This document shows, piece by piece, positions 1 through 64,000 of a stretch of 64,000 nt of DNA. The translations under genes and the position numbers were made by a program. Origin of the DNA: Pseudomonadota bacterium (GTDB lineage: Bacteria; Pseudomonadota; Alphaproteobacteria; Rickettsiales; SXRF01); assembly GCA_038043465.1 (NCBI GenBank), contig JBBTBX010000009.1:34710-98709 (forward strand), written 5' to 3'. The notes under the pieces are model-generated. The model was not told where the DNA came from and did not search any database. It was given only the letters and a program-made list of their open reading frames with translations. How positions within the stretch are numbered: the first letter of the stretch is position 1; the number at the start of each line of letters is the position of its first letter.

Positions 1-105
1 AGTTTCTGCTTTTTTAGCTGGAGCCACAGCTTTAGCAGATGCCTTCGCTGGTTTTTCCGCCGGAGCTTTCTTCGCTGCTGGTTTTGTCTTTGCTTCAGTT
101 GCCAT
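1..105 (-). CDS. 5' end of a CDS that runs off the left edge. N-terminus is Ala/Lys/Pro-rich (MATEAKTKPAAKKAPAEKPAKASAKAVAPAKKAET...). By position it is the next spc-operon gene after rpsE (rpmD or rplO).
   Basis: ATG at 105-103 is preceded by AAGGAA (revcomp of 114-119). The frame is open to the window edge and co-oriented just downstream of the rpsE stop. It is absent from the ORF track because it is truncated. Confidence 0.4.
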   Translation of the reverse strand, partial: MATEAKTKPAAKKAPAEKPAKASAKAVAPAKKAET

Positions 106-110
106 ACAAA

Positions 111-701
111 TTATTCCTTAGATTTCTTTTCAGTTTTAACAGCTTCTTTAGCAGCACTGCTTTTACCTTCTCTGCGGTCAACAATCTCACCAACTGCTTT
201 ACCACGTTTTGTAGCAATAGCACGTGGCGATTTCATGCCTTCAAGAGCATCAAAAGTTGCTTTAAGCATGTTATGAGGATTAGAAGTACCAACTGATTTC
301 GCTACCACATCCTGCACACCGAGGGCTTCAAAAACTGCGCGCATTGGCCCGCCAGCAATGATACCAGTACCAACAGGTGCAGTGCGTATAATCACTTTAC
401 CGGCACCAAAACGACCATATAAATCGTGATGAACAGTGCGACCTTCACGCAGAGGTATACGCATCATGGATTTTTTTGCAGTTTCCAAGGCTTTACGCAT
501 AGCGTCAGATACTTCTTTCGCTTTACCAGAACCGTAACCGACCCGTCCCTTACCGTCGCCAACGACAACAAGAGCAGCAAAGCCGAAACGTCTACCGCCT
601 TTTACCACTTTGGCAACACGGTTTATCGATACTAATTTATCGATCAAATCGCTGCCTTCTTCGCGACCACTTTTCTTTTCATTGCGTTCTGGACGTGCCA
701 T
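111..701 (-). CDS. rpsE: 30S ribosomal protein S5
   Basis: S5 hallmarks [27 protein letters not shown] and [10 protein letters not shown]. Follows rplR as in spc operons. Has a Lys-rich C-terminal tail. Confidence 0.97.
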
Positions 702-740
702 ATTTATTTTCCCAACTCTATTACAAATAATACAAAATTC

Positions 741-1112
741 TTAGAAAGATAACCCAGCTTCACGCGCCGCATCAGCCAAAGCCTTTACGCGCCCATGAAA
801 CAAATACCCACCACGATCAAAAACCACTTCTTTTACGTTGGCTTTTTTAGCGCGCTGAGCTATCAAAGTACCAATAATTTTTGCCACTTCCACTGTAGAA
901 GTAGATTTCGCCTTGCCTTTAACATCCGCATCAAGAGATGAAGCAGCAGCGAGAGTCGTTCCCTTGCTATCATCAATAAGCTGAGCATAAATATGCTTGC
1001 CGGAACGAAACACTGAAAGGCGCACACGATTATTGGTCTGCTTGCGAATCGCGCTACGGACACGTTGCTTGCGACGATCAAATAACGCTTTTGATTTAAC
1101 TGCTTGGCTCAT
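741..1112 (-). CDS. rplR: 50S ribosomal protein L18
   Basis: [18 protein letters not shown] and C-terminal [26 protein letters not shown], plus synteny. Confidence 0.97.
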
Positions 1113-1207
1113 ATTTTTACTAGTATCTCACCTTTCTTACATTTGCAAAGATCCACGACTGCGTGGAGATAACAGGAATCTAAGCAGCACAGCTGCCAGA
1201 TTTACTG

Positions 1208-1744
1208 TTACTTCTTCTTCCCTTCTTTTTTACGTACATACTCACCTTCATAGCGAACACCTTTTCCTTTATATGGCTCAGGTTTCCGCAATGCACGAAT
1301 TTCAGCTGCCACCTGCCCTACCAGCTTTTTATCAAAACCGGATATAGCTACTGATGTTGGTTTTTCACAAACTATGCTAACACCGTCCGGAATGGCAAAT
1401 TTTATTTCATGACTGAAGCCAAGAGCCAGTGTCAGGTAGTTCTTGTCAGCCGCCGCACGGAAACCAACGCCTTGAATCTCAAGCTTAACAACAAAGCCTT
1501 TGGAAACACCTTCAACCATGTTATTAACTTGGTTGCGAGTAGTTCCCCACATAGCGCGGGAACGTTTGTCATCCTTATCCACAGGCAAAATGATAACATT
1601 GCCTCCGGAAATCTCAACCTTTACTTCCGGTGCTAATTTCGCTTTGAGTTCACCCTTGCCACCTTTAACCGCAATCTCACCGGCATCAACTTTAACTGTG
1701 ACACCTGATGGTATTGCAACCGGCTTTTTACCTACACGAGACAT
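1208..1744 (-). CDS. rplF: 50S ribosomal protein L6
   Basis: MSRVGKKPVAIPSGV start and KGKGVRYEGE near the C-terminus. AAGGAG SD at revcomp 1751-1756. Synteny. Confidence 0.97.
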   Translation of the reverse strand: MSRVGKKPVAIPSGVTVKVDAGEIAVKGGKGELKAKLAPEVKVEISGGNVIILPVDKDDKRSRAMWGTTRNQVNNMVEGVSKGFVVKLEIQGVGFRAAADKNYLTLALGFSHEIKFAIPDGVSIVCEKPTSVAISGFDKKLVGQVAAEIRALRKPEPYKGKGVRYEGEYVRKKEGKKK

Positions 1745-1761
1745 TACTTACTCCTTACTTA

Positions 1762-1856
1762 GATAATCCGATTACCCGATTACCCGATAACCAGATTATC
1801 CGTGACATTATAATTTACTTTACTCGATCATCCGATCATCCGACCATCTGATCATC
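1762..1856. repeat. Intercistronic repeat element. A tandem 8-nt array (GATTACCC-like x5, 1762-1801) and a second 8-nt array (CGATCATC-like x4, 1825-1856) flank an AT-rich centre.
   Basis: Read directly from the sequence. A homologous copy lies at 21282-21353 and shares GATTATCCGTGA(c/t)ATTATAA. Confidence 0.85.
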
Positions 1857-1860
1857 TTCC

Positions 1861-2256
1861 TTAGAATACTGAACAAAGAACTTCACCACCAACATTCGCC
1901 TGACGCGCATCAAAATCTGACATTACACCTTTTGATGTAGATAAAATCGCAATACCGAGACCGTTAAAGAATTTCGGCAATTTTGAAATTTCGCAATAAA
2001 CGCGGCGACCAGGCTTAGAAATACAGGTAATTTCCTTAATAACACGCTCACCATCCTGATACTTAAGTTCAATTTCAAACTCCGGTTTCCCATCATTCTC
2101 AGAACTTTTGTAACCGGCGATAAAGCCTTCGTTTTTTAGAACTTCCAACACGTTTCCAAGCAGATTAGTTGCCTGGCAACGAACAACTGCCAAACGAGCA
2201 GCCTGTCCATTACGGATCAGAGACAACATATCAGCAAGGCGATAATTCATAGACAT
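1861..2256 (-). CDS. rpsH: 30S ribosomal protein S8
   Basis: DMLSLIRNG... and C-terminal GGEVLCSVF, plus synteny. Confidence 0.97.
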   Translation of the reverse strand: MSMNYRLADMLSLIRNGQAARLAVVRCQATNLLGNVLEVLKNEGFIAGYKSSENDGKPEFEIELKYQDGERVIKEITCISKPGRRVYCEISKLPKFFNGLGIAILSTSKGVMSDFDARQANVGGEVLCSVF

Positions 2257-2266
2257 AATTATTCTC

Positions 2267-2572
2267 CTACCAGCTTGCCTTGGTTAAGCCCGGAACTTTT
2301 CCGAACGAACCAAGCTCACGCAATTTTATGCGTGAAAGTTTGAATTTACGATACACACCACGTGCGCGACCAGTTAGTTCGCAGCGATTGCGGTGACGGG
2401 TTTTAGCACCATTGCGCGGCAATGCAGAAAGCTTAATCTGTGCTTGTAGACGCTCATCGAAAGGCAGATCACGATCCATAACAACAGCTTTAAGCGCGCC
2501 GCGTTTGTTAGCAAACTTCTTTGCCATTTTCAAACGGCGGTTATTCTTATTTATCGAACTCAATTTAGCCAT
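2267..2572 (-). CDS. rpsN: 30S ribosomal protein S14 (long form)
   Basis: 101 aa with C-terminal [21 protein letters not shown], plus synteny. Confidence 0.96.
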
Positions 2573-2578
2573 AATTTC

Positions 2579-2727
2579 AGTGGTTAGTGGTCGGTGGTCA
2601 GTGGTCAGTGAATTTTCACTGTCAACTTTTCATCTACCAATTTTTTCCACTCCTCCTTATAAGTTACTGTTTAACTACTACCCTAAATCTTTTCTTCACT
2701 AGTCACTGACCGCCAGTCACTAGTCAC
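2579..2727. repeat. Tandem-heptamer-armed element. The left arm (AGTGGTC-like x4, 2579-2610) and right arm (2697-2727) are imperfect reverse complements. The centre carries TTTTTTCCACTCCTCC.
   Basis: Read directly. It fills the whole rplE-rpsN spacer. Its core is shared with the element at 6378-6505. Confidence 0.85.
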
Positions 2728-3353
2728 TACTTAACAAACGGCATATTCATTGCAGCAAGCAAACTCTTTGCTTCCTCGTCAGTTTTCGCAGTGGTGCAGA
2801 TGATAATATCCATACCACGAATCTGATCGATCTTATCATAATTTATCTCTGGAAAAACGATCTGTTCCTTAAGCCCGAGAGCATAGTTGCCACGCCCGTC
2901 AAAGCTCTTATGAGGAACTCCGCGGAAGTCACGAACACGCGGCAGAGCCGTATTAATCAACCTATCCAAAAATTCATACATACGCTGCTTACGCAAAGTC
3001 ACCTTACAGCCAATCGGCAAGCCTTCACGCAATTTAAAACCAGCGATAGCTTTCTTTGATTTAGTAACAAGAGGCTTCTGACCAGCAATCAAGCCAAGCT
3101 CATTAACCGCCGCCTGAATGGTTTTGCTATCATTTACGTTTTCACCAACGCCCATATTGATAACAATCTTATCAAGCTTAGGAACTTGCATCGCGTTCTT
3201 GTAATTGAACTGTTTCTGCATAGCAGAACGCACGTCTTTTTCATATACAGCCTGCAAACGAGGTGTGTAACCACCGGCAGGCTTCTTCGCCGCCTTTTCC
3301 GCTTTAGGTGCTTTCTCAGCTTTTACAGCCTTATTTTCTGTTGCTTTAGCCAT
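2727..3353 (-). CDS. rplE: 50S ribosomal protein L5 with a Lys/Ala-rich N-terminal extension
   Basis: L5 core [14 protein letters not shown]...[16 protein letters not shown], plus synteny. Confidence 0.96.
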
Positions 3354-3667
3354 TATATCTTATCTCCTGAACGCTTGGAAACACGAACCTTGTTGTCTCC
3401 CTCAAATTTATAGCCAGCGCGTGTCGGCTTTCCTGATTTTGCATCAATCAAAGAAACGTTAGACACATGCAGAGAAGCTTCCTTCTCAATGATTCCACCA
3501 GCAGAAGTTTTGCTAGGCTTGGTATGGCGTTTCACCATATTGATGCCACCAACAACAACCCGCGCTTCACTGGTGATAACCTGAGTTATCTTGCCCTTTT
3601 TGCCTTTTTCTTTGCCAGCGATGACAATAACCTCATCACCTTTTTTTACTTTGAATTTCACAGCCAT
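3353..3667 (-). CDS. rplX: 50S ribosomal protein L24
   Basis: [20 protein letters not shown] (KOW motif), plus synteny. Confidence 0.96.
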
Positions 3668-3685
3668 TTCTCAAATTCCTTAAAA

Positions 3686-4054
3686 TTATAATACTTCTGG
3701 TGCCAGAGAGACAATTTTCATAAACTGCTTAGCACGAAGTTCACGAGTAACTGGCCCAAATATACGAGTGCCAATCGGCTCATTCTGCTTAGTAAGAAGC
3801 ACCGCAGCGTTTTTATCAAAGCGGATAGTGCTACCGTCAGCACGGTGTATATCGCGACGAGTGCGCACGATAACAGCACGATGCACCTCACCCTTTTTCA
3901 CCTTGCCACGCGGTATCGCATCTTTAACAGAAACTACAATAATATCGCCCACGCCTGCGAATTTACGTCCTGCTCCGCCTAGAACTTTAATGCACATCAC
4001 CCGACGCGCACCTGAATTGTCAGCCACCTCTAAATTACTTTGTTGTTGTATCAT
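3686..4054 (-). CDS. rplN: 50S ribosomal protein L14
   Basis: [17 protein letters not shown]... and C-terminal SLAPEVL, plus synteny. Confidence 0.98.
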
Positions 4055-4085
4055 ACTTTCCTCATCATTTCCTTAGAGCTGCATC

Positions 4086-4319
4086 TTATTCTTCGTATAT
4101 CACTTGCCAACGCTTAGATTTAGAAATAGGAGCTGACTCCACAATCTGAACCTTATCGCCAACCTTGAACTGGTTTTTCTCATCATGCGCCGCATATTTT
4201 TTAGAGCGGCGAATGGTTTTCTTATATACAGGATGCGAAACACGGCGTTCCACACGCACTGTTACAGTTTTTTCATTCGCATCGCTAACGACAGTTCCTT
4301 GTAGTACACGCCTTGGCAT
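4086..4319 (-). CDS. rpsQ: 30S ribosomal protein S17
   Basis: [22 protein letters not shown], plus synteny. Confidence 0.96.
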
Positions 4320-4322
4320 GAA

Positions 4323-4565
4323 TTATCCCTTCTTATTTTTTTTAGCCACAGCCTTTTTAGGGGCAGCTTTTTTAACATTATTAACGCCTTCGTTCAACAA
4401 AGTTTTTGCCCGAGCAATAGTACGGCGAGCCGCGCGGAATCCCTGCCTGCTTTCCAAAGAACCGGTGGCATCCTGCATCCGCAGGTTAAACTGTTCTTTT
4501 TTAGAATTCAGGATTATTTCCTTCAGTTCTTCTGCAGATTTAGTACGTAATTCAGAAGTTTTCAT
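4323..4565 (-). CDS. rpmC: 50S ribosomal protein L29 with a Lys-rich C-terminal tail
   Basis: ELRTKSAEELKEIILNSKKEQFNLRMQ, plus synteny. Confidence 0.94.
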   Translation of the reverse strand: MKTSELRTKSAEELKEIILNSKKEQFNLRMQDATGSLESRQGFRAARRTIARAKTLLNEGVNNVKKAAPKKAVAKKNKKG

Positions 4566-4567
4566 AA

Positions 4568-4987
4568 TTATTCCCCTCCCTTAACGCGCGAAACGAATTT
4601 GGTTTTGATAGGAAGCTTGGCAGAAGCACGGTCAAACGCTTCACGGGCAACAGCCTCGCTAACACCTTCCACTTCAAACAATATGCGACCAGGAGCAACA
4701 CGTGCTGCCCAGAATTCTACAGACCCCTTACCGCTACCCATACGTACTTCGGCAGGCTTGCGAGTTACCGGCAGGTCTGGAAAAATACGAATCCACATAC
4801 GACCAACGCGCTTTACATGACGGGAAATGGCACGACGGGCAGCTTCAATCTGACGCGCAGTAATACGCTCAGGCTGCATCGCCTTCAAACCATACTCACC
4901 AAAATTCAGGGTAAAGCCACCTTTGGAGGCACCTTTAATCCGCCCTTTATGGGCTTTACGGTATTTAGTTTTTTTAGGACTCATCAT
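4568..4987 (-). CDS. rplP: 50S ribosomal protein L16
   Basis: [15 protein letters not shown] start, plus synteny. Confidence 0.97.
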
Positions 4988-4993
4988 AACTTG

Positions 4994-5686
4994 TTACTCG
5001 TTGCTAGTTGCTAGTATTTCGACAGGAACAACGTCAGCCGCTGCGTCAATCTTCTTTTCTTTACCAAGTATCTCACCTTTGAATACCCATACTTTTACAC
5101 CAATAGTGCCGTAAGCGGTTTCAGAACGAGCGATACCATAATCAATATCCGAACGCAGAGTGTGCAAAGGCACGCGACCTTCACGATACCATTCCATACG
5201 CGCAATTTCAGCACCGCCAAGACGACCGCTGACATTGATACGGATACCAAGTGCGCCAAGACGCAGGCATGATTGCACGGCACGTTTCATAGCACGACGG
5301 AAAGCCACACGCTTTTCTAATTGCTGCGCGATAGACTCAGCAATCAAAGTTGCATCAAGCTCCGGCTTCGGCACCGGCACAATATTAAGATGAACTTCAT
5401 CCTTAGTAAATTTAGCCAGATCCTTCTTGATTTTATCAATATCAGCACCTTTTTTACCAATAACCACACCAGGACGCGCAGTATGAATAGTGATATGCGC
5501 TTTCTTGGTAGGACGCTCGATCACAACCTTGCTTACGCCAGCAGCATCAAGGCTTTTCTTCAAGTAGGCCTGAATTTTATAATCTTCATGCAGCTTGGTG
5601 GCATAATCAGCACCGGCGAACCAACGCGAATCCCAAGTTTTGTTCACGCCAACACGAAAACCAATTGCGTTTACTTTCTGACCCAT
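4994..5686 (-). CDS. rpsC: 30S ribosomal protein S3
   Basis: The canonical start [13 protein letters not shown] is at 5686, just after the rplV stop (5688). The track ORF (to 5716) over-extends into rplV. Confidence 0.95.
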
Positions 5687-5687
5687 A

Positions 5688-6068
5688 TTATGCTTTCTCC
5701 TCTTTTTCACGCACAATCAGCGTCAAATTTGCAAATGGTCTGAATACACGCGCCGATTTACCACGACCACGAGTATGCATACGTTTCATTACCAGATTTT
5801 TCCCAACATACGCTTCTTTAACATAAAGAGAATCAACATTCAGGTTATGGTTATTCTCAGCGTTGGCAATTGCTGACTGCAAAGCTTTTTTTACATCTCC
5901 GGCAATACGCTTGCTGGAAAATGATAGCTGGGTAAGCGCGCCATTCACATCCATTCCACGGATAAGAGCCGCCACAAGGTTAAGCTTCTGTGGACTGATG
6001 CGGATACGGTTGATAACCGCTTTCGCTTCGTTTGGTGCTAATGCACGCTGGGTTGCTTTTTTAGACAT
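5688..6068 (-). CDS. rplV: 50S ribosomal protein L22
   Basis: [22 protein letters not shown], plus synteny. Confidence 0.96.
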
Positions 6069-6084
6069 ATATTATTACCATTCC

Positions 6085-6369
6085 TTATTTCTTAGCTGCA
6101 GTTTTCTTGTCAGCCGCTGTATGACCGTGGAAAGTACGAGTCGGAGCAAATTCACCGAATTTGTGACCAATCATATCTTCGTTAACCGATACAGGGATAA
6201 ATTTCTTGCCATTATAGACACCGAAAGTCAGCCCCACAAACTGCGGCAGGATAGTCGAACGACGTGACCATGTTTTGATAATCTGATTGCGGGTCGCGCC
6301 TCTGGCTCCTTCTGCTTTCTTAAGCAGGTAACCATCAACAAACGGACCTTTCCAAACTGAACGTGCCAT
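6085..6369 (-). CDS. rpsS: 30S ribosomal protein S19
   Basis: [12 protein letters not shown]... and [13 protein letters not shown], plus synteny. Confidence 0.98.
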
Positions 6370-6377
6370 AATATTTT

Positions 6378-6505
6378 AGTGGTCAGTGGCTAGTGGCTAG
6401 TGGCTAGTGCAACAAAACACTAACTACAATCTCTATTCCATTTTTTCCACTCCTCCTCAAAATTAAAATTACACTTAACTAACCGCTAACCGCTAGCCGC
6501 CAGCC
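6378..6505. repeat. Tandem-heptamer-armed element. Left arm (AGTGGCT-like x4) at 6378-6409 and right arm (AACCGCT/AGCCGCC) at 6475-6505. The centre carries TTTTTTCCACTCCTCC.
   Basis: Read directly. It fills the rplB-rpsS spacer. The arms are about 6/7 complementary per unit. Confidence 0.85.
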
Positions 6506-7336
6506 TTACTTACCCTGATGTCTGCTACGAAGAATGAGTTTATTCTTCTTCTTTTTTGAACGTGTCTTTGTACCTTTAGTTCCTTTACCCCACGGCGTAA
6601 CCGGATGACGACCACCAGAAGTACGTCCTTCACCACCACCATGCGGATGGTCAACAGGATTCATCGCCACACCGCGAACGCATGGACGAACGCCAAGCCA
6701 ACGGCTGCGACCTGCTTTACCGATAACCGCATTTTGGTTGTCCGGATTAGAAACCGCACCGATAGTAGCCAGGCAATCAGAACGAATCAGGCGAAGTTCA
6801 CCGGAACGTAGTTTAACCTGAGCATAACCAGCATCTTTACCAACAAGCTGTACATAAGTTCCGGCAGCGCGGGCAAGCTGCCCACCTTTGCCTTCCTTCA
6901 TTTCAACGTTATGGATAATAGTTCCAACCGGAATATTTTTCAGCGGAATGGTGTTACCCGGTTTAATGTCAGCTCTTTCTGAAGATACCACAACATCGCC
7001 AACCGCAAGACGCTGCGGAGCAATGATATAAGCCAGCTCACCATCAGAATATTTTATCAGCGCAATAAATGAAGTGCGGTTCGGATCATATTCCAAACGC
7101 TCAACAGTTGCAGCAACATCAAACTTACGGCGTTTGAAATCAATAATACGATATGACTGCTTGTGACCACCACCCACGCGGAACGCAGTCAAACGACCAT
7201 AATTATTACGACCACCACTTTTATTTTTTCCTTCAGTCAGTTTTTTAACTGGCTTACCTTTATACAATTCACTGCGGTCAACAATAACCAATTGACGCTG
7301 AGCAGGAGTTGTAGGTTTAAAACTTTTGAGAGCCAT
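6506..7336 (-). CDS. rplB: 50S ribosomal protein L2
   Basis: GGGHKQSYR and HPHGGGEGR motifs, plus synteny. Confidence 0.98.
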
Positions 7337-7337
7337 A

Positions 7338-7664
7338 TTAGCTTACTCCCCCATCTAGGTTTATTGACTGGCCGGCAGCAAGAGTTACGATTGCTTTCTT
7401 AGTATCGTTCTGCTTGCCTTTTACACCACGGAATAACTTTACTTTTCCAAGGCGGCGCAATGTATTCACATTAGCAACTTTTACCTTAAATAAAGCTTCA
7501 ACCGCTGATTTTATTTCAGCTTTGGTTGATTCCAGACGCACATTGAACATAACCTTATTGAACTCAGAAACCATGGTTGATTTCTCGGTGATAACCGGAG
7601 AAACGATGGTATCGTAGTGATAAGCGCGCGCTTCCGTTTTTTCTACTTTTTTAGCTTTTTTCAT
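7338..7664 (-). CDS. rplW: 50S ribosomal protein L23
   Basis: [13 protein letters not shown], plus synteny. Confidence 0.95.
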
Positions 7665-8281
7665 TTAAGCCTCTCTTCAAGATGCTTCACCGCATCCTTA
7701 GTCAAAATCAACTGTTTGTGACGCAGAATATCATAAACATTGATACCCTGTTGCGGGAGCACATCCACAAATTTTATATTGCGGGCGGCTTTAGCAAAAT
7801 TTTCATTCACCTGCGTGCCATCAATGAATAACGGAGCATCCCAACCGTTCTTTGCAAAAATCTCAACCATAGCTTTGGTTTTAGCTTCTTTCACATTGAC
7901 ATTATCAACAACAAACAAAGTACCATCCGCCTGTTTGGAAGAAAGGGCAACACGCATAGCAAGTTTGCGAACTTTCTTAGGAAGATCGATTGCATGGCTG
8001 CGAACCACCGGTCCAAAAATAGTAGCACCACCGCGCATCTGTGCAGAACGCATAGAACCCTGACGGGCATTACCGGAACCTTTTTGCTTGAAAGGCTTTT
8101 TACCAGTACCACTTATTTCGCTGATAGTCTTGGTTTTATGAGTACCAGACTGAGCCTTTGCGCGCTGCCACTGCACCATACGGTGCAATATGTCCTTGCG
8201 AACCGGAGCAGCAAAGATGCTATCAGATAATTCAATATCACCAGCAGCTTTATTCTCGATTGTTACAACTTTTACTTTCAT
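7661..8281 (-). CDS. rplD: 50S ribosomal protein L4
   Basis: [19 protein letters not shown], plus synteny. Confidence 0.96.
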
Positions 8282-8293
8282 AATTTCTCCTAA

Positions 8294-8325
8294 ATCCTGT
8301 GGGCGACAAAGTCGCAGCGCAGGAT
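8294..8325 (-). other. GC-rich interrupted hairpin in the rplC-rplD spacer
   Basis: ATCCTG (8294-8299) pairs with CAGGAT (8320-8325). GCGAC (8303-8307) pairs with GTCGC (8311-8315). Confidence 0.6.
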
Positions 8326-8335
8326 CTTAATCCTT

Positions 8336-9073
8336 TTACTCAGTCTTTTTATCTTCAACAGATCCTGTGCTCTCGCTTTCGCTCGCCACAGGATTATTAA
8401 CTTTACGTACACCAGCTGGAAATGGAGCAGCAGGATGAGAGCCTTTTTTGCAAGCATCTTTAACCAGAACAAAACCATTCTCAGCACCTGGAACCGCGCC
8501 ACGCACCATGATAAAACCACGCTCTTCATCCACAGAAATAACCTGAAGATTCTGAGTAGTTACACGAACCGTTCCCATGTGACCGGCCATTTTTTTGCCT
8601 TTGAATACACGACCCGGATCCTGACGTTGTCCGGTAGAGCCATGCGAACGATGCGCAACAGAAACGCCATGCGTTGCTTCCAGACCGGCAAAGTTATAAC
8701 GCTTCATAACACCGGCGAAGCCCTTACCAACCGAGTTTCCAACCACATCAACATATTGCCCTGGAACAAAATGGCTGGCAACAATTTCAGTACCTGGTTC
8801 AATCAAAGCTTTTTCTTCAACACGGAACTCAACGAGTTTGCGTTTCGGTTCTACTTTCGCTTTAGCGTAATGCCCACGCAAAGCCTTAGAAACATTTTTT
8901 ACCTTAGCTTTGCCAACACCAAGCTGAACAGCTGTATAACCATCTTTAGCAACGGTTTTATTGGCAACAACCTGGCAATTATCAACGTGCAACACGGTAA
9001 CCGGTGTTTCCACACCTTCTTCCGTGTACACACTGGTCATACCCAGTTTTTTAGCAATTAATCCTGTACGCAT
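8336..9073 (-). CDS. rplC: 50S ribosomal protein L3
   Basis: The canonical start [13 protein letters not shown] is at 9073, directly after the rpsJ stop (9075). The track ORF over-extends to 9118. Confidence 0.96.
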
Positions 9074-9074
9074 A

Positions 9075-9392
9075 TTATGCTGCCTCCGCCTTAATCTTAA
9101 TATCAACACCAGAAGCAAGATCTAATTTCATCAAAGCATCCACGGTTTGCGGAGTTGGATCAAGAATGTCAATCAAACGTTTGTGCGTACGGATTTCAAA
9201 CTGTTCACGCGATTTCTTATCGATATGCGGAGAACGGTTAACAGTAAAACGTGCGATACGCAGTGGCAGAGGAATCGGCCCTCTAACTTGCGCGCCGGTG
9301 CGTTTTGCAGTTGACACAATCTCAGCTGTCGATTGATCAAGAACGCGATGATCAAACGCTTTCAGCCAGATACGAATTTTTTGGTTTTGCAT
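9075..9392 (-). CDS. rpsJ: 30S ribosomal protein S10
   Basis: [14 protein letters not shown]... and [16 protein letters not shown], plus synteny. Confidence 0.97.
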
Positions 9393-9398
9393 GTCTAA

Positions 9399-10589
9399 TT
9401 ACTCCAGAATCTTAGCAACGACACCGGCACCGATGGTGCGGCCACCTTCACGGATAGCGAAGCGCAAGCCTTCTTCCATCGCGATTGGTGAGATTAGAGT
9501 CGCTTCGATGCTCACGTTATCGCCAGGCATGATCATTTCAACGCCGTCAGGCAGTTTGATAGATCCGGTCACGTCAGTGGTACGGAAATAGAATTGCGGG
9601 CGGTAATTGCTGAAGAACGGGGTATGGCGACCACCTTCATCCTTGTTAAGAACGTAAATCTCAGCAGTGAACTTAGTATGCGGGGTGATCGAACCTGGTT
9701 TGCAGAGTACTTGACCACGCTCAACTTCCTCGCGCTTGGTGCCACGAAGAAGAATACCAACGTTATCACCGGCACGACCTTCATCAAGCAGCTTACGGAA
9801 CATTTCAACGCCGGTGCATGTGGTTTTCTGGGTAGCACGCAAGCCTACAATCTCGATTTCCTCACCAACCTTGACGATACCGCGTTCAACACGACCGGTA
9901 ACTACAGTACCACGACCGGAGATCGAGAACACGTCCTCAACCGGCATAATGAATGGTTTATCAATAGGGCGCTCAGGCTGCGGGATTGATTTATCAACCG
10001 CTTCCATAAGCTTAAGGATAGCTTCGCGACCAAGAGCCGGATTCTTATCTTCCAGCGCGCACAGAGCTGAACCATGGATGATAGGAATGGTATCGCCCGG
10101 GAATTTATATTTGCTGAGAAGCTCGCGCACTTCCATCTCAACCAGCTCAAGCAATTCAGGATCATCAACCATGTCGCACTTGTTCAGGAACACAACCAAT
10201 GCCGGAACGCCAACCTGACGGGCAAGAAGGATATGTTCGCGAGTCTGTGGCATAGGACCGTCAGCAGCTGATACTACAAGTATCGCGCCATCCATCTGCG
10301 CCGCACCGGTGATCATGTTCTTAACATAATCGGCGTGACCTGGGCAATCAACGTGCGCATAGTGGCGGTTCTCAGTTTCATATTCAACGTGCGCGGTGTT
10401 AATCGTGATACCACGCGCCTTCTCTTCCGGAGCAGCGTCGATCTTGTCATACGCCGTATATTTAGCACGACCAGACTCAGCCAAAACCTTCGTGATCGCA
10501 GCAGTCAAACTCGTCTTGCCGTGATCAACATGACCTATCGTTCCGATATTACAGTGAGGTTTATTCCTCTCAAATTTCTCTTTTGCCAT
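9399..10589 (-). CDS. tuf: Elongation factor Tu
   Basis: [16 protein letters not shown] and NKCD GTPase motifs. 396 aa. Confidence 0.99.
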
Positions 10590-10601
10590 TTTGACTACTC
10601 C

Positions 10602-12677
10602 TTAAGCTACTTTCTTTTTAATTTCTTCTGCAACAGCCGATGGAACCTGATCATAATGATCAAATTGCATTGAATATTGCGCACGACCTTGCGACATCGA
10701 ACGTAAGGTATTTACATAACCAAACATTGAAGCCAGCGGAACCATCGCATCAACAACACGAGCGTTACCGCGAGAATCCATGCCTGTTACCTGACCGCGA
10801 CGTGATGACAAATCACCAATCACATCACCCATGTAATCTTCCGGCGTTACAACTTCCACTTTCATTATTGGCTCAAGCAAAACCGGCGAAGCTTTCGGCA
10901 TACCTTCACGGAACGAAGCACGGGCAGCAATTTCGAACGCCAGCGCGGAAGAATCTACATCATGATATGCGCCGTCAACCAGAGTTGCTTTGAAATCGAT
11001 AGTTGGGAAGCCAGCTACCACACCATTACTGATAGAAGCATCGAGACCTTTTTCAACACCTGGGATATATTCTTTTGGAACAGATCCGCCGGTGATTTTT
11101 GCTTCGAATACGAAACCAGAACCTGGTGGCAGCGGCTCGAAATCAATGATAACGCGCGCAAACTGACCAGAACCACCCGATTGTTTTTTATGAGTGTAAT
11201 CAACCTGAAATTTCTTGGTGATAGTTTCGCGATAAGCAACCTGCGGCGCGCCAACGTTAGCTTCTACCTTGAATTCGCGTTTCATGCGATCAACGATAAT
11301 TTCCAAATGTAATTCGCCCATACCTTTAAGAATGGTTTGACCGGTTTCTTCATTAGTAGAAATACGCAAACTAGGATCTTCCGAAGCAAGACGTGATAAA
11401 GCCATACCCATCTTCTCTTGATCCGCCTTAGTTTTAGGCTCAACGGCAACTTCAATAACTGGTTCTGGGAATTCCATACGCTCAAGAATTACCTGAGCAT
11501 CAACATCACATAAAGTATCGCCGGTAGTGGTATTTTTAAGACCAGCAAGCGCAACAATGTCACCGGCATAAACTTCTTTTACATCTTCACGCGAATTTGC
11601 ATGCATAAGCAACATGCGGCCTACGCGTTCACGATTATCTTTCACTGTGTTCTGCACATAAGAACCGGCTTCCAATTTACCGGAATACACGCGAACGAAA
11701 GTAAGAGAACCAACGAATGGATCAGTCATAATCTTGAAAGCAAGACCAGAAAACTTCTCATCATCCCTAGCAAAACGCTTAATTTCAGCATCAGTTTTAA
11801 CATCAATCGCAGTAACCGAGCCAATATCAACCGGGCTAGGAAGGAAATCCACCACCGCATCTAACATTGGCTGAACACCTTTGTTCTTAAAGGCTGCTCC
11901 ATTTAATACCGGTACAAATTTGAAAGCGACAGTGCCTTTGCGGATGCAAGATTTTAATTCATCAATAGTTGGTTCTTCACCACCAAGATATTTTTCCATA
12001 ACCGCATCATCCATTTCAACTGCGGTTTCCAACATCTTCGTGCGGGCAGCTTTTGCTGCATCCTGAAGTTCAGAGCGGATAGGAAGCTCATCAAATTTAG
12101 CACCAAGCTCATCGCCTTTCCAGACGATTTCTTTCATTTTAATCAGATCTACAATGCCCTCATATTTGTCTTCGCTACCTATTGGAAGCTGAACAACCAA
12201 AGGAACAGTTCCTAGGCGATCGATCATCATATCCACGCAGCGCTGGAAATTAGCACCGATACGATCCATTTTATTCACAAAACAAATACGCGGCACACTA
12301 TATTTATCAGCCTGACGCCATACGGTTTCTGATTGTGGCTCAACACCAGCAACCGAGTCAAACACGGTCACAGCACCATCGAGAACACGCATTGAACGCT
12401 CTACTTCAATGGTAAAATCCACGTGACCAGGTGTATCAATGATGTTAATGCGGTGATCATTCCAATAGCAGGTGGTAGCCGCTGAAGTAATAGTAATACC
12501 GCGCTCCTGTTCCTGCTCCATCCAATCCATGGTCGCAGCACCTTCGTGCACTTCGCCGATTTTATGGGATTTGCCGGTATAATATAAAATACGTTCAGTC
12601 GTAGTGGTCTTACCTGCGTCAATATGCGCGCAGATGCCGATGTTACGATAGTCACTGAGTGGCGTTTTACGAGTCAT
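10602..12677 (-). CDS. fusA: Elongation factor G
   Basis: [23 protein letters not shown] and NKMD motifs. 691 aa. str-operon position. Confidence 0.99.
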
Positions 12678-12687
12678 AGTTTAAAAT

Positions 12688-12826
12688 GAATTGAGGAATT
12701 GAGGAATTGAAGAATTGAGGAAATATAAATTTCACCCTACCTTCATAACCACCCTACCTTTGCATCATCTCCCTTTCTTTTTTATCTTTATTCTTCAATT
12801 CTTAGGTTCACCAGTTCTTCAATTCC
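12688..12826. repeat. Tandem-octamer-armed element. Left arm (GAATTGAG x4) at 12688-12722 and a complementary degenerate right arm at 12791-12826. The centre has CACCCTACCTT x2.
   Basis: Read directly. It fills the rpsG-fusA spacer. Confidence 0.85.
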
Positions 12827-12833
12827 GCTAATC

Positions 12834-13304
12834 CTACCATCTGAAATGCGAGAATGCTTTGTTAGCATCCGCCATTTTGTGAGTATTTTCGCGCTTGGTA
12901 ACCGCACCGCCACGACCATTTGCCGCATCCATAAGCTCAGCTGCAATACGGTCACGCATAGTTTTTTCCTTACGAGCACGAGCAGCAGCAATCAACCAAC
13001 GCAAAGCCAGAGCCAGACGGCGTTCTTCACGAACTTCAGTTGGAACTTGGTAAGTAGCACCACCAACACGGCGCGAGCGAACTTCTACAGAAGGCTTTAT
13101 ATTAGAAAGCGCATCATGGAAAAATTTCAGCGGGTCAGCACTGGTTTTCTTATGTATAATGTCAAGAGCTTCATAAGCAATCGTTTCAGCGGCAGATTTT
13201 TTGCCATCATACATCATTGTGTTTATCAATTTCGTAAGGACAACATCACCAAACTTAGCATCTGGTAATATCTCTCTTTTTTTTGCGGCATGGCGACGTG
13301 ACAT
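12834..13304 (-). CDS. rpsG: 30S ribosomal protein S7
   Basis: [15 protein letters not shown] start and C-terminal HFRW. Confidence 0.98.
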
Positions 13305-13322
13305 AAATTCTACCTATATTTC

Positions 13323-13694
13323 TTATTTCGGACGTTTCGCGCCGTAAGCCGAACGCGATTGTTTACGGTTTTTCACACCTTGTGTATCAAGAGTACCACG
13401 GATAATGTGGTAGCGAACACCTGGCAAATCCTTTACACGACCACCACGGATCAACACAACACTATGCTCCTGAAGGTTATGACCTTCACCCGGGATGTAT
13501 CCAAACACTTCAAAGCCATTGGTCAAACGAATACGTGCTACCTTACGCAAAGCCGAATTCGGCTTCTTCGGGGTCACAGTCTTCACCTGAGTACATACAC
13601 CGCGCTTCTGCGGGCAGGCTTTCAAAGCTGGAACCTTATTACGTTTAGCCACAGAGCGACGAGGACTGCGGACCAACTGATTAATTGTTGGCAT
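13323..13694 (-). CDS. rpsL: 30S ribosomal protein S12
   Basis: MPTINQLVR and [10 protein letters not shown] motifs. Confidence 0.99.
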
Positions 13695-14142
13695 TCTATA
13701 CCCTTATATCTACAAAAGTTTATCTCAAATCTATAATAACAACTGAGCGATACACTAAAATCAATCTAACATCTTGAACAATCTAGATTTCTAGTCATTC
13801 CCAAGCCGAACAGATTCCATAAATCACTCAACTCCGACCAAAAAACACAGGGACTTATACAGGTAATTTTTGCATATATCAATATATATCAACTACTTGC
13901 ACAGTATCAGCCTTGTTTGGCGGAGGCACGCAACCTAATTATCTATTAAGCATCCGTCAAGCTAAAATTGTACAAAAACGAAAAAAAATGACGAATTGCA
14001 TTTTTATGGTTGGCATTGCGAGAAAAATAACTTACTAATCCCCCCGATGATGGTTTGAGAGTTGTGTTAAACTAAGTTAAGAGCCACAATGAACGAATAT
14101 GCATATTCATACCCGGTAAAGATAGTTTGTCGCTCGGCTGCA

Positions 14143-15570
14143 ATGTCCAGAATCCGTAAGCTGCGCCTTTCCTGGTTCGCTGCGGGAGTTGCTTTCAGTA
14201 TAGGTTGCACATCTGCCCTCACCCCAATTTTTGACAGCAGGAATCTGGTAGCTTCTATAGAAGAATCAGAGATGGTTGCCAGTGCTTCATTAGAAGAGAT
14301 TGTTGGAGCCGCACCTGCTGATATTACCCCGCAAATAGTTTTGGAATCGGAAACTTCGACAGAAGAATATGCAAAAACTGATACGGGAAGCAACGAAAAG
14401 GCATCCGCAGAAGACAATATCAGCTACCCTAGATCACTGGAACTTAAGGTCAGCAAGGGCGACACTCTGGTCAGCCTTCTTTCTGATGCCGGTGTCTCAA
14501 AAGAGGAAGCAAAGAATACTTTCGATGCCGTACGCACCATCTTTAACCCAAGGAAACTGGATGTTGGCAGCACTATTAAGGTGAAAATTGATAAAAGCAG
14601 CAGTGGCGAAGTTATCGTTCGTGAATTCAAGCTACCTATGTCAGTTCTTTCTACCATAGAGCTTACCAGAACCAAAGATGACCAGTTTAACATCAAGAAA
14701 ATCAATGTTCCCCTGACAAAGAAGCTTGCGCGTGCCGGCGGGTCAATTGATAGTAGTATCTATAAAACAGGGGCAGATATTGGGATTCCGGCTTCTATGC
14801 TGAATGATATTGTTAATGCCTATAGCTATGATATCGACTTCCAGCGCGACGTAAAAAAAGGTGACGCGATAGACGTTTTATTTGAACGCATGGAAACTAA
14901 AGACGGCAAGGTTGTTGGCAATGGAAATCTGGTATTTTCCCAGCTAACCCTTGGTAATCGTGAAGTAAAAATTTATCGCTATACAGACAAAAATGGCAAT
15001 GCTGATTTTTATAACGAAAAAGGCGAAAGTATACGTAAGGCTCTGCTCCGCACGCCAATAAACGGGGCGAGAATGACCTCTGCCTTCGGAATGCGTGAAC
15101 ATCCCATTTCAGGCTATACCAAAATGCACAGAGGTGTAGATTTCGGCGCGCCGACGGGCACACCTGTCTATGCTGCCGGTGATGGTGTTGTAGATTCAGC
15201 ATCAGTAAAAAGTGGTTATGGTAAATACCTGAAAATAAATCATAACAAAAAATATTCTTCGGCTTATGCCCATTTAAGCAGGTTTGCCAGCGGTGTTTCA
15301 CCAGGTAAAAAAGTAAAGCAGGGGCAGATTGTTGCTTATGTGGGAAGCACTGGTGCAAGTACTGGTCCACATCTGCATTATGAAATTATGGTGAATAACG
15401 AACAGGTGAACCCAGCTAACGTTAAATTCAAAACCGGAAATATGTTGCAAGGCAAGGAGCTTGCTGGTTTCCGCAGCAACATGAATAAGATAGAAGCTAA
15501 GCTTGCATCAGTTGAACGTGGCAGAACTGTTGCGATGCTTGAGGAAGCAAATAAGAAAAGTGCTGAGTAG
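14143..15570 (+). CDS. M23-family peptidoglycan metalloendopeptidase
   Basis: C-terminal HRGVDFGAPTGTPVYA...GSTGASTGPHLHYE (M23 HxxxD/HxH). I prefer the start at 14143 (MSRIRKLRLSWFAAGVAF signal-like). The ORF is open from ATG 14089. Confidence 0.88.
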   Translation: MSRIRKLRLSWFAAGVAFSIGCTSALTPIFDSRNLVASIEESEMVASASLEEIVGAAPADITPQIVLESETSTEEYAKTDTGSNEKASAEDNISYPRSLELKVSKGDTLVSLLSDAGVSKEEAKNTFDAVRTIFNPRKLDVGSTIKVKIDKSSSGEVIVREFKLPMSVLSTIELTRTKDDQFNIKKINVPLTKKLARAGGSIDSSIYKTGADIGIPASMLNDIVNAYSYDIDFQRDVKKGDAIDVLFERMETKDGKVVGNGNLVFSQLTLGNREVKIYRYTDKNGNADFYNEKGESIRKALLRTPINGARMTSAFGMREHPISGYTKMHRGVDFGAPTGTPVYAAGDGVVDSASVKSGYGKYLKINHNKKYSSAYAHLSRFASGVSPGKKVKQGQIVAYVGSTGASTGPHLHYEIMVNNEQVNPANVKFKTGNMLQGKELAGFRSNMNKIEAKLASVERGRTVAMLEEANKKSAE

Positions 15571-15633
15571 TTCAGCCTACTTCTTTGTCAGCGTCACCGT
15601 GGCACAGCTGTAAGCCAAGTTAAAAGCGACAAT

Positions 15634-16365
15634 ATGCAAAATTACAATCTCAGCACAAGAAAAAAAGATGGTTTCACTCTGCTTGAATTATCAATAGCTA
15701 TAGTCATAATAGGTTTGGTTATTGGTGGCGTAATGGTTGGTAAATCATTAGTAAATGCGTCAGAAATACGCAGAAAGATCAACGACCTTAATATAATAAC
15801 GGCAGCTGTAAACACCTTTAAAACAAAATACAACTGCATTCCCGGTGATTGTAACAACACGACAAGTTTTTTAAGCAATATCAGCGGCAATGGCGATGGT
15901 GATGGGTGGATTGAGTGGTCATCAGAATCTATTTACGCAACACAATCACTATACTACGCTCAGCTTACACCTAAAAATACAACATCGGTTGGCAGCCCAT
16001 ATATTAATGCAAATAATGATGGTTTTGGCTATCTTTATTATCAGGACTTATATACCACTTACAGGCGCATGGGTGTTACCATTTCATGGTTTGGCAGTGG
16101 AGGTTTTACAAATAGTAACACTTGCGGTCAGATTAATACGCCTGCACTTACTCCAAATGACGCTATGGCAATTGATACTAAAATAGATGACGCGGTGCCA
16201 AATTCAGGGGGGTTCATTTCTCTTGATGGAAAAATAAAACAAAATCCAGACTGCCCAGCGCAAGCTACCGCACCAGCAAATTGCCGCAATGCAAGTAGCC
16301 CAAACCTATATCTAAACTCAGATGTTATAGGCTGTCGCACGGTTTATTATTTACCGGGGAACTGA
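15634..16365 (+). CDS. Prepilin-type N-terminal cleavage/methylation domain protein (pilin/pseudopilin-like)
   Basis: Leader ...KKDG|FTLLELSIAIVIIGLVIGG. It is a paralogue of 61015-61794: both share NTFxxKYNCxxGDC, GDGDG and IDxKIDD. Confidence 0.85.
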   Translation: MQNYNLSTRKKDGFTLLELSIAIVIIGLVIGGVMVGKSLVNASEIRRKINDLNIITAAVNTFKTKYNCIPGDCNNTTSFLSNISGNGDGDGWIEWSSESIYATQSLYYAQLTPKNTTSVGSPYINANNDGFGYLYYQDLYTTYRRMGVTISWFGSGGFTNSNTCGQINTPALTPNDAMAIDTKIDDAVPNSGGFISLDGKIKQNPDCPAQATAPANCRNASSPNLYLNSDVIGCRTVYYLPGN

Positions 16366-16390
16366 ACTACATTGTCAGCTCGAACTTGAG

Positions 16391-18958
16391 TTACACCTTC
16401 AGCCCACCTTCCCAGCCTGTGACATGCACATCCTGCCCGTCTGATATACGTCCGGCAAGCAGCGCGTTTGCCAGCTTATCCTGCAGTTCTTTTTGAATAA
16501 CACGTTTCAAAGGGCGCGCGCCATACATTGGGTCATAGCCAGTTTCCGCCAGAAAATCTTTTGCCTTTTTGTCCAAAGTAATGGTTATATGTTTTTCCTC
16601 TAATCGTTTCGCTAGGCGTGCAATCTGTATATCCACAATCGCCGACATATCTTCTTTTTGCAAACGTCCGAATAAAATAATTTCATCCAAGCGATTGATA
16701 AATTCAGGACGAAAAGAGCTACGTACCATGTTCATCACCATCTCACGGGTTTTAACTGAGATTTCTTTTTCCTTCGAGTCAGCAAGAAATTCCGAACCCA
16801 AATTTGAAGTCAGGATAATCATGGTATTGCGGAAATCCACCGTGCGCCCTTGCCCATCTGTCAAACGCCCGTCATCCAACACCTGCAGCAGGATATTGAA
16901 CACATCAGGATGTGCTTTTTCTACTTCGTCAAACAATATAACTTGATATGGACGACGGCGCACAGCCTCGGTTATAACCCCACCTTCTTCATAACCGACA
17001 TATCCCGGAGGCGCGCCAATCAAACGCGCCACAGCATGTTTTTCCATGAACTCTGACATATCAATACGCAGTAACGCCGATTCATCATCAAAAATAAACT
17101 CGGCAAGGGCTTTGGTAAGCTCGGTTTTCCCCACCCCAGTAGGCCCAAGAAAGAGGAACGAGCCAAGCGGACGCGAAGGATCTTGCAAACCAGCACGCGC
17201 ACGGCGCACAGCATTGGCAACAGCAATCAATGCCTCTTCCTGACCAACTACCCGCCCGCGCAGATTATCCTCCATTTTTAGGAGTTTTGCCCGCTCGCCT
17301 TCCAGCATTTTTTCCACTGGAACACCAGTCCAGCGCGAAACAATGGCGGCAATATCACTTTCAGTTACCGCCTCTTTAACCATGCCATCCTGCGCTTCAC
17401 TTTCAGCTTTTTTAAGCTGTTCGCTGAGCTTTGGAATTACGCCATAAACAATCTCACCAGCTTTTGCCAAATCGCCATTACGCTGGGCAATGTCGCGCTC
17501 ATGCTGGGCTTGCTCAATTTGTTCCTTAAGTTTCTGCACGCTCACGCGCTGGCTTTTTTCTGCTTGCCAGCTTGAAGATAAATCCGCACTTTGTTTTTCT
17601 AGCTCTTCCAGCTCTTTATTTAGCTTTATCAACCGTTCTTTAGAGGCATTATCGGTTTCTTTTTTGAGAGCCTCGCGCTCGATTTTAAGCTGCATAACGC
17701 GCCTGTCCAGTTCGTCCAGCTCCTCAGGCTTGCTGTCCACTTCCATCCGCAACCTTGCAGCAGCTTCATCCATTAAATCAATGGCTTTATCAGGAAGAAA
17801 ACGATCAGAAATATAACGATCAGAAAATGTCGCCGCAGCCACAATCGCCGCATCACTGATTCTGATTCCATGATGCAGCTCATATTTTTCTTTAAGCCCG
17901 CGGAGTATCGAGATTGTATCCTCCACACTTGGCTGCGCTACAAAAATTGACTGGAACCGCCGCGCCAGAGCCGCGTCTTTTTCAATATATTTGCGATATT
18001 CATCGAGCGTGGTTGCGCCCACACAGTGCAAATCACCACGCGCAAGAGCTGGTTTTAGAAGGTTGGAAGCATCCATCGAGCCTTCAGCCTTTCCAGCCCC
18101 CACCAGCGTATGCAATTCATCAATAAACAGCACCACATCGCCTTCATTGGCGGTGATTTCATTTAATACCGATTTCAACCGTTCTTCAAATTCACCACGG
18201 AATTTTGCACCTGCCACCAGCGCACCTAAATCCAGTGACAGCAAACGTTTATCACGCAGGGTTTCCGGCACATCACCAGCCACCATGCGCTGCGCCAAAC
18301 CTTCGATAATAGCGGTTTTACCAACACCCGGCTCACCGATAAGCACAGGGTTATTCTTGGTACGGCGCGATAAAACCTGCATGGTGCGGCGGATTTCTTC
18401 ATCGCGACCAATAACAGGATCTAATTTCCCGTCCTTGGCAAGCTGGGTAAAATCCTTGGTGTATTTTTTGAGTGCTTCAAAACCATCTTCAGCGTTAGCA
18501 GAGCTTGCCACCCGCCCCTTACGCATGTCATTTATGGCAGAATTAAGTTTTTGCGGAGTAACGCCTGAGTCTTTCAGTATTTTCGCACTGGGCGTTCCAT
18601 CCGCCAGCGACAAAGCCTGCAACATCCGCTCCACGGTTACATATTCATCACCAGCTTTTTTGGAAAGTTCTTCGGCAGAAGAAAAAACTTTGACAATTTC
18701 GGGAGCCGCATATAGCCCACCTGCCCCGCTGCCCTCAACTTTTGGCATGGATTTCAACGCATCTTCGGAAGCTTTGGCAACGCGCCCAGCATCACCGCCA
18801 CAAACCCGAATAAGCTTATCCGCCAGCTTTTCGCGGTCTTCCATCATCGCTGCCAGAATATGCTCTGGAGTGAAGCGTTGATGCGAGTTCTTAAGTCCCA
18901 AAACCTGCGCCGCCTGAATTAAAGCTTGTGATTTATCTGTATATTTTTCAAAATTCAT
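16391..18958 (-). CDS. clpB: ATP-dependent chaperone ClpB
   Basis: Two AAA+ modules ([16 protein letters not shown]) with a long coiled-coil middle domain. Start [10 protein letters not shown] is at 18958. Confidence 0.97.
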
Positions 18959-19009
18959 ATTTATAATACCTTTCAATGTTATTTATAAAAACATAGTTTA
19001 TATATAGTT

Positions 19010-19813
19010 ATGCATCGCCTTTTTATCAATATCCTGCTAGCTTCAATGTTGATGACTTCTCCCGCTATATCCGCAGAAAACCTTACTCCCATAAGTGAAA
19101 AATTATATTATGAGGCTGACTGGTCAGGGGTAAATTTTGGCAAAATCGGCATTGAAATTGACCAACAGGCAAATAAGGCAGATGTTACCTGCGATATAAG
19201 ATCTTCAGGAATAATGGCATTGTTTGTAAAGCATTCCAGCCACACAACTTTAACCGCCACTGGAAATAATTACGTTTATCCTGACCGGACTTATGAAAGC
19301 AGATATTTCACCCGCAAAAAAGCGCGGCATGTAAAACTTACTTATGAAGATAATAAAATAAGTGAGCAGATTGTTGAACCACCGGATAATCGTGATAAGC
19401 GTCCGGCTGTGCCTGAAGATGATATAAATTCTGCATATGACTTGATGAGTTTTTTGTTACAGATGCGTAGCGAGATTACTCTCGCACAAAAATCCGGAAA
19501 AATGGAATTTAGCATAAATTCCTATGATGGTCGCAGGCTTACACAAGGCGATTTCAAAATACTGGGAAAGAAAACCATTAAAATAGCTGGAAAAAAACAT
19601 GAAACTTTAATGATAAACGCCAGACGCAAGTTACTTGCCGGCTATACTAAAAGCGAAGAGGATGATTATAACCCTAAAGAACCTAGCATGACGATCTACT
19701 TCAGCAATGATGAAAAACTGCTCCCTCTGCGCATGGAAATTCCGTTCTTCATGCAGAATGTTAGTGCAACCCTGATTAAGCGTTGTGAAAAAGCCGGAGA
19801 GTGCTTGCTTTAG
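19010..19813 (+). CDS. Secreted DUF3108-like protein
   Basis: Signal peptide (MHRLFINILLASMLMTSPAISA). The overall pattern YEADWSGVNFGKIGIE resembles DUF3108. The family call is made from memory. Confidence 0.6.
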   Translation: MHRLFINILLASMLMTSPAISAENLTPISEKLYYEADWSGVNFGKIGIEIDQQANKADVTCDIRSSGIMALFVKHSSHTTLTATGNNYVYPDRTYESRYFTRKKARHVKLTYEDNKISEQIVEPPDNRDKRPAVPEDDINSAYDLMSFLLQMRSEITLAQKSGKMEFSINSYDGRRLTQGDFKILGKKTIKIAGKKHETLMINARRKLLAGYTKSEEDDYNPKEPSMTIYFSNDEKLLPLRMEIPFFMQNVSATLIKRCEKAGECLL

Positions 19814-19882
19814 TAAGGCTTAAGGCTTAAGGCTTGAGGCTTAAGCCATAAGCCCTAAGCCCTAAGCCTTGAGCCTTGAGCC
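19814..19882. terminator. Heptamer-repeat hairpin between convergent genes. The left arm (TAAGGCT x4) meets the right arm (AAGCC[CT]T x5) at the apex 19842/19843.
   Basis: Read directly. It abuts the stop at 19811-19813 and overlaps the stop at 19882-19884. There is no loop spacer. Confidence 0.7.
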
Positions 19883-20352
19883 TACTCTTCTTCCCAATTC
19901 GGCGAAACAACCGGCTCACCATCCTTCTTCGGTGGCTCATAATTTGCCGTTAGAAATGCCGGCAGTGAACTTACATTAGTAGAAATTGCGTCATCTTCTT
20001 CAACAACTGCTTCCGGCGCAGCTTCCGCTACTTGCTGTTCTTGTGGTACATGTACACGCTGTGGACGAGAAGCGTTATCTTCGGCAATCATACGGAAACA
20101 ATGGTCAGCGTGCTGAAAATAGTTTTCAGCAAGAACACGATCCCCAGATGCCAGAGCATCACGCGCCTGAGCCAGATATTTCTCACGCATCGCTCCATAA
20201 TTTTTACGCGGACGACCGCCATTACTATGGCTGTGTCCCTGATTGCTACCACCGCCACCATGCGAGAAACGTGGCTTATTACGTTGCTGGTTATTGCTGC
20301 CGCTATAGCTACCGCTACCTTGCGCTGATGATTTTTTTCTTGGGTAATTCAC
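19882..20352 (-). CDS. DUF4167 domain protein
   Basis: Gly/Asn/Gln-rich N-terminus followed by YLAQARDALASGDRVLAENYFQHADHCFRMI, which is typical of alphaproteobacterial DUF4167. Confidence 0.8.
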   Translation of the reverse strand: MNYPRKKSSAQGSGSYSGSNNQQRNKPRFSHGGGGSNQGHSHSNGGRPRKNYGAMREKYLAQARDALASGDRVLAENYFQHADHCFRMIAEDNASRPQRVHVPQEQQVAEAAPEAVVEEDDAISTNVSSLPAFLTANYEPPKKDGEPVVSPNWEEE

Positions 20353-20389
20353 TTTCCACTTATCCTTCTAAAGTTAATGATTATAATTA

Positions 20390-21262
20390 TTAGTTATTCT
20401 GAATAATAATGCATCTGGTAATACCACCTAAATCATTTTTACTCCCTGCAATTTCAAATCCATTTTCAGTTGCTATTTTTGTAAAACCACTTTGCTGCCC
20501 TATGCCAATTTCAAAAGCGGCAAACCCATCTTTCGCTAAAACACGCGCTAGAGAACTCATAATTTTTCGATAACAATTCAAACCATCCTCACCACCATCA
20601 AGTGCCAACAGCGGGTCAAATTCTGTAACTTCCGGCTCCAGAACGGAAATGTCCACGGTCGGGATATAAGGAGGATTGGAAAGTATAATATCAAATTTTC
20701 CTTCCAGCTTGCCACACCAATCCCCAAGCACAAAGTTCGTTTTGTCAGTAAATCCTAACGTCATAGCGTTTTCTTTAGCAACCAAAAGTGCGTCTTCCGA
20801 GCAATCGACTCCAACACCAGTTGCCCCTGGCAACTCCGAAAGGAGCGATAAAAGTAAGCAACCAGTTCCAGTTCCTAAATCCAGAATCCGAAATGAATCG
20901 CCACGATTGCGGATACGCTCCAAAACACACTCTACCAACGTCTCACTATCAGGGCGCGGGTCAAGGGTATTTTCATTTACCGCAAAATTGATCCCCCAGA
21001 ACTCGCGTCTGCCAATAATCTTAGAAACCGGCTGGCGTTTTGTTCTTTTCGCAACCAAAACTGCGAAGCGGTCATATTGCTCTGTAGTTATGGGTAATTC
21101 AAGAGAAAAAAGCAATTGCTCGCGGTTTACCCCTAAAACATATTCCAGCAATATCCTCGCATCCAGAGAGGCAGATTCTATATGTTCCTGCTGCAACTTC
21201 ATCACCGCCCAGCGCAGAGCCTCTTTTGCGAGTGTCTCAACTTTTTTTGCACGCATCATCAT
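20390..21262 (-). CDS. prmC: Release-factor glutamine methyltransferase
   Basis: LDLGTGTGCL SAM motif and the NPPY catalytic motif (ILSNPPYIP). Lies downstream of prfA. Confidence 0.95.
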   Translation of the reverse strand: MMMRAKKVETLAKEALRWAVMKLQQEHIESASLDARILLEYVLGVNREQLLFSLELPITTEQYDRFAVLVAKRTKRQPVSKIIGRREFWGINFAVNENTLDPRPDSETLVECVLERIRNRGDSFRILDLGTGTGCLLLSLLSELPGATGVGVDCSEDALLVAKENAMTLGFTDKTNFVLGDWCGKLEGKFDIILSNPPYIPTVDISVLEPEVTEFDPLLALDGGEDGLNCYRKIMSSLARVLAKDGFAAFEIGIGQQSGFTKIATENGFEIAGSKNDLGGITRCIIIQNN

Positions 21263-21281
21263 TACTCAAACTCCTATTTCA

Positions 21282-21353
21282 GATGATCCGATTACCCGAT
21301 AATCAGATTATCCGTGATATTATAACTACTTTTCACTTAATCATCTGATCATC
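21282..21353. repeat. Second copy of the 8-nt-array element seen at 1762-1856
   Basis: GATGATCC GATTACCC GATAATCA GATTATCC...TAATCATC TGATCATC. It fills the prfA-prmC spacer. Confidence 0.85.
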
Positions 21354-21356
21354 TTT

Positions 21357-22427
21357 CTAATTCAGTTCCGATAGCTGACGAGCCTGATCGTCAGCTATAA
21401 GTGCTTCAATAAATTCATTTAATTCACCATTCATCACCTGATCGATATTATAGGCTGTAAGGTTAATGCGGTGATCGGACACGCGCCCCTGCGGGAAGTT
21501 ATAGGTGCGGATACGCTCGCTCCTGTCACCCGAACCAACCTGCTCCTTGCGCGAACTGGCGCGCGCTGCCGCCAGCTTTTCACGCTCCATCTCATAGAGG
21601 CGTGAACGCAGAACCTTAAGGGCTTTCGCTTTGTTTTTAATTTGCGATTTTTCATCCTGCTGCTGCACGGTAACGCCAGTTGGGATATGCACAATCCGTA
21701 CCGCCGAATCAGTAGTATTCACCGACTGCCCACCTGGCCCGCTGGAACGGAAAACGTCAATCCGTAAATCCTTATCCTCAATTTTAATATCAACTTCCTC
21801 AGCTTCAGGAAGCACCGCAACCGTTGCCGCCGAGGTATGGATTCGCCCTTGTGTTTCCGTGGCCGGCACACGCTGCACACGATGTACGCCCGATTCAAAC
21901 TTCATCCGCGCGAACACGCTCTTACCGCTGATTTCCGCCTGCGCTTCCTTATAACCACCGACACTGCCATCGGAAATGGAGATAACTTCAAATTTCCAGC
22001 CCTGCTTCTGGGCGTAACGCTGGTACATATTAAATAAATCGGCGGCAAACAGCGCGGCTTCATCACCACCAGTTCCGGCGCGCACTTCCAAAATAGCGTT
22101 TTTCTCATCAGCAACGTCTTTCGGAATTAGGGACAACTGCACCTTACGCGTCATTTCCGGAAGTTTCTGGGTAAGACCGTAAGATTCTTCCTCAGCCATT
22201 TTTTTCATCTCGGCATCACAAGCAGGGTCTTTCGCCATCTGCTCGAGTTCATAGATGGATTTCTTGGCATCGCTATATTCTTTTATTACTTCAACAATCG
22301 GCGTTAACTCCGCGTATTCCTTGGATATTTTCGAGAACTCGTTACCCGACACTGTCCCCCGCGCCAACGTATCGCCCAGCTCATCATGCCGACGAACTAA
22401 CATTTCCAACTTATCTTCAAAACTCAT
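21357..22427 (-). CDS. prfA: Peptide chain release factor 1
   Basis: [12 protein letters not shown] (PxT tripeptide region) and SGPGGQSVN (GGQ). Confidence 0.98.
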
Positions 22428-22445
22428 TTTCTTTTATACTTTCTT

Positions 22446-23756
22446 CTATATTCCAAAAATTTCTTTTAACTTTTCTATACTTAAACCAGATATAGAAATT
22501 TTCTGCTCATTACGAGTTTCCATATTTTTTACTATAACCATACCATCTTTCATTTCATCAGGTGATATAATCACAACGTGAGTAGCACCGTTTTTTGCTG
22601 CTTTTTCAAGGCGTTTTGATAATTTTCCTTGCCAATCAATATCTACTGACATAATAGTTTTGCGTAAATTATTATATAATCCAGCGCGTAATCCGCCTAC
22701 TAAATCAAGCACTATTTCTGGGTCTACCTCCTCAAAAGGTATAACTGTAATATTTAATGATTTTTCTTCTTTCTTGTTTCCAGTTAAAAGAGAAAGGCGT
22801 TCTACTCCCGCCGCAAAGCCAATAGCTGGTGTTGGTTTTCCACCCATCTGTTCAATTAATCCATCATAACGACCACCAGCCAGAACCGTGTTCTGCGCTC
22901 CTAAATCACCGCTAGTGGCAACAAATTCAAAAACAATATCCGTATAATAATCAAGACCGCGAACCAACGCTGGATCAACTTTTATAGAATTAAAAAATTC
23001 TAATTTGCTTAAATAATTGCAAACTTTATCAAACCGTTTTTTTGCAACATCGCTCAAATAATTGGTCATGACTGGTGCATTTATAAGTATATCTCTATCG
23101 CCCTTATCCTTAGAATCCAAAATACGCAGTGGATTTTCTGCTAGCCTCCGCTTGCTATCTTCCGAAAGTTTCTCAGCAAATGGGGTTAGAAAACTAACCA
23201 ATGCATCACGATATCTTTCTCTGCTCTTTACATCACCTAGCGTATTTATATGTAAAGTGCAGCTATCTTCGATTGCAGAAATGGATTGTAAAAACCTTCC
23301 AGCTAATTCAATAACCTCAACATCCGCCATCCAGCTATCATCACCCAGCCATTCGAAATTCACTTGATGGAATTGGCGTTGGCGGCCTTTCTGTGGGCGT
23401 TCATAACGAAATAATGGCCCTGTAGAAAATAATTTAAGCGGCAAGTGCTGTTGCATTCCGTTGGAGATGAAAGCCCGCGCGATTCCCGCGGTAAATTCCG
23501 GGCGTAGCGTTACGCTTTCGCCACCACGCGTTTCGAAGGTGAACATTTCCTTGCTAACCACATCGGAAGTTTCGCCCATTGAACGCGAGAAAACTTCGGT
23601 CTGCTCAAAGATCGGCGTTGCCATTTCGCGAAAGCCATAAAGCGTGGCAAGATCGCGCGCAGTTTCTACGACATAATGGAATTTTTCAAAATCCCCACCA
23701 TATTCTTGTGGCAAAATATCATGCGTACCACGCACTGGTTGCAGTTTATTACTCAT
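22446..23756 (-). CDS. hisS: Histidine--tRNA ligase
   Basis: Class II motifs: LRPEFT, FRYERPQKGRQRQFHQ and GGGRYD-like AGGRYDGL. Confidence 0.96.
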   Translation of the reverse strand: MSNKLQPVRGTHDILPQEYGGDFEKFHYVVETARDLATLYGFREMATPIFEQTEVFSRSMGETSDVVSKEMFTFETRGGESVTLRPEFTAGIARAFISNGMQQHLPLKLFSTGPLFRYERPQKGRQRQFHQVNFEWLGDDSWMADVEVIELAGRFLQSISAIEDSCTLHINTLGDVKSRERYRDALVSFLTPFAEKLSEDSKRRLAENPLRILDSKDKGDRDILINAPVMTNYLSDVAKKRFDKVCNYLSKLEFFNSIKVDPALVRGLDYYTDIVFEFVATSGDLGAQNTVLAGGRYDGLIEQMGGKPTPAIGFAAGVERLSLLTGNKKEEKSLNITVIPFEEVDPEIVLDLVGGLRAGLYNNLRKTIMSVDIDWQGKLSKRLEKAAKNGATHVVIISPDEMKDGMVIVKNMETRNEQKISISGLSIEKLKEIFGI

Positions 23757-25381
23757 ACCCCATCCTTTTTAATCCGCTTATATAACGAATAACGTTCCGG
23801 CTTCATTGGCTTCTCGCCCTCCTCCAGATTATCATTATCCGGCTTGTTACCTTCTATTTCACCAATTTTTTCATAATTCTGCCACAGAACAAAGAAACGA
23901 ACATCGCGCGATAACACCTTAATTATATCGCGGTTTTCCGGTTCAATATCATAATCAGCAATTTTTTCCAAATTAACATTTTCATCAACCCATACCAGTT
24001 CCGGCGGATGACTGGAGAAATCACGCACCAGATTATCATAAAAAAACTTCCTGGCACTAACAATATCCTCAGTCTTTTTACCTTCTTGTTCGCGGATGAT
24101 AAGACCGGACATTGGCCATAGCTGGTAAAAACTGCCACGAAAAACACCTTTTGACAAGGCTATCACCGGAAATGCCGACTGCATATTAAACGCCAGCGAA
24201 TATACGTATTTCCCGTCAGCATGCTTATCAATTTCCGCCAGTAACCTAGTATGTATCACTGATGGATGTTTATAAATAAAATACCAGAATTTACCGTCCA
24301 CATAAATTCCGGCAAGCAAGGTAGCTATGCCCACACAAAGTGCCAGAAAGCGCGTTCTGCCGATGAGCAACCCAATCTCCTGCAATATTTCAACCAGATA
24401 GAGCAGAACCATCACGATAACGAAACCAGCCATGAACACCATAGGATATAGATGGTTCAGCCAATCTTTGCGCTGCACAACCATCAACATGGCACAAGCA
24501 AACATCCACACCACCATCCGCCCGATAATTTTCCTGAAATCAGAATGTGGGTTCGCCATCCATGCGAGCAACAACGCGAGACCGCAAATAATGGCTATAA
24601 TTTTAAGTATGCTGTACCATAAAGTTTCATAGGCGAAATAGGTGGTAAGAACTGCTGGAATTATTGTGTTTATATATTCCGGTGCAAGGTAATATATCGC
24701 TGCAAAATAGAGCAATTGAACAAATCCGATAATCCAGTTCCTGAGCGCGAAAAGCGACAGAAAATTGCGTTCCTGAATTGCCTTATGTAATTCGTTCAAA
24801 CCCCATAACAACAGGAAGAATGGTTTAAGCGCGAAACCGATTGCCGCCATTAAAATGATAATTAGATCAACGAAAGTTGATTTTTCTTCGCGTTCTGCAA
24901 ATAACGATTTGATAAGATATGGCAGCACAAGAGTAATGAACAATAATTCGCGCTGACCATAAACCGCTGGCGAGAGTAGGAAAAAGCCAAAGGCGATATA
25001 AAGCAACACCGCCCCAAATACCGGCTTTGCGCCGAGCAGATTATTTCCGCGCATCACTTTCGCCACAAGACACATGCTGGTAAGGTTCAGTAATGTAACC
25101 AGCAGCGGGAAAACGGTAAATGGCGATAAGCTAAATACCTTGCCGAGCAAAACCGGAAGAAGGCTTATCCATAAAATCAGTGGCGGGTTGGTTTCCATAA
25201 AATCAACATATGGAACCTGCCCATCCGCCATGCGCTGCGCAGCGTAGATCAGCCAGCTGCTGTCAGGGTTTGGTATCATATCAGGGATAGGGAAAAACGC
25301 TATCTCACGTAGCAATGCGAGAATTACCATAACGCCGATCGCAATTATAAGCAGCGTGCTACTCTCAATTTTACGCTGCAT
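23753..25381 (-). CDS. Polytopic membrane protein, candidate GT-C-fold (ArnT/PMT-like) glycosyltransferase
   Basis: More than 10 hydrophobic segments. An acidic motif [11 protein letters not shown] follows TM1, and there is a soluble C-terminal domain. It overlaps ispG (25371-25381) and hisS (23753-23756). Confidence 0.55.
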
Positions 25382-26585
25382 AATTTGCCCTTACATAATT
25401 CTCAACTATTGCCTGAAATTCCTCAGCAATATGCTCACCACGCAGGGTTACGGTTTTTTTGCCGTCCACAAATACTGGCGCGGCTGGCTGCTCACCTGTT
25501 CCTGGCAGGCTGATGCCGATATTGGCGTGTTTGCTTTCGCCGGGGCCATTTACGATGCAGCCCATAACCGCCACATTCATATTCTCCACGCCTTTATACT
25601 GATTTTTCCATACCGGCATCTGGTTACGCAGGTAGGTTTGAATCTTATCAGCCAGTTCCTGAAAAACGGTGCTGGTGGTACGTCCACAACCTGGACAGGC
25701 TATAACCTGCGGAGTGAAAGCGCGAAAGCCCATGGACTGCAAAATTTCCTGCGCCACCCGCACTTCCTGTGTCCTGTCGCCATTTGGCTCTGGCGTAAGT
25801 GAAACACGGATGGTATCACCAATGCCTTCCTGCAGCAGCACCGCAAGCGCAGCCGTGGAAGAAACTATGCCTTTGCTGCCCATGCCCGCCTCGGTAAGGC
25901 CAAGATGCAGCGGATATTCGCAGCGAGCCGCCAGATCACGATATACCAAAATCAAATCCTGAACACGGCTGACCTTGCAGGAAAGCAAAATTTGATTGGC
26001 GGGAAGACCAATTTTTTCTGCCACGAGCGCGCTTTCAACCGCCGAGCGCACCAGTGCTTCATGGGCAACAGATGATGAATCTTTGGGGTTTGCGCTTTTG
26101 GCATTTTCATCCATCACCGTAGCCAGCATCTGTTGATCCAGACTCCCCCAATTCACACCGATACGAATTGGTTTTTTATATTTAATGGCAAACTCTACCA
26201 TCTGCGAAAATTGCAAATCATGCTTATCCGAAAACCCGACATTGCCGGGGTTAATCCGATATTTGGCAAGTGCCTGAGCCATATCTGGAAAATCTTTGAG
26301 CAGCTTATGCCCATTATAATGAAAATCTCCAACCAGAGGAACATGGCAGCCAAGCGTATCCAATTTTTCACGAATAACAGCAACTGCTTTTGCGGAAGCT
26401 TCATTATTTACTGTTATCCGCACCACCTCCGAACCTGCCTGCGCCAGTTCATGCACCTGTTTTACCGTTGCCTGCACATCGGCAGTGTCGGTATTGGTCA
26501 TTGATTGCACCATAACGGGGGCATCACCACCAACCGGTACACTACCTATAAAAACCTGATGGGATTTTCTGCGAATGGGAAGCAC
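25371..26585 (-). CDS. ispG: 4-hydroxy-3-methylbut-2-en-1-yl diphosphate synthase
   Basis: [22 protein letters not shown] and NGPGE motifs. Confidence 0.97.
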
Positions 26586-26633
26586 AATATCCTTAAATAT
26601 AATTGCCGTTAAAAGCTTTAGAGCATTTTCGCT

Positions 26634-27242
26634 TTAGCCGCGACTATCCGAATACATAACGGATACAGCCTTACGACGCTTTGGCAATGGAGCATTCACT
26701 CCCACCTTGCCAACATTTGCCCAATAACAGGGAGGATATACCCCAGGCTGATTCTTAGCGCAAGTATGATTAAACAGGCTAATGGAAAGTGAAGTTTGCA
26801 AATATGAGCTGGCAATACGCGGAGGTACCGGGGTTACATATGATGGGGCAACACCAGGTCTGAGGGCAAAAAACCATAGGAAATAAATTATAAAAACCAA
26901 CAAAACTCCGCCCCAGACAATTGAATTTGAAGGATTTTTATTTTTCCCAAAGACTTTAGGAAAGAAAAGGTCCTTTTCTGGAAAATCATTATTTACTATT
27001 TCAAAGCGGCGTAGAATTTCATCCTTATCCAGATACAAAAAAATCGCATAGGATTGCAGATAGCCCTTGGTGTAGGCTGAACCTGGCAAATCATCCAGTT
27101 TTCCACTCTCCAGTGCCTGAAGATAATGGGCGCGGATATGCAAAGCAGACGAAGCCTCCGGCAAGGTCAAGCGTAAGTCTTCCCTTGCATTTTGCAACAC
27201 TTGCCCAATTTCTTTATAATATAGCGAACTCATAGACTTCAA
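26634..27242 (-). CDS. rodZ: RodZ-like helix-turn-helix membrane protein (short form)
   Basis: An N-terminal HTH (IGQVLQNAREDLRLTLPEASSALHIRAHYLQALE) followed by one TM. Lies upstream of ispG, as rodZ does in E. coli. Confidence 0.65.
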   Translation of the reverse strand: MKSMSSLYYKEIGQVLQNAREDLRLTLPEASSALHIRAHYLQALESGKLDDLPGSAYTKGYLQSYAIFLYLDKDEILRRFEIVNNDFPEKDLFFPKVFGKNKNPSNSIVWGGVLLVFIIYFLWFFALRPGVAPSYVTPVPPRIASSYLQTSLSISLFNHTCAKNQPGVYPPCYWANVGKVGVNAPLPKRRKAVSVMYSDSRG

Positions 27243-27317
27243 TTACATCTAAACAGGTGTAAATGGAACATAAAACAACTTGTAAAAACCAGAATAGAAC
27301 AAAAGAGAGAATTATAG

Positions 27318-27426
27318 TTATTATTTTGAAGTTACTCTTGCTTCGCAGCGAAAAGTAAAATCTTTGGCGGTCTTTCGGACTCGATTTTCATAGTAATTCC
27401 GCATAATGATTATACAGAATTACTAC
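27318..27426. mobile_element. MITE-like dispersed repeat, copy A (an inverted copy is at 48763-48863)
   Basis: Contains hairpins CTTCGCAGCGAAAAG and TAGTAATTC...GAATTACTA. By eye it is about 80% identical to the reverse complement of copy B. Confidence 0.8.
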
Positions 27427-27499
27427 AACGTTTTTTGTTGAATTTATGGGTATAGGAGCATTATACTATACTTAGTATACCAATATTTTAGGAAGCAAT

Positions 27500-27826
27500 A
27501 TGGAAACATTAACTTATAACTTCCCAGACGAGTACAAGACTCGTGAGGCTGCAAAAAATTTATATCGAACTATAACCGACGGCTTTGGCGGAAAATATAA
27601 TGCGGTTGTGATGGCAAATAATAATTTACAACAAAGATACGGTGTATCAGACGCCGGCGATGACGAAGAAGTTCTTTATTTTATGGTAAACGCCAGAAAC
27701 AGCAGTCCTTACATAACCTTCAATTTTAAAACAGCCACACACAAGGCAGTATTTGAAGAGATTTTTGCACGTACCGCCGAAGAACATGGCGGGATAGCGC
27801 AAAAGCAGAGAATAAAGACTGATTAG
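27500..27826 (+). CDS. Hypothetical protein (orphan)
   Basis: 108-aa ORF with AGGAAG 6 nt upstream. No recognisable motif. Confidence 0.5.
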   Translation: METLTYNFPDEYKTREAAKNLYRTITDGFGGKYNAVVMANNNLQQRYGVSDAGDDEEVLYFMVNARNSSPYITFNFKTATHKAVFEEIFARTAEEHGGIAQKQRIKTD

Positions 27827-27828
27827 GT

Positions 27829-28860
27829 TTACGCTTTTTTTCGCATTCCAAGGCAGGACTCTGACTGCGCTATAAGCTCGTTCACTATGTTTTGCATCGG
27901 CTCTATCTTGCTTACCATGCCGACACTCTGCCCCGCCATCAGCGAACCATTTTCCACGTCACCCTCAATAACTGCTTTCCTGAGCGCGCCTGCCCAGAAA
28001 TGTTCTATCTTAAGCTGCGCGTCTTTCTTATCAACGCCGCCTGCCCGAAACTCTCTTATAACTTCATGCTGACAACGGGTAAAAGCATCGGTTGCCTTAT
28101 TCAGCAACGCACGCACCGGAATCACTGGAAAATCAGGATCAACCTGTACTGACGGCATGGCATCCCTCGCCTGCGCCCGGATAAAAGCCTCTTTGAATTT
28201 GGGATGAGCAATAGATTCTTCTGCACATACAAAACGTGTGCCGAGCTGCACACCAGACGCACCCATTTCCAGATAGCTGACAATTGCTTCGCCACGACCT
28301 ATGCCACCGGCTACAAAAACCGGAACTTCTTTTATATTCGGCAAAATCTCCTGCGCCAGCACCGATGTCGAAACCGGACCGATATGCCCACCCGCTTCCG
28401 CCCCTTCAATCACCAGTGCGTCAACCCCGCTCCTGACTAATTTGCGACCAATTATCGCTGACGGCGCAAAGGCAATAACCTTGCCGCCCGATTCTTTGAT
28501 GGATTTTATGGTATCGCCGCTGGGAATCCCACCCGCCAGCACCACATGCGTAACTTTCTGGCGTTTGCAGACTTCCACCAATTCCGCAAGCTGCGGGTGC
28601 ATGATAATAAGATTTACGCCAAACGGTTTGCTGGTGAGTTTTTTAGTCTCAATGATTTCTTTTTCCAACAAATCAGGCGGCATTGAACCGCAGGCAATTA
28701 CCCCAAACGCTCCAGCGTTAGAAAGTGCTGCAACCAGATTACGCTCGGAAACCCAAGACATCGCCCCGCCCATAATGGCATATTGCGTGCCGAGGAATTC
28801 TGTGCCTCGCTGCCAGAGCGAGTTGAGTTGTGAGTGCTGAGTGCTGAGTGAGGTTGTCAT
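27829..28860 (-). CDS. Nitronate monooxygenase / FabK-like FMN oxidoreductase
   Basis: NMO-family pattern: YAIMGGAMSWVS, VLAGGIPSG, GAEAGGH and VAGGIGRGE. The first ~15 codons lie in a heptamer repeat. Confidence 0.85.
   Translation of the reverse strand: MTTSLSTQHSQLNSLWQRGTEFLGTQYAIMGGAMSWVSERNLVAALSNAGAFGVIACGSMPPDLLEKEIIETKKLTSKPFGVNLIIMHPQLAELVEVCKRQKVTHVVLAGGIPSGDTIKSIKESGGKVIAFAPSAIIGRKLVRSGVDALVIEGAEAGGHIGPVSTSVLAQEILPNIKEVPVFVAGGIGRGEAIVSYLEMGASGVQLGTRFVCAEESIAHPKFKEAFIRAQARDAMPSVQVDPDFPVIPVRALLNKATDAFTRCQHEVIREFRAGGVDKKDAQLKIEHFWAGALRKAVIEGDVENGSLMAGQSVGMVSKIEPMQNIVNELIAQSESCLGMRKKA
28817..28853. repeat. GAGTGCT-type heptamer array inside the 5' end of the NMO-like CDS
   Basis: gagttgagttgtgagtgctgagtgctgagtgagg. 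On the coding strand it encodes SLSTQHSQLNSL. Confidence 0.85.
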
Positions 28861-30086
28861 GCTTTCTCCAATTCAAATGCCGCGTGCAAGGCGCGCACTG
28901 CCAGCTCGGTATATTCTTCGGCGATAAGAACGCTGATTTTTATTTCGGAAGTGGAAATAACCGAGATATTGATATTCTTCTCAGCGAGTGCTTCAAACAT
29001 TGTCTGCGCGATACCTGTATGGCTGCGCATTCCCACGCCGACCACTGAAATTTTTGCTACGTTTTTATCAGCGTGCATGGATTTATATTTGAGTTTGTCC
29101 CGCAGCTTTTCCACCACCGCAACCGCATTATCCAGATCCGCCTTAGGCACGGTGAAAGTAATGTCAGTTGCCTTACCGCCTTCAGTTACGTTCTGCACGA
29201 TCATATCAACATTGATGCCCGCCTCGGCAAGAGGCGCAAACAACGAGGCTGACATTCCTGGGATATTGGCAATTTCGGTGAGCGAAATCCGCGCGTCATC
29301 ACGCGAATAAGCAATCCCTGTAATACGTTTCTGTTCCACAATATCCTCCTCTTTTACCAGTAATGTTCCAGCTTCATCATTAAAACTATTCAGCACCTGC
29401 ACAATCACATTGTGATTCATCGCCATTTCCACCGAGCGTGTTTGCAAAACCTTAGCGCCGAGTGACGCCATTTCCAGCATCTCCTCATAGGCGATTTTAT
29501 CCAGCTTGCGAGCATTGCTCACGATGCGCGGATCGGTGGTGTATACTCCGTTCACATCGGTATAAATATCGCACCTGTCGGCTTTAAGAGCTGCAGCGAG
29601 TGCCACCGCAGAGGTATCCGAACCGCCGCGCCCGAGTGTTGAAATACGGTTATCTTCACTCACCCCCTGAAAACCCGCAACTACCACTACTTTGCCGCTA
29701 TTAATTTCGGCAAGCATGGAGGTGGCATCAATGCTTTCTATCCGCGCTTTACCATGTGCCATATTGGTATTAAGTGGAATTTGCCAGCCAGAATAGGAAC
29801 GGGCAGGAATTCCCATCTCATTTAAGCATAACGCCAGCAAACCGCTGGTCACCTGTTCACCAGACGCGACAACATGGTCATATTCCGCCCACGCTTCTTT
29901 GGTGGAAAGTGGAGAAAGCTCCTGCACATAAGCAACCAGTTGATTGGTAACGCCCGACATGGCGGAAACCACCACCGCCACCTTATTGCCCTTATCCAGT
30001 TCTTTTTTTACTTTAATGGCAACATTGCGGATACGTTCAATATTACCAACCGAAGTGCCACCGAATTTCTGTACTATTAATGCCAT
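28857..30086 (-). CDS. lysC: Aspartate kinase
   Basis: MALIVQKFGGTSVG start with two C-terminal ACT domains. A 4-nt ATGA overlap with the downstream CDS. Confidence 0.97.
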   Translation of the reverse strand: MALIVQKFGGTSVGNIERIRNVAIKVKKELDKGNKVAVVVSAMSGVTNQLVAYVQELSPLSTKEAWAEYDHVVASGEQVTSGLLALCLNEMGIPARSYSGWQIPLNTNMAHGKARIESIDATSMLAEINSGKVVVVAGFQGVSEDNRISTLGRGGSDTSAVALAAALKADRCDIYTDVNGVYTTDPRIVSNARKLDKIAYEEMLEMASLGAKVLQTRSVEMAMNHNVIVQVLNSFNDEAGTLLVKEEDIVEQKRITGIAYSRDDARISLTEIANIPGMSASLFAPLAEAGINVDMIVQNVTEGGKATDITFTVPKADLDNAVAVVEKLRDKLKYKSMHADKNVAKISVVGVGMRSHTGIAQTMFEALAEKNINISVISTSEIKISVLIAEEYTELAVRALHAAFELEKA

Positions 30087-30090
30087 GATT

Positions 30091-30130
30091 TTAGTGATTA
30101 GTGATTAGTGGATAAGTGATTAGTGATTAG
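30091..30130. repeat. TAGTGAT heptamer array (about 5.5 units) directly upstream of the lysC start
   Basis: Read directly. No obvious complementary arm follows. An ACTAT-T8-ATAGT mini-hairpin lies at 30131-30147. Confidence 0.8.
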
Positions 30131-30343
30131 ACTATTTTTTTTATAGTTACAAGATCACTTTATATTGTCCGGCTAGTGCAGGCTGGTATCCAGAGCAACT
30201 AATCTTGCATAATTTTATTATTTATTTACAATAATATACAACAATCATACTATTCCTTAACAATTTTAACTTTTAATTTACATAGGCTTATTGTATTGTA
30301 GACGGACTAAATAATTAAAAAATATATCAAGGGGAGAGATTAC

Positions 30344-30688
30344 GTGGAAGAATCTAAGAGGGCTACGCCAGAAAATACAAGATGGATTGAATATGGCATA
30401 ACTGAATCAGCTGAAGCTGGTGCTCAATTACGTTCCAGCAGTTTGCCAAGAGAGCAAGCTAAAGCATTAGTCCATCATATTAATAAAACCAACCCCAACA
30501 TAGGTGCTACTTCTCACCCTTTAAATACCAAAGTAGGAGCTGAGCATCAAGTCCATATTAAAAATGCTTCTGAATTTATTAAATCTTTTCCTGTTGCAGA
30601 TGTTGCGCTCAAAAGCCATGCAGACAGCCATTTCAGATATGGTCCAAAAGCCAGCGCACATACACAACCAAGTATGCATTGTCGGTAA
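30344..30688 (+). CDS. Hypothetical protein (orphan, GTG start)
   Basis: 114-aa ORF with GGGGAGAG upstream. No recognisable motif. Confidence 0.4.
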   Translation: MEESKRATPENTRWIEYGITESAEAGAQLRSSSLPREQAKALVHHINKTNPNIGATSHPLNTKVGAEHQVHIKNASEFIKSFPVADVALKSHADSHFRYGPKASAHTQPSMHCR

Positions 30689-30704
30689 TTATAAATCTTT
30701 ATAA

Positions 30705-31169
30705 TTACCACAACTTCTTCATCATCACCAGCGCGTCAGTGAGCGAGCCGTCAAGCTGCTGGTAATATAGCTTGCGGCGGTTGATGTGTTGGAAACCGAA
30801 AGTTTCATAGAGTTTTATGGCGGAGTCATTGCCGACTTCCACCTCGAGGAATAGTTTTTCCACGCCAAGCGATTTGCATTTTTCCAGCATATCTTCCACC
30901 AGCTTTCTAGCAATTCCCTGTTTCCTGTAGGCTGGTAGAACTGCAATCGTCAGGATTTCCGCCTGGTCAAACGCCACGCGGTAGACCAACATAGCAACAG
31001 CCTCCTGCCCCTCCTCCACCAGAAAAGCGAAAGTGTCCTTAACTGCAAAAAAATCGGTAAAAACATCGCGGTTCCAATAGCGCGGGAAGCATATCGCATG
31101 AATGTTGGTTAGTTTATCAGCTTCAGTCTCAGCAACCTGCCTGATAGTAAAATCCTTACGCACCACCAC
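30705..31169 (-). CDS. rimI: GNAT acetyltransferase, RimI-like
   Basis: AVLPAYRKQGIARKLV (acetyl-CoA binding Q/RxxGxA) and size about 150 aa. Confidence 0.8.
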   Translation of the reverse strand: MVVRKDFTIRQVAETEADKLTNIHAICFPRYWNRDVFTDFFAVKDTFAFLVEEGQEAVAMLVYRVAFDQAEILTIAVLPAYRKQGIARKLVEDMLEKCKSLGVEKLFLEVEVGNDSAIKLYETFGFQHINRRKLYYQQLDGSLTDALVMMKKLW

Positions 31170-31563
31170 TTGCCGCTTTCAGCATATCTTTTGCCTCCTG
31201 CCAATCAGGTTTGATTTGCAAGGCTTTTACCAAGGAGATTTTGGCATTTGCTTTTTTATCAACCGCCATATAGCTCGCCCCAAGCCAATACCAACCATCG
31301 GCATGCTTCGGTTCAATCCATGTCAGGAATTTGAAACGGAAAACCGCATCATCAAAATTACCAAGATCGTAGTGTTTACGACCCAGCTCATAATTATTTT
31401 TTACAATATCACGAGCTTTTTTAAGGTTTCTTATAAAATCTATGATTGCGTGTTTCCATCTCTGGAGTTTTTCCCCAAGCGGATCTTTTTTGAACTCGTC
31501 TTTGAAGGAGTTTTTTATATCTTGTACAAAATCTTTCTTTTTTGCAGATTCTTCTTCCAGCAT
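31156..31563 (-). CDS. Tetratricopeptide-repeat protein
   Basis: TPR-like GNFDDAVFRFKFLTWIEPKHADGWYWLGASYMAV...AKISLVKALQIKPD. Confidence 0.7.
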   Translation of the reverse strand: MLEEESAKKKDFVQDIKNSFKDEFKKDPLGEKLQRWKHAIIDFIRNLKKARDIVKNNYELGRKHYDLGNFDDAVFRFKFLTWIEPKHADGWYWLGASYMAVDKKANAKISLVKALQIKPDWQEAKDMLKAASGGA

Positions 31564-31622
31564 ATATTATACTCCCCGATAATTATATAAATTGAAGATA
31601 GTTTACCAATTTACAGGCACAA

Positions 31623-32363
31623 ATGAAAACAAAAAATACAAAATCTACTGCCGAAAGCAGTTCCGTTGATGCTGAAGAAATTGAGCGTTTCTCGCGCATC
31701 GCCGATGAATGGTGGAACGTAAACGGGAAATTTGCCCCCTTGCACAGCATGAATCCTGTTCGGATTGAGTATATTAGAGATAAAATAATAAAGCATTTTG
31801 GAGCGATGGATTCGCTATCGCTGCTGGATATTGGTTGTGGAGGCGGATTGATTGCCGAACCTATGGCACGGCTCGGAGCAAAGGTAACGGCTATTGACGC
31901 TTCGCAGAAAAATATTGCGGTTGCCAGCCTGCACGCGGAGAAAATGGGGCTAGATATTGATTATCGCTGTACCACGGCTGAGGAACTGGCGGCAAGTGGA
32001 GCGGTTTTTGATGTGGTTCTATCGCTGGAAATTGTGGAGCATGTGTCGGATATTGATTTATTCATAAAATCCGCCTGCAAGCTTTTAAAGACGGGTGGTA
32101 TTATAATTCTTTCTACTTTGAATCGTACTGTAAAATCTTATGGCCTCGCCATTATCGGCGCGGAATATATCATGCGCTTGCTGCCTATTGGAACCCATAC
32201 ATGGAATAAATTCCTGCGCCCCAGCGAATTATGCAACTTGTTGGAGCAAAACCAGATTGAAATAGACGAGCTGATGGGGATGGTGATGAACCCAATTACA
32301 TGGAAATGGCGACTGGATTCCAAGGATTTAGCGGTTAATTATCTGGTGGTGGGGAAGCGATGA
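31623..32363 (+). CDS. ubiG: Ubiquinone biosynthesis O-methyltransferase
   Basis: FSRIADEWWNVNGKFAPLHSMNPVR plus SAM motif LLDIGCGGGL. Confidence 0.93.
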   Translation: MKTKNTKSTAESSSVDAEEIERFSRIADEWWNVNGKFAPLHSMNPVRIEYIRDKIIKHFGAMDSLSLLDIGCGGGLIAEPMARLGAKVTAIDASQKNIAVASLHAEKMGLDIDYRCTTAEELAASGAVFDVVLSLEIVEHVSDIDLFIKSACKLLKTGGIIILSTLNRTVKSYGLAIIGAEYIMRLLPIGTHTWNKFLRPSELCNLLEQNQIEIDELMGMVMNPITWKWRLDSKDLAVNYLVVGKR

Positions 32364-32378
32364 TTTGTCATGCCGCAT

Positions 32379-33269
32379 TTATTGCGGCATCTGGTCTTTA
32401 TTATTGCCAGACCCCGCAATAAATGCGGGGTGACAGAACTCTCTATCATGTTGTAAATTTGGCAATTTACCACGCATTTTTGCCACTTCGCTTAAATCAA
32501 TATCAGCACTTATGATACCTTCTTCCGTTCCGCCATCAGCAATGATTTTTCCCCACGGGTCTACTACTAGCGAATGACCATAGGTTTTCCGCCCGCCAGC
32601 ATGGGTTCCGGTTTGCGCTGGAGCAATGATAAAACATCCGGTTTCGATGGCGCGGGCGCGCAGCAAAACATGCCAGTGCGCTTCTCCAGTTACCTGCGTA
32701 AAAGCAGCTGGTACGGCGATGATACCCGCCCCTGCCTTGGCTAGCGCCCGATAAAGCTGGGGAAAGCGGACATCATAACAAATCGTCATACCCAGTTTTG
32801 CCCAAGGTGTAGGAGCAATGACAGCCTTGTCACCAGCAATAATTTTAGAAGATTCCCGATAAACCTGCCCATCACCAACCTCAACATCAAACAGGTGAAT
32901 TTTATCATAATGGGACATAATTTCGCCCTCAGGGTTAAAAAGCAGCGAACGGTTATAGGTGAGAGGCGAGTGAGTTTTGAGTGCTGAGTGCTGAGTGCTG
33001 AGTATAGCAACGCTGCCTATTAGCAGCCAAATATTGTTTTTACGCGCCATTTCCGCTGAGGCTTTAACTGCCGGATGCTCATGCTGCTTATAAAAAACCC
33101 GGTCTTTTCCACTTTCTTCTATTAAAAATGTGTTTTCGGGAGTAGCGACCAGCCCTGCCCCCATGGCGGTCGCACGCTCCACCATACCCCTAACTTTAAC
33201 AATATTTTCCAGCAAATCCGCGCTACTGGTAAGTTGCAAGCACGCTATCTTTAACATATTATTTACCAA
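32379..33269 (-). CDS. Carbon-nitrogen hydrolase (nitrilase superfamily)
   Basis: E-K-C triad context: TPENTF, YDKIHLFDV and GMTICYDVRFP. Carries an in-frame heptamer-repeat insert. Confidence 0.88.
   Translation of the reverse strand: MVNNMLKIACLQLTSSADLLENIVKVRGMVERATAMGAGLVATPENTFLIEESGKDRVFYKQHEHPAVKASAEMARKNNIWLLIGSVAILSTQHSALKTHSPLTYNRSLLFNPEGEIMSHYDKIHLFDVEVGDGQVYRESSKIIAGDKAVIAPTPWAKLGMTICYDVRFPQLYRALAKAGAGIIAVPAAFTQVTGEAHWHVLLRARAIETGCFIIAPAQTGTHAGGRKTYGHSLVVDPWGKIIADGGTEEGIISADIDLSEVAKMRGKLPNLQHDREFCHPAFIAGSGNNKDQMPQ
32958..33008. repeat. GAGTGCT heptamer array in frame inside the C-N hydrolase CDS
   Basis: ...gagtgagttttgagtgctgagtgctgagtgctgagt... It encodes ILSTQHSALKTHSPLT. 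Confidence 0.85.
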
Positions 33270-33386
33270 TAATTTATTCGATAAAATGCAGATAATAATA
33301 ACTAATGATTAATTCTATTGCTATAATATATCTATTATAAAACAGGTATTCTTAATCATTCCACCATTATAAAAATACAAAACTAT

Positions 33387-34640
33387 ATGGGCAGTATAAC
33401 TACTATCAAAGGCTGGTTAAAGTATTTACTTATACCGGCTTGCTTATTGGCATTCTCCAGCACACTGGTTCTTTCCGAAAATTTGCCTACGGAGCCAGAA
33501 ACCACTTGTGAGACTGACTGCAAAGCGGCTAATCGCCACACGGAAATTCTGGAAACCGCAATACATAATTATCAGGATATTTACGCTAAGGGTGGCTGGG
33601 AGCATTTCCCGCTGGGAAAATCGATAAAGATACACGGCAAGGATTCGAGAGTCCCTACTCTACGCCGGATACTTTCGGTAATGGGCGATTATAAGGTGGA
33701 AACAGAAGATTCGGCAGAAGTAGACGTAGAAATTTTAGATGAAAATCTTTCGGAAGCAGTAAAAAAATTTCAGGAGCGGCATGGACTGGAAACCGATGGT
33801 GCGATTGGCAAAAAAACGCAAGTAGCTCTTGCTGTTCCAGTTGAATTCCGTATTGCACAGATGAAAGCAACACTGGAACGCATGCAGGACATGCCGGAGC
33901 TTAACAAACGTCATGTACTGGTGAATATCGCGGGATTCTATCTGGAAGCGGTTGATAATAACAAAACCATAATCAATTCGCGGATTATTGTCGGCAAACC
34001 AAGACACGCCACCCCACTTTTCCACCGCGACATCATAGAAGTAAGCTTTAATCCGCAGTGGCACGTTCCGGCAAGCATAGCCCGTAACGAAATGATGGGT
34101 AAATTGCGTGAAGAACCGGAATATTTTACCAAAGGCAATTATGTTATACGCGATAGTGATGGTGAAGTCATCAATGCCGAGGAGATTGACTGGGAAAACC
34201 AATCAGATGAAACTTATAAATTTGTGCAGCGCGCAGGCAGTGGCAATGCTCTTGGCAAAATAAAATTCAACCTGCCTGACACTAACAATATATACCTGCA
34301 TTCAACAGGAACTCCCAAATTATTTGCGAAAGCAGAACGTGCCTTGAGCCACGGTTGCATCAGGGTTGAGAAGGCACGTGAACTGGCACATTTTGTAATG
34401 AGTGGAATGGAAGGCTGGAACGTTGAAAGAATCGACAAGCTTTATGATGGCAGACAGTCAAAAATATTATCAGTCGATCCAGTAGAAGTGTATCTGGTAT
34501 ATTGGACAAGCTGGGTTGATGAAGCTACAAAGAAACCATATTTTTACACTGACGTTTATGGCAGGGATAAAAAACGGGTTACAGAAATACTGGAAGCAAT
34601 GAAAAATCCGGAAGTAAAAAGTGAAGTTGCAGATGATTAA
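33387..34640 (+). CDS. L,D-transpeptidase (YcbB/LdtD-like) with a peptidoglycan-binding domain
   Basis: PG_binding-like VKKFQERHGLETDGAIGKKT and the YkuD catalytic HSTGTP...SHGCIRV. Confidence 0.9.
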   Translation: MGSITTIKGWLKYLLIPACLLAFSSTLVLSENLPTEPETTCETDCKAANRHTEILETAIHNYQDIYAKGGWEHFPLGKSIKIHGKDSRVPTLRRILSVMGDYKVETEDSAEVDVEILDENLSEAVKKFQERHGLETDGAIGKKTQVALAVPVEFRIAQMKATLERMQDMPELNKRHVLVNIAGFYLEAVDNNKTIINSRIIVGKPRHATPLFHRDIIEVSFNPQWHVPASIARNEMMGKLREEPEYFTKGNYVIRDSDGEVINAEEIDWENQSDETYKFVQRAGSGNALGKIKFNLPDTNNIYLHSTGTPKLFAKAERALSHGCIRVEKARELAHFVMSGMEGWNVERIDKLYDGRQSKILSVDPVEVYLVYWTSWVDEATKKPYFYTDVYGRDKKRVTEILEAMKNPEVKSEVADD

Positions 34641-34644
34641 GCAA

Positions 34645-35298
34645 TTACCAATTACGCACTTTTCCAGAGTCCACATGCACAAATTTTGAATCCGGATAAT
34701 AGCCAACTCCACCGACATTCATAGCAAGGGCGGCGTTGCGGATATAGACTAAATCTTTATCAGGCAGGCGGATATCAATGGCTTTTCCCTGTACATGCAT
34801 ACTTTTCTGAGCAACACCGCCGGAATGCTCACGCAACATGGCATTGGTCTTTGGCGAACGGTAAGCGGAAATCACCTCGAAAGGAGCGCGTGAGCCAAGT
34901 TTGTTGTGCAGTATAAATAACTGGTCAAGAAGTGCTTTATCAATACGCGCAACTTCGTTAGTGCGGTGATCACGCAGCACACGATTTATTTCTGCAAGCG
35001 CGCCCTTAACATAACGCCCCTTTTCCCAATAAACCAGCTTGGTTTTTTCGCCGGTATGCAGATTGTCAAAAGCCAGAAAACGCACATTCTTAGACTTGGA
35101 AGCAGACTTAGAAGAAGGTTTAGAACCGTTTTTTATCTTGATGGATGGTCCAATTTTTATCTTTTTAGGAGGCGCTGCCAGAAGCGGCGCAGGAATAATA
35201 GACAAGCCAGCAAAGGCAACCAGCCCACCAATTAACTGACGGCGGTTCAATGCAAAAGGGTTGCCAAAAGAGTCGTATGTATCTTGTTCTTCAATCAT
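34645..35298 (-). CDS. DUF882/YcbK (MepK-like) peptidase M15 family, Tat-signal
   Basis: Tat-like NRRQLIGGLVAFAGL. SAYRSPKTN...SMHVQGKAIDIR...GGVGYYPDSKFVHVD. Confidence 0.85.
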   Translation of the reverse strand: MIEEQDTYDSFGNPFALNRRQLIGGLVAFAGLSIIPAPLLAAPPKKIKIGPSIKIKNGSKPSSKSASKSKNVRFLAFDNLHTGEKTKLVYWEKGRYVKGALAEINRVLRDHRTNEVARIDKALLDQLFILHNKLGSRAPFEVISAYRSPKTNAMLREHSGGVAQKSMHVQGKAIDIRLPDKDLVYIRNAALAMNVGGVGYYPDSKFVHVDSGKVRNW

Positions 35299-35383
35299 TA
35301 CGCACGTTCCTGTATTTTAGTTAAGAAACCCTAACCCATACAGGCATGTTTTTCAACCCTAAATTTTCTGCGACTATAACCTA

Positions 35384-37195
35384 CTATTTTTCAGAAAGTT
35401 TTTCCGTTTCTTCAGCTAATATCTGCTTTGCTTTTGGTGAAAGTTGCAGGTGCAATTCGCGCAGTTGCTTATCATCGGCAACATTCGGTGCTTGCATCAA
35501 TAAATCTTCTGCTTTCTGGTTCATCGGGAAGGCAATAACTTCGCGTATGTTCGGTTCATCAGCAAGGAGCATCACCATCCGGTCAACTCCCGGAGCCAAC
35601 CCACCATGCGGAGGTGCGCCGAATTTGAAGGCCGAGATCATTCCGCCGAATTTGGAATCAACCACGCCTGGACCATAACCAGCTATCTCAAAAGCTTTAT
35701 ACATCAGCTCTGGCTTGTGGTTACGAATCGCGCCCGAAGAAAGCTCCACCCCGTTGCACACAATATCATATTGATAAGCTAATATATCGAGCGGGTTTTT
35801 ATTAAGCAGTGCATCCATCCCGCCTTGTGGCATGGAGAAAGGATTATGGCTGAAAATAATTTTCTTCTCCTCTTCATCATATTCAAAATATGGGAAATCA
35901 ACAACCCAGAGAAATTTGAACACGCCTTTTTCCAATAAATCCAGTTCATTTCCTAGCTGCACCCGCACCTGCCCAGCCAGCTTTGCTGCGGCTAGTTCTG
36001 CGCCAGAGGAGAAGAAAACCGCATCACCATTTTTAACACCCGCAACCTGTTTTAGTTCAGCAAGTTTTTCCGCTGTCAGGAATTTAGCAATCGGGCTTTT
36101 CGCATCGCCATTTTCTTCAAAAATAATATAAGCAAGCCCTTGCGCGCCCATGCTCTTGGCAAATTCAATCATATTGTCGAAAAAGCTACGTGGTTTTGCT
36201 GCACAACCCGGCGCAGGAATGGCGCGAACAACTCCTCCGCCTTCAATCACTTTGTTGAAAATACCAAAGCCGGAACCGCGCCAAACTTCGGTTACATCGC
36301 TTATGATAAGCGGGTTGCGTAAATCTGGTTTATCGCTACCATATTTGAGCATCGACTCTTTATAGGTGATGCGCGGGAATGGTGTGTCAGTCACTTTTTT
36401 AGTGCCAAACTCAGTGAATACGCCGTGCAGGACTGGCTCAATCGCGGCAAAAACATCATCCTGCGTTACAAAGCTCATCTCAATATCAAGCTGATAGAAC
36501 TCACCCGGCGAACGGTCAGCACGCCCATCTTCATCACGGAAACACGGGGCAATCTGGAAATATTTATCAAAACCGGAAACCATGAGCAATTGCTTGAATT
36601 GCTGCGGTGCTTGTGGCAACGCGTAAAATTTTCCCGGATGGATGCGCGAAGGAACAAGGTAATCGCGCGCGCCTTCCGGTGAACTCGCGGTCAGAATCGG
36701 GGTCTGGAATTCGTTAAATCCTGAATCTGTCATCCTACGGCGGAGTGACGATATAACCTGCGAGCGGAGCATAATATTTTTATGGAGTTTCTCGCGGCGC
36801 AGATCAAGAAAACGATAGCGCAGGCGGGTCTCCTCCGGCTGTTCGCGGTCAGAATTAACCTGAATTGGCAGGGCATCGGCGGTTGATTCAAGTTTCATGG
36901 CAGAAACCACAACTTCAATTTCACCGGTCAGCAAATCTTTATTCGTTGTTTCGCCGGAACGGGCGACCACCTTACCTTCAACCGTAATCACGCTTTCCAA
37001 CTTAACATGAGTCAGCGTGTCAAAATGCTCGCCACCATCAGCCACCAACTGAGTGATGCCGTAATGATCACGCAGATCTATGAACAGCAAATTGCCGTGA
37101 TCGCGCTTGCGGTGAACCCAACCGGAAAGTTTTACGGTTTCACCGACATTGTTTTTAGTAAGCTGTGAGCAAGTATGAGTACGATAGGTGTGCAT
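35384..37195 (-). CDS. aspS: Aspartate--tRNA ligase
   Basis: [12 protein letters not shown]..., [14 protein letters not shown]-like motif 2 and GGLAPGVDR motif 3. 603 aa. Confidence 0.97.
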
Positions 37196-37278
37196 GATAT
37201 TTCTAACTTATCAGTTAATTGTTATTTAGCCGTTGTTAGTTAGTGTTTTTTGTGCCTTAGGTCAATTATTTTCCCCAT

Positions 37279-37374
37279 CGTCATCGCGAACCGCTATAAA
37301 GCGGCGTGGCGATCCAGATTTCTACAATTAAGGGGAATGGATTGCCGCGTTCGCTTTGCTCACTCGCAATGACG
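37279..37374. mobile_element. Palindromic CGTCAT(C/T)GCGA...CTCGCAATGACG element, copy A (intergenic)
   Basis: Terminal inverted repeats plus an inner GGCGATCCAG/TGGATTGCC repeat. Lies between the aspS start and the udg stop. Confidence 0.8.
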
Positions 37375-37386
37375 AACACCTTGTTT

Positions 37387-38016
37387 TTATGTAATAAACC
37401 GCACTTTTTCCACCACATTATCGAACATTTCCTGCGTCAGGCGGCCAGTATTCATGTTATAACGTGAGGTGTGGTAGCTGTTTAGCAAGGTAATTTTGTT
37501 ATTAATTTGATGTTCAGCACCATGCACAAATTTAGCAAAAGATGCCTTATATCCAAAGGCTTTCAGCACGGCGTTATGGGAAACTAAGCCCAGCGACAGA
37601 ATGATTTTCAGGTTTTTTATCACCGCGATTTCCGCTTTCAGGAAATTATTGCACTGGTTTATTTCCGATAGTTCGGGCTTGTTTTCCTGCGGGACACAGC
37701 GCACAGCATTAGTTACGCGGCAATTTATGAGCGTAAAACCGTCATCTGCACGTTCTTTATACTCTCCCCTCGCAAAACCGTATTTTTGCAATGAATGATA
37801 GAGAATCAGCCCTGCATAATCACCTGTAAACGGTCTGCCCGTCTGGTTCGCGCCTTTTAGCCCTGGTGCCAGCCCAACCACTAGAAACTGCGCGTCCAAA
37901 CTGCCAAAAGATGGCACTGGAGCATTAAAAAAACTGGGATACTGCTCTTTATTCTGGTTGCGAAAGCTGCAAAGCCTTGGGCAAATCTGGCAGTCGGAAT
38001 CTGGGCTGTAATTCAT
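37387..38016 (-). CDS. Uracil-DNA glycosylase, family 4/5 (Fe-S type)
   Basis: CQICPRLC..., VVGLAPGLKGANQTGRPFTGD and HTSRYN-like C-terminal motif. Confidence 0.85.
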   Translation of the reverse strand: MNYSPDSDCQICPRLCSFRNQNKEQYPSFFNAPVPSFGSLDAQFLVVGLAPGLKGANQTGRPFTGDYAGLILYHSLQKYGFARGEYKERADDGFTLINCRVTNAVRCVPQENKPELSEINQCNNFLKAEIAVIKNLKIILSLGLVSHNAVLKAFGYKASFAKFVHGAEHQINNKITLLNSYHTSRYNMNTGRLTQEMFDNVVEKVRFIT

Positions 38017-38019
38017 CGC

Positions 38020-38505
38020 TTATTTCTTTGGCTTCACTAGATTTCTTATAATGTTACAATCAAGTTTTGAACCAAATTGCTGCTTCATCAAAAGATATAT
38101 CTGTTCTACCATTTCAATCTGTTTTTCCCAGTTTTTACCCATTGATCTGGACAAGGAATATGGCACATCCAGTTTCCACTTTCCTTCTTCCTTCACAAAA
38201 AATAGGCGCAGGAAACGCTGTTTTCCAAGATCAGTTGCACTGGCGCGGATCATCACGTGACTGCCATCTTCCTTGTGCGAAACATACGCCGAATCTTTCG
38301 GCAGGCAATTCATCAAACCATATGAGGCGAAGCGGTCATATAACGAAAATGAACTGGCGGTGAATAAGTCCTTACAGCCCGCTGTATCTTCTTTTTTCAC
38401 GCAATTATTTATGCTGTCGAAAGAATCCTTGGCTGATTCCGATGCATAAACATTGCCGATAACCGACATAATCAATAATGCGGATAATAAAATTAATTGC
38501 TTCAT
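38020..38505 (-). CDS. Hypothetical secreted protein
   Basis: Signal peptide MKQLILLSALLIMSVIGNVYA. No other motif recognised. Confidence 0.55.
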   Translation of the reverse strand: MKQLILLSALLIMSVIGNVYASESAKDSFDSINNCVKKEDTAGCKDLFTASSFSLYDRFASYGLMNCLPKDSAYVSHKEDGSHVMIRASATDLGKQRFLRLFFVKEEGKWKLDVPYSLSRSMGKNWEKQIEMVEQIYLLMKQQFGSKLDCNIIRNLVKPKK

Positions 38506-38858
38506 TGTAACCTCATCCTCCAGAGAACCCCGATAAATATACCCTTAGCCCGTGGCAACACTAATATCGCCAGAATAAAAGCCAGACTAGTAAACCCAAC
38601 CACCAGCAACCAATCCGGAGTAGTTGAATCAGGAATTACTGCAAGCAACAAAGGTGCAAGAACATGCCCGACAATCATAATAGTAAGCCACGCCGGACCA
38701 TCATCAGCCCGAATATTTCCAAGATTTTCAGAACATACCGCACAATTATCAACCTGCTTAAGGTAACGAGAAAATAATCTGCCCTCACCACAATGCGGGC
38801 AGCGACCGATTATGCCGCGAATTACTACCAGCCAGAAATCAAGTGGTTTTTCTTTCAC
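38502..38858 (-). CDS. DUF983 membrane protein
   Basis: Zinc-ribbon GRCPHCGEGRLF...CAVC followed by 2 TM segments, as in DUF983. Confidence 0.8.
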   Translation of the reverse strand: MKEKPLDFWLVVIRGIIGRCPHCGEGRLFSRYLKQVDNCAVCSENLGNIRADDGPAWLTIMIVGHVLAPLLLAVIPDSTTPDWLLVVGFTSLAFILAILVLPRAKGIFIGVLWRMRLQ

Positions 38859-40189
38859 TTTGGTTTTCGCTGTTTAATTATCTGCTGCGAACGCTCAAGG
38901 GCAAGATTACCGTCAGGCACATCCTGCGTAATCACACTGCCTGCGCCGATTACCGCACCAGCACCAATTGAAACCGGCGCAACCAGCGAAGTGTTTGAGC
39001 CGATAAAAGCTTTTTCACCAATAGTGGTTTTATGTTTATTCACACCATCATAATTGCAGGTAATCGTTCCCGCGCCAATATTAGCCCCTGCCCCAACTTG
39101 CGCGTCACCAACATAGCTCAAATGATTGGCTTTTGCGCCATCACCAAGCTTGGTGTTTTTAAGTTCTACAAAATTTCCTACATGGGCATTTACACCAATC
39201 ACACTACCAGTACGCAGACGAGCAAATGGCCCAATTATTGCCCCAGATTTGATATATGCTCCCTCGATATGTGAGAATGAGCGAATTTCCACCCCAGATT
39301 CCACCGTAACCCCCGCACCAAATACCACACTCGGATGAATAATAACATCTGGTGCAATTTTTGTGTCCATCCGCAAAAATACGCTGGCAGGATCAATCAT
39401 GGTCACGCCACTCGCCATAGCCTCCTTACGCAACCGCCACTGCATAATGTTTTCTGCTTCAGCAAGCTGCTCACGGGTATTTATACCGGAAAGCTCCGCA
39501 GCTTCCGCCTCCACCACATGTGAATGTAGCCCCATATCATCAGCAAGAGCGATGATATCTGTGAGGTAATATTCACCGGCATTATTATTTACAGTAAGTT
39601 TTTCCAACAGCGGGAATAAATATCTGCCACTTACCGCCATGACTCCGGAATTGCAGAGATTAATAGCTCTCTGTTCAGGCGTTGCATCGCGTTCTTCGAT
39701 AATTTCTTCGAGTTGCCCTCTGCTATCAACAATCATGCGACCATAACCATAGGGATTTTCCATGCGCATACCCAGCACCGCTATATCAGCGGACTGCGCT
39801 GTTTCTAAAAGACGTTGCAGAGTATTAGGGGTAATAAGTGGTATATCACCATACAAAATCAAAAGCTTACCTGCGTATCCTTTTAATTCCGACTCCGTAA
39901 CTTTTAGAGCGTGACCTGTGCCAAGCTGTTGGTTTTGAATGATAAATTTTGATGATGGACTAACTGCGCCTGCTGCCTGCTGCACTGATTCCATTCCGGG
40001 GGCAACTACTATTACGGTTTTTTCAGGAGAAAGCTGAGAAACAGTAGAAATAACATGCGAAATCAATGGTATACCAGCAACTTTATGAATAACTTTCGGC
40101 AGCGAAGATTTCATCCGCGTGCCTTTTCCGGCCGCAAGTACAACACAATTGAAAGAATATTGCATTTTGTTCTTGTTTTGATTCTCCAT
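38855..40189 (-). CDS. glmU: Bifunctional GlcNAc-1-P uridyltransferase / GlcN-1-P acetyltransferase
   Basis: VLAAGKGTRMKS N-terminus and C-terminal left-handed beta-helix hexapeptide repeats. Confidence 0.96.
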   Translation of the reverse strand: MENQNKNKMQYSFNCVVLAAGKGTRMKSSLPKVIHKVAGIPLISHVISTVSQLSPEKTVIVVAPGMESVQQAAGAVSPSSKFIIQNQQLGTGHALKVTESELKGYAGKLLILYGDIPLITPNTLQRLLETAQSADIAVLGMRMENPYGYGRMIVDSRGQLEEIIEERDATPEQRAINLCNSGVMAVSGRYLFPLLEKLTVNNNAGEYYLTDIIALADDMGLHSHVVEAEAAELSGINTREQLAEAENIMQWRLRKEAMASGVTMIDPASVFLRMDTKIAPDVIIHPSVVFGAGVTVESGVEIRSFSHIEGAYIKSGAIIGPFARLRTGSVIGVNAHVGNFVELKNTKLGDGAKANHLSYVGDAQVGAGANIGAGTITCNYDGVNKHKTTIGEKAFIGSNTSLVAPVSIGAGAVIGAGSVITQDVPDGNLALERSQQIIKQRKPK

Positions 40190-40242
40190 AAAGGTAAGAA
40201 TTACCCCAAATTATGTAACTATGCAATAATGGGATTGAACAT

Positions 40243-40635
40243 ATGGATAAAATCGTTGATGTTGAGATTGGCAAACGTATAAAGCTTCGTCGTACAGTGC
40301 TGGGCTTCAGTCAGGCATACACAGCAAATGCTCTTAATTTAACTTTTCAACAAGTGCAGAAATACGAAAAAGGTATTAATTCTCTTAGCTCTAACAAATT
40401 ATATAGTTTTGCTAGCTTGTTAAGAGTCCCGGTGTCCTACTTTTTCGAAGGATTAGGAAGTGGTAGTACTAAGATAACAGCTAAGTTTGACAAAGAAAAT
40501 TCATTCGGTTCCGACCGTGAAGCGCTGGAAGTTATGAAAGTCTTTAACAAAATAGAAAGTCCTTATTTGCGAAAGAAAATGATTGAACTGTTACATCTGT
40601 TAATCGATGATGATATTAAGAGTAGAGTAAACTAA
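40243..40635 (+). CDS. XRE-family HTH transcriptional regulator
   Basis: IGKRIKLRRTVLGFSQAYTANALNLTFQQVQKYEKGINSLSSNKLYSFASLLRVPVSYFFEG. Confidence 0.88.
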   Translation: MDKIVDVEIGKRIKLRRTVLGFSQAYTANALNLTFQQVQKYEKGINSLSSNKLYSFASLLRVPVSYFFEGLGSGSTKITAKFDKENSFGSDREALEVMKVFNKIESPYLRKKMIELLHLLIDDDIKSRVN

Positions 40636-40658
40636 TAACCACAAATATTTTTAACAGC

Positions 40659-40874
40659 ATGATTTCCAGCAACATAAAATATTCTTGCAAGTACTACAGC
40701 GTAGGCTTCTTTGTTTTTATTGAATCAAACAATTCTGATTCAACGAAGCAATTTTCTATGGAACCAATCATGGAAGTGGACACTGAAGCGCAGGGAATAG
40801 AGCTAATTAACTGGTTATCAGACAATCATTTTGTAGCACGGCAAATTGCAAATATGGCAAATGATAATTACTAA
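40659..40874 (+). CDS. Doubtful small ORF
   Basis: 71-aa ORF in very AT-rich DNA. No SD or motif seen. Confidence 0.25.
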   Translation: MISSNIKYSCKYYSVGFFVFIESNNSDSTKQFSMEPIMEVDTEAQGIELINWLSDNHFVARQIANMANDNY

Positions 40875-40977
40875 CGCCGATAAATTAAATTATTTTTTTA
40901 TTTAACTTGATTTTATAATTTATAATTAAACATAATATAAATCTAAAGTTGTAGCAATATTAGCGTATATTATCTTG

Positions 40978-41748
40978 ATGATAGATTTTGTTAAATTTGT
41001 AACAGAAATGAACCGGGCAGAATGTGCAGAAGATGCATTTAATTATCTGGAAAAAACTTTATCAGATTTAGGTTTTGACAGGGTTGTTTACTCACTTATA
41101 ACCGACCACCCCAGTATGCAGTTAAAGCGTGGCCATGGTATTCTTAGAAACTATCCAGATGATTGGATGAAATATTATTTTGCAAAAAACTATTTTGAAG
41201 TAGACCCCGTAATCAAAGTTATTAAGCAGACCAGCGGTCCATTCCTATGGGAAAAGCTTCCGGAATTAAAAAACGGGTTACGGAAAGATGAAAACGTCCT
41301 GATGGAAGAAGCGCGAGAAGCCAAATTACTGGATGGGATAGGCATATCATTACATGGCGCACGCGGAGAAATCGTGGGAATGGGAATTGCCAGCAGCTCG
41401 GGAAGAACGGATATATTAAACCCGGATATGATCAGCATTGTATACGCGCTTTGTTCCCAATTTCATATAGTCTATAGAAAGATGAAAGAAAAATTACTGC
41501 CTATCATCCATCTTTCACAAAGGGAGCAGGAAGTCCTTACCTGGATTGCGGCAGGGAAAAGCAAAAGCGTAGTCGCCGATATATTGCAAATCAGCGATGA
41601 CAGCGTAAAAACCTACGTTAACAGGATTTTCACCAAATTAGAGGTGAATTCAATACAATTAGCCGTTGTAAAGGCTATTGCTATGGGGCTGATAACTCCA
41701 GATTTATGCCATAAAAATTCATCTTACCTGGAAACGTCACCCAACTAG
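40978..41748 (+). CDS. LuxR-family acyl-homoserine-lactone-responsive regulator
   Basis: Autoinducer-binding pattern (YPDDWMKYYFAKNYFEVDPV) and GerE-type HTH (LSQREQEVLTWIAAGKSKSVVADILQISDDSVKTYVNRIFTKLEV). Confidence 0.9.
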   Translation: MIDFVKFVTEMNRAECAEDAFNYLEKTLSDLGFDRVVYSLITDHPSMQLKRGHGILRNYPDDWMKYYFAKNYFEVDPVIKVIKQTSGPFLWEKLPELKNGLRKDENVLMEEAREAKLLDGIGISLHGARGEIVGMGIASSSGRTDILNPDMISIVYALCSQFHIVYRKMKEKLLPIIHLSQREQEVLTWIAAGKSKSVVADILQISDDSVKTYVNRIFTKLEVNSIQLAVVKAIAMGLITPDLCHKNSSYLETSPN

Positions 41749-41780
41749 GTGACAATACTTTTATTGTAAATAATGAGCAG

Positions 41781-41807
41781 ATTCTCCACACAATTTATTT
41801 GGAGAAT
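41781..41807 (+). promoter_or_regulatory. 8-bp inverted repeat ATTCTCCA-N12-TGGAGAAT overlapping the luxI-homologue SD
   Basis: Arms at 41781-41788 and 41800-41807. GGAG at 41801-41804 is 6 nt from ATG 41810. Confidence 0.5.
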
Positions 41808-41809
41808 TT

Positions 41810-42499
41810 ATGAACGTATATATTATTTCAATCGAAAACATGCATGAATACGGTGACATAATGCCTTCTATGCTCAGGCTGCGTCATAAGGAATTTAAAG
41901 AACGCCAGAGTTATAATATCCCTACCTTCAAAGATATGGAATATGATGCCTATGACACTCCGGCCACCGTATATGTGGTGTGGAGAGATGATGATGGAAT
42001 AGTACGTGGCTGCTCAAGGATGGCTCCAACTGACCGGGCATATATGATTCAAGATTTATGGCCGAATATAGTAACCAATATTCACCTGCCTAATAATGAT
42101 GACATCTGGGAATCTTCACGGTTTGCTATTGATAGCGATTTGCCAGCAGACATGCGTGCGCGGGTTAAATTGGAAATTCTGCAGGCTAAAATTGAATATG
42201 CTTTGGCTCTGGGGATAAAAGGAATGATAGGTGTTATGCCCCCACTCATCTGGAGAGCTGTATTTGTAAATTCTGGATGGCAAATTGATAATATTGGCCC
42301 AGTTACCACGTTAGCTAGTGGTGAAAAAATTGTAGCGGGCTGGATAAATGTTAATCCGACTATTCTTGATAATATCAGGAGCAAGACGGGTATTAGCAGC
42401 TCATTCTTAGAAAACTGCAACATACTTCAAAGAAAAATCGGGAAAGAAACACCCATTAGAAATATTAACTTTAGCAAAAAATTAGAAGGAGTAGCATAA
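41810..42499 (+). CDS. LuxI-family acyl-homoserine lactone synthase
   Basis: RLRHKEFKER...W...EYDAYD...RMAPT...WESSRFAI matches the conserved LuxI N-terminal residues. Confidence 0.88.
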   Translation: MNVYIISIENMHEYGDIMPSMLRLRHKEFKERQSYNIPTFKDMEYDAYDTPATVYVVWRDDDGIVRGCSRMAPTDRAYMIQDLWPNIVTNIHLPNNDDIWESSRFAIDSDLPADMRARVKLEILQAKIEYALALGIKGMIGVMPPLIWRAVFVNSGWQIDNIGPVTTLASGEKIVAGWINVNPTILDNIRSKTGISSSFLENCNILQRKIGKETPIRNINFSKKLEGVA

Positions 42500-42500
42500 A

Positions 42501-42821
42501 ATGGCAACATTTACGGATAGTGATATGGAATCAAAGAATATTATTTGCTGTCTAGAATTTTTATCTCAGCAAGCACTTGCCAGCCATATGTTAGCGGAGC
42601 ATTCTATTCTAAAAAACACCATTACTGAAATATCTAAGGTCGACTCTTTATGTGGCGATATAAGGCATAATGTTGAATACTCAGACATCATAACCGCCTT
42701 CAAATTCTTTACTAAATTTTGTTTAGTTGAAGACAAAGACACAAAAAAACATATCTTACATTTAATTGAAAATTTGGATGTGGATACAATGTCCAATTAC
42801 GCTAGAAATGAGATTTATTAG
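42501..42821 (+). CDS. Hypothetical protein, translationally coupled to the AHL synthase gene
   Basis: 106-aa ORF. Its ATG starts 2 nt after the luxI-homologue stop. GGAG at 42489-42492. Confidence 0.55.
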   Translation: MATFTDSDMESKNIICCLEFLSQQALASHMLAEHSILKNTITEISKVDSLCGDIRHNVEYSDIITAFKFFTKFCLVEDKDTKKHILHLIENLDVDTMSNYARNEIY

Positions 42822-42899
42822 CCATTGCTATACTCAATCTGTATAATATAGTAACTCTAAAATAATAACTGTAAAGTTATTGTTAAGACCTGCATAATA

Positions 42900-42989
42900 C
42901 GTCATTGCGAGTGAAACGAAGCAATCCATCTTTCTATGATGCTTTATTTTACTGGATTGCCGCGAAGGCTACGCCTTCTCGCAATGACG
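42900..42989. mobile_element. Palindromic CGTCATTGCGAG...CTCGCAATGACG element, copy B
   Basis: 12-nt terminal inverted repeats plus an inner GAAGCAATCCA/TGGATTGC repeat. It generates the spurious N-terminal extension of track ORF 42905-44314. Confidence 0.85.
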
Positions 42990-43045
42990 AAAAACGCGTT
43001 ATGCAGAGGTCTTTTGTTTGGAATAACTATACTTGTGAATATGAC

Positions 43046-44314
43046 ATGGAAATTACGACTATATTATTATTGGTGGCAGCTATTGCACTGGGTTTTAGTG
43101 CAGGCTGGGCATTATTTTCACGAAAACGCATAAGCCTTGCCACAAGGCTGGAAATATCGCAGCAGGAGCTGGACAGCCTGCGTGATGATTTGGAGTTTGC
43201 CAGAAGCGAACGCACCCAATTCCATGAAAAATACATAACTGCCGAAACCAAACGTGAACTATTGGAAAAAGAGCTGGAGCAGACGCAGGAAAAACTACGG
43301 GCGGAATTTAAAAATACTGCCACCAATATATTCGAGGATTTCAGCAATAAATTCACGGTTCAATCTGAGAAGAAAATTGGTGATTTGCTGAATCCGCTGC
43401 GCGACAGGCTTGGTGAATTCCAGAAAAAAATTGATGATTCTTTTAGCGCGCAGGGCAAAGAGCAGCACTCGCTGAAAGCCGAAATTGAAAAAATCGTGTT
43501 GCAGACTGATGGTCTGACGCGAGCGTTACGTGGTGATGTTAAAGCACAGGGCAACTGGGGCGAAGTTATGCTGGAGCGAATCCTTGAAGAATCAGGACTG
43601 CGCACTGGCGAAGATTATATTATTCAAGGCACGGGAATGGGGTTGAATAATGCTGATGGTGGCAGGTTGCAGCCTGATGTTATCGTGAATCTGCCTGATA
43701 AAAAACATATCATCATTGATTCAAAAGTGTCGCTCACCGCTTATGAAAGATACTGTAATGAGGGTGATGAAACACTGCGCCAGATTCAGATAAAAGAATT
43801 TGTAAGATCTATAAAAGCACATGTGAACGGCTTGGAGCAAAAGCGTTATCAGGATATTGAAAAGCTCGGCACGCCTGATTTTGTGATGATGTTCCTGCCG
43901 ATTGAAGGGGCATATTCGTTGGCTATACAGGCAGACAGCGAACTTCATTCCTACGCGTGGGGTAAAAAAATTGTGCTGGTCTGTCCTGCCACATTATTTG
44001 CCACTTTGCGTACTATCGCTTCAATCTGGCGCATTGAAAGACAGAATGTAAATGCACAGGAAATTGCCCGCCAAGGCGGCGCGTTATATGATAAATTTTC
44101 AGGGTTTCTGGGAGATATGGAGGAAATAAACAAACATATCCATAATCTCCATAAAGCCTATGATAATGCCAATAATAAGCTGGTCAGCGGGCGTGGCAAC
44201 ATATTGAATCAAGTGGAAAAATTGAAGATTCTCGGGGCAAAAACCTCTAAATCGTTGCCTAAAAGCCGAGAAGCCAACCTTGAAGAGGATATTGAGGAAT
44301 TGATGGAGGATTAA
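43046..44314 (+). CDS. rmuC: DNA recombination protein RmuC
   Basis: N-terminal TM (MEITTILLLVAAIALGF), a long coiled coil, and the C-terminal RmuC nuclease-like region (PDVIVNLP...IIIDSKVSL...FVMMFLPIEG). Confidence 0.9.
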   Translation: MEITTILLLVAAIALGFSAGWALFSRKRISLATRLEISQQELDSLRDDLEFARSERTQFHEKYITAETKRELLEKELEQTQEKLRAEFKNTATNIFEDFSNKFTVQSEKKIGDLLNPLRDRLGEFQKKIDDSFSAQGKEQHSLKAEIEKIVLQTDGLTRALRGDVKAQGNWGEVMLERILEESGLRTGEDYIIQGTGMGLNNADGGRLQPDVIVNLPDKKHIIIDSKVSLTAYERYCNEGDETLRQIQIKEFVRSIKAHVNGLEQKRYQDIEKLGTPDFVMMFLPIEGAYSLAIQADSELHSYAWGKKIVLVCPATLFATLRTIASIWRIERQNVNAQEIARQGGALYDKFSGFLGDMEEINKHIHNLHKAYDNANNKLVSGRGNILNQVEKLKILGAKTSKSLPKSREANLEEDIEELMED

Positions 44315-44318
44315 CAAT

Positions 44319-44470
44319 GTCATGCCAGAAGCCGGATTTTGTTAGATTTCTGCAAAAAATCGTTACAAAATCAGCTGTTTGGCATCCACACCAACCTTTT
44401 TCTGGATACCAGACAGCTCAGCTTTAAAGGACATTTGCAAGCAAATGTAAAAACTGGCTTCTGGTATGAC
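44319..44470. mobile_element. 152-bp element with 15-nt terminal inverted repeats (GTCATGCCAGAAGCC / GGCTTCTGGTATGAC, 1 mismatch)
   Basis: Read directly. An internal perfect palindrome ACATTTGCAAGCAAATGT lies at 44431-44448. Confidence 0.65.
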
Positions 44471-44694
44471 AAGTTCTTTATTGGTGTGGATTTTGTAACA
44501 CAGTTAGAGGTAAGCTATTACTGTACCAATATGGCATATTCAATTAAATCAATAGCTTACCGTGTAACAAAACTGTAATATTTGTAAGTCATCAAACCTT
44601 CACGAAATTGTCATCCAATTTCAAAAAAAATAGGTTATGATGAGTTTATTGAAGTAAATATAAATATGATTTTTTAGGATTTAGGAGTTTTAGT

Positions 44695-44934
44695 ATGGTA
44701 AAGGCAAATTGGGGTGAAGTTCCAATTAAGATTAAGTTAGACAGTTCTACTGCTGTAAGAGAAGCTGATGGTATATACAACCAAGAGCATTCTGCTCGTG
44801 CAAATAGGGAAGCAACGGCTAGAATAGAATTTCAGTTAGCTAAGAGCGAACCTGATAGGAACAAAGATCTTTCCGCTTCTATTCCTCCTCAAGTAGCTAG
44901 TCGCAAAAGAGATAATGGTATCTTTATCGGCTAA
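44695..44934 (+). CDS. Hypothetical small protein (orphan)
   Basis: 79-aa ORF with AGGAG 8 nt upstream. Its stop overlaps the convergent era stop by 4 nt. Confidence 0.45.
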   Translation: MVKANWGEVPIKIKLDSSTAVREADGIYNQEHSARANREATARIEFQLAKSEPDRNKDLSASIPPQVASRKRDNGIFIG

Positions 44935-45938
44935 TTTTTCCTGAACTCTAATCCTAAAGTCCGATAGCTTTCGCTATCTTCTTTCCAGTTCGGTTTTACT
45001 TTTACGAATAATTCCAGGTGGATTTTCTTATCCAGAGTTTTTTCTAACTCACGGCGGGTGGCAATTCCTATATCTTTTATCATCTTGCCTTTATCGCCGA
45101 TCACGATTTTTTTCTGGCCTTCACGCTGCACGAGTATCGCCTGCGAGATTTTTACAAAATTATCGCTTTCCTCGAAAGCTTCAGTTTCCACAAAAATCGC
45201 GTAAGGCAGTTCCTGCTCCAAACGCAGGAATATTTTTTCGCGGGTTATTTCCGCAGCAAGCAGACGCAGGGAAATATCGCTCATCTGCTCAGGCGGATAT
45301 AGCCAAGGATGAACAGGAACAATTTCGGAAAGATAAGTCACTATGTCAGAAACCCCATCGCCACTCAGTGCTGAAATCATAAATATTTTAGCAAAATTTC
45401 CGCGCTTGTCGCACTGCTCCACCAGTTCAAATAATTTGGCTTTTTCTATCGCATCAATTTTATTCAAAACCAGACAGACTGGTTTTCCCATATACTCGTC
45501 ATTGCGACTGCGCGCCGAAGGCGTGGCAGGAAGCAATCCAGAATCATCGGTATCCTTTGGCTTCTGGATTGCTTCGTCGGCAACGCCCCCTCGCAATGAC
45601 AAGGAATTTAGCTTATCTATAATCTGCAAAGTGCTGTCGCGTAAACCCCGCGTTACATCGAGTAACAGCATAACAACATCCGCGTCACCAATACCCGACC
45701 ACGCCGCCTGCACCATGGCTTTTTCAAAGTTTTTCTCAGCAGAAAAAATTCCTGGCGTGTCGATAAACACCAACTGCGAATCGGCATGCACGCAGACTCC
45801 ACGAATATTAAAACGTGTGGTTTGCACTTTGGGAGTTACGATAGAAACCTTGCCACCAACCAGGCGGTTAATCAGCGTGGATTTTCCGGCATTTGGCTCA
45901 CCGATAATCGCGATCAGTCCACATTTCTCATTACTCAT
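44931..45938 (-). CDS. era: GTPase Era carrying an in-frame insert of about 34 aa
   Basis: G1 GEPNAGKST, G3 DTPG, G4 NKID and a C-terminal KH domain. Located in the rnc-era operon. Confidence 0.95.
   Translation of the reverse strand: MSNEKCGLIAIIGEPNAGKSTLINRLVGGKVSIVTPKVQTTRFNIRGVCVHADSQLVFIDTPGIFSAEKNFEKAMVQAAWSGIGDADVVMLLLDVTRGLRDSTLQIIDKLNSLSLRGGVADEAIQKPKDTDDSGLLPATPSARSRNDEYMGKPVCLVLNKIDAIEKAKLFELVEQCDKRGNFAKIFMISALSGDGVSDIVTYLSEIVPVHPWLYPPEQMSDISLRLLAAEITREKIFLRLEQELPYAIFVETEAFEESDNFVKISQAILVQREGQKKIVIGDKGKMIKDIGIATRRELEKTLDKKIHLELFVKVKPNWKEDSESYRTLGLEFRKN
45497..45601. mobile_element. Palindromic CGTCATTGCGA...TCGCAATGAC element, copy C, inside era
   Basis: Terminal inverted repeats at 45497-45507 and 45591-45600. 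Inner GAAGCAATCCAGAA/TTCTGGATTGCTTC repeat. The reading frame stays open through it. Confidence 0.8.
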
Positions 45939-46593
45939 TATTCAATCTTTCCAATAAAATTCCTGCTGCTTCCTGTTCAGCAGTGCGCTTGGACGCAGCT
46001 TTTGCCTGCGCCGGTTCATAACCCTGTACTGCGACTTCCACGGTAAAAACCGGAGCATGAGCAAAACCTATAGTTTCCAGCAAGCGGTATACAGGAAGTG
46101 GCAACCCCCTGCCCTGCACCCATTCCTGCAAAGATGTTTTGGCATCTTTGGGAGCTACTATTGCATTTCCTGCCAGCTTTTTCCAAATTGGCACTACAAA
46201 ATCCTCAACCGCAGCAAGCCCACCATCCAGATAAATCGCACCAAGCAAAGCCTCAATAGCGTCTTCAAGATTTGATGGATTATCACGCCCGCCACTTTGT
46301 ATTTCGCTGGTGGCAATTTTCAAAGCTTCACCAAGCTTGATATCACGCGCCACTTGCGCCAGAGTTTCACCACGCACCAAGCTTGCCTGCCTGCGCGCCA
46401 ACTCACCTTCCTGTTCCTGCGGAAATAAATCATAAAGAATACGGGCAACCATAAGACCAATAACCGCATCGCCCAAAAACTCAAGCCTTTGGTTATTTTC
46501 CTGCCGAGCCAGGCTTGGATGAGTAAGAGCACGCTCGAGCAAAGATGCATTACGAAACTGGTAGCCTATGCGTTTCTGTAACGCTTCCATCAC
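45931..46593 (-). CDS. rnc: Ribonuclease III
   Basis: NQRLEFLGDAV signature and a C-terminal dsRBD. Confidence 0.97.
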   Translation of the reverse strand: MMEALQKRIGYQFRNASLLERALTHPSLARQENNQRLEFLGDAVIGLMVARILYDLFPQEQEGELARRQASLVRGETLAQVARDIKLGEALKIATSEIQSGGRDNPSNLEDAIEALLGAIYLDGGLAAVEDFVVPIWKKLAGNAIVAPKDAKTSLQEWVQGRGLPLPVYRLLETIGFAHAPVFTVEVAVQGYEPAQAKAASKRTAEQEAAGILLERLNNE

Positions 46594-47345
46594 TCAACAC
46601 GCTTGAAAAAACGATCGATACGTAGCGCCGTAAACCAGCTTATAGGATTGAGGTACTGGGCACTGCCATCTGTCGAAAACCATATTGTTTCAGCTCGTCC
46701 AACCAGATTCTCAGCTGGCACAAAACCAACTGTAAGACGGCTGTCTATTGAGTTATCACGATTATCACCCATCATGAAATATTTGCCCTCCGGCACAATA
46801 AATTCCGGAGTATTATTAACTGGTCCTGTACCTTTTTCCAGAAGGATCTTAACAACTTTTCCTTCCGGCAGAGTCTCTGCAAAACGCGGAATGGATTTTA
46901 CCATATTGTTTTCAGTGTCGGAAAAATCATCAACATAATGCCTTTCCAGAGACTTATCGTTTATATACAGAATTCCTTCCTTTACCTGAACTTTATCGCC
47001 AGGAAGCCCAATCAGACGTTTAATGTAATCAATTCTAGGGTTAGGTGGAAAGCGAAACACCACTACATCACCACGTTTCGGTTCACTTGCCAGTATCCGT
47101 CCTTCGAAGAAAGGAATACCCAGTGGAAAAGAATAACGGCTGTAACCATACGAATATTTAGAAACAAATAGATAATCGCCAACCAGCAAATTGCTTTTCA
47201 TCGATCCCGAAGGAATATTGAAAGGTTCATAAGCAAAACTACGAACAGTAAGTGCTAATACAACCGCAAGCAATATGGTCTTTATTGAATCATTCCACGA
47301 ACTATGTTTCTTCTCATCAGATTTTTCGACGGTCATTATCTCCAC
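46590..47345 (-). CDS. lepB: Signal peptidase I
   Basis: IPSGSMKSNLLVGD (Ser box), GDVVVF, YIKRLIGLPGD (Lys box) and GDNRDNSIDSR. Confidence 0.97.
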   Translation of the reverse strand: MEIMTVEKSDEKKHSSWNDSIKTILLAVVLALTVRSFAYEPFNIPSGSMKSNLLVGDYLFVSKYSYGYSRYSFPLGIPFFEGRILASEPKRGDVVVFRFPPNPRIDYIKRLIGLPGDKVQVKEGILYINDKSLERHYVDDFSDTENNMVKSIPRFAETLPEGKVVKILLEKGTGPVNNTPEFIVPEGKYFMMGDNRDNSIDSRLTVGFVPAENLVGRAETIWFSTDGSAQYLNPISWFTALRIDRFFKRVE

Positions 47346-47375
47346 TACCTGCAGTTAGGTTAATATAAAATTTCA

Positions 47376-47621
47376 TTATTTCCAGGATGGCTTTCCCAGA
47401 TTAACCTGACTTTTGTCAACGACAGCACCGACGGCAGCACCAACCGCACCACCAACCACAGCTCCGGCAATAGGATTTGCGCCAGCTATCGCACCGCCGA
47501 CAGCACCAACGCCAGCACCGATACCAGCTCCACTCAAAGCACGCTCACCTTGAGTTGAACCACAAGCCGAAACTAGTGACACGGAGGTTACCAACAATAA
47601 TATGTTTTTTATTTTCTGCAT
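47376..47621 (-). CDS. Glycine-zipper lipoprotein (17-kDa surface-antigen-like)
   Basis: Lipobox LVSAC followed by GAGIGAGVGAVGGAIAG...GGAVGAAVGAVV. Confidence 0.8.
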   Translation of the reverse strand: MQKIKNILLLVTSVSLVSACGSTQGERALSGAGIGAGVGAVGGAIAGANPIAGAVVGGAVGAAVGAVVDKSQVNLGKPSWK

Positions 47622-47653
47622 AATCGCCTCATTCCATAAATAACATTACAAAT

Positions 47654-48673
<1,020 letters not shown>

Positions 48674-48762
48674 TTAAATCTCTCCGCTTAGGTTTCAGGT
48701 TTATGCATATTTTGTCGAAAGGAGTGGAATTTACTCAATTATTGCTAAATTGGAAAGCTTTT

Positions 48763-48863
48763 TATAGTAATTCTGCATAATTATTATATAGAATTACTAT
48801 AAAAATCGAGTCCGAAAGACCGATTTTTCGCTGCGAAGCAAGCGTAACTACAAAATAGTAATA
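48763..48863. mobile_element. MITE-like dispersed repeat, copy B (inverted relative to 27318-27426)
   Basis: ATAGTAATTCTGCATAATTATTATATAGAATTACTAT...CGAGTCCGAAAGACCG...CGCTGCGAAGCAAGCG. Confidence 0.8.
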
Positions 48864-48955
48864 GTGCTTATTCCACAATAAATCCGATGTTCATATTGAC
48901 TATTGGCGGAAAATCCTAGAAAATTCGCCGGATAATTAATTTTCTTTTACCAAAC

Positions 48956-50428
48956 ATGATACAAACACACACGGGACACACTGCTGAACGCGCCGGTGGG
49001 GACAATTCCGACAGTAATGCTCATAAGCCATCAAAAAGCAACGGCTTATTAATAGCTGGTGGTCTTGCTACATCCGCCCTTATCGTTTCCCCTTATATCG
49101 GTGATGCGCTGGGCATAAGCTCTGCTACCGTCCCGGAAATAATGGGTAATTTACACCAGCATGGTCTTGGCTCCGGTCTTGCTGGCGCAGCAAACAGCCT
49201 GCTTAACATGATCCCACTGGTTGGCGAGACTCTTTCCGCCGGTGGAATGGTTACTACCGCAACTTCCGGCATAATTGGCATTGGCGGCATTCTTCTTGGT
49301 AATTATTTTGGTAAAAGACACCATAAACCCAGCGATTTAAAATGGGAAAAAGCTATAAAATATGCCGCCCTCACTACCTCCATACTCATAGCCCTGCCCA
49401 GCATCCTCACTGGGATAAGCGTAGGACTTTCCTATCTTGCAGCATTTGCCGGAGCCGGTATCGCCAGCAGTGCCTTAACTTCAATGGCAACCGTCATAGG
49501 TTCAATCGGAGGAACAGGTATGGCAGCAGCTGGAGCAGGCATCGGCAGTGCTCTCACCCATCTCATAACCTGTGGAGGTGCTGCTCTTTCTGTCGCCGGA
49601 TCCATATATTTGGATAAAAGCACGGAAGCTATAGAAGAAAAGAAAATGAATGTTGAGATTATCGACAAAAAGGCGATAGAGCGTGGTAAGGAATGTCAGA
49701 TAAAAATCCGCATCAGTGATGATAGTGGGAAAGCCATGACTCCTGATGATCTGGCGGAAATATATACTAAGAAGCTACATGTCATGCTGGTTGACAGCTC
49801 CCTTACCGATTACCAGCATATTCATCCTGAATATGACAAGGATAGCGGTCTGTTTGTGCTTAACTTCACTCCGAAATGCCATGGGGAATATAATCTATGG
49901 TGTGATTTCAAACTGAATAATAACGCTTCAAATTCTGTCATAAAAAACAAACTGGCTTCCGAGCAAAACCATAAAATGCCAACAATTATCCAGCACACTA
50001 ACTCGGTGATAACTGATAACAGTAACATTACTATTGAATCTGACCCACCACTTACCGCTGGTATTGCATCCAACCTGAAAATAAACATTACTAAGAAATC
50101 TGGAGAGCTGGTAAAACTCCAGCAGGTAATGGGAGCATATGCACATCTGGTGGGTTTCAGCAAGGACGGTGAAAATCTTATTCACTGCCATCCTTTAAAT
50201 ACCAGCAGGCATGATAATGGTGAATTACATTTTCATGTAACACCGGAAAAAAATGGCTTCACCAAATTCTTTCTCCAGATAAAGACTGATAATAAGGAAA
50301 GCGTGATCCCCTTTGGACAATATATTCAATCTCCTGTTAAATTTTCTGAGCGCGAAACTGCGCCACAAAATTTTATAGCACATGAAAATTCTGCTATAAG
50401 CGGGTATGGCGGTCATCTGCATATTTAA
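48956..50428 (+). CDS. Membrane protein with a Gly-rich multi-TM N-terminal half and a C-terminal half made of two His-motif (HxHP) modules
   Basis: TM/Gly-zipper-like segments extend to about aa 225. Then come the repeats KLHVMLVD...DYQHIHPEYD and AYAHLVGFSKDGENLIHCHPLN. Confidence 0.6.
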   Translation: MIQTHTGHTAERAGGDNSDSNAHKPSKSNGLLIAGGLATSALIVSPYIGDALGISSATVPEIMGNLHQHGLGSGLAGAANSLLNMIPLVGETLSAGGMVTTATSGIIGIGGILLGNYFGKRHHKPSDLKWEKAIKYAALTTSILIALPSILTGISVGLSYLAAFAGAGIASSALTSMATVIGSIGGTGMAAAGAGIGSALTHLITCGGAALSVAGSIYLDKSTEAIEEKKMNVEIIDKKAIERGKECQIKIRISDDSGKAMTPDDLAEIYTKKLHVMLVDSSLTDYQHIHPEYDKDSGLFVLNFTPKCHGEYNLWCDFKLNNNASNSVIKNKLASEQNHKMPTIIQHTNSVITDNSNITIESDPPLTAGIASNLKINITKKSGELVKLQQVMGAYAHLVGFSKDGENLIHCHPLNTSRHDNGELHFHVTPEKNGFTKFFLQIKTDNKESVIPFGQYIQSPVKFSERETAPQNFIAHENSAISGYGGHLHI

Positions 50429-50532
50429 AATTTACTGTAGATGAATTATCTGTAATGTGAGCTTAATATGGACGTAATATAACCCTGTTATCATGACCTC
50501 AGTTAATCAATAATTTCTGAAAGAGGATTTAT

Positions 50533-50844
50533 ATGAAAAAGGTGATTTTACTAAGTATGGCAATACTAACGCTTGGCAGCGAAACTGCTAGTGCTTCCGG
50601 CTTCAGCCTGAATTTCTTTGCTCCAGCTCCGATATATGCTACTCCGGCTCCGGTATATGTTGCGCCAAGACCAGTATATGTAAGAAGTTATCCGGCATAT
50701 TACGCTTCTGCTTACCCTAGCTATAACTACGAACATAATTACTGGTATTATGATGATGACCGTGAACACAGACGGGAGTGCAAGCGCAAAAAACACCACC
50801 GGCATAAACGTCATGATCATGACTACCACTATTATCGGTATTAA
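50533..50844 (+). CDS. Small secreted Pro/Tyr/His-rich protein
   Basis: Signal peptide, then (P)AP(I/V)Y(A/V) repeats, then KKHHRHKRHDHDYHYYRY. GAGGA SD. Confidence 0.6.
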   Translation: MKKVILLSMAILTLGSETASASGFSLNFFAPAPIYATPAPVYVAPRPVYVRSYPAYYASAYPSYNYEHNYWYYDDDREHRRECKRKKHHRHKRHDHDYHYYRY

Positions 50845-50857
50845 TAGTCATCAGAAC

Positions 50858-51823
50858 TTACTCATTAAGGGAACGTAGATCTGCACGTGTGCCATATACT
50901 ACTAAATCGTCAAAAGCGGTTATTGTAGCCGGTTTCTGAACGAATGTTACAGAAAATGCGGTTGCTGCCCCACTGGAATCGCAATGGCAATTGGTAAGTT
51001 CAGCACTGTCGGCACTTATGTAATTTGCGAGTCTGGTGCTACTGCCGCCACGGTTATATCCGCCATGTCCGTTTTTGCCAAAACTCAGTAGCAAATAAAC
51101 TCCAGAAGTTGTTTTCGCCGCGCCGGTTGCATCATTTACCGTAATCCTGGCAGTTGAACTGTCGCTGACTGGAATATTAACTGCTCCGGATGCAGCAGTC
51201 ATATTAACATCCACCATATACATTATGCGTCTTCCCCAACCATCAATGGCATAATCATCCGGAAGCCCGAGAGTCTTAGTTGGAACCATTCCTCCTGCAA
51301 CGCTATAACGGCTTATGGTAATACCAGAATTAGTTGCGGTTGCTGGTTTATCAAGAGTAATCTGGGTTGAGCTGTCAATACTGGCAATATACGCACCAGC
51401 GGGAATGCCAGTGCCTGAAACCAGCGTTCCAACGGAAAGACCTGTTGTTGAGCTAACGCTGGTCACTATTGCTGAAGTATTGGTTGTATTACCGGTAAAA
51501 GTGCTGGCTGCCATTGAGAAATTCGCCGCTGGAGTCCCGCCTGTACAAGTCCCGTTATTTGCAGCCTCTATACCAAAATTATTGCTGGAAGTAGCATCCA
51601 TAAGCTGAGTCGCATCCGCTGGGCAGGGAATGCGGTTAAATGCCTGCCGGTAATCCAGCAAAGCCTTCTGAATGGCTGCCATCTTAACTTGTGTTTCTTT
51701 GATTTGCTTCAAATCAATCGAATGGTTGAAAAGCACCATCGCCCCACCCATGACTACAGAAATAATAACTAGGACAATGCTGAGTTCGAGGAGGGTGAAA
51801 GCTCTGTTGTTTAATTTCTGCAT
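50858..51823 (-). CDS. Prepilin-type N-terminal cleavage/methylation domain protein
   Basis: MQKLNNRA|FTLLELSIVLVIISVVMGG with GGAG SD. The track ORF extension to 51895 is a translated repeat (TPTTIITPTTPT). Confidence 0.85.
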   Translation of the reverse strand: MQKLNNRAFTLLELSIVLVIISVVMGGAMVLFNHSIDLKQIKETQVKMAAIQKALLDYRQAFNRIPCPADATQLMDATSSNNFGIEAANNGTCTGGTPAANFSMAASTFTGNTTNTSAIVTSVSSTTGLSVGTLVSGTGIPAGAYIASIDSSTQITLDKPATATNSGITISRYSVAGGMVPTKTLGLPDDYAIDGWGRRIMYMVDVNMTAASGAVNIPVSDSSTARITVNDATGAAKTTSGVYLLLSFGKNGHGGYNRGGSSTRLANYISADSAELTNCHCDSSGAATAFSVTFVQKPATITAFDDLVVYGTRADLRSLNE

Positions 51824-51836
51824 ATATAATCTCCAA

Positions 51837-51945
51837 GTGGGCGTGGTAGGCGTGATAATCGTGGTGGGCGTGGCGAAGTAATTTATCAATACCAATCATT
51901 TACGACTATCACGTCCATCACGCCTACCACGATAACCACGATTAT
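51837..51945. repeat. 9-nt-period tandem-repeat-armed element (CGTGGTAGG-like arms)
   Basis: A 15-nt perfect complement: CGTGGTAGGCGTGAT (51842-51856) pairs with ATCACGCCTACCACG (51917-51931). Lies between the lpdA stop and the pilin-like gene start. Confidence 0.85.
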
Positions 51946-51946
51946 A

Positions 51947-53350
51947 CTACATATGAACTACTTTACCAAACGCGTCCAGTGTCGATTCGTGCATCATTTC
52001 TGAAAGAGTCGGATGCGGGAAAATAGTGTGCATCAAATCAGCTTCGGTAAGCTCACCAGTTTTGGCGATAACATAACCCTGAATCATCTCGGTTACTTCC
52101 GCGCCGATCATATGCGCGCCGAGCAGCTCACCAGTTTTCGCATCAAATATGGTTTTTACTAACCCTTCTGGTTCGCCAAGTGCAATCGCCTTGCCATTAC
52201 CCATGAATTGAAAACGCCCGACTTTCACATTATAACCTTTTTCCTTAGCGGCTTTTTCAGTCAGCCCCACGCTTGCCACCTGTGGGTTGGCATAGGTGCA
52301 TCCTGGGATATTAGCGGTTTTCATCGGGTGTACATCTTTTACGCCCGCGATTTTTTCTACGCAGATTACGCCCTCATGGCTGGCTTTATGCGCAAGCCAC
52401 GGCGCGCCAGTTAAATCACCAATCGCATAAACATTCGGCTCGTCAGTTGCGCCCCATTGATTAGTTACGACATGAGTTTTTTCTACTTTAACCTTAGTGC
52501 CTTCAAAGCCAAGATTTTCCACATTACCGACAATGCCCACCGCCAGTATCACGCGGTCAACGGTGATTTCGCTGGATTTTCCACCAGCTTCGAGTGTGGC
52601 AGTCACATTATTTTTGCCTTTTTTCAGTGATTTCACAGTTGTTGTCGTGTGAATTTTCATGCCTTGTTTTTCAAAAGCTTTCTGCGCCAGTTTAGAAATT
52701 TCTTCATCCTCTACTGGAAGAATTCTATCCATAACCTCAACTACTGTTACTTCTGCTCCCAGCGTGCGATAAAAACTTGCAAACTCGATGCCAATAGCAC
52801 CGCTTCCCACCACCAATAATGATTTTGGCATTATGTCTGGCAGCATGGCTTCCCGATATGTCCATACCAGCTTGCCGTCTGGCTCAAGATTTGGCAAAGC
52901 CCGCGCCCGCGCGCCAGTTGCCAGAATCACATTTTTATAAGATATTTCGCTGATTTTTTTGCCGTCTTTCTCCACGGAAACCTTGCCTTTGCCAGCTAGT
53001 TTTCCGTAACCATCAATAACGGTTATTTTATTTTTTTTCATAAGTCCAGAAACGCCTTTGGAAAGCTGCCCAGAAACCGCGCGCGAACGGGCAACAATTT
53101 TTGCCAGATCAAATTTTATGTCTTTAGCACTTAAACCAAAAGCATCGAGATTGTGTAACAAATGATAAATTTCGCTGGAACGCAGCAAAGCCTTGGTTGG
53201 AATACAGCCCCAATTCAGACAGATTCCGCCCATGTGGTTAGCTTCCACCAACGCGGTTTTAATGCCTAGTTGCGCTGCACGAATTGCCGCCACATACCCA
53301 CCAGGCCCACCACCAATAACCACAAGATCAAAACTCTGCTGTTCCGTCAT
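51947..53350 (-). CDS. lpdA: Dihydrolipoyl dehydrogenase (E3)
   Basis: GGGPGGY FAD motif, redox-active CLNWGCIPTK and C-terminal HPTLSE. Confidence 0.98.
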   Translation of the reverse strand: MTEQQSFDLVVIGGGPGGYVAAIRAAQLGIKTALVEANHMGGICLNWGCIPTKALLRSSEIYHLLHNLDAFGLSAKDIKFDLAKIVARSRAVSGQLSKGVSGLMKKNKITVIDGYGKLAGKGKVSVEKDGKKISEISYKNVILATGARARALPNLEPDGKLVWTYREAMLPDIMPKSLLVVGSGAIGIEFASFYRTLGAEVTVVEVMDRILPVEDEEISKLAQKAFEKQGMKIHTTTTVKSLKKGKNNVTATLEAGGKSSEITVDRVILAVGIVGNVENLGFEGTKVKVEKTHVVTNQWGATDEPNVYAIGDLTGAPWLAHKASHEGVICVEKIAGVKDVHPMKTANIPGCTYANPQVASVGLTEKAAKEKGYNVKVGRFQFMGNGKAIALGEPEGLVKTIFDAKTGELLGAHMIGAEVTEMIQGYVIAKTGELTEADLMHTIFPHPTLSEMMHESTLDAFGKVVHM

Positions 53351-53377
53351 ATTTTTTCCTTTTTTATTTTTTGTATT

Positions 53378-53680
53378 TTATTTAGCTTTGAACCCGCGCA
53401 CCAGCCAGCACCCTACTGGAAATAATGCCAGCAGTAAAATGGGCGGTAATAACACCATGCCAATACGTTTCATTTGCAATTCTTCTTTATCTTTGCCGTC
53501 ACTCTGGGAAATGCCATTTTCGTCAATACGCAACTCAGAATCTTTAGACAAAGAAATGGTTATGCCATTCTTTTCAACTTTATTAGCTTCCTGATACTGA
53601 TACCAGCCCATTCCACCTATCCATAACACGCTGATAAGCACCCAAACTCGTAACAACCCACGCCCAATATTTTTACTCAT
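53378..53680 (-). CDS. Hypothetical 2-TM membrane protein
   Basis: 100-aa ORF with hydrophobic N- and C-terminal segments. Co-oriented inside the PDH cluster. Confidence 0.5.
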   Translation of the reverse strand: MSKNIGRGLLRVWVLISVLWIGGMGWYQYQEANKVEKNGITISLSKDSELRIDENGISQSDGKDKEELQMKRIGMVLLPPILLLALFPVGCWLVRGFKAK

Positions 53681-53690
53681 AATAAACCTA

Positions 53691-54179
53691 CTATCTTATG
53701 TTTTGTGGCATGGGAACAGCGGAAGAATGATGATCAACAATCATCCATTTTTTCCCCTGCAACTGATAAGTAAACGAAAAACGCGCAGGCACAGCCACCT
53801 CCTCGCCTTCCTGCGTATAGCTCAAAGTATATTTTCCAGTATTTACCGCCATATCTCCAAACCTGCGCGGATGCTCTTCTTCTATTTCCACACGCACATC
53901 AGGATTAGAAACCACTTTTTTATAATATCCCGTCAATGCTTTATTAGTGGTAAGCGGATTTTGCACAAAAGTGGAAATCATTATCGCGTTTTTATCATAT
54001 AAAGCAGCAATTGCCTCAACATCACGCCCTTCTACCGCGCTTTTCCAATCCTGAATCGCAGAGCCAACATCCGGTGCTCCAGCCTTCAACATCGTAGGAG
54101 CAAGCTCACGGGCGGAGGCTGTGAAAGAGCAAGATAAAACTGCGAACAATAACACCCAAAAATTAAATTTCTGTTTCAT
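53691..54179 (-). CDS. Secreted NTF2-like (SgcJ/EcaC / DUF4440-type) protein
   Basis: Signal peptide. WKSAVEGRDVEAIAALYDKNAIM...KWMIVDHHSS pattern. Confidence 0.65.
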   Translation of the reverse strand: MKQKFNFWVLLFAVLSCSFTASARELAPTMLKAGAPDVGSAIQDWKSAVEGRDVEAIAALYDKNAIMISTFVQNPLTTNKALTGYYKKVVSNPDVRVEIEEEHPRRFGDMAVNTGKYTLSYTQEGEEVAVPARFSFTYQLQGKKWMIVDHHSSAVPMPQNIR

Positions 54180-54513
54180 ATTTTTCCTTTAATATTTTTC
54201 TTGCAACATCAACTAAATCTGGCAAGCTTTCATTAATTATTTGCCAAACTTCTTCATATTCTAAATCACCCAGATAATCATGCACCAAAACATTACGAAA
54301 GGACTTTACAGTTGCCCAAGGAATTTGTGTATATTCTAATCTTGTCTCTTCCTTTAAATTACTAGCAGATTCAGTTATATTCGCCAAAACTTTAATAGTT
54401 GCATTTTGAAGCAAATGACTTTTAAGAAAATCCTCTTTTCCAAAGGCAATATACTCTTTGATATACTCATAAGATTCTATAATATGTTGCAAATAAAGTC
54501 TTTCATCTTTCAT
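54163..54513 (-). CDS. hepT: HepT-like (DUF86/HEPN) toxin, pair 1
   Basis: R-x4-H-x-Y motif in FRNVLVHDYLG. 4-nt overlap with the upstream MNT. Confidence 0.88.
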   Translation of the reverse strand: MKDERLYLQHIIESYEYIKEYIAFGKEDFLKSHLLQNATIKVLANITESASNLKEETRLEYTQIPWATVKSFRNVLVHDYLGDLEYEEVWQIINESLPDLVDVARKILKEKYETEI

Positions 54514-54803
54514 ATAGGTTTTGCCTCTTTAAGGACAGCATCTTTAATTACCCAATGTAAAGTTGGTTCGACCACGAAATCTATTTTACGGTGGAACATT
54601 TCCTCCAAGGCAGCTGGGAAACCATAAGTTGCCAGCCCCATATTTACACCTTTAATCCTGTTCACCAAAATATCAATATCACTATCCACTCGCTCCTGCC
54701 CTCGCGCTACCGAGCCAAACACCCGCACATCCGTAAGCCCACATTCCGTGGCAAGTGCCAGAATTTTCTCTCGGTTTTTGCGTAATTCGTTAAGGAGTGT
54801 CAT
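54510..54803 (-). CDS. mntA: MNT-type minimal nucleotidyltransferase antitoxin, pair 1
   Basis: VFGSVARGQERVDSDIDILV (GS...DxD). Confidence 0.88.
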   Translation of the reverse strand: MTLLNELRKNREKILALATECGLTDVRVFGSVARGQERVDSDIDILVNRIKGVNMGLATYGFPAALEEMFHRKIDFVVEPTLHWVIKDAVLKEAKPI

Positions 54804-54846
54804 GGTTTTTATCTCTTAAGATCCCCGCTTTTGCGAGTAATTGAAA

Positions 54847-56115
54847 TTACAACAACATCAGGCTTGGGCTTTCGATATAATGTTTCAGGGCTTGCAAGAA
54901 CTGTGCGCCGACTGCACCGTCTACCACACGGTGATCCACTGATAATGTTAAATCTACGATATTGCGGATTTCTATTTTACCATGGCGTACCACTGCCCGT
55001 TCTTCACCTGCACCAACGGCAAGAATACAGCCTTGTGGCGGGTTTACAATCGCCGCAAATTGCTTAACACCGAACATGCCGAGGTTGGAAATGCTGAAAC
55101 CACCGCCCTGGAATTCCTCAGGCGCAAGCTTGCCAGTTTTAGCGCGAGCAGCGAGGTCTTTCATTTCGTTTGAAATAGTCACCACGCTTTTTTGGTCAGC
55201 ATTTTTTACAATCGGAGTAATAAGCCCACCATCAATCGCCACCGCTACCGAAATATCCACATTGTTATATTGCAAAGTAGCTTCATCGCTCCATGAAGCA
55301 TTGGCGGTTGGAACTTTTTTCAGTGCCAGAGCAGTTGCCTTAATGATAAAATCATTCACAGAAAGTTTGTAAGCTGGTTTTTTGTCTTTGCCTGCCACCG
55401 CTTCCGCATCAAAATTAATTTCCTTGCGAACTTCCAGAAGCCTGTCCAATTCACAATCAATGGTGAGATAGAAATGCGGCACAGTCTGCTTAGATTCCGT
55501 CAGACGGCGGGCAATTACTTTACGCATATTGTTATTAGGGATTTTGGTGAATTCAGTTGGGTTACGCAGCACCCTGCCCTTGCCACCAGTTCCGCCAGAA
55601 GCGACGGCTTTCAGCACATCATCTTTTACAATGCGGCCATGCGGCCCTGTGCCAGCCACCATCCGCAAATCAATTGATTCGTTAGAGGCGACGCGCTTGG
55701 CAAGCGGGCTTGCCTTCAGGCGATCCCCTGATGAGAGAGCAGGATTCTGGATTCTGGATTCAGAGGTAGAAACAGAAACAGTTTCAGGTTTTTTTTCTTC
55801 TTTCTTCCCTGAATCCTGACTTCCGACACTTGAACCCTTAGCTTTATAGCCATCCAAGACTTTCTTATCTTCACCATCTTCAAGCAGCAGGGCGATAAGC
55901 TCATTTACTTTCACGCCCTCCGTGCCAGAAGCAACCATGATTTTTCCAACGATACCCTCGTCAACCGCCTCGACTTCCATAGTCGCCTTATCGGTTTCAA
56001 TCTCAGCAATAACCTGACCTGACTTTATCTTATCACCTTCTTTTACTGTCCATTTGGCAAGGTTACCCTCAGTCATGGTTGGCGAAAGCGCAGGCATTAA
56101 AATTTCAATTGGCAT
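54847..56115 (-). CDS. pdhC: Pyruvate dehydrogenase E2, dihydrolipoamide acetyltransferase
   Basis: Lipoyl domain ([13 protein letters not shown]), E3-binding domain (ASPLAKRVA) and catalytic DHRVVDGA. Confidence 0.97.
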
Positions 56116-56449
56116 CTTTCAGTTCTTCCTTAATTTTAATTATTTGTTCTTTTAGCAAAGGTATATCTTTTTCGCAAGCACTCCAAACTTCTTTCATATC
56201 CACTTCAAAATACCCGTGAATTAGCATGTTTCTCATATCAACAATTTGCCGCCATGGCACATCACTATGTCGTATTTTCAGTTCTTTAGAAACATTATTA
56301 GCCGCTTCTCCGATAACTTCCATTGCCCTTACTATTGCAAGTTCAGTTATAAAATCCCTATTACCACAAAGCAAAATTTTTTCTACAATTACAATATAAT
56401 CGAGTACATGATCTATATATACGATATCATATAATTCACTTTTTTTCAT
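56105..56449 (-). CDS. hepT: HepT-like (DUF86/HEPN) toxin, pair 2
   Basis: [11 protein letters not shown] motif. Its stop lies 11 nt inside pdhC. Confidence 0.88.
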
Positions 56450-56733
56450 AAAGGCACTAAATCGCGGAAAATAGATTCACGAACCAGAGGATGCCTTATG
56501 TTATTTGGCTTGAATAAATCAATTTTTTTCCCTATAGCATCTTCCAATTCCGCTTTTAAAGATGCGAAACCAAAAAATGTCCCATTAAAGTTATCTATTA
56601 GCAAGTCAATATCAGAATTTTCATTTTCATCGCCGCGTGCAATTGAGCCAAACACCTTTATCTCGCGCACACCATACTGGGAAGCTATTTTTATAATTTC
56701 AGGTTTTTTGGCACGGAGTTCAGAGAGATTCAT
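56446..56733 (-). CDS. mntA: MNT-type nucleotidyltransferase antitoxin, pair 2
   Basis: VFGSIARGDENENSDIDLLI. Confidence 0.88.
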   Translation of the reverse strand: MNLSELRAKKPEIIKIASQYGVREIKVFGSIARGDENENSDIDLLIDNFNGTFFGFASLKAELEDAIGKKIDLFKPNNIRHPLVRESIFRDLVPL

Positions 56734-56736
56734 AAT

Positions 56737-57183
56737 TCAATCTTGACCACCCATAGCATTTAAACAATTACCATTTTTATAGCTGCTACCATTTACCGAT
56801 ACGTTAAATTTTTGCTGGGTCAGGAATTCGGCAAATTTTATTGCCTCATCAGAATTTCCAACTTGATAATTAACACCTCCGTTCATTTGATAATTCTGGA
56901 CGTTATTATTGTAATTATTGTTAATATTATAACTCATCGACTGCAATTCAAATTTCTTCATCTCCTGTTTTTTAGCATAATCATAAATAGATTGCATTTT
57001 TTCATCATATTTAGTTTTCGCCTGCACAAAATTTTCTGCGGCTAAGTTAAAGCTTATAGAAACACTAACCTGTTCCTGCAAACCACACTTTGACGGAACG
57101 ATACTAGATATCACTTTGTCAGCCAAAACAGGTGTTGAAAAAAATATGCCAATAATAAATGCTAAAATATATTTAAGCTTCAT
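56737..57183 (-). CDS. Hypothetical secreted Asn-rich protein
   Basis: Signal peptide MKLKYILAFIIGIFFSTPVLA from ATG 57183. The track ORF over-extends to 57228. Confidence 0.55.
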   Translation of the reverse strand: MKLKYILAFIIGIFFSTPVLADKVISSIVPSKCGLQEQVSVSISFNLAAENFVQAKTKYDEKMQSIYDYAKKQEMKKFELQSMSYNINNNYNNNVQNYQMNGGVNYQVGNSDEAIKFAEFLTQQKFNVSVNGSSYKNGNCLNAMGGQD

Positions 57184-57535
57184 AATAATCATCTCCTGTA
57201 AGTGTTTTATAAAGAAGTAATAACTCAATTTTTAATGTTGGCAAATCATCAGTTATTATTTTTCCAATTCTCTGCAAATTTATTTCTTCATACTCATGGC
57301 TTAATATATTCCGAATTCCAATGATTTTTTGCCATGGTATATGCTGGTTTTTTTGTTTCACATCATCGCCTATTCGTTTACAGGCTTCCCCAAGTACCGT
57401 AAAAGCACGAAGCACGGCATGTCCCACCATTTCATCATGCAAATCACCACGTTGCATAAACTTCTCAATATGCCCAATTTCAAAAAGCATATCCCAAATA
57501 TATACATCTGGATTTTTAATATTATTTTTACTCAT
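57173..57535 (-). CDS. hepT: HepT-like (DUF86/HEPN) toxin, pair 3
   Basis: IRNILSHEYEE motif. Confidence 0.88.
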   Translation of the reverse strand: MSKNNIKNPDVYIWDMLFEIGHIEKFMQRGDLHDEMVGHAVLRAFTVLGEACKRIGDDVKQKNQHIPWQKIIGIRNILSHEYEEINLQRIGKIITDDLPTLKIELLLLYKTLTGDDYYEA

Positions 57536-57819
57536 AATGGAACAGCACCATCAAGCATGTAACGCTTACGAAGCGGGTTTCTAACAATGTCTATTTCCAC
57601 CATATCAACCTTAGTATGAAGCAAATTCTCAACCTTATTTTTAAACTCTAAAAATTCAAAAATAGAGCCATCTTTCATTTTTATCATAAGATCAATATCA
57701 GAATTATCGCCCTCATCACCACGTGCAACTGAGCCAAAAACACGAATATCACTCACACCGTATTCATCAGCAATTTTTATAATTTCAGGTTTTTTAGTAC
57801 GAAGCTCAGCCAGATTCAT
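57532..57819 (-). CDS. mntA: MNT-type nucleotidyltransferase antitoxin, pair 3
   Basis: VFGSVARGDEGDNSDIDLMI. The start MNLAELR at 57819 is chosen by analogy with pair 2. The ORF is open to 57825. Confidence 0.86.
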   Translation of the reverse strand: MNLAELRTKKPEIIKIADEYGVSDIRVFGSVARGDEGDNSDIDLMIKMKDGSIFEFLEFKNKVENLLHTKVDMVEIDIVRNPLRKRYMLDGAVPL

Positions 57820-57837
57820 AATCAAACCTCCAAAATT

Positions 57838-58824
57838 TTAAATTTCACGCGCGCAAACTTCTTTTACCGCCTCAATGATGTGGCTGGCTTGCGGCAGTGC
57901 AAGTTTTTCAAGATTTGCCGCATAAGGAAGCGGGACATCAACACCCGCCACACGTTTTACTGGCGCATCAAGATAATCAAAAGCATGCTCCATAATCACC
58001 GCTGCTATTTCCGAGCCAATGCCTGCTGCCGGCCATCCCTCTTCCACACTTACACAACGGCTGGTTTTCTTAACCGATTCGATTATGGTTTCAGTGTCCA
58101 GCGGGCGGATGGTTCGCAGGTCAATAACCTCTGCCGATATACCTTCCTGTGCCAACGCCTCCGCAGCTTCCAAAGCTTTTCCCACCATAATGGAAAATGC
58201 AACAATGGTAACATCCGTGCCTTCACGCACCACGGCGGCTTTACCAATTTCCAGCGTAATATCGTCACCTTCAGGAACATCAAAATTCTGCCCATAGAGC
58301 ATTTCATTTTCTAGGAATATAACAGGATTTGGATCGCGGATTGCCGCTTTGAGCAAAGCTTTTGCCGATGCTGCGTCCCACGGTGCAACTACTTTAAGAC
58401 CCGGAATATGTGCGTACCAACTAGCGTAGCACTGTGAATGTTGCGCGCCTACCCGTGATGCTGCGCCGTTTGGCCCACGAAACACAATCGGACAACGAAT
58501 CTGCCCACCCGACATATAGTTGGTTTTTGCCGCCGAATTAATTATATGATCCATCGCCTGCATGGCAAAATTGAAAGTCATGAATTCAACAACCGGTTTC
58601 AACCCCATCATGGCAGCACCAACACCAAGACCAGCGAATCCATGCTCGGTTATCGGCGTGTCAACCACCCGCCGCGCTCCAAACTCCGCAAGCAAGCCCT
58701 CAGTTACTTTATACGCCCCCTGATACTCGGCAACTTCCTCGCCCATCACGAAAACTTCTTTATCACGGCGCATTTCTTCCGCCATCGCATCACGAAGCGC
58801 TACTCTTACTGTCTGCTGTCCCAT
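57838..58824 (-). CDS. pdhB: Pyruvate dehydrogenase E1 beta subunit
   Basis: [18 protein letters not shown] start with GAGG SD. The track ORF GTG extension to 58857 is unsupported. Confidence 0.96.
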
Positions 58825-58843
58825 ATATTTTTCCTCTCGTATT

Positions 58844-59227
58844 TTACCATACCGCACGTTTGTAATGTTTCAAAATTTTTTCATCGCCAGTTACCAATTT
58901 TCCTTTGCGCAGTGTAGCTTCTGCAACTATCAGGCGATCAAAAGTGTCTCTTGTCCAACCTATTTTAATAGCCTCTCTGCAAACATCCGCAAAATTACTT
59001 CGCGATTCTGCTATCTCTATTTTTCCTCGCAAAACATCCAGAAAATGCTCCGCATCATAACGGGTTTTGCCTATCTCATAAAGATAACCCAACTCCAAAC
59101 AGACCATTGGAGAATACAAAACTTCGTTTTCAAGAATAGTTTTTTTAGCTACGGAACTAAGTTTTTTAAAATTTCCCTTAACCAACCACAATATAATATT
59201 GGTATCAATGAAAATAGCATCATTCAT
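58844..59227 (-). CDS. vapC: PIN-domain toxin VapC
   Basis: FIDTN...E...[11 protein letters not shown] acidic residues. ATG 59227 gives an 8-nt overlap with the antitoxin stop (alternative ATG at 59236). Confidence 0.85.
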
Positions 59228-59498
59228 ATTTGCCATCACGATTCCATGGTCCAATCAAGCTCTCCCAATCGATTGAACGGTAAAACTCAGAATCCTCCAC
59301 CAAGCAATCTTTTAATGGCACTATTTTTGAAAAATCATTGATGATTTTTTTCTTCTTTTTTGCAGATTTTTTAGGTGGAGTAATAGTGATAAGCTGTTTA
59401 TTTCTACGCACTGAAACAGGCTCACCAGTGCGGATTACTTCATCAATAATCGCATAGATATTGCTGCGTAGCTCAGTAACTGTAATCTCATTTTTCAT
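59220..59498 (-). CDS. Phd/YefM-type antitoxin
   Basis: ITVTELRSNIYAIIDEVIRTGEPVSVRR N-terminal fold pattern. Lies upstream of vapC. Confidence 0.75.
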   Translation of the reverse strand: MKNEITVTELRSNIYAIIDEVIRTGEPVSVRRNKQLITITPPKKSAKKKKKIINDFSKIVPLKDCLVEDSEFYRSIDWESLIGPWNRDGKYE

Positions 59499-59511
59499 AT
59501 AACTACCATAT

Positions 59512-59526
59512 CACGTACGTACGTAC
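59512..59526. promoter_or_regulatory. (ACGT)n palindrome upstream of the phd/vapC pair, a candidate operator
   Basis: cacgtacgtacgtac lies 14-28 nt upstream of ATG 59498. Confidence 0.3.
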
Positions 59527-59529
59527 CTG

Positions 59530-59691
59530 TCAATTGTCAGAGCTACGATTAGAATCTTGCGTTTTTTCATTTTTTAATTTACTCCAGCAACCGGAAAAAT
59601 AATCAGAAACATTAGAGGTGTCTTTCTCCTCAATACCGCACCAGCAGCCGCTGAGAAATACCAAGACAACAAGGGGAAAGGTTATTTTCAT
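59530..59691 (-). CDS. Small lipoprotein
   Basis: MKITFPLVVLVFLSGC lipobox. The ATG at 59691 lies 2 nt after the pdhA stop. Confidence 0.5.
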   Translation of the reverse strand: MKITFPLVVLVFLSGCWCGIEEKDTSNVSDYFSGCWSKLKNEKTQDSNRSSDN

Positions 59692-59693
59692 AA

Positions 59694-60704
59694 CTAAACC
59701 AAAACATCCGTCCATAATTCCGATTCAGGAGGCACTGGGGATTTCTGGGCAAAATCGGCGGCTTCTGCTACAATTGCTTTTATTTCCTTATCGATTTCTT
59801 TCAGAGAATCTTCACTGGCATATTTGTCTTTAATCAGGCGCGTTTTCAAACCTTCAATCGGGTCGTGGTGCTCCTTGTAATCTTCGACTTCTTCTTTGCT
59901 GCGATATTTTGCCGGATCAGACATTGAATGACCACGATAGCGGTAGGTTTTCATTTCAAGCAGGAATGGACCTTTGCCGGCGCGAACATGTGCAACTGCT
60001 TCCTGACCAGCTTCACGCACTGCTACCACATCCATACCATTAACCTGCCTGCCAATAATACCAAAACCTTCGCCACGTTTATAAAGCTCAGTAGTGGCGT
60101 GGCTGCGTTTGGTGGAAGTACCCATCGCATATTCGTTATTCTCAATAATGTAAATTACTGGCAGTTTCCACAGGCTTGCCATGTTGAACGCTTCATAAAC
60201 CTGCCCTTGATTGACCGAACCATCACCAAAATATACGAGGCTCAAATTTCCATTCTCGCGGTATTTATGAGCGAAAGCTATGCCCGTTCCCAGCGGCACT
60301 TGCGCGCCAACGATTCCATGCCCGCCATAAAAATGCTTCTCGGTGGAGAACATGTGCATCGAGCCACCCTTGCCTTTGGAAAAACCATCAATGCGGCCAG
60401 TAAGCTCCGCCATAATTCCTTTCGGATCCATACCGCAAGCGAGCATATGACCATGATCGCGGTAGCTGGTTATCACCGCATCATTTGGGGTGATGCAGCT
60501 TTGCATGCCAACCACCACTGCTTCCTGCCCGATATATAAATGGCAGAAACCGCCGATAAGCCCCATACCATAAAGCTGACCAGCTTTTTCTTCAAAGCGG
60601 CGAATCATCAACATTTCACGATATAAGGAAAGCAGGAGTTCTTTAGATACTGGTTTGTTCACGCTGCTTATTTCACTCACCACTGTTTTTGCCGCTTTAG
60701 ACAT
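59694..60704 (-). CDS. pdhA: Pyruvate dehydrogenase E1 alpha subunit
   Basis: TPP motif GDGSVNQG...NN(E)YAMGT and RFEEKAGQLYGMGLIGGFCHLYIGQEA. Confidence 0.97.
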   Translation of the reverse strand: MSKAAKTVVSEISSVNKPVSKELLLSLYREMLMIRRFEEKAGQLYGMGLIGGFCHLYIGQEAVVVGMQSCITPNDAVITSYRDHGHMLACGMDPKGIMAELTGRIDGFSKGKGGSMHMFSTEKHFYGGHGIVGAQVPLGTGIAFAHKYRENGNLSLVYFGDGSVNQGQVYEAFNMASLWKLPVIYIIENNEYAMGTSTKRSHATTELYKRGEGFGIIGRQVNGMDVVAVREAGQEAVAHVRAGKGPFLLEMKTYRYRGHSMSDPAKYRSKEEVEDYKEHHDPIEGLKTRLIKDKYASEDSLKEIDKEIKAIVAEAADFAQKSPVPPESELWTDVLV

Positions 60705-60850
60705 GAAAACTCCAAAAAATATAATATGAATTATATATGATAATAAACCGGTATAAAGCAGAAAAACAACCTGTTTTGCAAGAGTTTAATCAAGATTTTT
60801 GTGCTGCACTGCAATATGGATGAGGGGTAATTGGATGATTAGATAACTGA

Positions 60851-60907
60851 AGAAAAGAGTTTACTTAACTGCCAAATCCTTTAGTAATCTAGTCATCTTA
60901 ATATATA
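60851..60907 (+). repeat. Left copy of the direct repeat bracketing the pilin-like gene
   Basis: 47/50 identical to 61871-61920. The offset is exactly 1020 nt. Confidence 0.85.
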
Positions 60908-60962
60908 AATTATTTCAGTTTATGTCCTAAATACTTATGCCAAAAAATCTACTGAATAACTT

Positions 60963-60999
<37 letters not shown>

Positions 61000-61014
61000 A
61001 ATTCCGAATTTTCC

Positions 61015-61794
61015 ATGCCTAATATTAGGGGGTTTACTCTAATTGAACTGTCCATAACCTTAGTTATCATAGGGCTAATTATCGGTGCCATTCTAGTCGG
61101 ACAGAATATGATTAATAGTGCCAGACTACGCTCAGTAGCGTCAGAACTGGTAAATTTTGAAACTGCAACAAACACTTTTATGTTAAAATATAATTGCTTG
61201 TCTGGCGATTGCTCCAACGCCACCCAATTCTTTGGAGTTAATAGCAATGGTTGCCCTGATGGCAATAGCTACACAGGCACATGCGATGGTGACGGCGATG
61301 GCTTCATAGGTACTGGTGATGGATGGAATGACTTTGAAGGCAATGAATGGTATCGTTATTGGCAACAACTAGCACAAGCAGGATTAATTTCCGGAATATT
61401 TACCGGCATGTCTGAAGCTGGGTCTTGTGGTGGTAAATGCGTAAGCACCCTTAATGCAAATGTTCCAACATCAAAAGCCTTTGTTAGTGGCGGATATTCT
61501 GGATGGATTGAAGATCCCGCAGGGGCAGTTGATTATTTTAACACTACGCATAAAAAAGATATTTATATCTTTGGCGCAGCAACTTCTAATTATATATCAA
61601 ACACCCCTATAATATCACCAGCTGATGTTTACTACATTGATGCTAAAATTGATGATGGACTGGTTATATCAGGTAAAGTTACGACTGATAGATCATCTTC
61701 CTGCCCGACGAGCAATGATAATGTTACAGCAAAATATGATCTAGCAAGCAGCAGCCTGTCTTGTATCTTGATATACCGCCCTGATCTTCAGTAA
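61015..61794 (+). CDS. Prepilin-type N-terminal cleavage/methylation domain protein
   Basis: Canonical short leader MPNIRG|FTLIELSITLVIIGLIIG from ATG 61015. The ORF is also open from ATG 60937, through the (AG)14 tract. Confidence 0.8.
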   Translation: MPNIRGFTLIELSITLVIIGLIIGAILVGQNMINSARLRSVASELVNFETATNTFMLKYNCLSGDCSNATQFFGVNSNGCPDGNSYTGTCDGDGDGFIGTGDGWNDFEGNEWYRYWQQLAQAGLISGIFTGMSEAGSCGGKCVSTLNANVPTSKAFVSGGYSGWIEDPAGAVDYFNTTHKKDIYIFGAATSNYISNTPIISPADVYYIDAKIDDGLVISGKVTTDRSSSCPTSNDNVTAKYDLASSSLSCILIYRPDLQ

Positions 61795-61870
61795 ATAATC
61801 CATAAGGTTGTGCTATAATGATTGTTTCCTATGCCGCAATATGGATAGTTATACGGCAAGCCGGCTATAA

Positions 61871-61928
61871 AGAAAAAAGTTTACTTAACCGCCAAATCCT
61901 TTAGTAATCTGGTCATCTTATAATATAT
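61871..61928 (+). repeat. Right copy of the direct repeat, upstream of parE
   Basis: See 60851-60907. Confidence 0.85.
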
Positions 61929-61947
61929 TCATCCAGTCATCTCACAT

Positions 61948-63924
61948 ATGTCCGATCTATTTACATCCAAAAACAATAACATAAATTCTTCCTATACCGC
62001 CGAAGATATCGAGGTATTGGAAGGGCTTGAGCCGGTGCGCCGTCGCCCGGGGATGTATATAGGCGGAACCGATGAAACCGCCATGCACCATCTCGTCAAT
62101 GAGATTTTTGATAATGCTATGGACGAAGCAGTGGCAGGGTTTGCCGATTCCATAGAGTTTGAGGTTAAGCCGGATAATATAATAATAGTGCGCGATAATG
62201 GGCGCGGGATTCCAATTGACCCGCATCCTAAATTCCCGAAAAAATCGGCGATGGAAGTTATTATGACCATGCTCCATTCCGGCGGGAAGTTCGGTGGCAA
62301 GGTGTATGATACATCAGGCGGGCTGCATGGTGTTGGTATTTCGGTGGTGAATGCCCTTTCCGACTATATGGAAGTGGAGGTGGTGCGGAGTAAAACCGTC
62401 TATCGCCAGTCATATTCGCGTGGGGAACCGACCAGCAAGCTCATGAAAATTGGTGATGATCCGAAAGGACGGGGAACAACGGTTGCCTTTCGTCCTGACA
62501 CCCAGATTTTTGGCAAGGCTAAATTCCGCCCGGAAAAACTATATAAACTGGCACGCTCCAAAGCCTATCTGTTCCGTGGGGTTAAGATACGCTGGAAATG
62601 TGATAAGTCCCTGCTGCCTGAAGGCAGCGAAATACCAACGGAAGATACTATCCATTTCCCGAATGGTCTGCGTGATTTTCTCAGTCAACAATTGGAAGGC
62701 CGCGCAACCGTAACCTCGCAACCATTTTTCGGAGAAGCAGAACTTGCCGGAAAAATGGGACGCATCGAATGGGCGGTTGATTGGCCGGCGGATGAAGAAT
62801 CATATATAAGCACTTATTGTAATACAATTCCAACACCTGATGGCGGAACCCACGAAACGGGACTGCGCTCTGCTATCAATAAAGGTATCCGCGCTTATGG
62901 CGAGCTTACCAATAATAAAAAAATTACACAGGCACAGGGTGAAGATATTTTAGGTGGGGCGGTGATTGTGCTGTCGCTATTCATCCGTGACCCACAGTTC
63001 CAGGGGCAAACCAAAAACCGCCTGGTGAGCGCGGAAGCAGCGCGGCTGGTGGAAAACGCCATGCGTGACCATTTTGATCATTACCTAAGTGGTGACACGG
63101 AAAATAGTACCAAATTAATGAATGTAATCATCCAACGTTTGGAAGAACGCCTGCGCCGTAAATCGGAAAAAGAAGTCAGCCGCAAAGCTGTGACCACCCG
63201 CCTGCGCCTTCCGGGAAAACTAGCTGACTGCTCGCGCTCCACCAATAAAGGCACCGAGATTTTCATTGTGGAAGGTGACTCAGCAGGTGGCAGCGCGAAA
63301 CAAGCAAGAAACCGTGAAACTCAGGCGATTTTACCGCTACGCGGAAAAATCCTGAATGTCGCCAGCGCATCACTTGATAAAATCAAGGCCAATCAGGAAC
63401 TTTCTGATCTCGTTCTAGCTCTTGGTTGTGGCAGTGGTTCGCATTACACGCCCGACGCGCTGCGCTATGAAAAAGTAATTATCATGACCGATGCTGACGT
63501 GGACGGCGCGCATATAGCTTCGCTGCTCATGACCTTTTTCTATCAGGAAATGCCGAGCCTGATTTCTGGTGGACATTTATTCCTTGCCCGCCCTCCTCTG
63601 TTCCGCATCACCATCAGTAACCAGACTTACTACGCGCAGGATGAAAAAGAGAAAACCCAGATAATCGCCAAACACGCCAAAGGTAATGCCAAAGTCGAGG
63701 TTGGTCGTTTTAAAGGTCTAGGAGAAATGACTCCGCCGCAGCTTAAAGAAACCACCATGAATCCGGAAAACCGGATATTGTTGAAAGTCCTGATTGATAG
63801 TGATGATAGCGAACGCACTTCCGAGCGCGTTGAACAGCTGATGGGACGCAAACCCGAACACCGCTTTACCTTCATTCAGGAACAAACCCGCGACCGGGTG
63901 GTGATTGATGAGCTGGATGTTTAA
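61948..63924 (+). CDS. parE: DNA topoisomerase IV subunit B
   Basis: GHKL ATPase (LEGLEPVRRRPGMYIGGT), Toprim EGDSAGGSAK and PLRGKILNV. The 658-aa length fits ParE rather than GyrB. Confidence 0.9.
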   Translation: MSDLFTSKNNNINSSYTAEDIEVLEGLEPVRRRPGMYIGGTDETAMHHLVNEIFDNAMDEAVAGFADSIEFEVKPDNIIIVRDNGRGIPIDPHPKFPKKSAMEVIMTMLHSGGKFGGKVYDTSGGLHGVGISVVNALSDYMEVEVVRSKTVYRQSYSRGEPTSKLMKIGDDPKGRGTTVAFRPDTQIFGKAKFRPEKLYKLARSKAYLFRGVKIRWKCDKSLLPEGSEIPTEDTIHFPNGLRDFLSQQLEGRATVTSQPFFGEAELAGKMGRIEWAVDWPADEESYISTYCNTIPTPDGGTHETGLRSAINKGIRAYGELTNNKKITQAQGEDILGGAVIVLSLFIRDPQFQGQTKNRLVSAEAARLVENAMRDHFDHYLSGDTENSTKLMNVIIQRLEERLRRKSEKEVSRKAVTTRLRLPGKLADCSRSTNKGTEIFIVEGDSAGGSAKQARNRETQAILPLRGKILNVASASLDKIKANQELSDLVLALGCGSGSHYTPDALRYEKVIIMTDADVDGAHIASLLMTFFYQEMPSLISGGHLFLARPPLFRITISNQTYYAQDEKEKTQIIAKHAKGNAKVEVGRFKGLGEMTPPQLKETTMNPENRILLKVLIDSDDSERTSERVEQLMGRKPEHRFTFIQEQTRDRVVIDELDV

Positions 63925-63933
63925 GGAGAAAAT

Positions 63934-64000
63934 ATGTCAGACAATATTAAAAATCGTGATGGAAATCTGGTAACAGTTGATTTCACCCAAAAATCCGCAC
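63934..64000 (+). CDS. 5' end of a CDS that runs off the right edge (MSDNIKNRDGNLVTVDFTQKSA...)
   Basis: ATG 63934 is preceded by AAGGAG (63923-63928). The frame is open to the window end. Confidence 0.4.
   Translation, partial: MSDNIKNRDGNLVTVDFTQKSA

Follow-up and report, generated by a model that had tools for sequence, protein, structure and literature searches.

What are the array-flanked elements that fill four spacers in the ribosomal protein (r-protein) operon of an uncultured Rickettsiales-like bacterium, and how are the genes behind them translated? The window, the whole stretch of 64,000 nucleotides analysed here, carries these r-protein genes on the minus strand. A preliminary description had claimed that four junctions are expanded and that each is occupied by an element with a tandem array at either end. 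The expansion was confirmed for rpsH-rplF, rplE-rpsN and rplB-rpsS, the medians of which are 11-21 nt elsewhere. It did not hold for the length of rpsG-fusA, which in alphaproteobacteria is often large (median 54 nt, 90th percentile 115 nt, 80 loci). The rpsG-fusA junction is unusual here in content only, not in length.

Array-flanked elements in the window

The tandem arrays were found by TRF, with 7- or 8-nt units, at each end of all four spacers (elements E1 to E4, Table 1). With a period of 7-9 and a minimum of 2.8 copies, 19 arrays were found in the whole window, whereas 30 dinucleotide shuffles averaged 0.77 and never exceeded 3. Arm pairing compared with shuffled arms gave z values of -4 to -9 across the elements. 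Since both the array count and the arm pairing exceed the shuffles, the elements are real and not products of chance.

Table 1. Positions in the window of the spacers, arrays and loop cores.
Feature	Position	Strand	Remark
rpsH-rplF spacer	1745-1860	-	116 nt; element E1
E1 5' array (GGATGATC)n	1825-1856	-	TRF, period 8
E1 3' array (GGGTAATC/GGATTATC)n	1768-1802	-	TRF, period 8
rplE-rpsN spacer	2573-2726	-	154 nt; element E2
E2 whole element	2573-2729	-	first unit takes in the rplE stop codon TAG
E2 5' arm (AGTGACT)n	2695-2729	-	TRF array 2696-2729, period 7
E2 3' arm (CCACTGA)n	2577-2612	-	TRF array 2577-2610, period 7
E2 loop core AAGGAGGAGTGGAAAAAATTG	2638-2658	-	
rplB-rpsS spacer	6370-6505	-	136 nt; element E3
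E3 5' arm (GCGGYTA)n	6477-6505	-	TRF array 6479-6500, period 7
E3 3' arm (CCACTAG)n	6377-6411	-	TRF array 6377-6409, period 7
E3 loop core GAGGAGGAGTGGAAAAAATGGAATAGAG	6438-6458	-	match of a 21-nt search pattern; SD and AUG GAA UAG inside
rpsG-fusA spacer	12678-12833	-	156 nt; element E4
E4 5' arm (GAATTGAA)n-like	12790-12833	-	TRF array 12790-12825, period 8
E4 3' arm (CCTCAATT)n	12688-12722	-	TRF, period 8
rplF-rplR insertion (context)	1113-1207	-	95 nt; two ordinary small hairpins, no arrays
X1 hairpin (TAAGGCT)n/(TAAGCCY)n, no centre	19814-19881	.	TRF, 10 copies
X2, 9-nt units, 5' arm (CGTGGTAGG)n, 3' arm (CCACGCCTA)n	51824-51946	-	
Solitary 3'-arm-type array (TCACTAA)5.6	30091-30130	-	TRF

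Further copies were found both within the window (X1, X2 and a solitary array) and in relatives. X1 is the entire 68-nt spacer between the convergent stop codons at 19811-19813 and 19882-19884, with a fold energy of -47 to -48 kcal/mol and a z value of about -6 on either strand. The 3' arm of X2 (fold -45.3 kcal/mol, 36 long-range pairs) precedes a prepilin-like gene with the SD GGAG and the start codon ATG. The solitary array ends 4 nt ahead of the ATG (30086) of an SD-less, aspartokinase-like gene (anti-SD duplex dG +1.8). Arrays of TGAGTGC, which is of the NNTGAGT type, are also found in the window at 28831 and 32978. The unit sequence varies between copies while the architecture is kept, and the elements are distinct from REP, ERIC and RPE repeats; on both points the preliminary description was right. 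An Rfam search for a known structured leader class returned nothing, even with hits up to E <= 1 allowed.

Both the window and all the relatives come from MAGs or metagenome contigs, which might suggest an assembly or binning artefact. The elements, however, occur in 11 independent assemblies (NCBI, ENA, Logan and JGI samples) with small natural differences, and similar arrays are found in isolate genomes such as those of Photobacterium rosenbergii and Cupriavidus basilensis. These facts effectively refute the artefact reading, the probability of which is negligible.

Arm pairing and folding

The arms of three of the four elements had been described as imperfect reverse complements. This is correct for E2, E3 and E4, the arm-arm duplexes of which are more stable in the mRNA sense than those of shuffled arms (z -4.1 to -6.3). 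The arms of E2 are complementary at 74% over 34 nt (z -6.3) and those of E4 at 77% over 35 nt (z -4.1 for the sense and -6.4 for the antisense strand). The arms of E1 are not simple complements. Its 5' unit is found again in the rplW-rplB element of L004, another alphaproteobacterial MAG, and neither of the two forms an arm-to-arm stem. The units of E1 are quasi-palindromic (GAT-N-ATC), and its MFE structure in the mRNA sense consists of two local hairpins (-31.4, z -4.7; z -0.8 for the opposite strand).

The elements had been expected to form long slippery hairpins. The slipperiness was observed, as a difference of one 8-nt unit between strains, while folding of the whole spacer in the mRNA sense was only weakly above dinucleotide shuffles, with z values of -2.1, -2.1 and 0.0 for E2, E3 and E4, respectively. 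The stems have 22-37 pairs, and the helix is broken by periodic mismatches every 6-7 bp. The centre, described as AT/pyrimidine-rich, is so on the plus strand only; the mRNA strand is rich in purines, with a fraction of 0.73-0.79 in E2-E4, and has almost no C. The purine fraction of the loop on the mRNA strand is 0.68-0.83 in 10 of 12 alphaproteobacterial elements, with a consistent orientation. The C-poor loop is absent from the cross-phylum set. The purine-rich loop of E4 includes an 11-nt direct repeat, AAGGTAGGGTG.

For E2-E4 the antisense strand folds better against shuffles (z -4.1 to -4.9) than the mRNA sense. This result would agree with an action of the elements at the DNA level, where cruciforms or slipped structures would influence replication or supercoiling, or with antisense RNAs that have CU-rich, anti-SD-like loops. 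The symmetric arms pair on both strands, the arm order described below is valid on both strands, and the plus-strand loop, CCACTCCTCCT, is anti-SD-like. No promoter-like sites were found within the elements on the plus strand, however, the loop orientation follows the direction of transcription, the stop/start geometry is a property of the mRNA, and E1 folds in the sense strand only. A DNA-level or antisense function is therefore highly improbable.

The arm-to-arm mismatches tabulated at 2579-2727 had been reported to be all transitions. This is true of the nine mismatches at 2579-2728 (E2, 9/9), whereas over 11 elements there are 48 transitions and 15 transversions, a ratio within normal mutational bias. 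Since the mismatches have no sense-strand G.U signature (20 G.U compared with 28 A.C), the all-transition pattern does not argue for an RNA helix. Among the homologues E2, E3, the element of the relatives L153/L335 and the rplB-rpsS element of L004, compensatory changes are found at five stem pairs; the covariation term given by RNAalifold is +1.44, which is slightly unfavourable. Substitutions in the E3 arms between strains are uncompensated and weaken the stem.

Gain, change and spread of the elements

The nearest species (L001, 81% nucleotide identity) has no elements at the three junctions covered. Its spacers are 15 nt at rplB-rpsS, 11 nt at rplE-rpsN and 36 nt at rpsH-rplF. At rplE-rpsN, L001, L153 and L002 have spacers of 8-11 nt with an SD. 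Over the junctions compared, relatives other than L001 have spacers of 8-16 nt with an SD. It is well supported that the elements are insertions and that their gain postdates the separation from the nearest sequenced species. The rplF-rplR spacer is 0 nt in L001, compared with the 95-nt insertion in the window. Other palindromes, namely RPE-like and plain hairpins, are present at junctions in the clade as well.

Within the species, E3 is present in 11 of 11 conspecific contigs. Variation of unit number between strains, which had been proposed as a check, was found: E1 in L202 and L204 is shorter by one GGGTAATC unit (8 nt). E2 has other sequence in place of its 5' arm and left loop in strains L204 and L188. 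It is well supported that slippage of units and replacement of segments both alter the elements.

E2 and E3 have a common core and 3' arm at two junctions, and a homologue of E3 lies at rplB-rpsS also in L153/L335 and L004; these four elements form a homologous set. The loop core with its perfect SD is identical at 27 of 27 positions between the window and L153, where the identity at 4-fold sites is only 0.35 (saturated). Related copies thus occupy different junctions and different genera, a conclusion that is well supported. In L004 six junctions within 6.3 kb are filled with elements of 128-145 nt, two of which have arms in common. The spc operon of L269 (Chloroflexia) contains 9 elements in 7 kb, with common arms but differing loops at six junctions, and the r-protein operon of L333 (Blastocatellia) contains several. 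The (CCACTRR)n unit was found at more than 120 loci in many phyla. In its pairs the AGTGG arm is always 5' (35-47 pairs, compared with 0 in reversed order), and the loop length of paired arrays is a continuum from 13 to 245 nt.

Arms that form inverted terminal repeats, a core and 3' arm common to two junctions, arms shared by different elements in L004 and L269, and the patchy distribution of a homologous element over three genera would all be explained if the elements were MITEs, with tandem transposase-binding units as terminal inverted repeats and mobilisation in trans. Target-site duplications, however, were not seen at any junction, and the ends match stop and start codons instead of a target motif. 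At least five unrelated units in the 64-kb window would need an equal number of transposases, and the continuum of loop lengths also argues against this origin. It is thus quite improbable that the elements are MITEs.

Translation signals and stop/start geometry

Among the 23 genes of the operon, the anti-SD dG is +0.4 for rpsN, +0.7 for rpsS and +1.7 for fusA, and -2.5 to -11.8 for the rest. The only SD-less genes of the operon are exactly those behind E2, E3 and E4, and a fourth SD-less gene sits behind the solitary array at 30091. Judged from the sequence, three essential genes here appear to have an element in place of their normal ribosome-binding site. The replacement is not general, because many elements keep an SD past the 3' arm: those of L269, four in L004, X2 and E1 (AAGGAG, just past the 3' array). 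The perfect SD of the loop lies 72-92 nt upstream of the start codon.

The stem starts 0-7 nt past the stop codon and ends 10-13 nt ahead of the start codon in 9 of 11 elements. The stem of E3 (24 pairs) starts 0 nt past the stop and ends 11 nt ahead of the AUG; for E4 these distances are 0 and 10 nt.

Stems of 22-37 pairs directly past stop codons may also be read, as had been suggested, as processing or stability elements, that is, as candidate RNase III sites or barriers to 3'-exonucleases that would segment and stabilise the mRNA. The T7 early-region sites, the E. coli rplL-rpoB site and REP stabilisers are analogues. X1, which resembles a 3'-end hairpin in exactly filling a stop-to-stop spacer, is in line with such a role, as is the preference of solitary G-sense arrays for ORF ends (37/79 compared with 19/79). 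Xanthomonas repeats, likewise, lie at a mean distance of 28 nt from the neighbouring ORF on the 5' side (PMC4692102). On the other hand, the periodic mismatches interrupt the helix, terminator-like U-tracts are not in excess, and cleavage would strand the SD-less rpsS, rpsN and fusA on mRNAs with no evident ribosome entry site. We consider this role unlikely.

It is also possible, though we doubt it, that the elements are neutral or selfish by-products, in which a hairpin and replication slippage lengthen both arms in situ and the result is tolerated where expression stays intact. Their rapid turnover, with a nearest species devoid of them, the unit indel and the uncompensated substitutions between strains, a transition bias of the ordinary kind, without preference for wobble pairs in the sense strand, and the idiosyncratic unit sequences all agree with this explanation, and so does the colonisation of junctions in the clade by RPE-like and plain hairpins. 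It does not readily account for an identical loop core despite saturated 4-fold sites, for the uniform orientation of the purine loop or for the narrow distance between stem end and start. The strict arm order and the recurrence in r-protein operons of three phyla also speak against it, and the three SD-less essential genes must nevertheless be translated efficiently.

Relation to known repeats

The REP, BIME and REPIN palindromes of enterobacteria and pseudomonads are non-coding, intercistronic or 3'-proximal in operons and patchy between relatives. They affect mRNA stability, and translation when near a stop codon. Each REP family has one conserved sequence of 20-40 nt in hundreds of copies and is mobilised by RAYT transposases. 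The present stems, in contrast, are tandem arrays with element-specific units, and we know of no link between RAYT and such stems.

As a class the elements are not new. Publications exist on convergent heptamer arrays that occur in pairs and on stems built from heptamers (PMC4692102, PMC4476775, PMC4679880), and no function is established for the heptamer systems of Xanthomonas, Beggiatoaceae and Nostoc (PMC4692102, PMC4679880, PMC4476775). In Xanthomonas campestris and X. axonopodis, (GGGAATC)n arrays form 70-75 close convergent pairs per genome, which are potential stem-loops (Rehm et al. 2015, PMC4692102). They have a strong intergenic bias, and their length and sequence differ widely between close species; the G-rich array lies close behind the 5' neighbouring ORF and the C-rich strand upstream of ORFs (PMC4692102). 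The present elements are likewise intergenic, convergent, stem-forming heptamer arrays that vary between close species. They differ in having at least five unrelated units per 64 kb and no G3 tracts, where Xanthomonas has one dominant unit with G4-capable G-tracts, and in including 8- and 9-nt periods. SD replacement, the stop/start geometry and clustering in r-protein operons are seen here and are unreported for Xanthomonas (PMC4692102).

TAACTGA arrays, which are direct repeats of a heptamer, occur in marine Beggiatoaceae, cyanobacteria and Bacteroidetes (MacGregor 2015, PMC4679880); cyanobacterial STRRs belong with them. They lie "forward", a few nt upstream of starts and over the expected RBS, with an SD in about 10% of the repeat-containing spacers, and are found at internal r-protein operon junctions, upstream of fusA, L3 and S4 (PMC4679880). 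Nearly all are solitary, with 169 direct sets and 1 inverted set (PMC4679880). The CCACTGA and CCACTAG arms share with them an ACTG/ACTRR core and the cross-phylum spread; the present arrays, however, have different units and are paired with a complementary upstream array across a 55-85-nt loop. In the P6b stem of the Nostoc tRNA-Leu(UAA) group I intron, heptamer motifs TDNGATT or NNTGAGT lie on both sides, length changes come as 7-nt indels, in one side or in both, and the whole region is exchangeable for another repeat class (PMC4476775). The heptamer-built stem is a common feature, and NNTGAGT-type arrays also occur in the window, but P6b is inside a self-splicing intron, is not intercistronic and is unrelated to stop and start codons.

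It is well supported that the elements are lineage-specific, REP-like non-coding insertions with stems of paired convergent 7-9 nt tandem arrays, and that the Xanthomonas paired heptamers, the STRR/TAACTGA arrays and the Nostoc trnL P6b stem are the same kind of object. The elements belong to a little-studied repeat class spread over many phyla. The loss of the SD at rpsN, rpsS and fusA, the stop/start geometry of the stem and the conserved loop core with a perfect SD are new here.

A possible role in translational coupling

Taking the sequence evidence together, we hold with roughly even confidence, as the best reading, that the elements are intercistronic, REP-like hairpins, built by slippage, which span the distance from stop to start and keep translational coupling. 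The coupling, the SD-independent initiation and the melting of the stem are inferred. The 5' array right past the upstream stop would pair with the 3' array shortly ahead of the downstream start, so that folding would join stop and start at the base of an imperfect stem of about 25-35 pairs. The C/A-rich 3' array may stand in for the SD region as an SD-independent leader, over which the 5' array would act as a lid. The footprint of a terminating ribosome reaches some 12-15 nt beyond the stop codon in the 3' direction. On finishing the upstream cistron, such a ribosome could melt the stem base and free the leader and start codon, and downstream translation would thus be coupled 1:1 to upstream translation across a spacer of 115-156 nt. 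The purine-rich, C-poor loop might avoid competing pairing and possibly also the loading of Rho, and its conserved perfect SD may keep ribosomal subunits on standby.

Shunting or termination-reinitiation across a stem is known from the CaMV 35S leader, and in bacterial operons coupling occurs by melting of long-range structure. The present elements resemble such systems, as a hypothesis of functional analogy only and not of membership, in having a stop just ahead of a long stem and a start just behind it, so that the termination and initiation sites would be spatially adjacent. A decoupling role had been suggested; because of the geometry and the SD loss, coupling would seem to be kept rather than abolished. 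R-protein operons depend on translational coupling, and the stop/start geometry would account for the tolerance, even enrichment, of such elements in these highly expressed coupled operons.

Array-armed elements in the ribosomal superoperon

The window derives from an uncultured alphaproteobacterium with a GC content of ~44%. An identical RplB is encoded in several ENA and Logan assemblies as well as on contigs of MAGs that bear the label "Rickettsiales bacterium", among them GCA_964405605.1, GCA_040080715.1 and GCA_021733565.1. The minus strand carries the str-S10-spc ribosomal superoperon, and the elements are described here in the mRNA (minus) sense unless otherwise marked. TRF, together with the sequence itself, confirmed that arrays stand at both ends of the elements in all four spacers of the preliminary description (E1 to E4). 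In the whole window, 19 arrays (period 7-9, at least 2.8 copies) were found, while 30 dinucleotide-preserving shuffles of the window averaged 0.77 and never exceeded 3. The observation is genuine and statistically solid. E3 was present in 11 of 11 conspecific contigs, and the chance that the elements are an artefact is negligible.

Features found in the window
Feature	Position	Strand	Size or period	Description
rpsL	13323-13694	minus		start of the superoperon
rpsE	111-701	minus		end of the superoperon
E1	1745-1860	minus	period 8 (TRF)	rpsH-rplF spacer
E2	2573-2726	minus	period 7 (TRF)	rplE-rpsN spacer
E3	6370-6505	minus	period 7 (TRF)	rplB-rpsS spacer
E4	12678-12833	minus	period 8 (TRF)	rpsG-fusA spacer
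X1	19814-19881		period 7 (TRF)	further array element
X2	51824-51946		period 9 (TRF)	further array element
Solitary array	30091-30130	minus	(TCACTAA)5.6	ends 4 nt before ATG (30086) of an aspartokinase-like gene (MALIVQKFGGTSVG...)
rplF-rplR expansion	1113-1207		95 nt	ordinary small hairpins, no arrays; 0 nt in the closest species, L001
rplC-rplD expansion	8282-8335		54 nt	ordinary small hairpins, no arrays; 15 nt in the closest species, L001
Palindromes of another class	32366-32435; 44318-44471; 45495-45603			RPE- or MITE-like in look
In-frame heptamer triplet	28831-28850		21 nt	N-terminus of ORF 27829-28860
In-frame heptamer triplet	55742-55761		21 nt	inverted pair with partner at ~55808-55825
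(AG)14.5 tract	60969-60997			near the start of ORF 60937-61794
Low-GC stretches	40001-44000; 56001-60000			GC 0.38-0.39 vs ~0.44 elsewhere in the window

The array units in the window are AGTGGTC, AGTGGCT, GAATTGAG, GATTACCC, TAAGGCT and GGCGTGGTA. E2, E3, E4, X1 and X2 each consist of two nearby arrays, one per strand, in convergent orientation. The solitary array has no partner arm and shows a TAACTGA-type arrangement. That the unit sequence differs among elements was borne out; only E2 and E3 have a core in common, namely the loop core AGGAGGAGTGGAAAAAAT together with CCACTRR 3' arms. The claim that all four junctions are normally short held for three of them (medians 11-21 nt), but the rpsG-fusA junction is commonly long, with a median of 54 nt (80 alphaproteobacterial loci).

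The window also contains repeats of other kinds. The palindromes of the different class end in TGTCATKCC...GGNATGACA or CTCGTCATTGCGA...TCGCAATGACAAG; in the relative L335 (contig read as reverse complement), an 80-nt copy of an RPE/MITE-like palindrome fills the rpsJ-rplC junction. The inverted pair formed by the second heptamer triplet lies in a linker of a 422-aa dihydrolipoamide-acyltransferase-like ORF, and both coding triplets recall the in-frame RPE insertions of Rickettsia. The (AG)14.5 tract could be slippage-prone.

Gain and remodelling of the elements

The closest genome found, L001 (MAG KLAP47), encodes an RplB 97% identical to that of the window at ~81% nucleotide identity. Its spacers at rplB-rpsS, rplE-rpsN and rpsH-rplF are 15, 11 and 36 nt long, each with an ordinary SD, and other relatives have 8-16 nt at these junctions. 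Comparison of the filled and empty junctions showed no target-site duplication; the elements span the whole distance between the stop and start codons. The arms, 74-86% complementary, constitute terminal inverted repeats, which the elements share with MITEs (including Rickettsia RPE and Nezha), but no target-site duplication flanks the elements of the window. It is improbable that they are MITEs.

Unit-number variation between strains, which the preliminary description had proposed to look for, was observed. In two conspecific strains (L202 and L204), E1 is shorter by exactly one GGGTAATC unit, an indel of 8 nt. E2 has a different 5' arm and left loop in L204 and in L188, another conspecific strain, a replacement between flanks that are 100% identical. 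The E3 arms show a few point changes among strains. These changes are uncompensated, and compensatory changes among strains, which we looked for, were not seen.

Arm pairing and folding

E2, E3 and E4 each have complementary arms in inverted orientation (74-77% over 34-35 nt by ungapped extension), in line with the preliminary description; the units of E1 are themselves quasi-palindromic. The arm-arm duplex energies were better than those of arm shuffles in 10 of 12 elements, with z from -4 to -9, on both strands. RNase III processing hairpins have about 20 bp or more of dsRNA; the stems here count 16-37 pairs but are interrupted by periodic mismatches. For E1, the sense-strand MFE structure is two local hairpins (z -4.7), compared with -0.8 on the other strand. 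The preliminary description had expected long hairpins in the mRNA; the whole spacers, however, folded only weakly in the sense direction relative to shuffles.

The statement that the arm mismatches of E2 are all transitions is exact (9 of 9), but it does not extend to the 11 elements together, where transitions and transversions number 48:15. This ratio is ordinary, and G.U mismatches on the sense strand (20) do not exceed A.C mismatches (28). An RNA wobble signature was therefore rejected. The weak sense folds, the lack of a sense-specific wobble excess and the uncompensated variants weigh against a simple RNA-helix reading. We consider processing or stability hairpins, roles raised in the preliminary description, to be quite unlikely.

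The centres had been labelled pyrimidine-rich. On the mRNA strand they are instead purine-rich and almost without C, with a purine fraction of 0.68-0.83 in 10 of 12 alphaproteobacterial elements. Since the arms are symmetric, this bias is the sole mark of polarity, and it always runs along transcription. As a general property, the C-poor, purine-rich loop was rejected; it is confined to alphaproteobacterial elements and fails in the cross-phylum set. Roles at the DNA level or in antisense, with which the pairing on both strands would be compatible and to which this transcriptional polarity stands opposed, appear highly improbable. Internal promoters and intrinsic terminators occurred at the counts expected from shuffles; none was found inside the elements except for two weak plus-strand matches in E1.

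Translation signals and junction geometry

Anti-SD duplex energies of the 23 operon genes range from -2.5 to -11.8 kcal/mol, except for three genes without an SD: rpsN (+0.4), rpsS (+0.7) and fusA (+1.7). Precisely these three genes follow E2, E3 and E4; by chance, the three weakest values among 23 would fall on them once in 1771 cases. The aspartokinase-like gene downstream of the solitary array likewise has no SD. The geometry of the junctions is fixed: the long-range stem begins 0-7 nt past the stop codon, and the distance from the stem end to the start codon is 10-13 nt in 9 of 11 elements.

Within the loop core lies a perfect SD, either UAAGGAGG or a close variant of it. Between the window and the relative L153 the loop core is identical at 27 of 27 positions, while identity at 4-fold sites is 0.35. 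This fact indicates selection or recent transfer. That the elements have no function at all would accord with the uncompensated arm changes and less readily with this core, and we regard it as rather unlikely. Two further candidates were rejected. A conserved mini-ORF (AUG GAA UAG) stands behind the loop SD of E3 and of the L153/L335 element, but is not preserved in E2 or in the relative L004. A three-frame stop array, in which a 7-nt unit with a stop codon closes all three frames before the start, does not apply generally: stop codons are missing from the 3' arms of E4 and X2.

Distribution in relatives and other phyla

An E3-type element lies at rplB-rpsS also in L153 and L335 (RplB 88%), and a homologous one in L004 (RplB 76%), which has six elements of 128-145 nt within 6.3 kb. 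The arm units differ among the rplB-rpsS homologues yet stay complementary; RNAalifold showed double changes in 5 of 25 pairs. A scan of genome contigs with a 17-mer of the loop core was unspecific, almost all of the matches listed (at least 120) being due to chance; it yielded L153 and L188, and the other matches serve as an accidental random sample. A metagenome scan with a 24-nt core gave only one more conspecific contig.

A scan with (CACTRRC)3CACT found at least 120 loci, compared with a chance expectation of ~0.07. Among the matches listed, the loci with (CCACTGA/CCACTAG/CCACTAA)n (L211-L330) come from at least eight phyla (Acidobacteriota, Chloroflexota, Planctomycetota, Bacteroidota, Verrucomicrobiota, Cyanobacteria, Proteobacteria and Firmicutes). 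Between 35 (strict criteria) and 47 (loose criteria) of the CCACTRR arrays listed have a (YYAGTGG)n partner at most 300 nt upstream, and none has the opposite order; in the inverted CCACTRR pairs listed, the AGTGG arm is always 5' and the CCACT arm always 3'. A rule that the G-rich arm always comes first was rejected, since it describes only 52 of 63 pairs; the order CAGT before ACTG fits better. Solitary CCACTRR arrays listed lie in G-sense after ORF ends in 37 versus 19 of 79 cases. Their orientation gave nothing else clear, and the ORF heuristics are noisy in high-GC MAGs. Judged by eye among the matches listed, CCACTGG, a variant with TGG in place of a stop codon, seems rarer.

Array-rich genomes each have many different units. 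In a Chloroflexia MAG (L269, DASVQO010000194.1, 692-6844), the spc operon contains nine heptamer-array hairpins within 7 kb, each followed by an SD and then ATG. Six of them have the same AT-rich (AATTCTT)n/(AAGAATT)n arms with unrelated loops in a genome of 58% GC; within the 64 kb of the window, E2 and E3 share a core. Seven heptamer hairpins occur within 8 kb at an Acidobacteriaceae locus (L315), and several in the r-protein operon of a member of Blastocatellia (L333). The S10-spc cluster accounts for 3 of 120 CCACTRR loci listed, compared with ~0.5 expected assuming genomes of ~5 Mb.

Discussion

Records of heptamer tandem repeats in bacteria go back to 1990 and include STRRs, LSSRs, TAACTGA and GGGAATC repeats. 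To our knowledge, none of these has an accepted function. The repeat class itself is thus already known and functionally unexplained, and the elements of the window are a new variety of it. There are general descriptions of heptamer LSSRs, and TAACTGA arrays lie directly next to start codons, take the place of SDs and are also present at junctions inside r-protein operons (PMC4679880). The forward arrays just before rpsN, rpsS, fusA and the gene at 30086, with displaced SDs, are alike in this respect; however, TAACTGA and the STRR units (CCCCAGT, TTGGTCA, CAACAGT) are absent from the window arrays, and CCACTGA shares only ACTGA. The convergent GGGAATC pairs, 70-75 per Xanthomonas genome (PMC4692102), resemble the window elements in their tandem 7-nt units (at least two, in E2, E3 and X1) and in the convergent pairing of one array per strand. 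Unlike the GGGANTN unit with its G-quadruplex-capable G-tract, the window units contain no G3 tract. The Nostoc trnL P6b stem consists of heptamer repeats with 7-nt indels (PMC4476775), and translational roles have been suggested for heptamer repeats in Nostoc (bioRxiv 10.1101/2022.06.06.494920). Both stem sides are likewise formed by the repeat motif and length changes by whole units (8 nt between strains), but P6b sits in a group I intron, whereas the window elements lie between protein-coding cistrons with no intron model match. REP/REPIN sequences have a single conserved palindromic unit in many copies, unlike the units here, which differ between elements. In the literature searched, we found no naming of CCACTGA-type arrays. 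Rfam, consulted also for known autoregulatory leaders of r-proteins, gave no match at gathering score in the window and no family for the spacers; at E <= 1 there was a single weak, unrelated match inside rplF.

We conclude that the elements are very probably paired convergent short-period arrays which form REP-like intercistronic hairpins, were recently gained and are remodelled by slippage and replacement. As to their function, we tentatively favor, at somewhat short of even confidence, a hairpin-bridged fold that keeps translational coupling across the insertion. The fold would place the stop and start codons together at the stem base. A terminating upstream ribosome would melt the stem base and free the start codon together with a C/A-rich leader that needs no SD, and coupling would therefore be preserved. 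The C-poor loop might limit mispairing and perhaps also Rho loading.

A wider reading, in which hairpins with array arms serve bacteria at large as a device for translational coupling without an SD, is unlikely as a whole. The C/A-rich heptamer array 4-13 nt before the start would be a ribosome-landing leader, and the complementary array right after the upstream stop a lid opened only by the terminating upstream ribosome. The strict 5'-(..CAGT..)n ... (..ACTG..)n-3' order (35-47 pairs listed versus 0), the recurrence of CCACTRR in at least eight phyla among the matches listed, and the clustering in r-protein operons of Alphaproteobacteria, Chloroflexota, Acidobacteriota and Beggiatoaceae would then reflect an RNA-level function. 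The conserved loop SD might be a standby or tethering site.

What the analysis adds to the preliminary description is that the SD is replaced at three essential genes, that the geometry relative to stop and start codons is fixed and the loop SD conserved, that the arms keep a strict order across phyla among the matches listed, and that such elements recur in the r-protein operons of phyla unrelated to each other. The locus and its relatives are unusually clean material for testing the function of heptamer repeats. The elements lie within essential, stoichiometrically expressed operons, they replace the SD sites of S14, S19 and EF-G, one loop motif is conserved over a saturated neutral background with the stop/start geometry fixed, and near relatives offer filled and empty sites. 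If the coupling model is false, the loci still document the fast building of long stems by slippage in essential operons. If it is true, hairpin-bridged coupling would explain how r-protein operons tolerate long insertions, and would give the whole repeat class a function.

Follow-up and report, generated by a model that had tools for sequence, protein, structure and literature searches.

A palindromic repeat lies in frame within era, the gene encoding the GTPase Era, in the 64-kb stretch of DNA analyzed here (the window; Table 1). Judged from its sequence, the repeat pairs two CGTC-tagged REP units head to head and fits the definition of that superfamily, the level at which it is assigned here. 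In all likelihood, a non-autonomous REP dimer has inserted recently and in frame in era and is now translated as a near-neutral disordered loop. The finding extends in-frame palindromic repeats to a universally conserved ribosome-assembly GTPase in a non-Rickettsia lineage, and closely related genomes present three stages, namely, the empty site, the full dimer, and an allele shortened in frame by 63 nt. No new kind of element or mechanism is revealed. A single insertion is a known kind of event, and the new part is the recurrence of unrelated repeats in the same Era loop.

Table 1. Positions in the window of era, its palindromic element, the related intergenic copies, and neighboring genes
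Feature	Position	Strand	Remarks
era (GTPase Era), 335 aa, host of the insertion	44931..45938	-	ORF, profile and structure matches
rnc (RNase III)	45931..46593	-	Immediately upstream of era; 8-nt overlap with era start
Palindromic element, 107 bp	45496..45602	.	Two CGTC-tagged REP units, head to head
REP unit B, 45 nt	45497..45541	+	Monomer scan and fold, -18.7 kcal/mol
REP unit A, 38 nt	45564..45601	-	Monomer scan and fold
Spacer separating units A and B, 22 nt	45542..45563	.	
Central segment, 63 nt, lost in frame in the sister strain	45530..45592	-	Placement ambiguous by 1-2 nt
Same REP dimer, intergenic	37278..37375	.	Between uracil-DNA glycosylase-like ORF and aspS, co-directional
Uracil-DNA glycosylase-like ORF	37387-38016	-	
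aspS	35384-37195	-	
Same REP dimer, intergenic	42899..42990	.	Upstream of rmuC

The palindromic element and its host gene

The original prediction had placed an in-frame insert between the DTPG and NKID motifs of era, and this is borne out by the intact reading frame. The frame scored 341 bits against the NCBIfam equivalog NF000908 (cut-off, 237). It also scored 234 against TIGR00436 (cut-off, 116) and contains the motifs G1 (GEPNAGKS), G3 (DTPG), and G4 (NKID) and a C-terminal KH domain. PF01926 and PF07650 are recorded on a protein (P0001) identical to the window Era. Era chains in the PDB matched the window Era with an E value of 3e-57, and the AlphaFold2 model of the protein matched Era structures in Foldseek with an E value of 1e-25. 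The rnc orthologue carries the Pfam domains Ribonuclease_3 and dsrm, and the operon context is lepB-rnc-era. No second era was found by tblastn within the 64-kb window.

The terminal inverted repeats reported for the era copy (CGTCATTGCGA, 45497-45507; TCGCAATGAC, 45591-45600) and its perfect 14-bp inner inverted repeat (GAAGCAATCCAGAA, 45530-45543; TTCTGGATTGCTTC, 45562-45575) hold in both sequence and coordinates. The termini of the element measure 11-12 bp and read CGTCATTGCGA / TCGCAATGAC(G/A). Unit B runs from a CGTC tag through an ATTGC...GCAAT closing stem, which encloses a GC-rich mini-hairpin, to a CCAG tail, and unit A runs from the tag variant TGTC through an ATTGC...GCAAT stem to a CCAG tail. 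Because the interior of unit A differs from that of unit B, the pair in era is a heterodimer. The fold of the era copy reaches -57.3 kcal/mol (z = -6.1 versus shuffles), with an inner stem of 14 perfectly paired bp and an outer one of 12 bp, and the intergenic copies also fold far better than their own shuffles (z = -6.0 and -6.35). An Rfam scan of the whole 64-kb window gave no family reaching its gathering score, and at E values up to 1 there was no relevant match in the region 37000-46000.

The era ORF has ...LRGGVADEAIQKPKDTDDSGLLPATPSARSRNDE... between DTPG and NKID. In the era frame (minus strand), the element corresponds to approximately Era residues 113-150, SLSLRGGVADEAIQKPKDTDDSGLLPATPSARSRNDEY, and the stretch ...LNSLSLRGGVADEAIQK... 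would be the predicted peptide marker of insert translation. The era copy is open in four of the six reading frames, compared with none and one of six for the intergenic copies. Its spacer is free of stops in the era frame; stop codons do occur in the spacers of the two intergenic copies. When the insert peptide was compared with the protein collection, no candidate with three 5-residue words in common was found.

The two intergenic copies that had been proposed were both recovered in the window, and the era segment has the conserved motifs of both (CGTCATTGCGAG...GCAATCCAG...CTGGATTGC...CTCGCAATGACG), in agreement with the claimed repeat origin. The sequence TCGTCATTGCGA, with at most one mismatch, gave six matches in the window versus 0.43 expected, and none of 100 shuffles reached six. 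CGTC tags lie at 45497, 42900, and 37279 on the plus strand and at 42989 and 37374 on the minus strand, and TGTC lies at 45601 on the minus strand. Every unit reads (C/T)GTC-AT(T/C)GC...GC(A/G)AT-CCA(G/T), and each of the three copies consists of two units placed head to head across a spacer of about 20-30 nt.

Empty sites, a deletion allele, and the position in the Era fold

The nearest insert-free Era orthologues (P0003-P0007) are 84-89% identical to the window Era (87-89% over the core), are 297-300 aa long, and keep the lepB-rnc-era-rmuC synteny. Because these orthologues lack the segment, the repeat insertion is recent and not an ancestral loop, as the original prediction had held. At the nearest empty site in era, the protein differs by 11-13% from that of the window allele, so the insertion boundaries given here are approximate. 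The relative L004 has none of the three window copies, and its intergenic empty sites are too diverged for alignment. In a sister strain with approximately 96% nucleotide identity (L001-L003; Era P0002, 314 aa), the central segment is lost, which removes 21 aa and leaves the junction TTGTCATTGC|CTGCC...GCAATGACGAG. The frame is also kept in two variant alleles, P0121 and P0122, in which residues of the insert are substituted.

The era gene of the window differs from that of the sister strain (L003) by 49 synonymous and 7 non-synonymous differences, giving a dN/dS of 0.035. The window matches both the NCBI contig CAYOOL010000006.1 and an independent Logan assembly at 100% identity, and the insert-bearing Era protein is present on seven contigs. 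The dN/dS, the recurrence of the allele in assemblies, and the placement of the insert in a disordered loop indicate that the era bearing the insert is a functional gene.

E. coli Era (1EGA) aligns to residues 4-110 and 152-329 of the window Era, leaving approximately 37 extra residues, and has only 4 residues at the insert position. In the AlphaFold2 model, the insert (residues 114-150) has a pLDDT below 50 between the confident elements H101-112 and E154-159, and the pLDDT is 26-29 over residues 121-150. The insert is predicted from this model to be a disordered surface loop between helix 101-112 and the strand leading into G4 (NKID). From the order of the secondary-structure elements and the topology of the Ras fold, it can be argued that the loop faces away from the nucleotide pocket.

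A non-autonomous CGTC REP dimer would thus have entered era at about codon 113 in this lineage, recently; to our knowledge, no mobilizing enzyme has been identified for CGTC REPs. Since Era is presumably indispensable, a surviving insertion must keep the frame, be free of stops, and hit a structurally permissive place. The era copy would pass this filter, with a net gain of 111 nt, an open era frame, and a loop location. By analogy with known in-frame repeats, transcription and translation of era would include the insert, giving a disordered loop of approximately 37 residues at the protein surface with little function, if any, of its own. It would now be eroding, the sister strain being already without the central 63 nt, in frame.

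Recurrent insertions at one Era loop and their possible causes

Among 126 related Era proteins, all internal insertions of at least 6 aa (11 proteins) map to positions 112-114. The insertions at these positions comprise at least five independent events, drawn from at least two unrelated dispersed palindrome families and falling within 2-3 codons. The elements found in the loop are the CGTC REP dimer, a GGGAGGGG-type palindrome, and the 72-nt element of P0008, and their sequences are unrelated. In 150 diverse Era representatives, 11 of the 19 internal insertions of at least 8 aa lie at positions 99-112, and the loop is also expanded in long, probably organellar, Era homologues. We found no published report of a palindromic or REP insertion in era, and the table of intragenic REPs in PMC3733652 does not list this gene. 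The independent lengthening of one Era loop by unrelated repeats supports selfish palindromes as a source of loop length, filtered by structural tolerance.

A wider reading can be formulated, which we consider unlikely as a whole. In Alphaproteobacteria, unrelated palindromic repeats would have landed time and again in the loop before the G4 strand (at least five independent events in about 120 protein clusters, leaving 9 to 47 aa), and insertion followed by erosion would then be the main route of loop-length change. In this lineage, the hairpin downstream of rnc might also make the era mRNA an RNase III substrate, leading to a new rnc/era feedback loop.

The clustering could instead arise at the DNA level, if palindromic repeats are drawn to this spot in era by its sequence or structure and are not sorted afterwards by selection for a permissive protein site. 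The occurrence of at least five independent insertions within 2-3 codons is consistent with such targeting, as is the T that precedes the tag at five of the six unit ends in the window. However, the elements belong to sequence families that are unrelated, for which a shared target is not expected, and the empty sites differ in DNA sequence from lineage to lineage. The region is also the commonest site of ordinary indels in diverse Era proteins, as would be expected of a permissive loop. Targeting is therefore quite unlikely.

Very improbable, in our view, is a regulatory role of the RNA, in which the hairpin in the era message serves as an RNase III substrate or a ribosome-pausing site and couples era expression to RNase III activity. 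RNase III cleaves the hairpins of Neisseria Correia elements and of other REP/MITE repeats, and the rnc-era operon of E. coli is autoregulated by RNase III. The very stable fold of the insert and the overlap of rnc with the start of era would suit this role. Nevertheless, the sister strain is without the whole inner stem and retains a hairpin of only -29 kcal/mol, so the full structure is dispensable. Moreover, the stems are broken by the junction and are shorter than the approximately two helical turns that RNase III favors, and most relatives have no insert.

Selection might also be maintaining the added loop for a role that it has acquired in Era, for instance in contacting the 30S subunit or some partner. 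The insert stays in frame in several strains, and the same loop is longer in several other lineages and in the long, probably organellar, homologues. This explanation is highly improbable given the predicted disorder of residues 121-150 and the polymorphism of a 21-aa deletion at such close nucleotide identity. In addition, the amino-acid changes in P0122 are denser inside the insert (2 in 36) than outside (4 in 299), and the inserts of other lineages are unrelated in sequence. Finally, misassembly typically strikes metagenome-assembled genomes at sites such as a palindrome within an essential gene, but it is hardly conceivable that the allele is a pseudogene, as the original prediction had allowed for, or an assembly chimera, given the intact ORF with all Era motifs, its low dN/dS, its identity in the NCBI and Logan assemblies, its presence on several contigs, and the point differences inside the insert in related alleles.

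Relation to known repeat families and spread of the element

Rickettsia palindromic elements (RPEs) were reportedly described as RPE-1 to RPE-8 by Ogata et al. (Science, 2000; Genome Res, 2002). In common with the era insert, RPEs are palindromes of approximately 100-150 bp that lie in frame in conserved genes. They are placed where the fold tolerates them, as the era insert also appears to be in its model, in a low-confidence loop between confident elements. The RPE repeat is retained in the gene product, and the era insert would be retained likewise, by analogy with RPE-1 as cited in PMC3733652. In contrast to the RPEs, the host of the era insert is an uncultured non-Rickettsia alphaproteobacterium with approximately 44% GC, a luxI/luxR pair, and ilvC. 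The likeness to RPEs that the original prediction had drawn is apt. RPE-4 and RPE-6 are included in the CGTC-tagged REP superfamily (Di Nocera, De Gregorio & Rocco 2013, BMC Genomics 14:522, PMC3733652). The element thus belongs to a described superfamily and is less novel than first supposed.

According to that paper, CGTC REPs occur mainly in Alphaproteobacteria and also in other phyla, chiefly in intergenic regions between unidirectional or convergent genes; they are already known in frame in genes, where intragenic dimers encode 20-37 aa, and no associated transposase or parent insertion sequence is reported there (PMC3733652). The tag is an unpaired CGTC (or TGTC/CCTC) at one end of the unit, the stem starts with A-T, and the tail is of the CCA type; most units are paired head to head with 20-100 bp between them. 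Families CGTC-1 to CGTC-4 have stems of 8-9 bp and loops of 4-5 nt, with deviant loops in the CGTC-1 of Bradyrhizobium (PMC3733652). The window units share the (C/T)GTC tag, the A-T stem start, the CCA-type tail, and the arrangement in head-to-head dimers, and the window copies are dispersed and multi-copy, with two of the three between unidirectional genes.

The window units differ from CGTC-1 to CGTC-4, as described in that paper, in their length of 30-45 nt, their 5-bp closing stem, and an extra inner GC-rich mini-hairpin. They have the stem ATTGCGAG.../...GCAAT and not the ATTCCCGC-type stem that the listed peptides SFPRKRES / DSRFRGND imply for CGTC-1, and the encoded SLRG...SRNDE differs from the peptides listed for CGTC-1, -3, and -4. 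In the six frames of the era copy, neither the R. conorii RPE-6/CGTC-1 peptides given there (SFPRKRES...LDSRFRGND, VIPAKAGI) nor the RPE-4/CGTC-4 peptides (VIPWLDHGI, DTVVKPRYD) were matched except for the terminal ND in this peptide-level comparison. The terminal ...ND common to the RPE peptides and the era insert derives from AATGAC(G).

MITEs such as Correia/NEMIS, RUP, and Nezha resemble the window element in being short, non-coding, and multi-copy, with terminal inverted repeats and stable RNA hairpins, and in being fused to ORFs now and then. Unlike MITEs, the window element is made of two REP hairpins placed head to head and not of terminal inverted repeats around a core, and no direct repeats indicative of a target-site duplication flank any of the three copies (CCCCAT|...|AACACC, ATAATA|...|AAAAAC, and ATATACT|...|AGGAAT). 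Judged by the identities of the neighboring genes, no transposase adjoins the three copies, and we know of no insertion sequence with ends that match the element.

The unit pattern was present in at least 120 stretches of genome contigs, mostly from Alphaproteobacteria among the matches listed. The ATTGC-stem unit occurs in many phyla and in viral contigs among the matches listed, and a Rickettsiaceae genome, Candidatus Tisiphia (L080), has this family as well. The original prediction can be refined in this respect, in that the repeat family is not specific to one genome and spans phyla. The most frequent unit elsewhere, among the matches listed, is the 30-mer CGTCATTGCGAGCGAAGCGAAGCAATCCAG. 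In 120 sampled loci of other genomes, we counted 82 dimers of 66-135 bp; long ORFs spanned 12 of them, all in loci of 59-71% GC. A Pfam scan of 10 of these 12 ORFs found domains in two (LipA and EamA), with the element upstream of the domain in both, and none of the 82 sampled dimers was truly intragenic between Pfam domains.

The intergenic copy next to aspS is in the same place in the sister strain (L001) and is missing from L004. At the copy upstream of rmuC, a mechanical ORF (42905-44314) begins inside the element and thereby receives a spurious N-terminal extension; in L004, where the element is absent, RmuC has 422 aa. Such repeats affect annotation by yielding spurious N-terminal extensions, as at the RmuC start, and small ORFs.

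Palindromic dimer in the era reading frame

The original prediction placed a palindromic element in frame within era, just before the strand bearing G4, and two intergenic copies of the same element elsewhere. Re-examination of the window sequence bore out the terminal repeats, the inner repeat, their positions, and both intergenic copies, and an uninterrupted ORF reads through the element as ...DKLNSLSLRGGVADEAIQKPKDTDDSGLLPATPSARSRNDEYMGKPVCLVLNKID.... This ORF was identified as Era by NCBIfam NF000908 (341 bits; cutoff, 237) and by comparison with PDB Era chains (E = 3e-57). E. coli Era aligned to query residues 4 to 110 and 152 to 329, leaving approximately 37 extra residues between the helix ending ...LNKL and the G4-bearing strand.

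Features of the window, in window positions
Feature	Position	Strand	Description
era	44931-45938	-	335-aa ORF
Dimer in era	45496-45602		107-bp palindrome
Terminal repeats	45497-45507; 45591-45600	+	CGTCATTGCGA; complement TCGCAATGAC
Inner repeat	45530-45543 / 45562-45575		GAAGCAATCCAGAA / TTCTGGATTGCTTC; perfect, 14-bp inverted repeat
Segment missing in sister strain	45530-45592		63 nt
REP-dimer copy	37278-37375		intergenic, between co-directional genes
REP-dimer copy	42899-42990		intergenic, between co-directional genes
Predicted promoter-like site	45596-45623	+	antisense to era; consensus match at 11/12 positions
RmuC ORF	42905-44314		mechanically called; TTG start inside REP dimer
LuxI-type synthase and LuxR-type regulator pair	41810-42499 and neighbors		between rmuC and glmU, together with small ORFs
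Different REP-like dimer	32366-32435		head to head, TGTC tags; TTGTCATGCCGCATTTATTGCGGCATCTGG ... CCAGACCCCGCAATAAATGCGGGGTGACA
Convergent ORF	31623-32363	+	flanks preceding dimer
Convergent ORF	32379-33269	-	3' end overlapped by preceding dimer
AT-rich repeat, main copies	27312-27428; 48762-48861		~115 nt, 89-92% identity; divergent intergenic regions
AT-rich repeat, partial third copy	42850-42874

Four of six reading frames were open in the era copy, compared with none and one of six in the intergenic copies, whose stops lay mostly in AT-rich spacers. The folding stability of all three copies was approximately 6 standard deviations above that of shuffled controls. The 12-mer TCGTCATTGCGA, with at most one mismatch, occurred 6 times in the window against 0.43 expected.

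Alignment of the window copies on both strands revealed four conserved blocks (CGTCATTGCGAG, GCAATCCAG, CTGGATTGC, and CTCGCAATGACG), and each half formed a unit, (C/T)GTC-ATTGC...GCAAT-CCAG, with two units placed head to head. According to PMC3733652 (Di Nocera et al. 2013), CGTC-tagged REPs have a CGTC or TGTC tag, a stem starting A-T, and a CCA tail; they are mostly head-to-head dimers, occur mainly in Alphaproteobacteria, and lack a dedicated transposase. The same paper equates R. conorii RPE-6 with CGTC-1 and RPE-4 with CGTC-4 and catalogues intragenic in-frame dimers coding for 20 to 37 aa, among whose targets era was not found. The window units share this published architecture but differ from the canonical families it describes in their length (30 to 45 nt), an inner GC-rich mini-hairpin, and their stem (ATTGCGAG... 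versus ATTCCCGC). Because of the longer units and different stem, the element was placed in the CGTC-REP superfamily without a numbered family; no Rfam family covers it. A classical MITE was also considered, and the lack of any target-site duplication seen at the flanks of the three window copies argues against it.

In the predicted antisense site, the -35 hexamer ATGACA is supplied by the TGTC-variant REP end, with TATAAT 16 nt further on; judged by consensus match, the site would drive transcription towards rnc.

Era function and history of the insertion

The window was 100% identical to CAYOOL010000006.1 (GCA_964405605.1, a MAG labelled Pseudomonadota or Rickettsiales bacterium) and to an independent Logan assembly. 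Sister-strain contigs L001 to L003 (JGI and ENA samples) showed ~96% DNA identity to the window. Between the window and L003, era carried 49 synonymous and 7 nonsynonymous differences (dN/dS = 0.035), a pattern indicating that era is functional. Within the insert, the related Era protein P0121 differed by V to N and P0122 by A to V and T to I, with the frame kept in both; in P0122 the rate was higher inside (2 of 36 residues) than outside (4 of 299). A pseudogene, which the original prediction had named as counting against it, is at odds with the dN/dS and the frame-keeping alleles. A second era, named likewise, was not found within the 64-kb window.

The AlphaFold2 model of Era (mean pLDDT, 68; alignment of 18 sequences) matched Era crystal structures (Foldseek E = 1e-25). 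Residues 114 to 150 had pLDDT below 50 (block means, 26 to 29) and lay between two confidently modeled parts of the G domain, H101-112 and E154-159. In the Ras-like fold, the NKxD motif lies at the C-terminal end of its strand, so the loop entering that strand faces away from the nucleotide pocket and switch regions; from established fold knowledge, the insert loop would therefore occupy the opposite face.

The nearest insert-free Era proteins (P0003 to P0007; 297 to 300 aa) were 87 to 89% identical in core columns, and the relative L004 had none of the three copies within conserved ilvC-lepB-rnc-era-rmuC-...-udg-aspS synteny. As the original prediction held, the segment is repeat-derived and not an ancestral Era loop, and these sequences are most simply explained by a gain in the window lineage. 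L001 to L003 kept both intergenic copies at matching places, and their era copy lacked one unit's interior, the spacer, and the inner stem, a deletion that is a multiple of three. The remnant (TTGTCATTGC joined to CTGCC...GCAATGACGAG; Era of 314 aa) retains both outer tags, thereby indicating loss from a dimer rather than original insertion of a monomer.

Recurrent insertion at one Era loop

Among 126 query-related Era proteins, internal insertions of at least 6 aa occurred in 11, all at positions 112 to 114 of the insert-free reference and none elsewhere. L130 (P0041) and L132 (P0032) carried GGGAGGGG-type palindromes (-80 to -95 kcal/mol), the arm of which is repeated at other places on the contig, L131 (P0031) carried another perfect palindrome (-74 kcal/mol), and L127 (P0008) carried a 72-nt insert missing from P0007, which is 97% identical. 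Because the nearest neighbors of every insert-bearing protein were insert-free, at least five insertions must have arisen independently, namely, those of the window clade, P0008, P0031, P0032, P0037/P0041, and probably P0094. Remnants at this loop span 9 to 47 aa. In a diverse set of 150 Era representatives, 19 internal insertions of at least 8 aa were counted, 11 of them at positions 99 to 112, and long, probably organellar, homologues were also expanded there.

We consider it very probable that a selfish CGTC-REP dimer was inserted into era by a trans-acting activity. It would have survived by being in frame, without stops, and in a tolerant loop; it would be translated as a loop modeled as disordered and would now be eroding. 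Regulation at the RNA level, for example RNase III cleaving the hairpin (-57 kcal/mol) a short distance downstream of rnc, is less likely. Also less likely is exaptation of the insert at the protein level, a reading opposed by the deletion allele, by the disorder predicted for the loop, and by the low dN/dS of era. DNA-level targeting of the loop site is less likely as well, and selection for a permissive loop fits the hotspot better, because unrelated elements have colonized it and the DNA of the empty sites lacks conservation. A pseudogene or assembly artifact, less likely too, is opposed by the same deletion allele, disorder, and dN/dS.

The insertion is the same in kind as Rickettsia RPEs (Ogata 2000), an analogy already drawn in the original prediction, and as intragenic REPs (Di Nocera 2013; Delihas 2011). 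The phenomenon itself is known; in the literature no report was found of era as host gene, of this host lineage, of a series in three stages (empty site, full dimer, eroded remnant), or of one loop repeatedly colonized by unrelated palindromes, and these additions appear to be new.

On L132, further partial copies of the GGGAGGGG-type palindrome lay at 4745-4768, 5101-5123, and 13824-13861; two sit in a recO-like ORF (4601-5716), a possible further intragenic case. P0123 (Era of 337 aa; P0007 cluster) had a 38-aa N-terminal extension (MSNKKNPPSSSRPVGGKATAQDLNKIARDPAQERSSSQ) missing from close relatives, for which an upstream repeat or a wrongly called start is the probable source.

Spread of the unit and neighboring repeats

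In the species-representative genome collection, the pattern TGGATTGC-N5-30-TCGCAATGAC matched at least 120 stretches, and at least 120 IMG/VR contigs matched it too. The genome matches listed include Bradyrhizobium, sphingomonads, Rickettsiales (including Candidatus Tisiphia), Micavibrio, Legionellales, and Comamonadaceae, and also Bacteroidales, Helicobacter, Melainabacteria, Elusimicrobia, spirochaetes, and Firmicutes; the most frequent unit among the matches listed was the 30-mer CGTCATTGCGAGCGAAGCGAAGCAATCCAG. None of 82 dimers sampled from other genomes lay between Pfam domains of a real protein, so intragenic copies would be the few that pass a strong filter, in agreement with the literature. 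The viral or proviral contigs (L135 to L214) include one giant-virus MAG (L194); these matches possibly reflect either host DNA in prophage calls or a vehicle for cross-phylum spread of the near-invariant 30-mer.

The RmuC start inside the dimer adds an N-terminal extension of ~47 aa (MRVKRSNPSFYDALFYWIAAKATPSRNDEKRV...), and the orthologue in a relative without the repeat has 422 aa; public RmuC annotations of 467 to 471 aa probably inherit this start-in-repeat artifact. The luxI/luxR-type region, present in the window and L001/L128 and missing from the syntenic region of L004, is by this comparison a small lineage-specific island adjoining a REP copy. The AT-rich repeat holds the palindrome TAGTAATTC..ATAAT.ATTAT..GAATTACTA; a role as a shared operator or promoter module is possible.

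Follow-up and report, generated by a model that had tools for sequence, protein, structure and literature searches.

Why should toxin-antitoxin (TA) genes lie between the genes for the subunits of pyruvate dehydrogenase (PDH), and what keeps them there? The question is raised by a 64-kb stretch of DNA from an uncultured alphaproteobacterium (here, the window). On its minus strand, positions 51947 to 60704 encode, in order, pdhA, a small lipoprotein, a Phd/VapC pair, pdhB, an MntA/HepT pair, a SIMPL protein, a second MntA/HepT pair, pdhC, a third MntA/HepT pair, a DUF4440 protein, a 2-TM protein, and lpdA (Table 1). The presence of four TA pairs between the pdh genes, as reported in an initial annotation made from the sequence alone, is confirmed. 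That annotation also correctly counted lpdA in the cluster, but the range assigned to it (53378 to 60704) stops short of this gene.

TABLE 1 Features of the pdh locus (positions in the window)
Feature	Position	Strand	Evidence or remark
Candidate operon promoter TTTATA-16-TATAAT, 5' of pdhA	60730..60757	-	Consensus scan, 10/12 matches; match to consensus only; ~25 nt from pdhA ATG
pdhA, pyruvate dehydrogenase E1 alpha, 336 aa	59694..60704	-	Pfam E1_dh, E = 6e-107
Small lipoprotein, 53 aa, lipobox LSGC	59530..59691	-	ORF; no Pfam family; accessory gene conserved across clade
Phd/VapC promoter, TTGACA-17-TATGGT with TG; GTACGTACGTACGT palindrome in spacer, candidate operator	59505..59533	-	Promoter scan
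Phd-like antitoxin, 92 aa	59220..59498	-	PhdYeFM_antitox, 23.8 bits, under cut-off of 29.8; 8-nt overlap with PIN gene
VapC, PIN-domain toxin, 127 aa from ATG at 59227	58844..59227	-	Pfam PIN, 41.8 bits
pdhB, E1 beta, 328 aa	57838..58824	-	Pfam Transket_pyr + Transketolase_C
MNT1, MntA-type nucleotidyltransferase antitoxin, type T1	57532..57819	-	Pfam Polbeta/NTP_transf_2; GSX10DXD
HepT1, HEPN RNase toxin, T1	57173..57535	-	Pfam HepT-like, 74 bits; RNILSHEY
SIMPL/DUF541 secreted protein, 148 aa	56737..57183	-	Pfam SIMPL, 26.3 bits; accessory gene conserved across clade
MNT2, MntA-type antitoxin, type T2	56446..56733	-	Pfam; GSX10DXD
HepT2 toxin, T2	56105..56449	-	Pfam HepT-like, 80 bits; RNMLIHGY
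pdhC, E2 dihydrolipoamide acetyltransferase, 422 aa	54847..56115	-	Pfam Biotin_lipoyl, E3_binding, 2-oxoacid_dh
MNT3, MntA-type antitoxin, type T3	54510..54803	-	Pfam; GSX10DXD
HepT3 toxin, T3	54163..54513	-	Pfam HepT-like, 69.5 bits; RNVLVHDY
DUF4440/SnoaL-like protein with signal peptide, 162 aa	53691..54179	-	Pfam DUF4440 + SnoaL_3; accessory gene conserved across clade
2-TM protein, 100 aa	53378..53680	-	No Pfam family; accessory gene conserved across clade
lpdA, E3 dihydrolipoamide dehydrogenase, 467 aa	51947..53350	-	Pfam Pyr_redox_2 + Pyr_redox_dim

Composition of the locus

The gene identities proposed earlier hold in both Pfam families and motifs. The pdh genes recovered E1_dh, Transket_pyr/Transketolase_C, 2-oxoacid_dh, and Pyr_redox_2; NTP_transf_2/Polbeta was matched three times (39 to 49 bits) and HepT-like three times (70 to 80 bits). 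These matches and that to PIN all exceed the Pfam gathering score, whereas PhdYeFM, the remaining profile suggested in the initial annotation, stays below it. Scores against the NCBIfam equivalogs of MntA and HepT were likewise under the cut-off (32 to 44 bits versus 60). The motif GSX10DXD is present in 3/3 MNTs and RX4HXY in 3/3 HepTs, and the catalytic motifs are intact in 12/12 MNT/HepT pairs checked. What had been described as an Asn-rich secreted protein is the SIMPL/DUF541 protein. The start of pdhB, which lacks an N-terminal lipoyl domain, was picked by alignment to relatives, and vapC has possible earlier starts, up to 59254.

Packing is as tight as had been claimed: every junction is either a gap (in operon order, 2, 31, 19, 18, 3, 43, 10, and 27 nt) or an overlap (8, 4, 11, 4, 11, 4, and 17 nt), the largest gap of 43 nt falling within the earlier bound of 45 nt. 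The higher AT content of the TA genes, previously judged by eye, is borne out by computation (GC of 0.29 to 0.37, except for MNT3 at 0.45, versus 0.46 to 0.50 in the pdh genes). No further TA family was found in the rest of the window. An assembly artifact was rejected on the recurrence of this gene order in independently assembled contigs: the identical HepT2 protein occurs in 13 contigs, and the layout is seen, as far as each contig reaches, at all six places displayed, which come from different samples assembled by NCBI, Logan, ENA, and JGI; the identical PdhB occurs in nine contigs (three places displayed).

Junction-specific TA subfamilies in related lineages

We surveyed related lineages by following the hits from homologue searches, an opportunistic sampling rather than an exhaustive census of the clade (L-numbers label the relatives' loci or lineages). 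Wherever the closest homologues of HepT1, HepT2, HepT3, and VapC had a readable context (15 relatives' loci, spanning at least 13 lineages labeled Rickettsiales or Alphaproteobacteria), they lay at the same pdh junction. The HepT1 type forms only 10 clusters in 5.8 billion proteins; in the eight relatives' loci with context, the pair is directly upstream of pdhC (L174, L176/L183, L178, L180, L181, L184, and L185) or, as in the window, between pdhB and the SIMPL gene (L202). HepT2-type genes lie in the pdhB-pdhC interval in 3/3 loci with context, and orthologues of MNT2 were recovered from L089, L090, and L093 (67 to 84% identity). The VapC subfamily, which numbers just 8 clusters at ≥54% identity, is directly upstream of pdhB in 5/5 relatives' loci with context, and Phd orthologues (72 to 95% identity) occupy the same place. 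The T3 pair follows pdhC in L001, L182, and L201, where the MNT3 orthologues are 65, 97, and 82% identical, respectively. Generic HepT loci of other phyla (n = 14) have no pdh gene within 6 kb. Each junction has its own TA subfamily, found nowhere else so far: VapC before pdhB, T1 and T2 before pdhC, and T3 after pdhC.

The non-TA inserts are distributed differently. Lipoprotein homologues occur at the same place in L001 to L005, L174, L185, and L200; SIMPL homologues in the pdhB-pdhC interval of L001 to L006; the DUF4440 gene in L001 to L005, L174, L180, L185, and L201; and 2-TM homologues in L001, L003, L174, L185, and L201. Judging from these comparisons, all four are older, clade-conserved accessory genes, separate from the TA insertions. 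That alphaproteobacterial pdh genes normally adjoin one another, as the initial annotation had it, is only partly correct: 150 other alphaproteobacterial pdh loci contain 124 co-oriented inserted ORFs (DUF5076, GNAT, SIMPL, SnoaL, and others). HepT occurs once among them, and the 25 most frequent of their 41 families include no other TA family. The layout first noted in this single genome is not peculiar to it but is a conserved clade trait with junction-specific TA subfamilies; we found no earlier description of it.

Transcription and translation signals

Consistent with the initial annotation, the scan found no terminator-like site at any minus-strand junction, and such sites are at chance overall (9 found versus 8.7 expected from shuffles). 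Promoter-like sites are likewise at chance (29 found versus 24.4 expected), consensus scans being weak evidence either way, especially for alphaproteobacteria. None falls within ~110 nt upstream of the MNT1, MNT2, or MNT3 start, and one lies within the vapC 3' end, upstream of pdhB (58873 to 58846). The three MNT/HepT pairs have only 3 to 43 nt of upstream space, with a GGAGG Shine-Dalgarno sequence in the 18-nt gap between pdhB and MNT1. As these pairs consist of ORFs only, lacking both a terminator and the space for a promoter, they are most likely transcribed from the pdh promoter. The proposed co-transcription is therefore a strong inference for them but does not extend unmodified to Phd/VapC, which has a near-consensus promoter of its own whose spacer contains an (ACGT)n palindrome. 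The hexamers and palindrome recur upstream of phd in L182, L185, and L089 (four lineages, including the window), which makes the module more than a mere passenger. We read it as an ordinary autoregulated type II module with its own promoter and a candidate operator, whose transcripts should also read on into pdhB.

Within each MntA/HepT pair, antitoxin and toxin overlap by ATGA, and each toxin in turn overlaps its downstream neighbor: the last 11 nt of HepT1 overlap the SIMPL start, HepT3 overlaps the DUF4440 gene start by 17 nt, and HepT2 stops at a TGA within pdhC codons 3 and 4 (11-nt overlap). This last junction is conserved in relatives, where HepT ends at the TGA of ATGCCAATTGA (C termini ...DYHAN and ...DAN) and the AGGAA Shine-Dalgarno sequence of pdhC sits within the HepT gene. 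The 3' end of HepT1 matches the HepT-pdhC junction of its relatives. We infer that the translation start of the next gene is embedded in the toxin gene and that the two are translationally coupled.

Probable exchange, turnover, and selection

The MNT1-HepT1 nucleotides are 100% identical (dS = 0) across the window, L182, and L202; in the same comparisons, pdhB has a dS of 0.21 to 0.25, and between the window and L182 dS is 0.56 for pdhC, 0.68 for pdhA, and 1.7 for SIMPL. This run of zero mismatches stops abruptly at the HepT1/SIMPL boundary, and the TA and pdh trees are incongruent. For the more distant T1 copies of L176 and L178, no surrounding recombination tract could be detected, and a search for a phage or plasmid vehicle recovered none.

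That the TA genes are secondary insertions, as had been suspected, is supported by their patchy presence: L001 has only the third pair (T3) and no T2, L182 lacks MNT2/HepT2 by a clean indel, and TA genes are altogether absent from L002, L003, and L005, which are sister lineages. In L182, HepT3 is inactivated by an internal deletion of ~180 nt that creates a stop; L180 retains a lone MNT fragment, and L174 retains a 32-aa VapC remnant. The cassettes are still being gained, lost, and decayed between close relatives. Nevertheless, Phd, VapC, MNT, and HepT orthologues have dN/dS values of 0.09 to 0.25 at dS of ~1 to 2, indicating that they are under purifying selection.

On balance, we favor, with some reserve, an account in which the TA cassettes, each resident at a junction of its own, are probably transcribed together with pdh and exchanged by homologous recombination via the conserved pdh flanks. 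The pdhA-pdhB-pdhC-lpdA operon would be a long-standing harbor for them, with one or two per interval between pdh genes. The MntA/HepT inserts are ORFs and nothing else, the toxin frame running into the next start codon (SIMPL, pdhC, or the DUF4440 gene) and the next Shine-Dalgarno sequence lying within the toxin 3' end. By homology, MntA would AMPylate the tyrosine of RX4HXY and so neutralize the HepT RNase; in the characterized system, MntA AMPylates HepT using ATP (PMC7641770). Three factors may then account for persistence: addiction, the entanglement of the cassettes with signals for translating essential neighbors, and repeated reseeding, the highly conserved pdh flanks serving as sites of homologous recombination. 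A benefit to the host through phage defense or stress arrest may add to these, and operon stabilization, RNase tuning, and defense, the roles named in the initial annotation, are candidates. Against this reading, addiction alone is hard put to explain catalytic motifs that stay intact at saturated dS in a nonmobile element; their retention points to a selected function that a purely selfish cassette would not supply.

Alternative explanations

One alternative is domestication, the resident MntA/HepT pairs, and perhaps VapBC, now being working parts of the operon that tie growth to PDH expression or energy state. By one route, fresh HepT would stay active when ATP is too low for AMPylation by MntA, as the biochemistry cited above would allow; by another, the E1:E2:E3 ratio would be determined through RNase processing of the polycistronic pdh mRNA. 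The purifying selection on both toxin and antitoxin over deep divergence, the subfamilies known only from pdh junctions, and the conserved HepT/pdhC overlap with its embedded Shine-Dalgarno sequence all speak for this proposal. We nonetheless consider it unlikely: close relatives manage without individual modules, HepT types sharing only 29% identity occupy one and the same site, the dS = 0 tract resembles cassette spread rather than vertical coadaptation, and there is no known RNA target or cleavage site.

Clearly improbable, too, is that the pdh junctions form a small defense island, with the TA pairs as abortive-infection RNases that the pdh promoter keeps constitutively expressed and whose diversity and turnover are driven by phage pressure. 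Each of the three MNTs gave a PADLOC match, to PDC-S09 (E around 1e-25), but this family is itself only a candidate defense system, and HepT, Phd, and VapC have no PADLOC match above noise. In same-species strain variants (L083 and L084), a further insertion separates pdhC from MNT3 and comprises an Mrr restriction endonuclease (Mrr_cat, 120 bits) together with a pair identified by weak hits as BrnT-like and CopG-like, and GIY-YIG, Uma2, DUF559, or 23S_rRNA_IVP genes occur at pdh junctions of relatives; the window, however, has no phage-sensing component or other canonical defense system. Diversifying or frequency-dependent selection would fit both the tree incongruence and the way in which T2 replaces T1 much as one allele does another, yet nothing ties these TA subfamilies to phage resistance.

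It is very improbable that the TA pairs are separate transcription units, with promoters hidden in upstream coding sequence, pdh transcribed in pieces, and the interleaving merely physical. The conserved Phd/VapC promoter, the site in the vapC 3' end, and the low power of the scans leave some scope for this, but the MNT starts lack nearby promoter-like sites, the junctions have no terminators, and overlaps of 4 to 17 nt and gaps of 3 to 18 nt leave no room to insulate the pairs. Finally, although the source is a metagenome-assembled genome (MAG) and degraded copies occur elsewhere (the HepT3, MNT, and vapC remnants above), a chimeric assembly or functionless, decaying ORFs can be dismissed with near certainty, given the same order in independent assemblies, eight full-length TA ORFs with intact motifs in the window, and dN/dS far below 1.

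Whether as exchanged resident cassettes, as we favor, or otherwise, the recurrence of these TA genes at the same junctions in at least 13 related lineages makes the pdh operon a natural system for asking why chromosomal TA genes persist.

Layout of the pdh operon

ORF calls delineate 16 co-oriented genes in which those for pyruvate dehydrogenase (PDH) E1 alpha (pdhA), E1 beta (pdhB), E2 (pdhC), and E3 (lpdA) are interleaved with accessory genes and four toxin-antitoxin (TA) modules, namely, Phd/VapC (VapBC) and three cassettes, T1 to T3, each pairing an MntA-type antitoxin (MNT1 to MNT3) with a HEPN-family toxin (HepT1 to HepT3) (see the table). All four PDH subunit genes are present and intact (Pfam matches of 1e-47 to 1e-107), with PdhB and PdhC being 73 to 96% and 54 to 89% identical, respectively, to their orthologs in relatives. 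With gene starts picked by comparison with relatives, the intergenic gaps in operon order measure 2, 31, 19, 18, 3, 43, 10, and 27 nt, and the other neighbors overlap by 8, 4, 11, 4, 11, 4, and 17 nt. The coding-strand junctions are free of terminator-like sites, which overall occur at chance frequency. With no gap longer than 43 nt and no terminator at any junction, pdhA-pdhB-pdhC-lpdA probably constitutes a single transcription unit, and the same spacing argues against the TA pairs being insulated units of their own, an arrangement that we regard as unlikely. The TA genes have a GC content of 29 to 37% (MNT3, 45%), versus 46 to 50% for the pdh genes.

These results agree with the initial annotation in the gene identities and order (Pfam recovers the four PDH subunits, the PIN domain, the three MNTs, and the three HepTs), the MNT and HepT motifs, the tight packing, the lack of an internal terminator, and the AT richness of the TA genes, which had been judged by eye. 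Its layout likewise stands, with its span needing correction for the omission of lpdA; of the profiles that it named, NTP_transf_2, HepT-like, and PIN are matched and PhdYeFM falls under its cut-off (see below).

The layout is not an assembly artefact, as the same order is seen in contigs from four independent sources. The window corresponds to contig CAYOOL010000006.1 of MAG GCA_964405605.1. A HepT2 protein identical to that of the window occurs on 13 contigs, and the six places displayed, which represent different samples assembled by NCBI, Logan, ENA, and JGI, agree in layout wherever they cover the operon; an identical PdhB occurs on nine contigs, with three places displayed.

Coordinates of the pdh operon and of other features in the window and in compared loci (L-numbers: relatives or other contigs)
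Sequence	Position	Strand	Feature
Window	60704 to 51947	minus	pdh operon, 16 genes in the order pdhA, 53-aa lipoprotein, phd, vapC, pdhB, MNT1, HepT1, SIMPL/DUF541, MNT2, HepT2, pdhC, MNT3, HepT3, DUF4440/SnoaL-like, 2-TM protein, lpdA
Window	59530-59691	minus	Lipoprotein
Window	56737-57183	minus	SIMPL protein
Window	53691-54179	minus	DUF4440/SnoaL-like protein with signal peptide
Window	53378-53680	minus	2-TM protein
Window	51850-51960	minus	CGTGGT/CGTGAT-like repeats (TAATCGTGGTTATCGTGGTAGGCGTGATGGACGTGATAGTCG), just 3' of lpdA stop
Window	~54804-54846		Site of the insertion in L083 and L084
Window	60937-61794	plus	Gene with prepilin-type N-terminal motif
Window	50858-51895	minus	Gene with prepilin-type N-terminal motif
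Window	15634-16365	plus	Gene with prepilin-type N-terminal motif
Window	40243-40635		HTH_3 protein
Window	40975-41748	plus	LuxR-type regulator (Autoind_bind + GerE)
Window	41810-42499	plus	LuxI-type autoinducer synthase
L001	10736-10972		Zn-ribbon/Pmp3-like membrane protein at pdh junction
L003	7541-7843		GIY-YIG nuclease at pdh junction
L005	7558-7848		GIY-YIG nuclease at pdh junction
L006	7592-8002		23S_rRNA_IVP four-helix-bundle protein at pdh junction
L083	5302-6834		1.5-kb insertion between pdhC and MNT3
L084	2067-3599		1.5-kb insertion between pdhC and MNT3
L182	2608-2969		HepT1 split by frameshift
L081	1517-2075		ParD/ParE pair
L200	2651-3212		ParD/ParE pair
L180	1102-1628		RelB/YafQ pair

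The remainder of the 64-kb window encodes ribosomal proteins, housekeeping proteins, and one LuxR/LuxI pair. No TA family was found in it outside the operon, and over this stretch we rejected a genome-wide scatter of TA genes as the cause of the cluster. A ParD/ParE pair does lie just beyond the window. This pair (L081, same contig, just past the high end of the window) has a counterpart in L200 and a RelB/YafQ pair at the equivalent place in L180, marking a second TA site, which lies downstream of the gyrB/parE-like gene next to the pdh operon. No terminator-like hairpin follows lpdA; the repeat run there would encode a His-rich peptide on the minus strand. A structured RNA search of the entire 64-kb window recovered no Rfam family at or above the gathering score. 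The LuxR and LuxI genes, with the HTH_3 gene just upstream, are an acyl-homoserine-lactone quorum-sensing pair in a Rickettsiales-labelled lineage in which the largest contigs of relatives are ~1.4 to 1.5 Mb. Three genes share a prepilin-type N-terminal motif (FTL[IL]ELSI...), those at 60937 and 50858 having only weak N_methyl matches in the gene calls; two of the three flank the operon, one per side. The gene at 60937 opens with a (GA)n-encoded ERERERERE run.

The MNT/HepT pairs and their translational entanglement

All three MNTs score above the gathering threshold for NTP_transf_2/Polbeta (PF01909) and, like nine orthologs, contain GSX10DXD. The three HepTs match HepT-like (PF01934) at 69 to 80 bits, also above the gathering score, and contain RX4HXY (e.g., RNVLVHDY in HepT3). 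In each pair the MNT lies upstream of the HepT with a 4-nt overlap (ATGA). These two motifs define the type VII HepT/MntA systems, where the tyrosine of RX4HXY is the residue that MntA modifies by AMPylation (PMC7641770). By family, motif, and gene order, the pairs can thus be assigned to the Class I HEPN/MNT modules, with RNase toxicity of HepT and its neutralization by MntA through AMPylation as predicted activities; their scores of 32 to 44 bits against the NCBIfam equivalog models for MntA/HepT, under the cut-off of 60, do not establish equivalence to the characterized pair. Unlike the characterized type VII system, the window pairs have neither promoter space nor a terminator, are spliced into an essential operon, and have toxin ORFs that end inside the following gene, and three divergent pairs lie within 3.7 kb. 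The mutual identity of these pairs (MNT, 35 to 50%; HepT, 21 to 29%) rules out recent tandem duplication of one of them; nucleotide similarity is confined to the 5' ends of MNT1 and MNT2, with 72% identity over 173 nt.

Cassettes T1 and T2 contain nothing besides their two ORFs. Their MNT genes start 3 to 18 nt past the preceding stop codon, with a Shine-Dalgarno sequence located within the gene before them or immediately beyond it. The HepT frame of these cassettes lacks a stop of its own, running instead through the pdhC start to terminate at the TGA of ATGCCAATTGA, an 11-nt overlap that yields conserved HepT C termini (...LTGTDYHAN in T1 and ...DAN in T2) and leaves the AGGAA that serves as the pdhC ribosome-binding site within the toxin gene. 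HepT3 overlaps the DUF4440 start in the same manner, by 17 nt. The HepT1 of the window retains this very 3' end (ACAGGAGATGATTATTATG), yet the ATG there starts SIMPL; from its identity to the pdhC-junction form, the T1 cassette has evidently moved from a pdhC-adjacent setting. A consensus scan of up to ~110 nt upstream of the MNT1 to MNT3 starts found no promoter-like site, from which we infer that the three pairs would be expressed from the pdh promoter; translation initiation of the next gene would likewise depend on sequence within the toxin gene.

The Phd/VapC module

VapC matches the Pfam PIN profile at 41.8 bits (cut-off, 23.6) over positions 1 to 116 of 120. The upstream gene matches PhdYeFM_antitox over residues 4 to 35 only, at 23.8 bits, under the cut-off of 29.8, and has no NCBIfam match; its position, size, 8-nt overlap with vapC, and co-conservation with VapC support it as a candidate antitoxin. 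The 31-nt gap before it is filled by a putative sigma-70-like promoter, TTGACA-17-TATGGT, with a GTACGTACGTACGT palindrome (also written GTACGTACGTAC) in the spacer, both conserved in four lineages (the window, L182, L185, and L089). A promoter with such a candidate operator fits an autoregulated type II module, as would the small candidate antitoxin gene overlapping a PIN toxin gene, the arrangement of VapBC systems with Phd/YefM antitoxins. Unlike those systems, the module lies between pdhA and pdhB, and its VapC subfamily has to date been found at that junction alone. Because no terminator follows vapC, its transcripts should run on into pdhB, and the module should itself receive pdhA read-through.

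Distribution and origin of the inserted modules

In a 5.8-billion-protein collection, the nearest HepT2 homologs form seven clusters at ≥59% identity, beyond which there is a steep drop, and all three loci with usable context (L089, L090, and L093) have the toxin in the pdhB-pdhC interval. HepT1 has only 10 clusters at ≥54% identity; among eight relatives' loci with context, pdhC immediately follows the T1 pair in seven (L174, L176/L183 [UBA6149], L178, L180, L181, L184, and L185), and in L202 the pair is between pdhB and SIMPL, as in the window. VapC has eight clusters at ≥54% identity, and Phd-PIN is directly upstream of pdhB in all five loci with context (L089, L182, L185, L200/L201, and L202). 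MNT3/HepT3 orthologs lie 3' of pdhC in L001, L182, and L201. As a control, 14 generic HepT loci from other phyla that the same scan recovered had no pdh gene within 6 kb. Thus, to judge from these contexts, each pdh junction has its own TA subfamily. Other TA genes also occupy the pdhA-pdhB interval in relatives, namely, an MNT whose partner is a weak NTase_sub_bind/HEPN-like match (L089, L090, and L176) and a ParE-like pair (L176).

Altogether, TA modules occur in the pdh operon of at least 13 lineages, with PdhB identity to the window from 98% down to ~75 to 78%, in a survey of uncultured organisms that followed homolog matches rather than a census and does not give clade frequencies. A PdhB genome scan gave 1 of 80 among the matches listed, a figure that is not a clade frequency (L182 and L185 are not among these matches); the corresponding metagenome scan, with only relatives at ≤81% identity among the matches listed, was used as background. 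Across 150 other alphaproteobacterial pdh loci, we found 124 co-oriented ORFs between pdh genes, including DUF5076, GNAT, SIMPL, SnoaL, and SLOG proteins, and HepT once, in L001. Accessory genes are therefore common in the pdh operon, which only rarely holds TA modules beyond one clade.

The locus L001, whose PdhB is 96% identical to that of the window, has the order pdhA, lipoprotein, pdhB, SIMPL, pdhC, Zn-ribbon/Pmp3-like ORF, MNT3/HepT3, DUF4440, 2-TM protein, and lpdA, with DNA collinear with the window and without VapBC, T1, and T2. The genes for the lipoprotein, SIMPL, DUF4440, and 2-TM proteins, which L002, L003, and L005 have as well, are therefore native, clade-conserved accessory genes to which the TA pairs were added. 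This bears out the secondary insertion suggested in the initial annotation. Its premise that the pdh genes are normally adjacent has to be relaxed in view of the frequent inserted ORFs, the rarity applying to TA insertions, and the interleaving, for which it knew of no description, is not a one-genome oddity; full-text searching of a limited literature collection did turn up no paper that reports TA modules within a pdh operon.

The four accessory genes encode exported or membrane proteins, an odd companion set for a cytoplasmic enzyme complex, and all four are kept in lineages without TA modules. Such lineages also have a GIY-YIG nuclease (L003 and L005) or, in a sister lineage, a 23S_rRNA_IVP protein (L006) at a pdh junction.

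Selection, turnover, and recombination

The Phd, VapC, MNT, and HepT orthologs have dN/dS values of 0.09 to 0.25, which are approximate because dS (~1 to 2) is near saturation; the pdh genes have values of 0.02 to 0.08. With catalytic motifs intact in all 12 MNT/HepT pairs checked, the TA genes are not decaying remnants. Turnover is nonetheless seen between close relatives: besides the modules missing from L001, a clean indel accounts for the absence of T2 in L182 (~90% DNA identity to the window), where an internal deletion of ~180 nt also introduces a stop into HepT3; L180 has an MNT fragment alone at the T3 site, and L174 has a 32-aa VapC remnant. The HepT1 of L182 (MAG SF1_2_7) is split by a 1-nt frameshift in DNA otherwise identical to the window; at the ~2.5× coverage of this contig, real inactivation and sequencing error are not distinguishable. 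In strain variants of the window species (L083 and L084), the insertion between pdhC and MNT3 encodes 93-aa BrnT-like and 107-aa CopG-like proteins (weak Pfam matches) and a 305-aa Mrr-type restriction endonuclease (strong matches to Mrr_N and Mrr_cat), so this junction also takes up a defense gene.

Most tellingly, MNT1-HepT1 is 100% identical at the nucleotide level (dS = 0) among the window, L182, and L202, against a pdhB dS of 0.21 to 0.25 for the window versus these loci and, versus L182, a dS of 0.56 for pdhC, 0.68 for pdhA, and 1.7 for SIMPL. The zero-mismatch tract spans ~58000 to 57200 against L182 and 57800 to 57200 against L202, ending abruptly at the HepT1/SIMPL boundary, after which there are ~30 mismatches per 100 nt. 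Moreover, the TA tree is incongruent with the pdh trees: the T1 pair and PdhC are 69% and 65% identical, respectively, to those of the window in L176 and 61% and 87% identical in L180. The tract and the incongruence indicate that lineages exchange cassettes by homologous recombination, with the conserved pdh genes as the route. For the distant T1 copies of L176 and L178, sliding-window identity of pdhB and pdhC near the cassette is not above that of TA-free controls, and we rejected recombination tracts there.

Integron- or transposon-like mobility was also rejected: the window has no flanking repeats, attC, integrase, or transposase, and a repeat search of 53300 to 60800 recovered only short, chance-like inverted repeats, none flanking a cassette. 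Viral contigs and PLSDB plasmids contained no match to the T1 cassette, and its carriage by a phage or plasmid was rejected as well.

Interpretation and significance

The arrangement has partial parallels. Vibrio chromosomal (super)integrons hold promoter-poor TA cassettes in a co-oriented array, expressed in part from an external promoter and thought to resist deletion of neighboring DNA. The pdh cassettes resemble these in promoter poverty, co-orientation, and probable dependence on an external promoter; however, they have no integrase or attC-like repeat, their neighbors are essential core genes, and they appear to move by homologous recombination via the conserved flanks. Chromosomal TA loci may also adjoin housekeeping genes; in E. 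coli, for example, mazEF lies 3' of relA and is partly co-transcribed with it. There, a single module closes the unit, whereas here four lie between the cistrons of a multienzyme operon, translation signals overlap, and the positions are conserved in many lineages. Recombination hot spots, too, are accessory genes flanked by core genes whose cargo varies at fixed positions, and they share with the pdh locus clean presence/absence polymorphisms and mosaic identity tracts. The difference is that here the hot spots are intercistronic junctions of a single operon, so the cargo must be free of promoters and terminators and supply the ribosome-binding site of the next gene.

We propose that the intercistronic junctions of the pdh operon are long-standing harbors for TA cassettes, which would ride on pdh transcription, become entangled with the translation signals of their neighbors, and be reseeded by recombination. 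Addiction together with entanglement would explain why a cassette is difficult to lose, and recombination would explain its return and capacity to sweep. This reading appears the best supported, and it leaves the catalytic intactness of the toxins over deep divergence unexplained, giving real room for a role at the level of the host. One such role, a growth switch coupled to PDH or the energy state, draws on the ATP that MntA spends to silence HepT and is possible, if doubtful. Another, abortive-infection defense, is suggested by the match of the MNTs to the PADLOC candidate single-gene family PDC-S09 (E around 1e-25) and by the restriction enzyme that some strains encode at a TA junction, between pdhC and MNT3, but HepT, Phd, and VapC have no meaningful PADLOC match, and we consider it improbable. 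A stronger form of the switch, in which the T1, T2, and T3 MntA/HepT subfamilies and one VapBC lineage were captured as fixed, translationally coupled operon parts, seems quite unlikely. TA output would then follow pdh transcription, ATP-dependent AMPylation of HepT would read the energy state, and the RNase would arrest growth or reshape the pdh mRNA on a collapse of carbon or energy flux. If true, chromosomal TA modules would here have a physiological function under selection and built into central metabolism.

The component families (type VII HepT/MntA and type II VapBC) are known, and it is the setting that appears new: an essential metabolic operon with four modules interspersed among its cistrons, junction-specific subfamilies in many lineages, toxin stop codons within the next gene, and evidence of cassette exchange via core-gene flanks. 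For annotation, the junctions of essential operons can be hot spots for selfish or defense genes and are not by default inert spacers. More broadly, the locus touches the long-standing question of why chromosomal TA modules are kept and how they persist without a mobile vehicle. It offers a repeated natural experiment in which promoterless TA cassettes are locked between essential cistrons with intertwined stop codons and ribosome-binding sites, and it combines conservation with turnover, as positions are held in at least 13 lineages and one cassette is nucleotide-identical despite diverged flanks. Addiction, entanglement, recombination-driven spread, and host benefit are each testable on a defined 9-kb locus.
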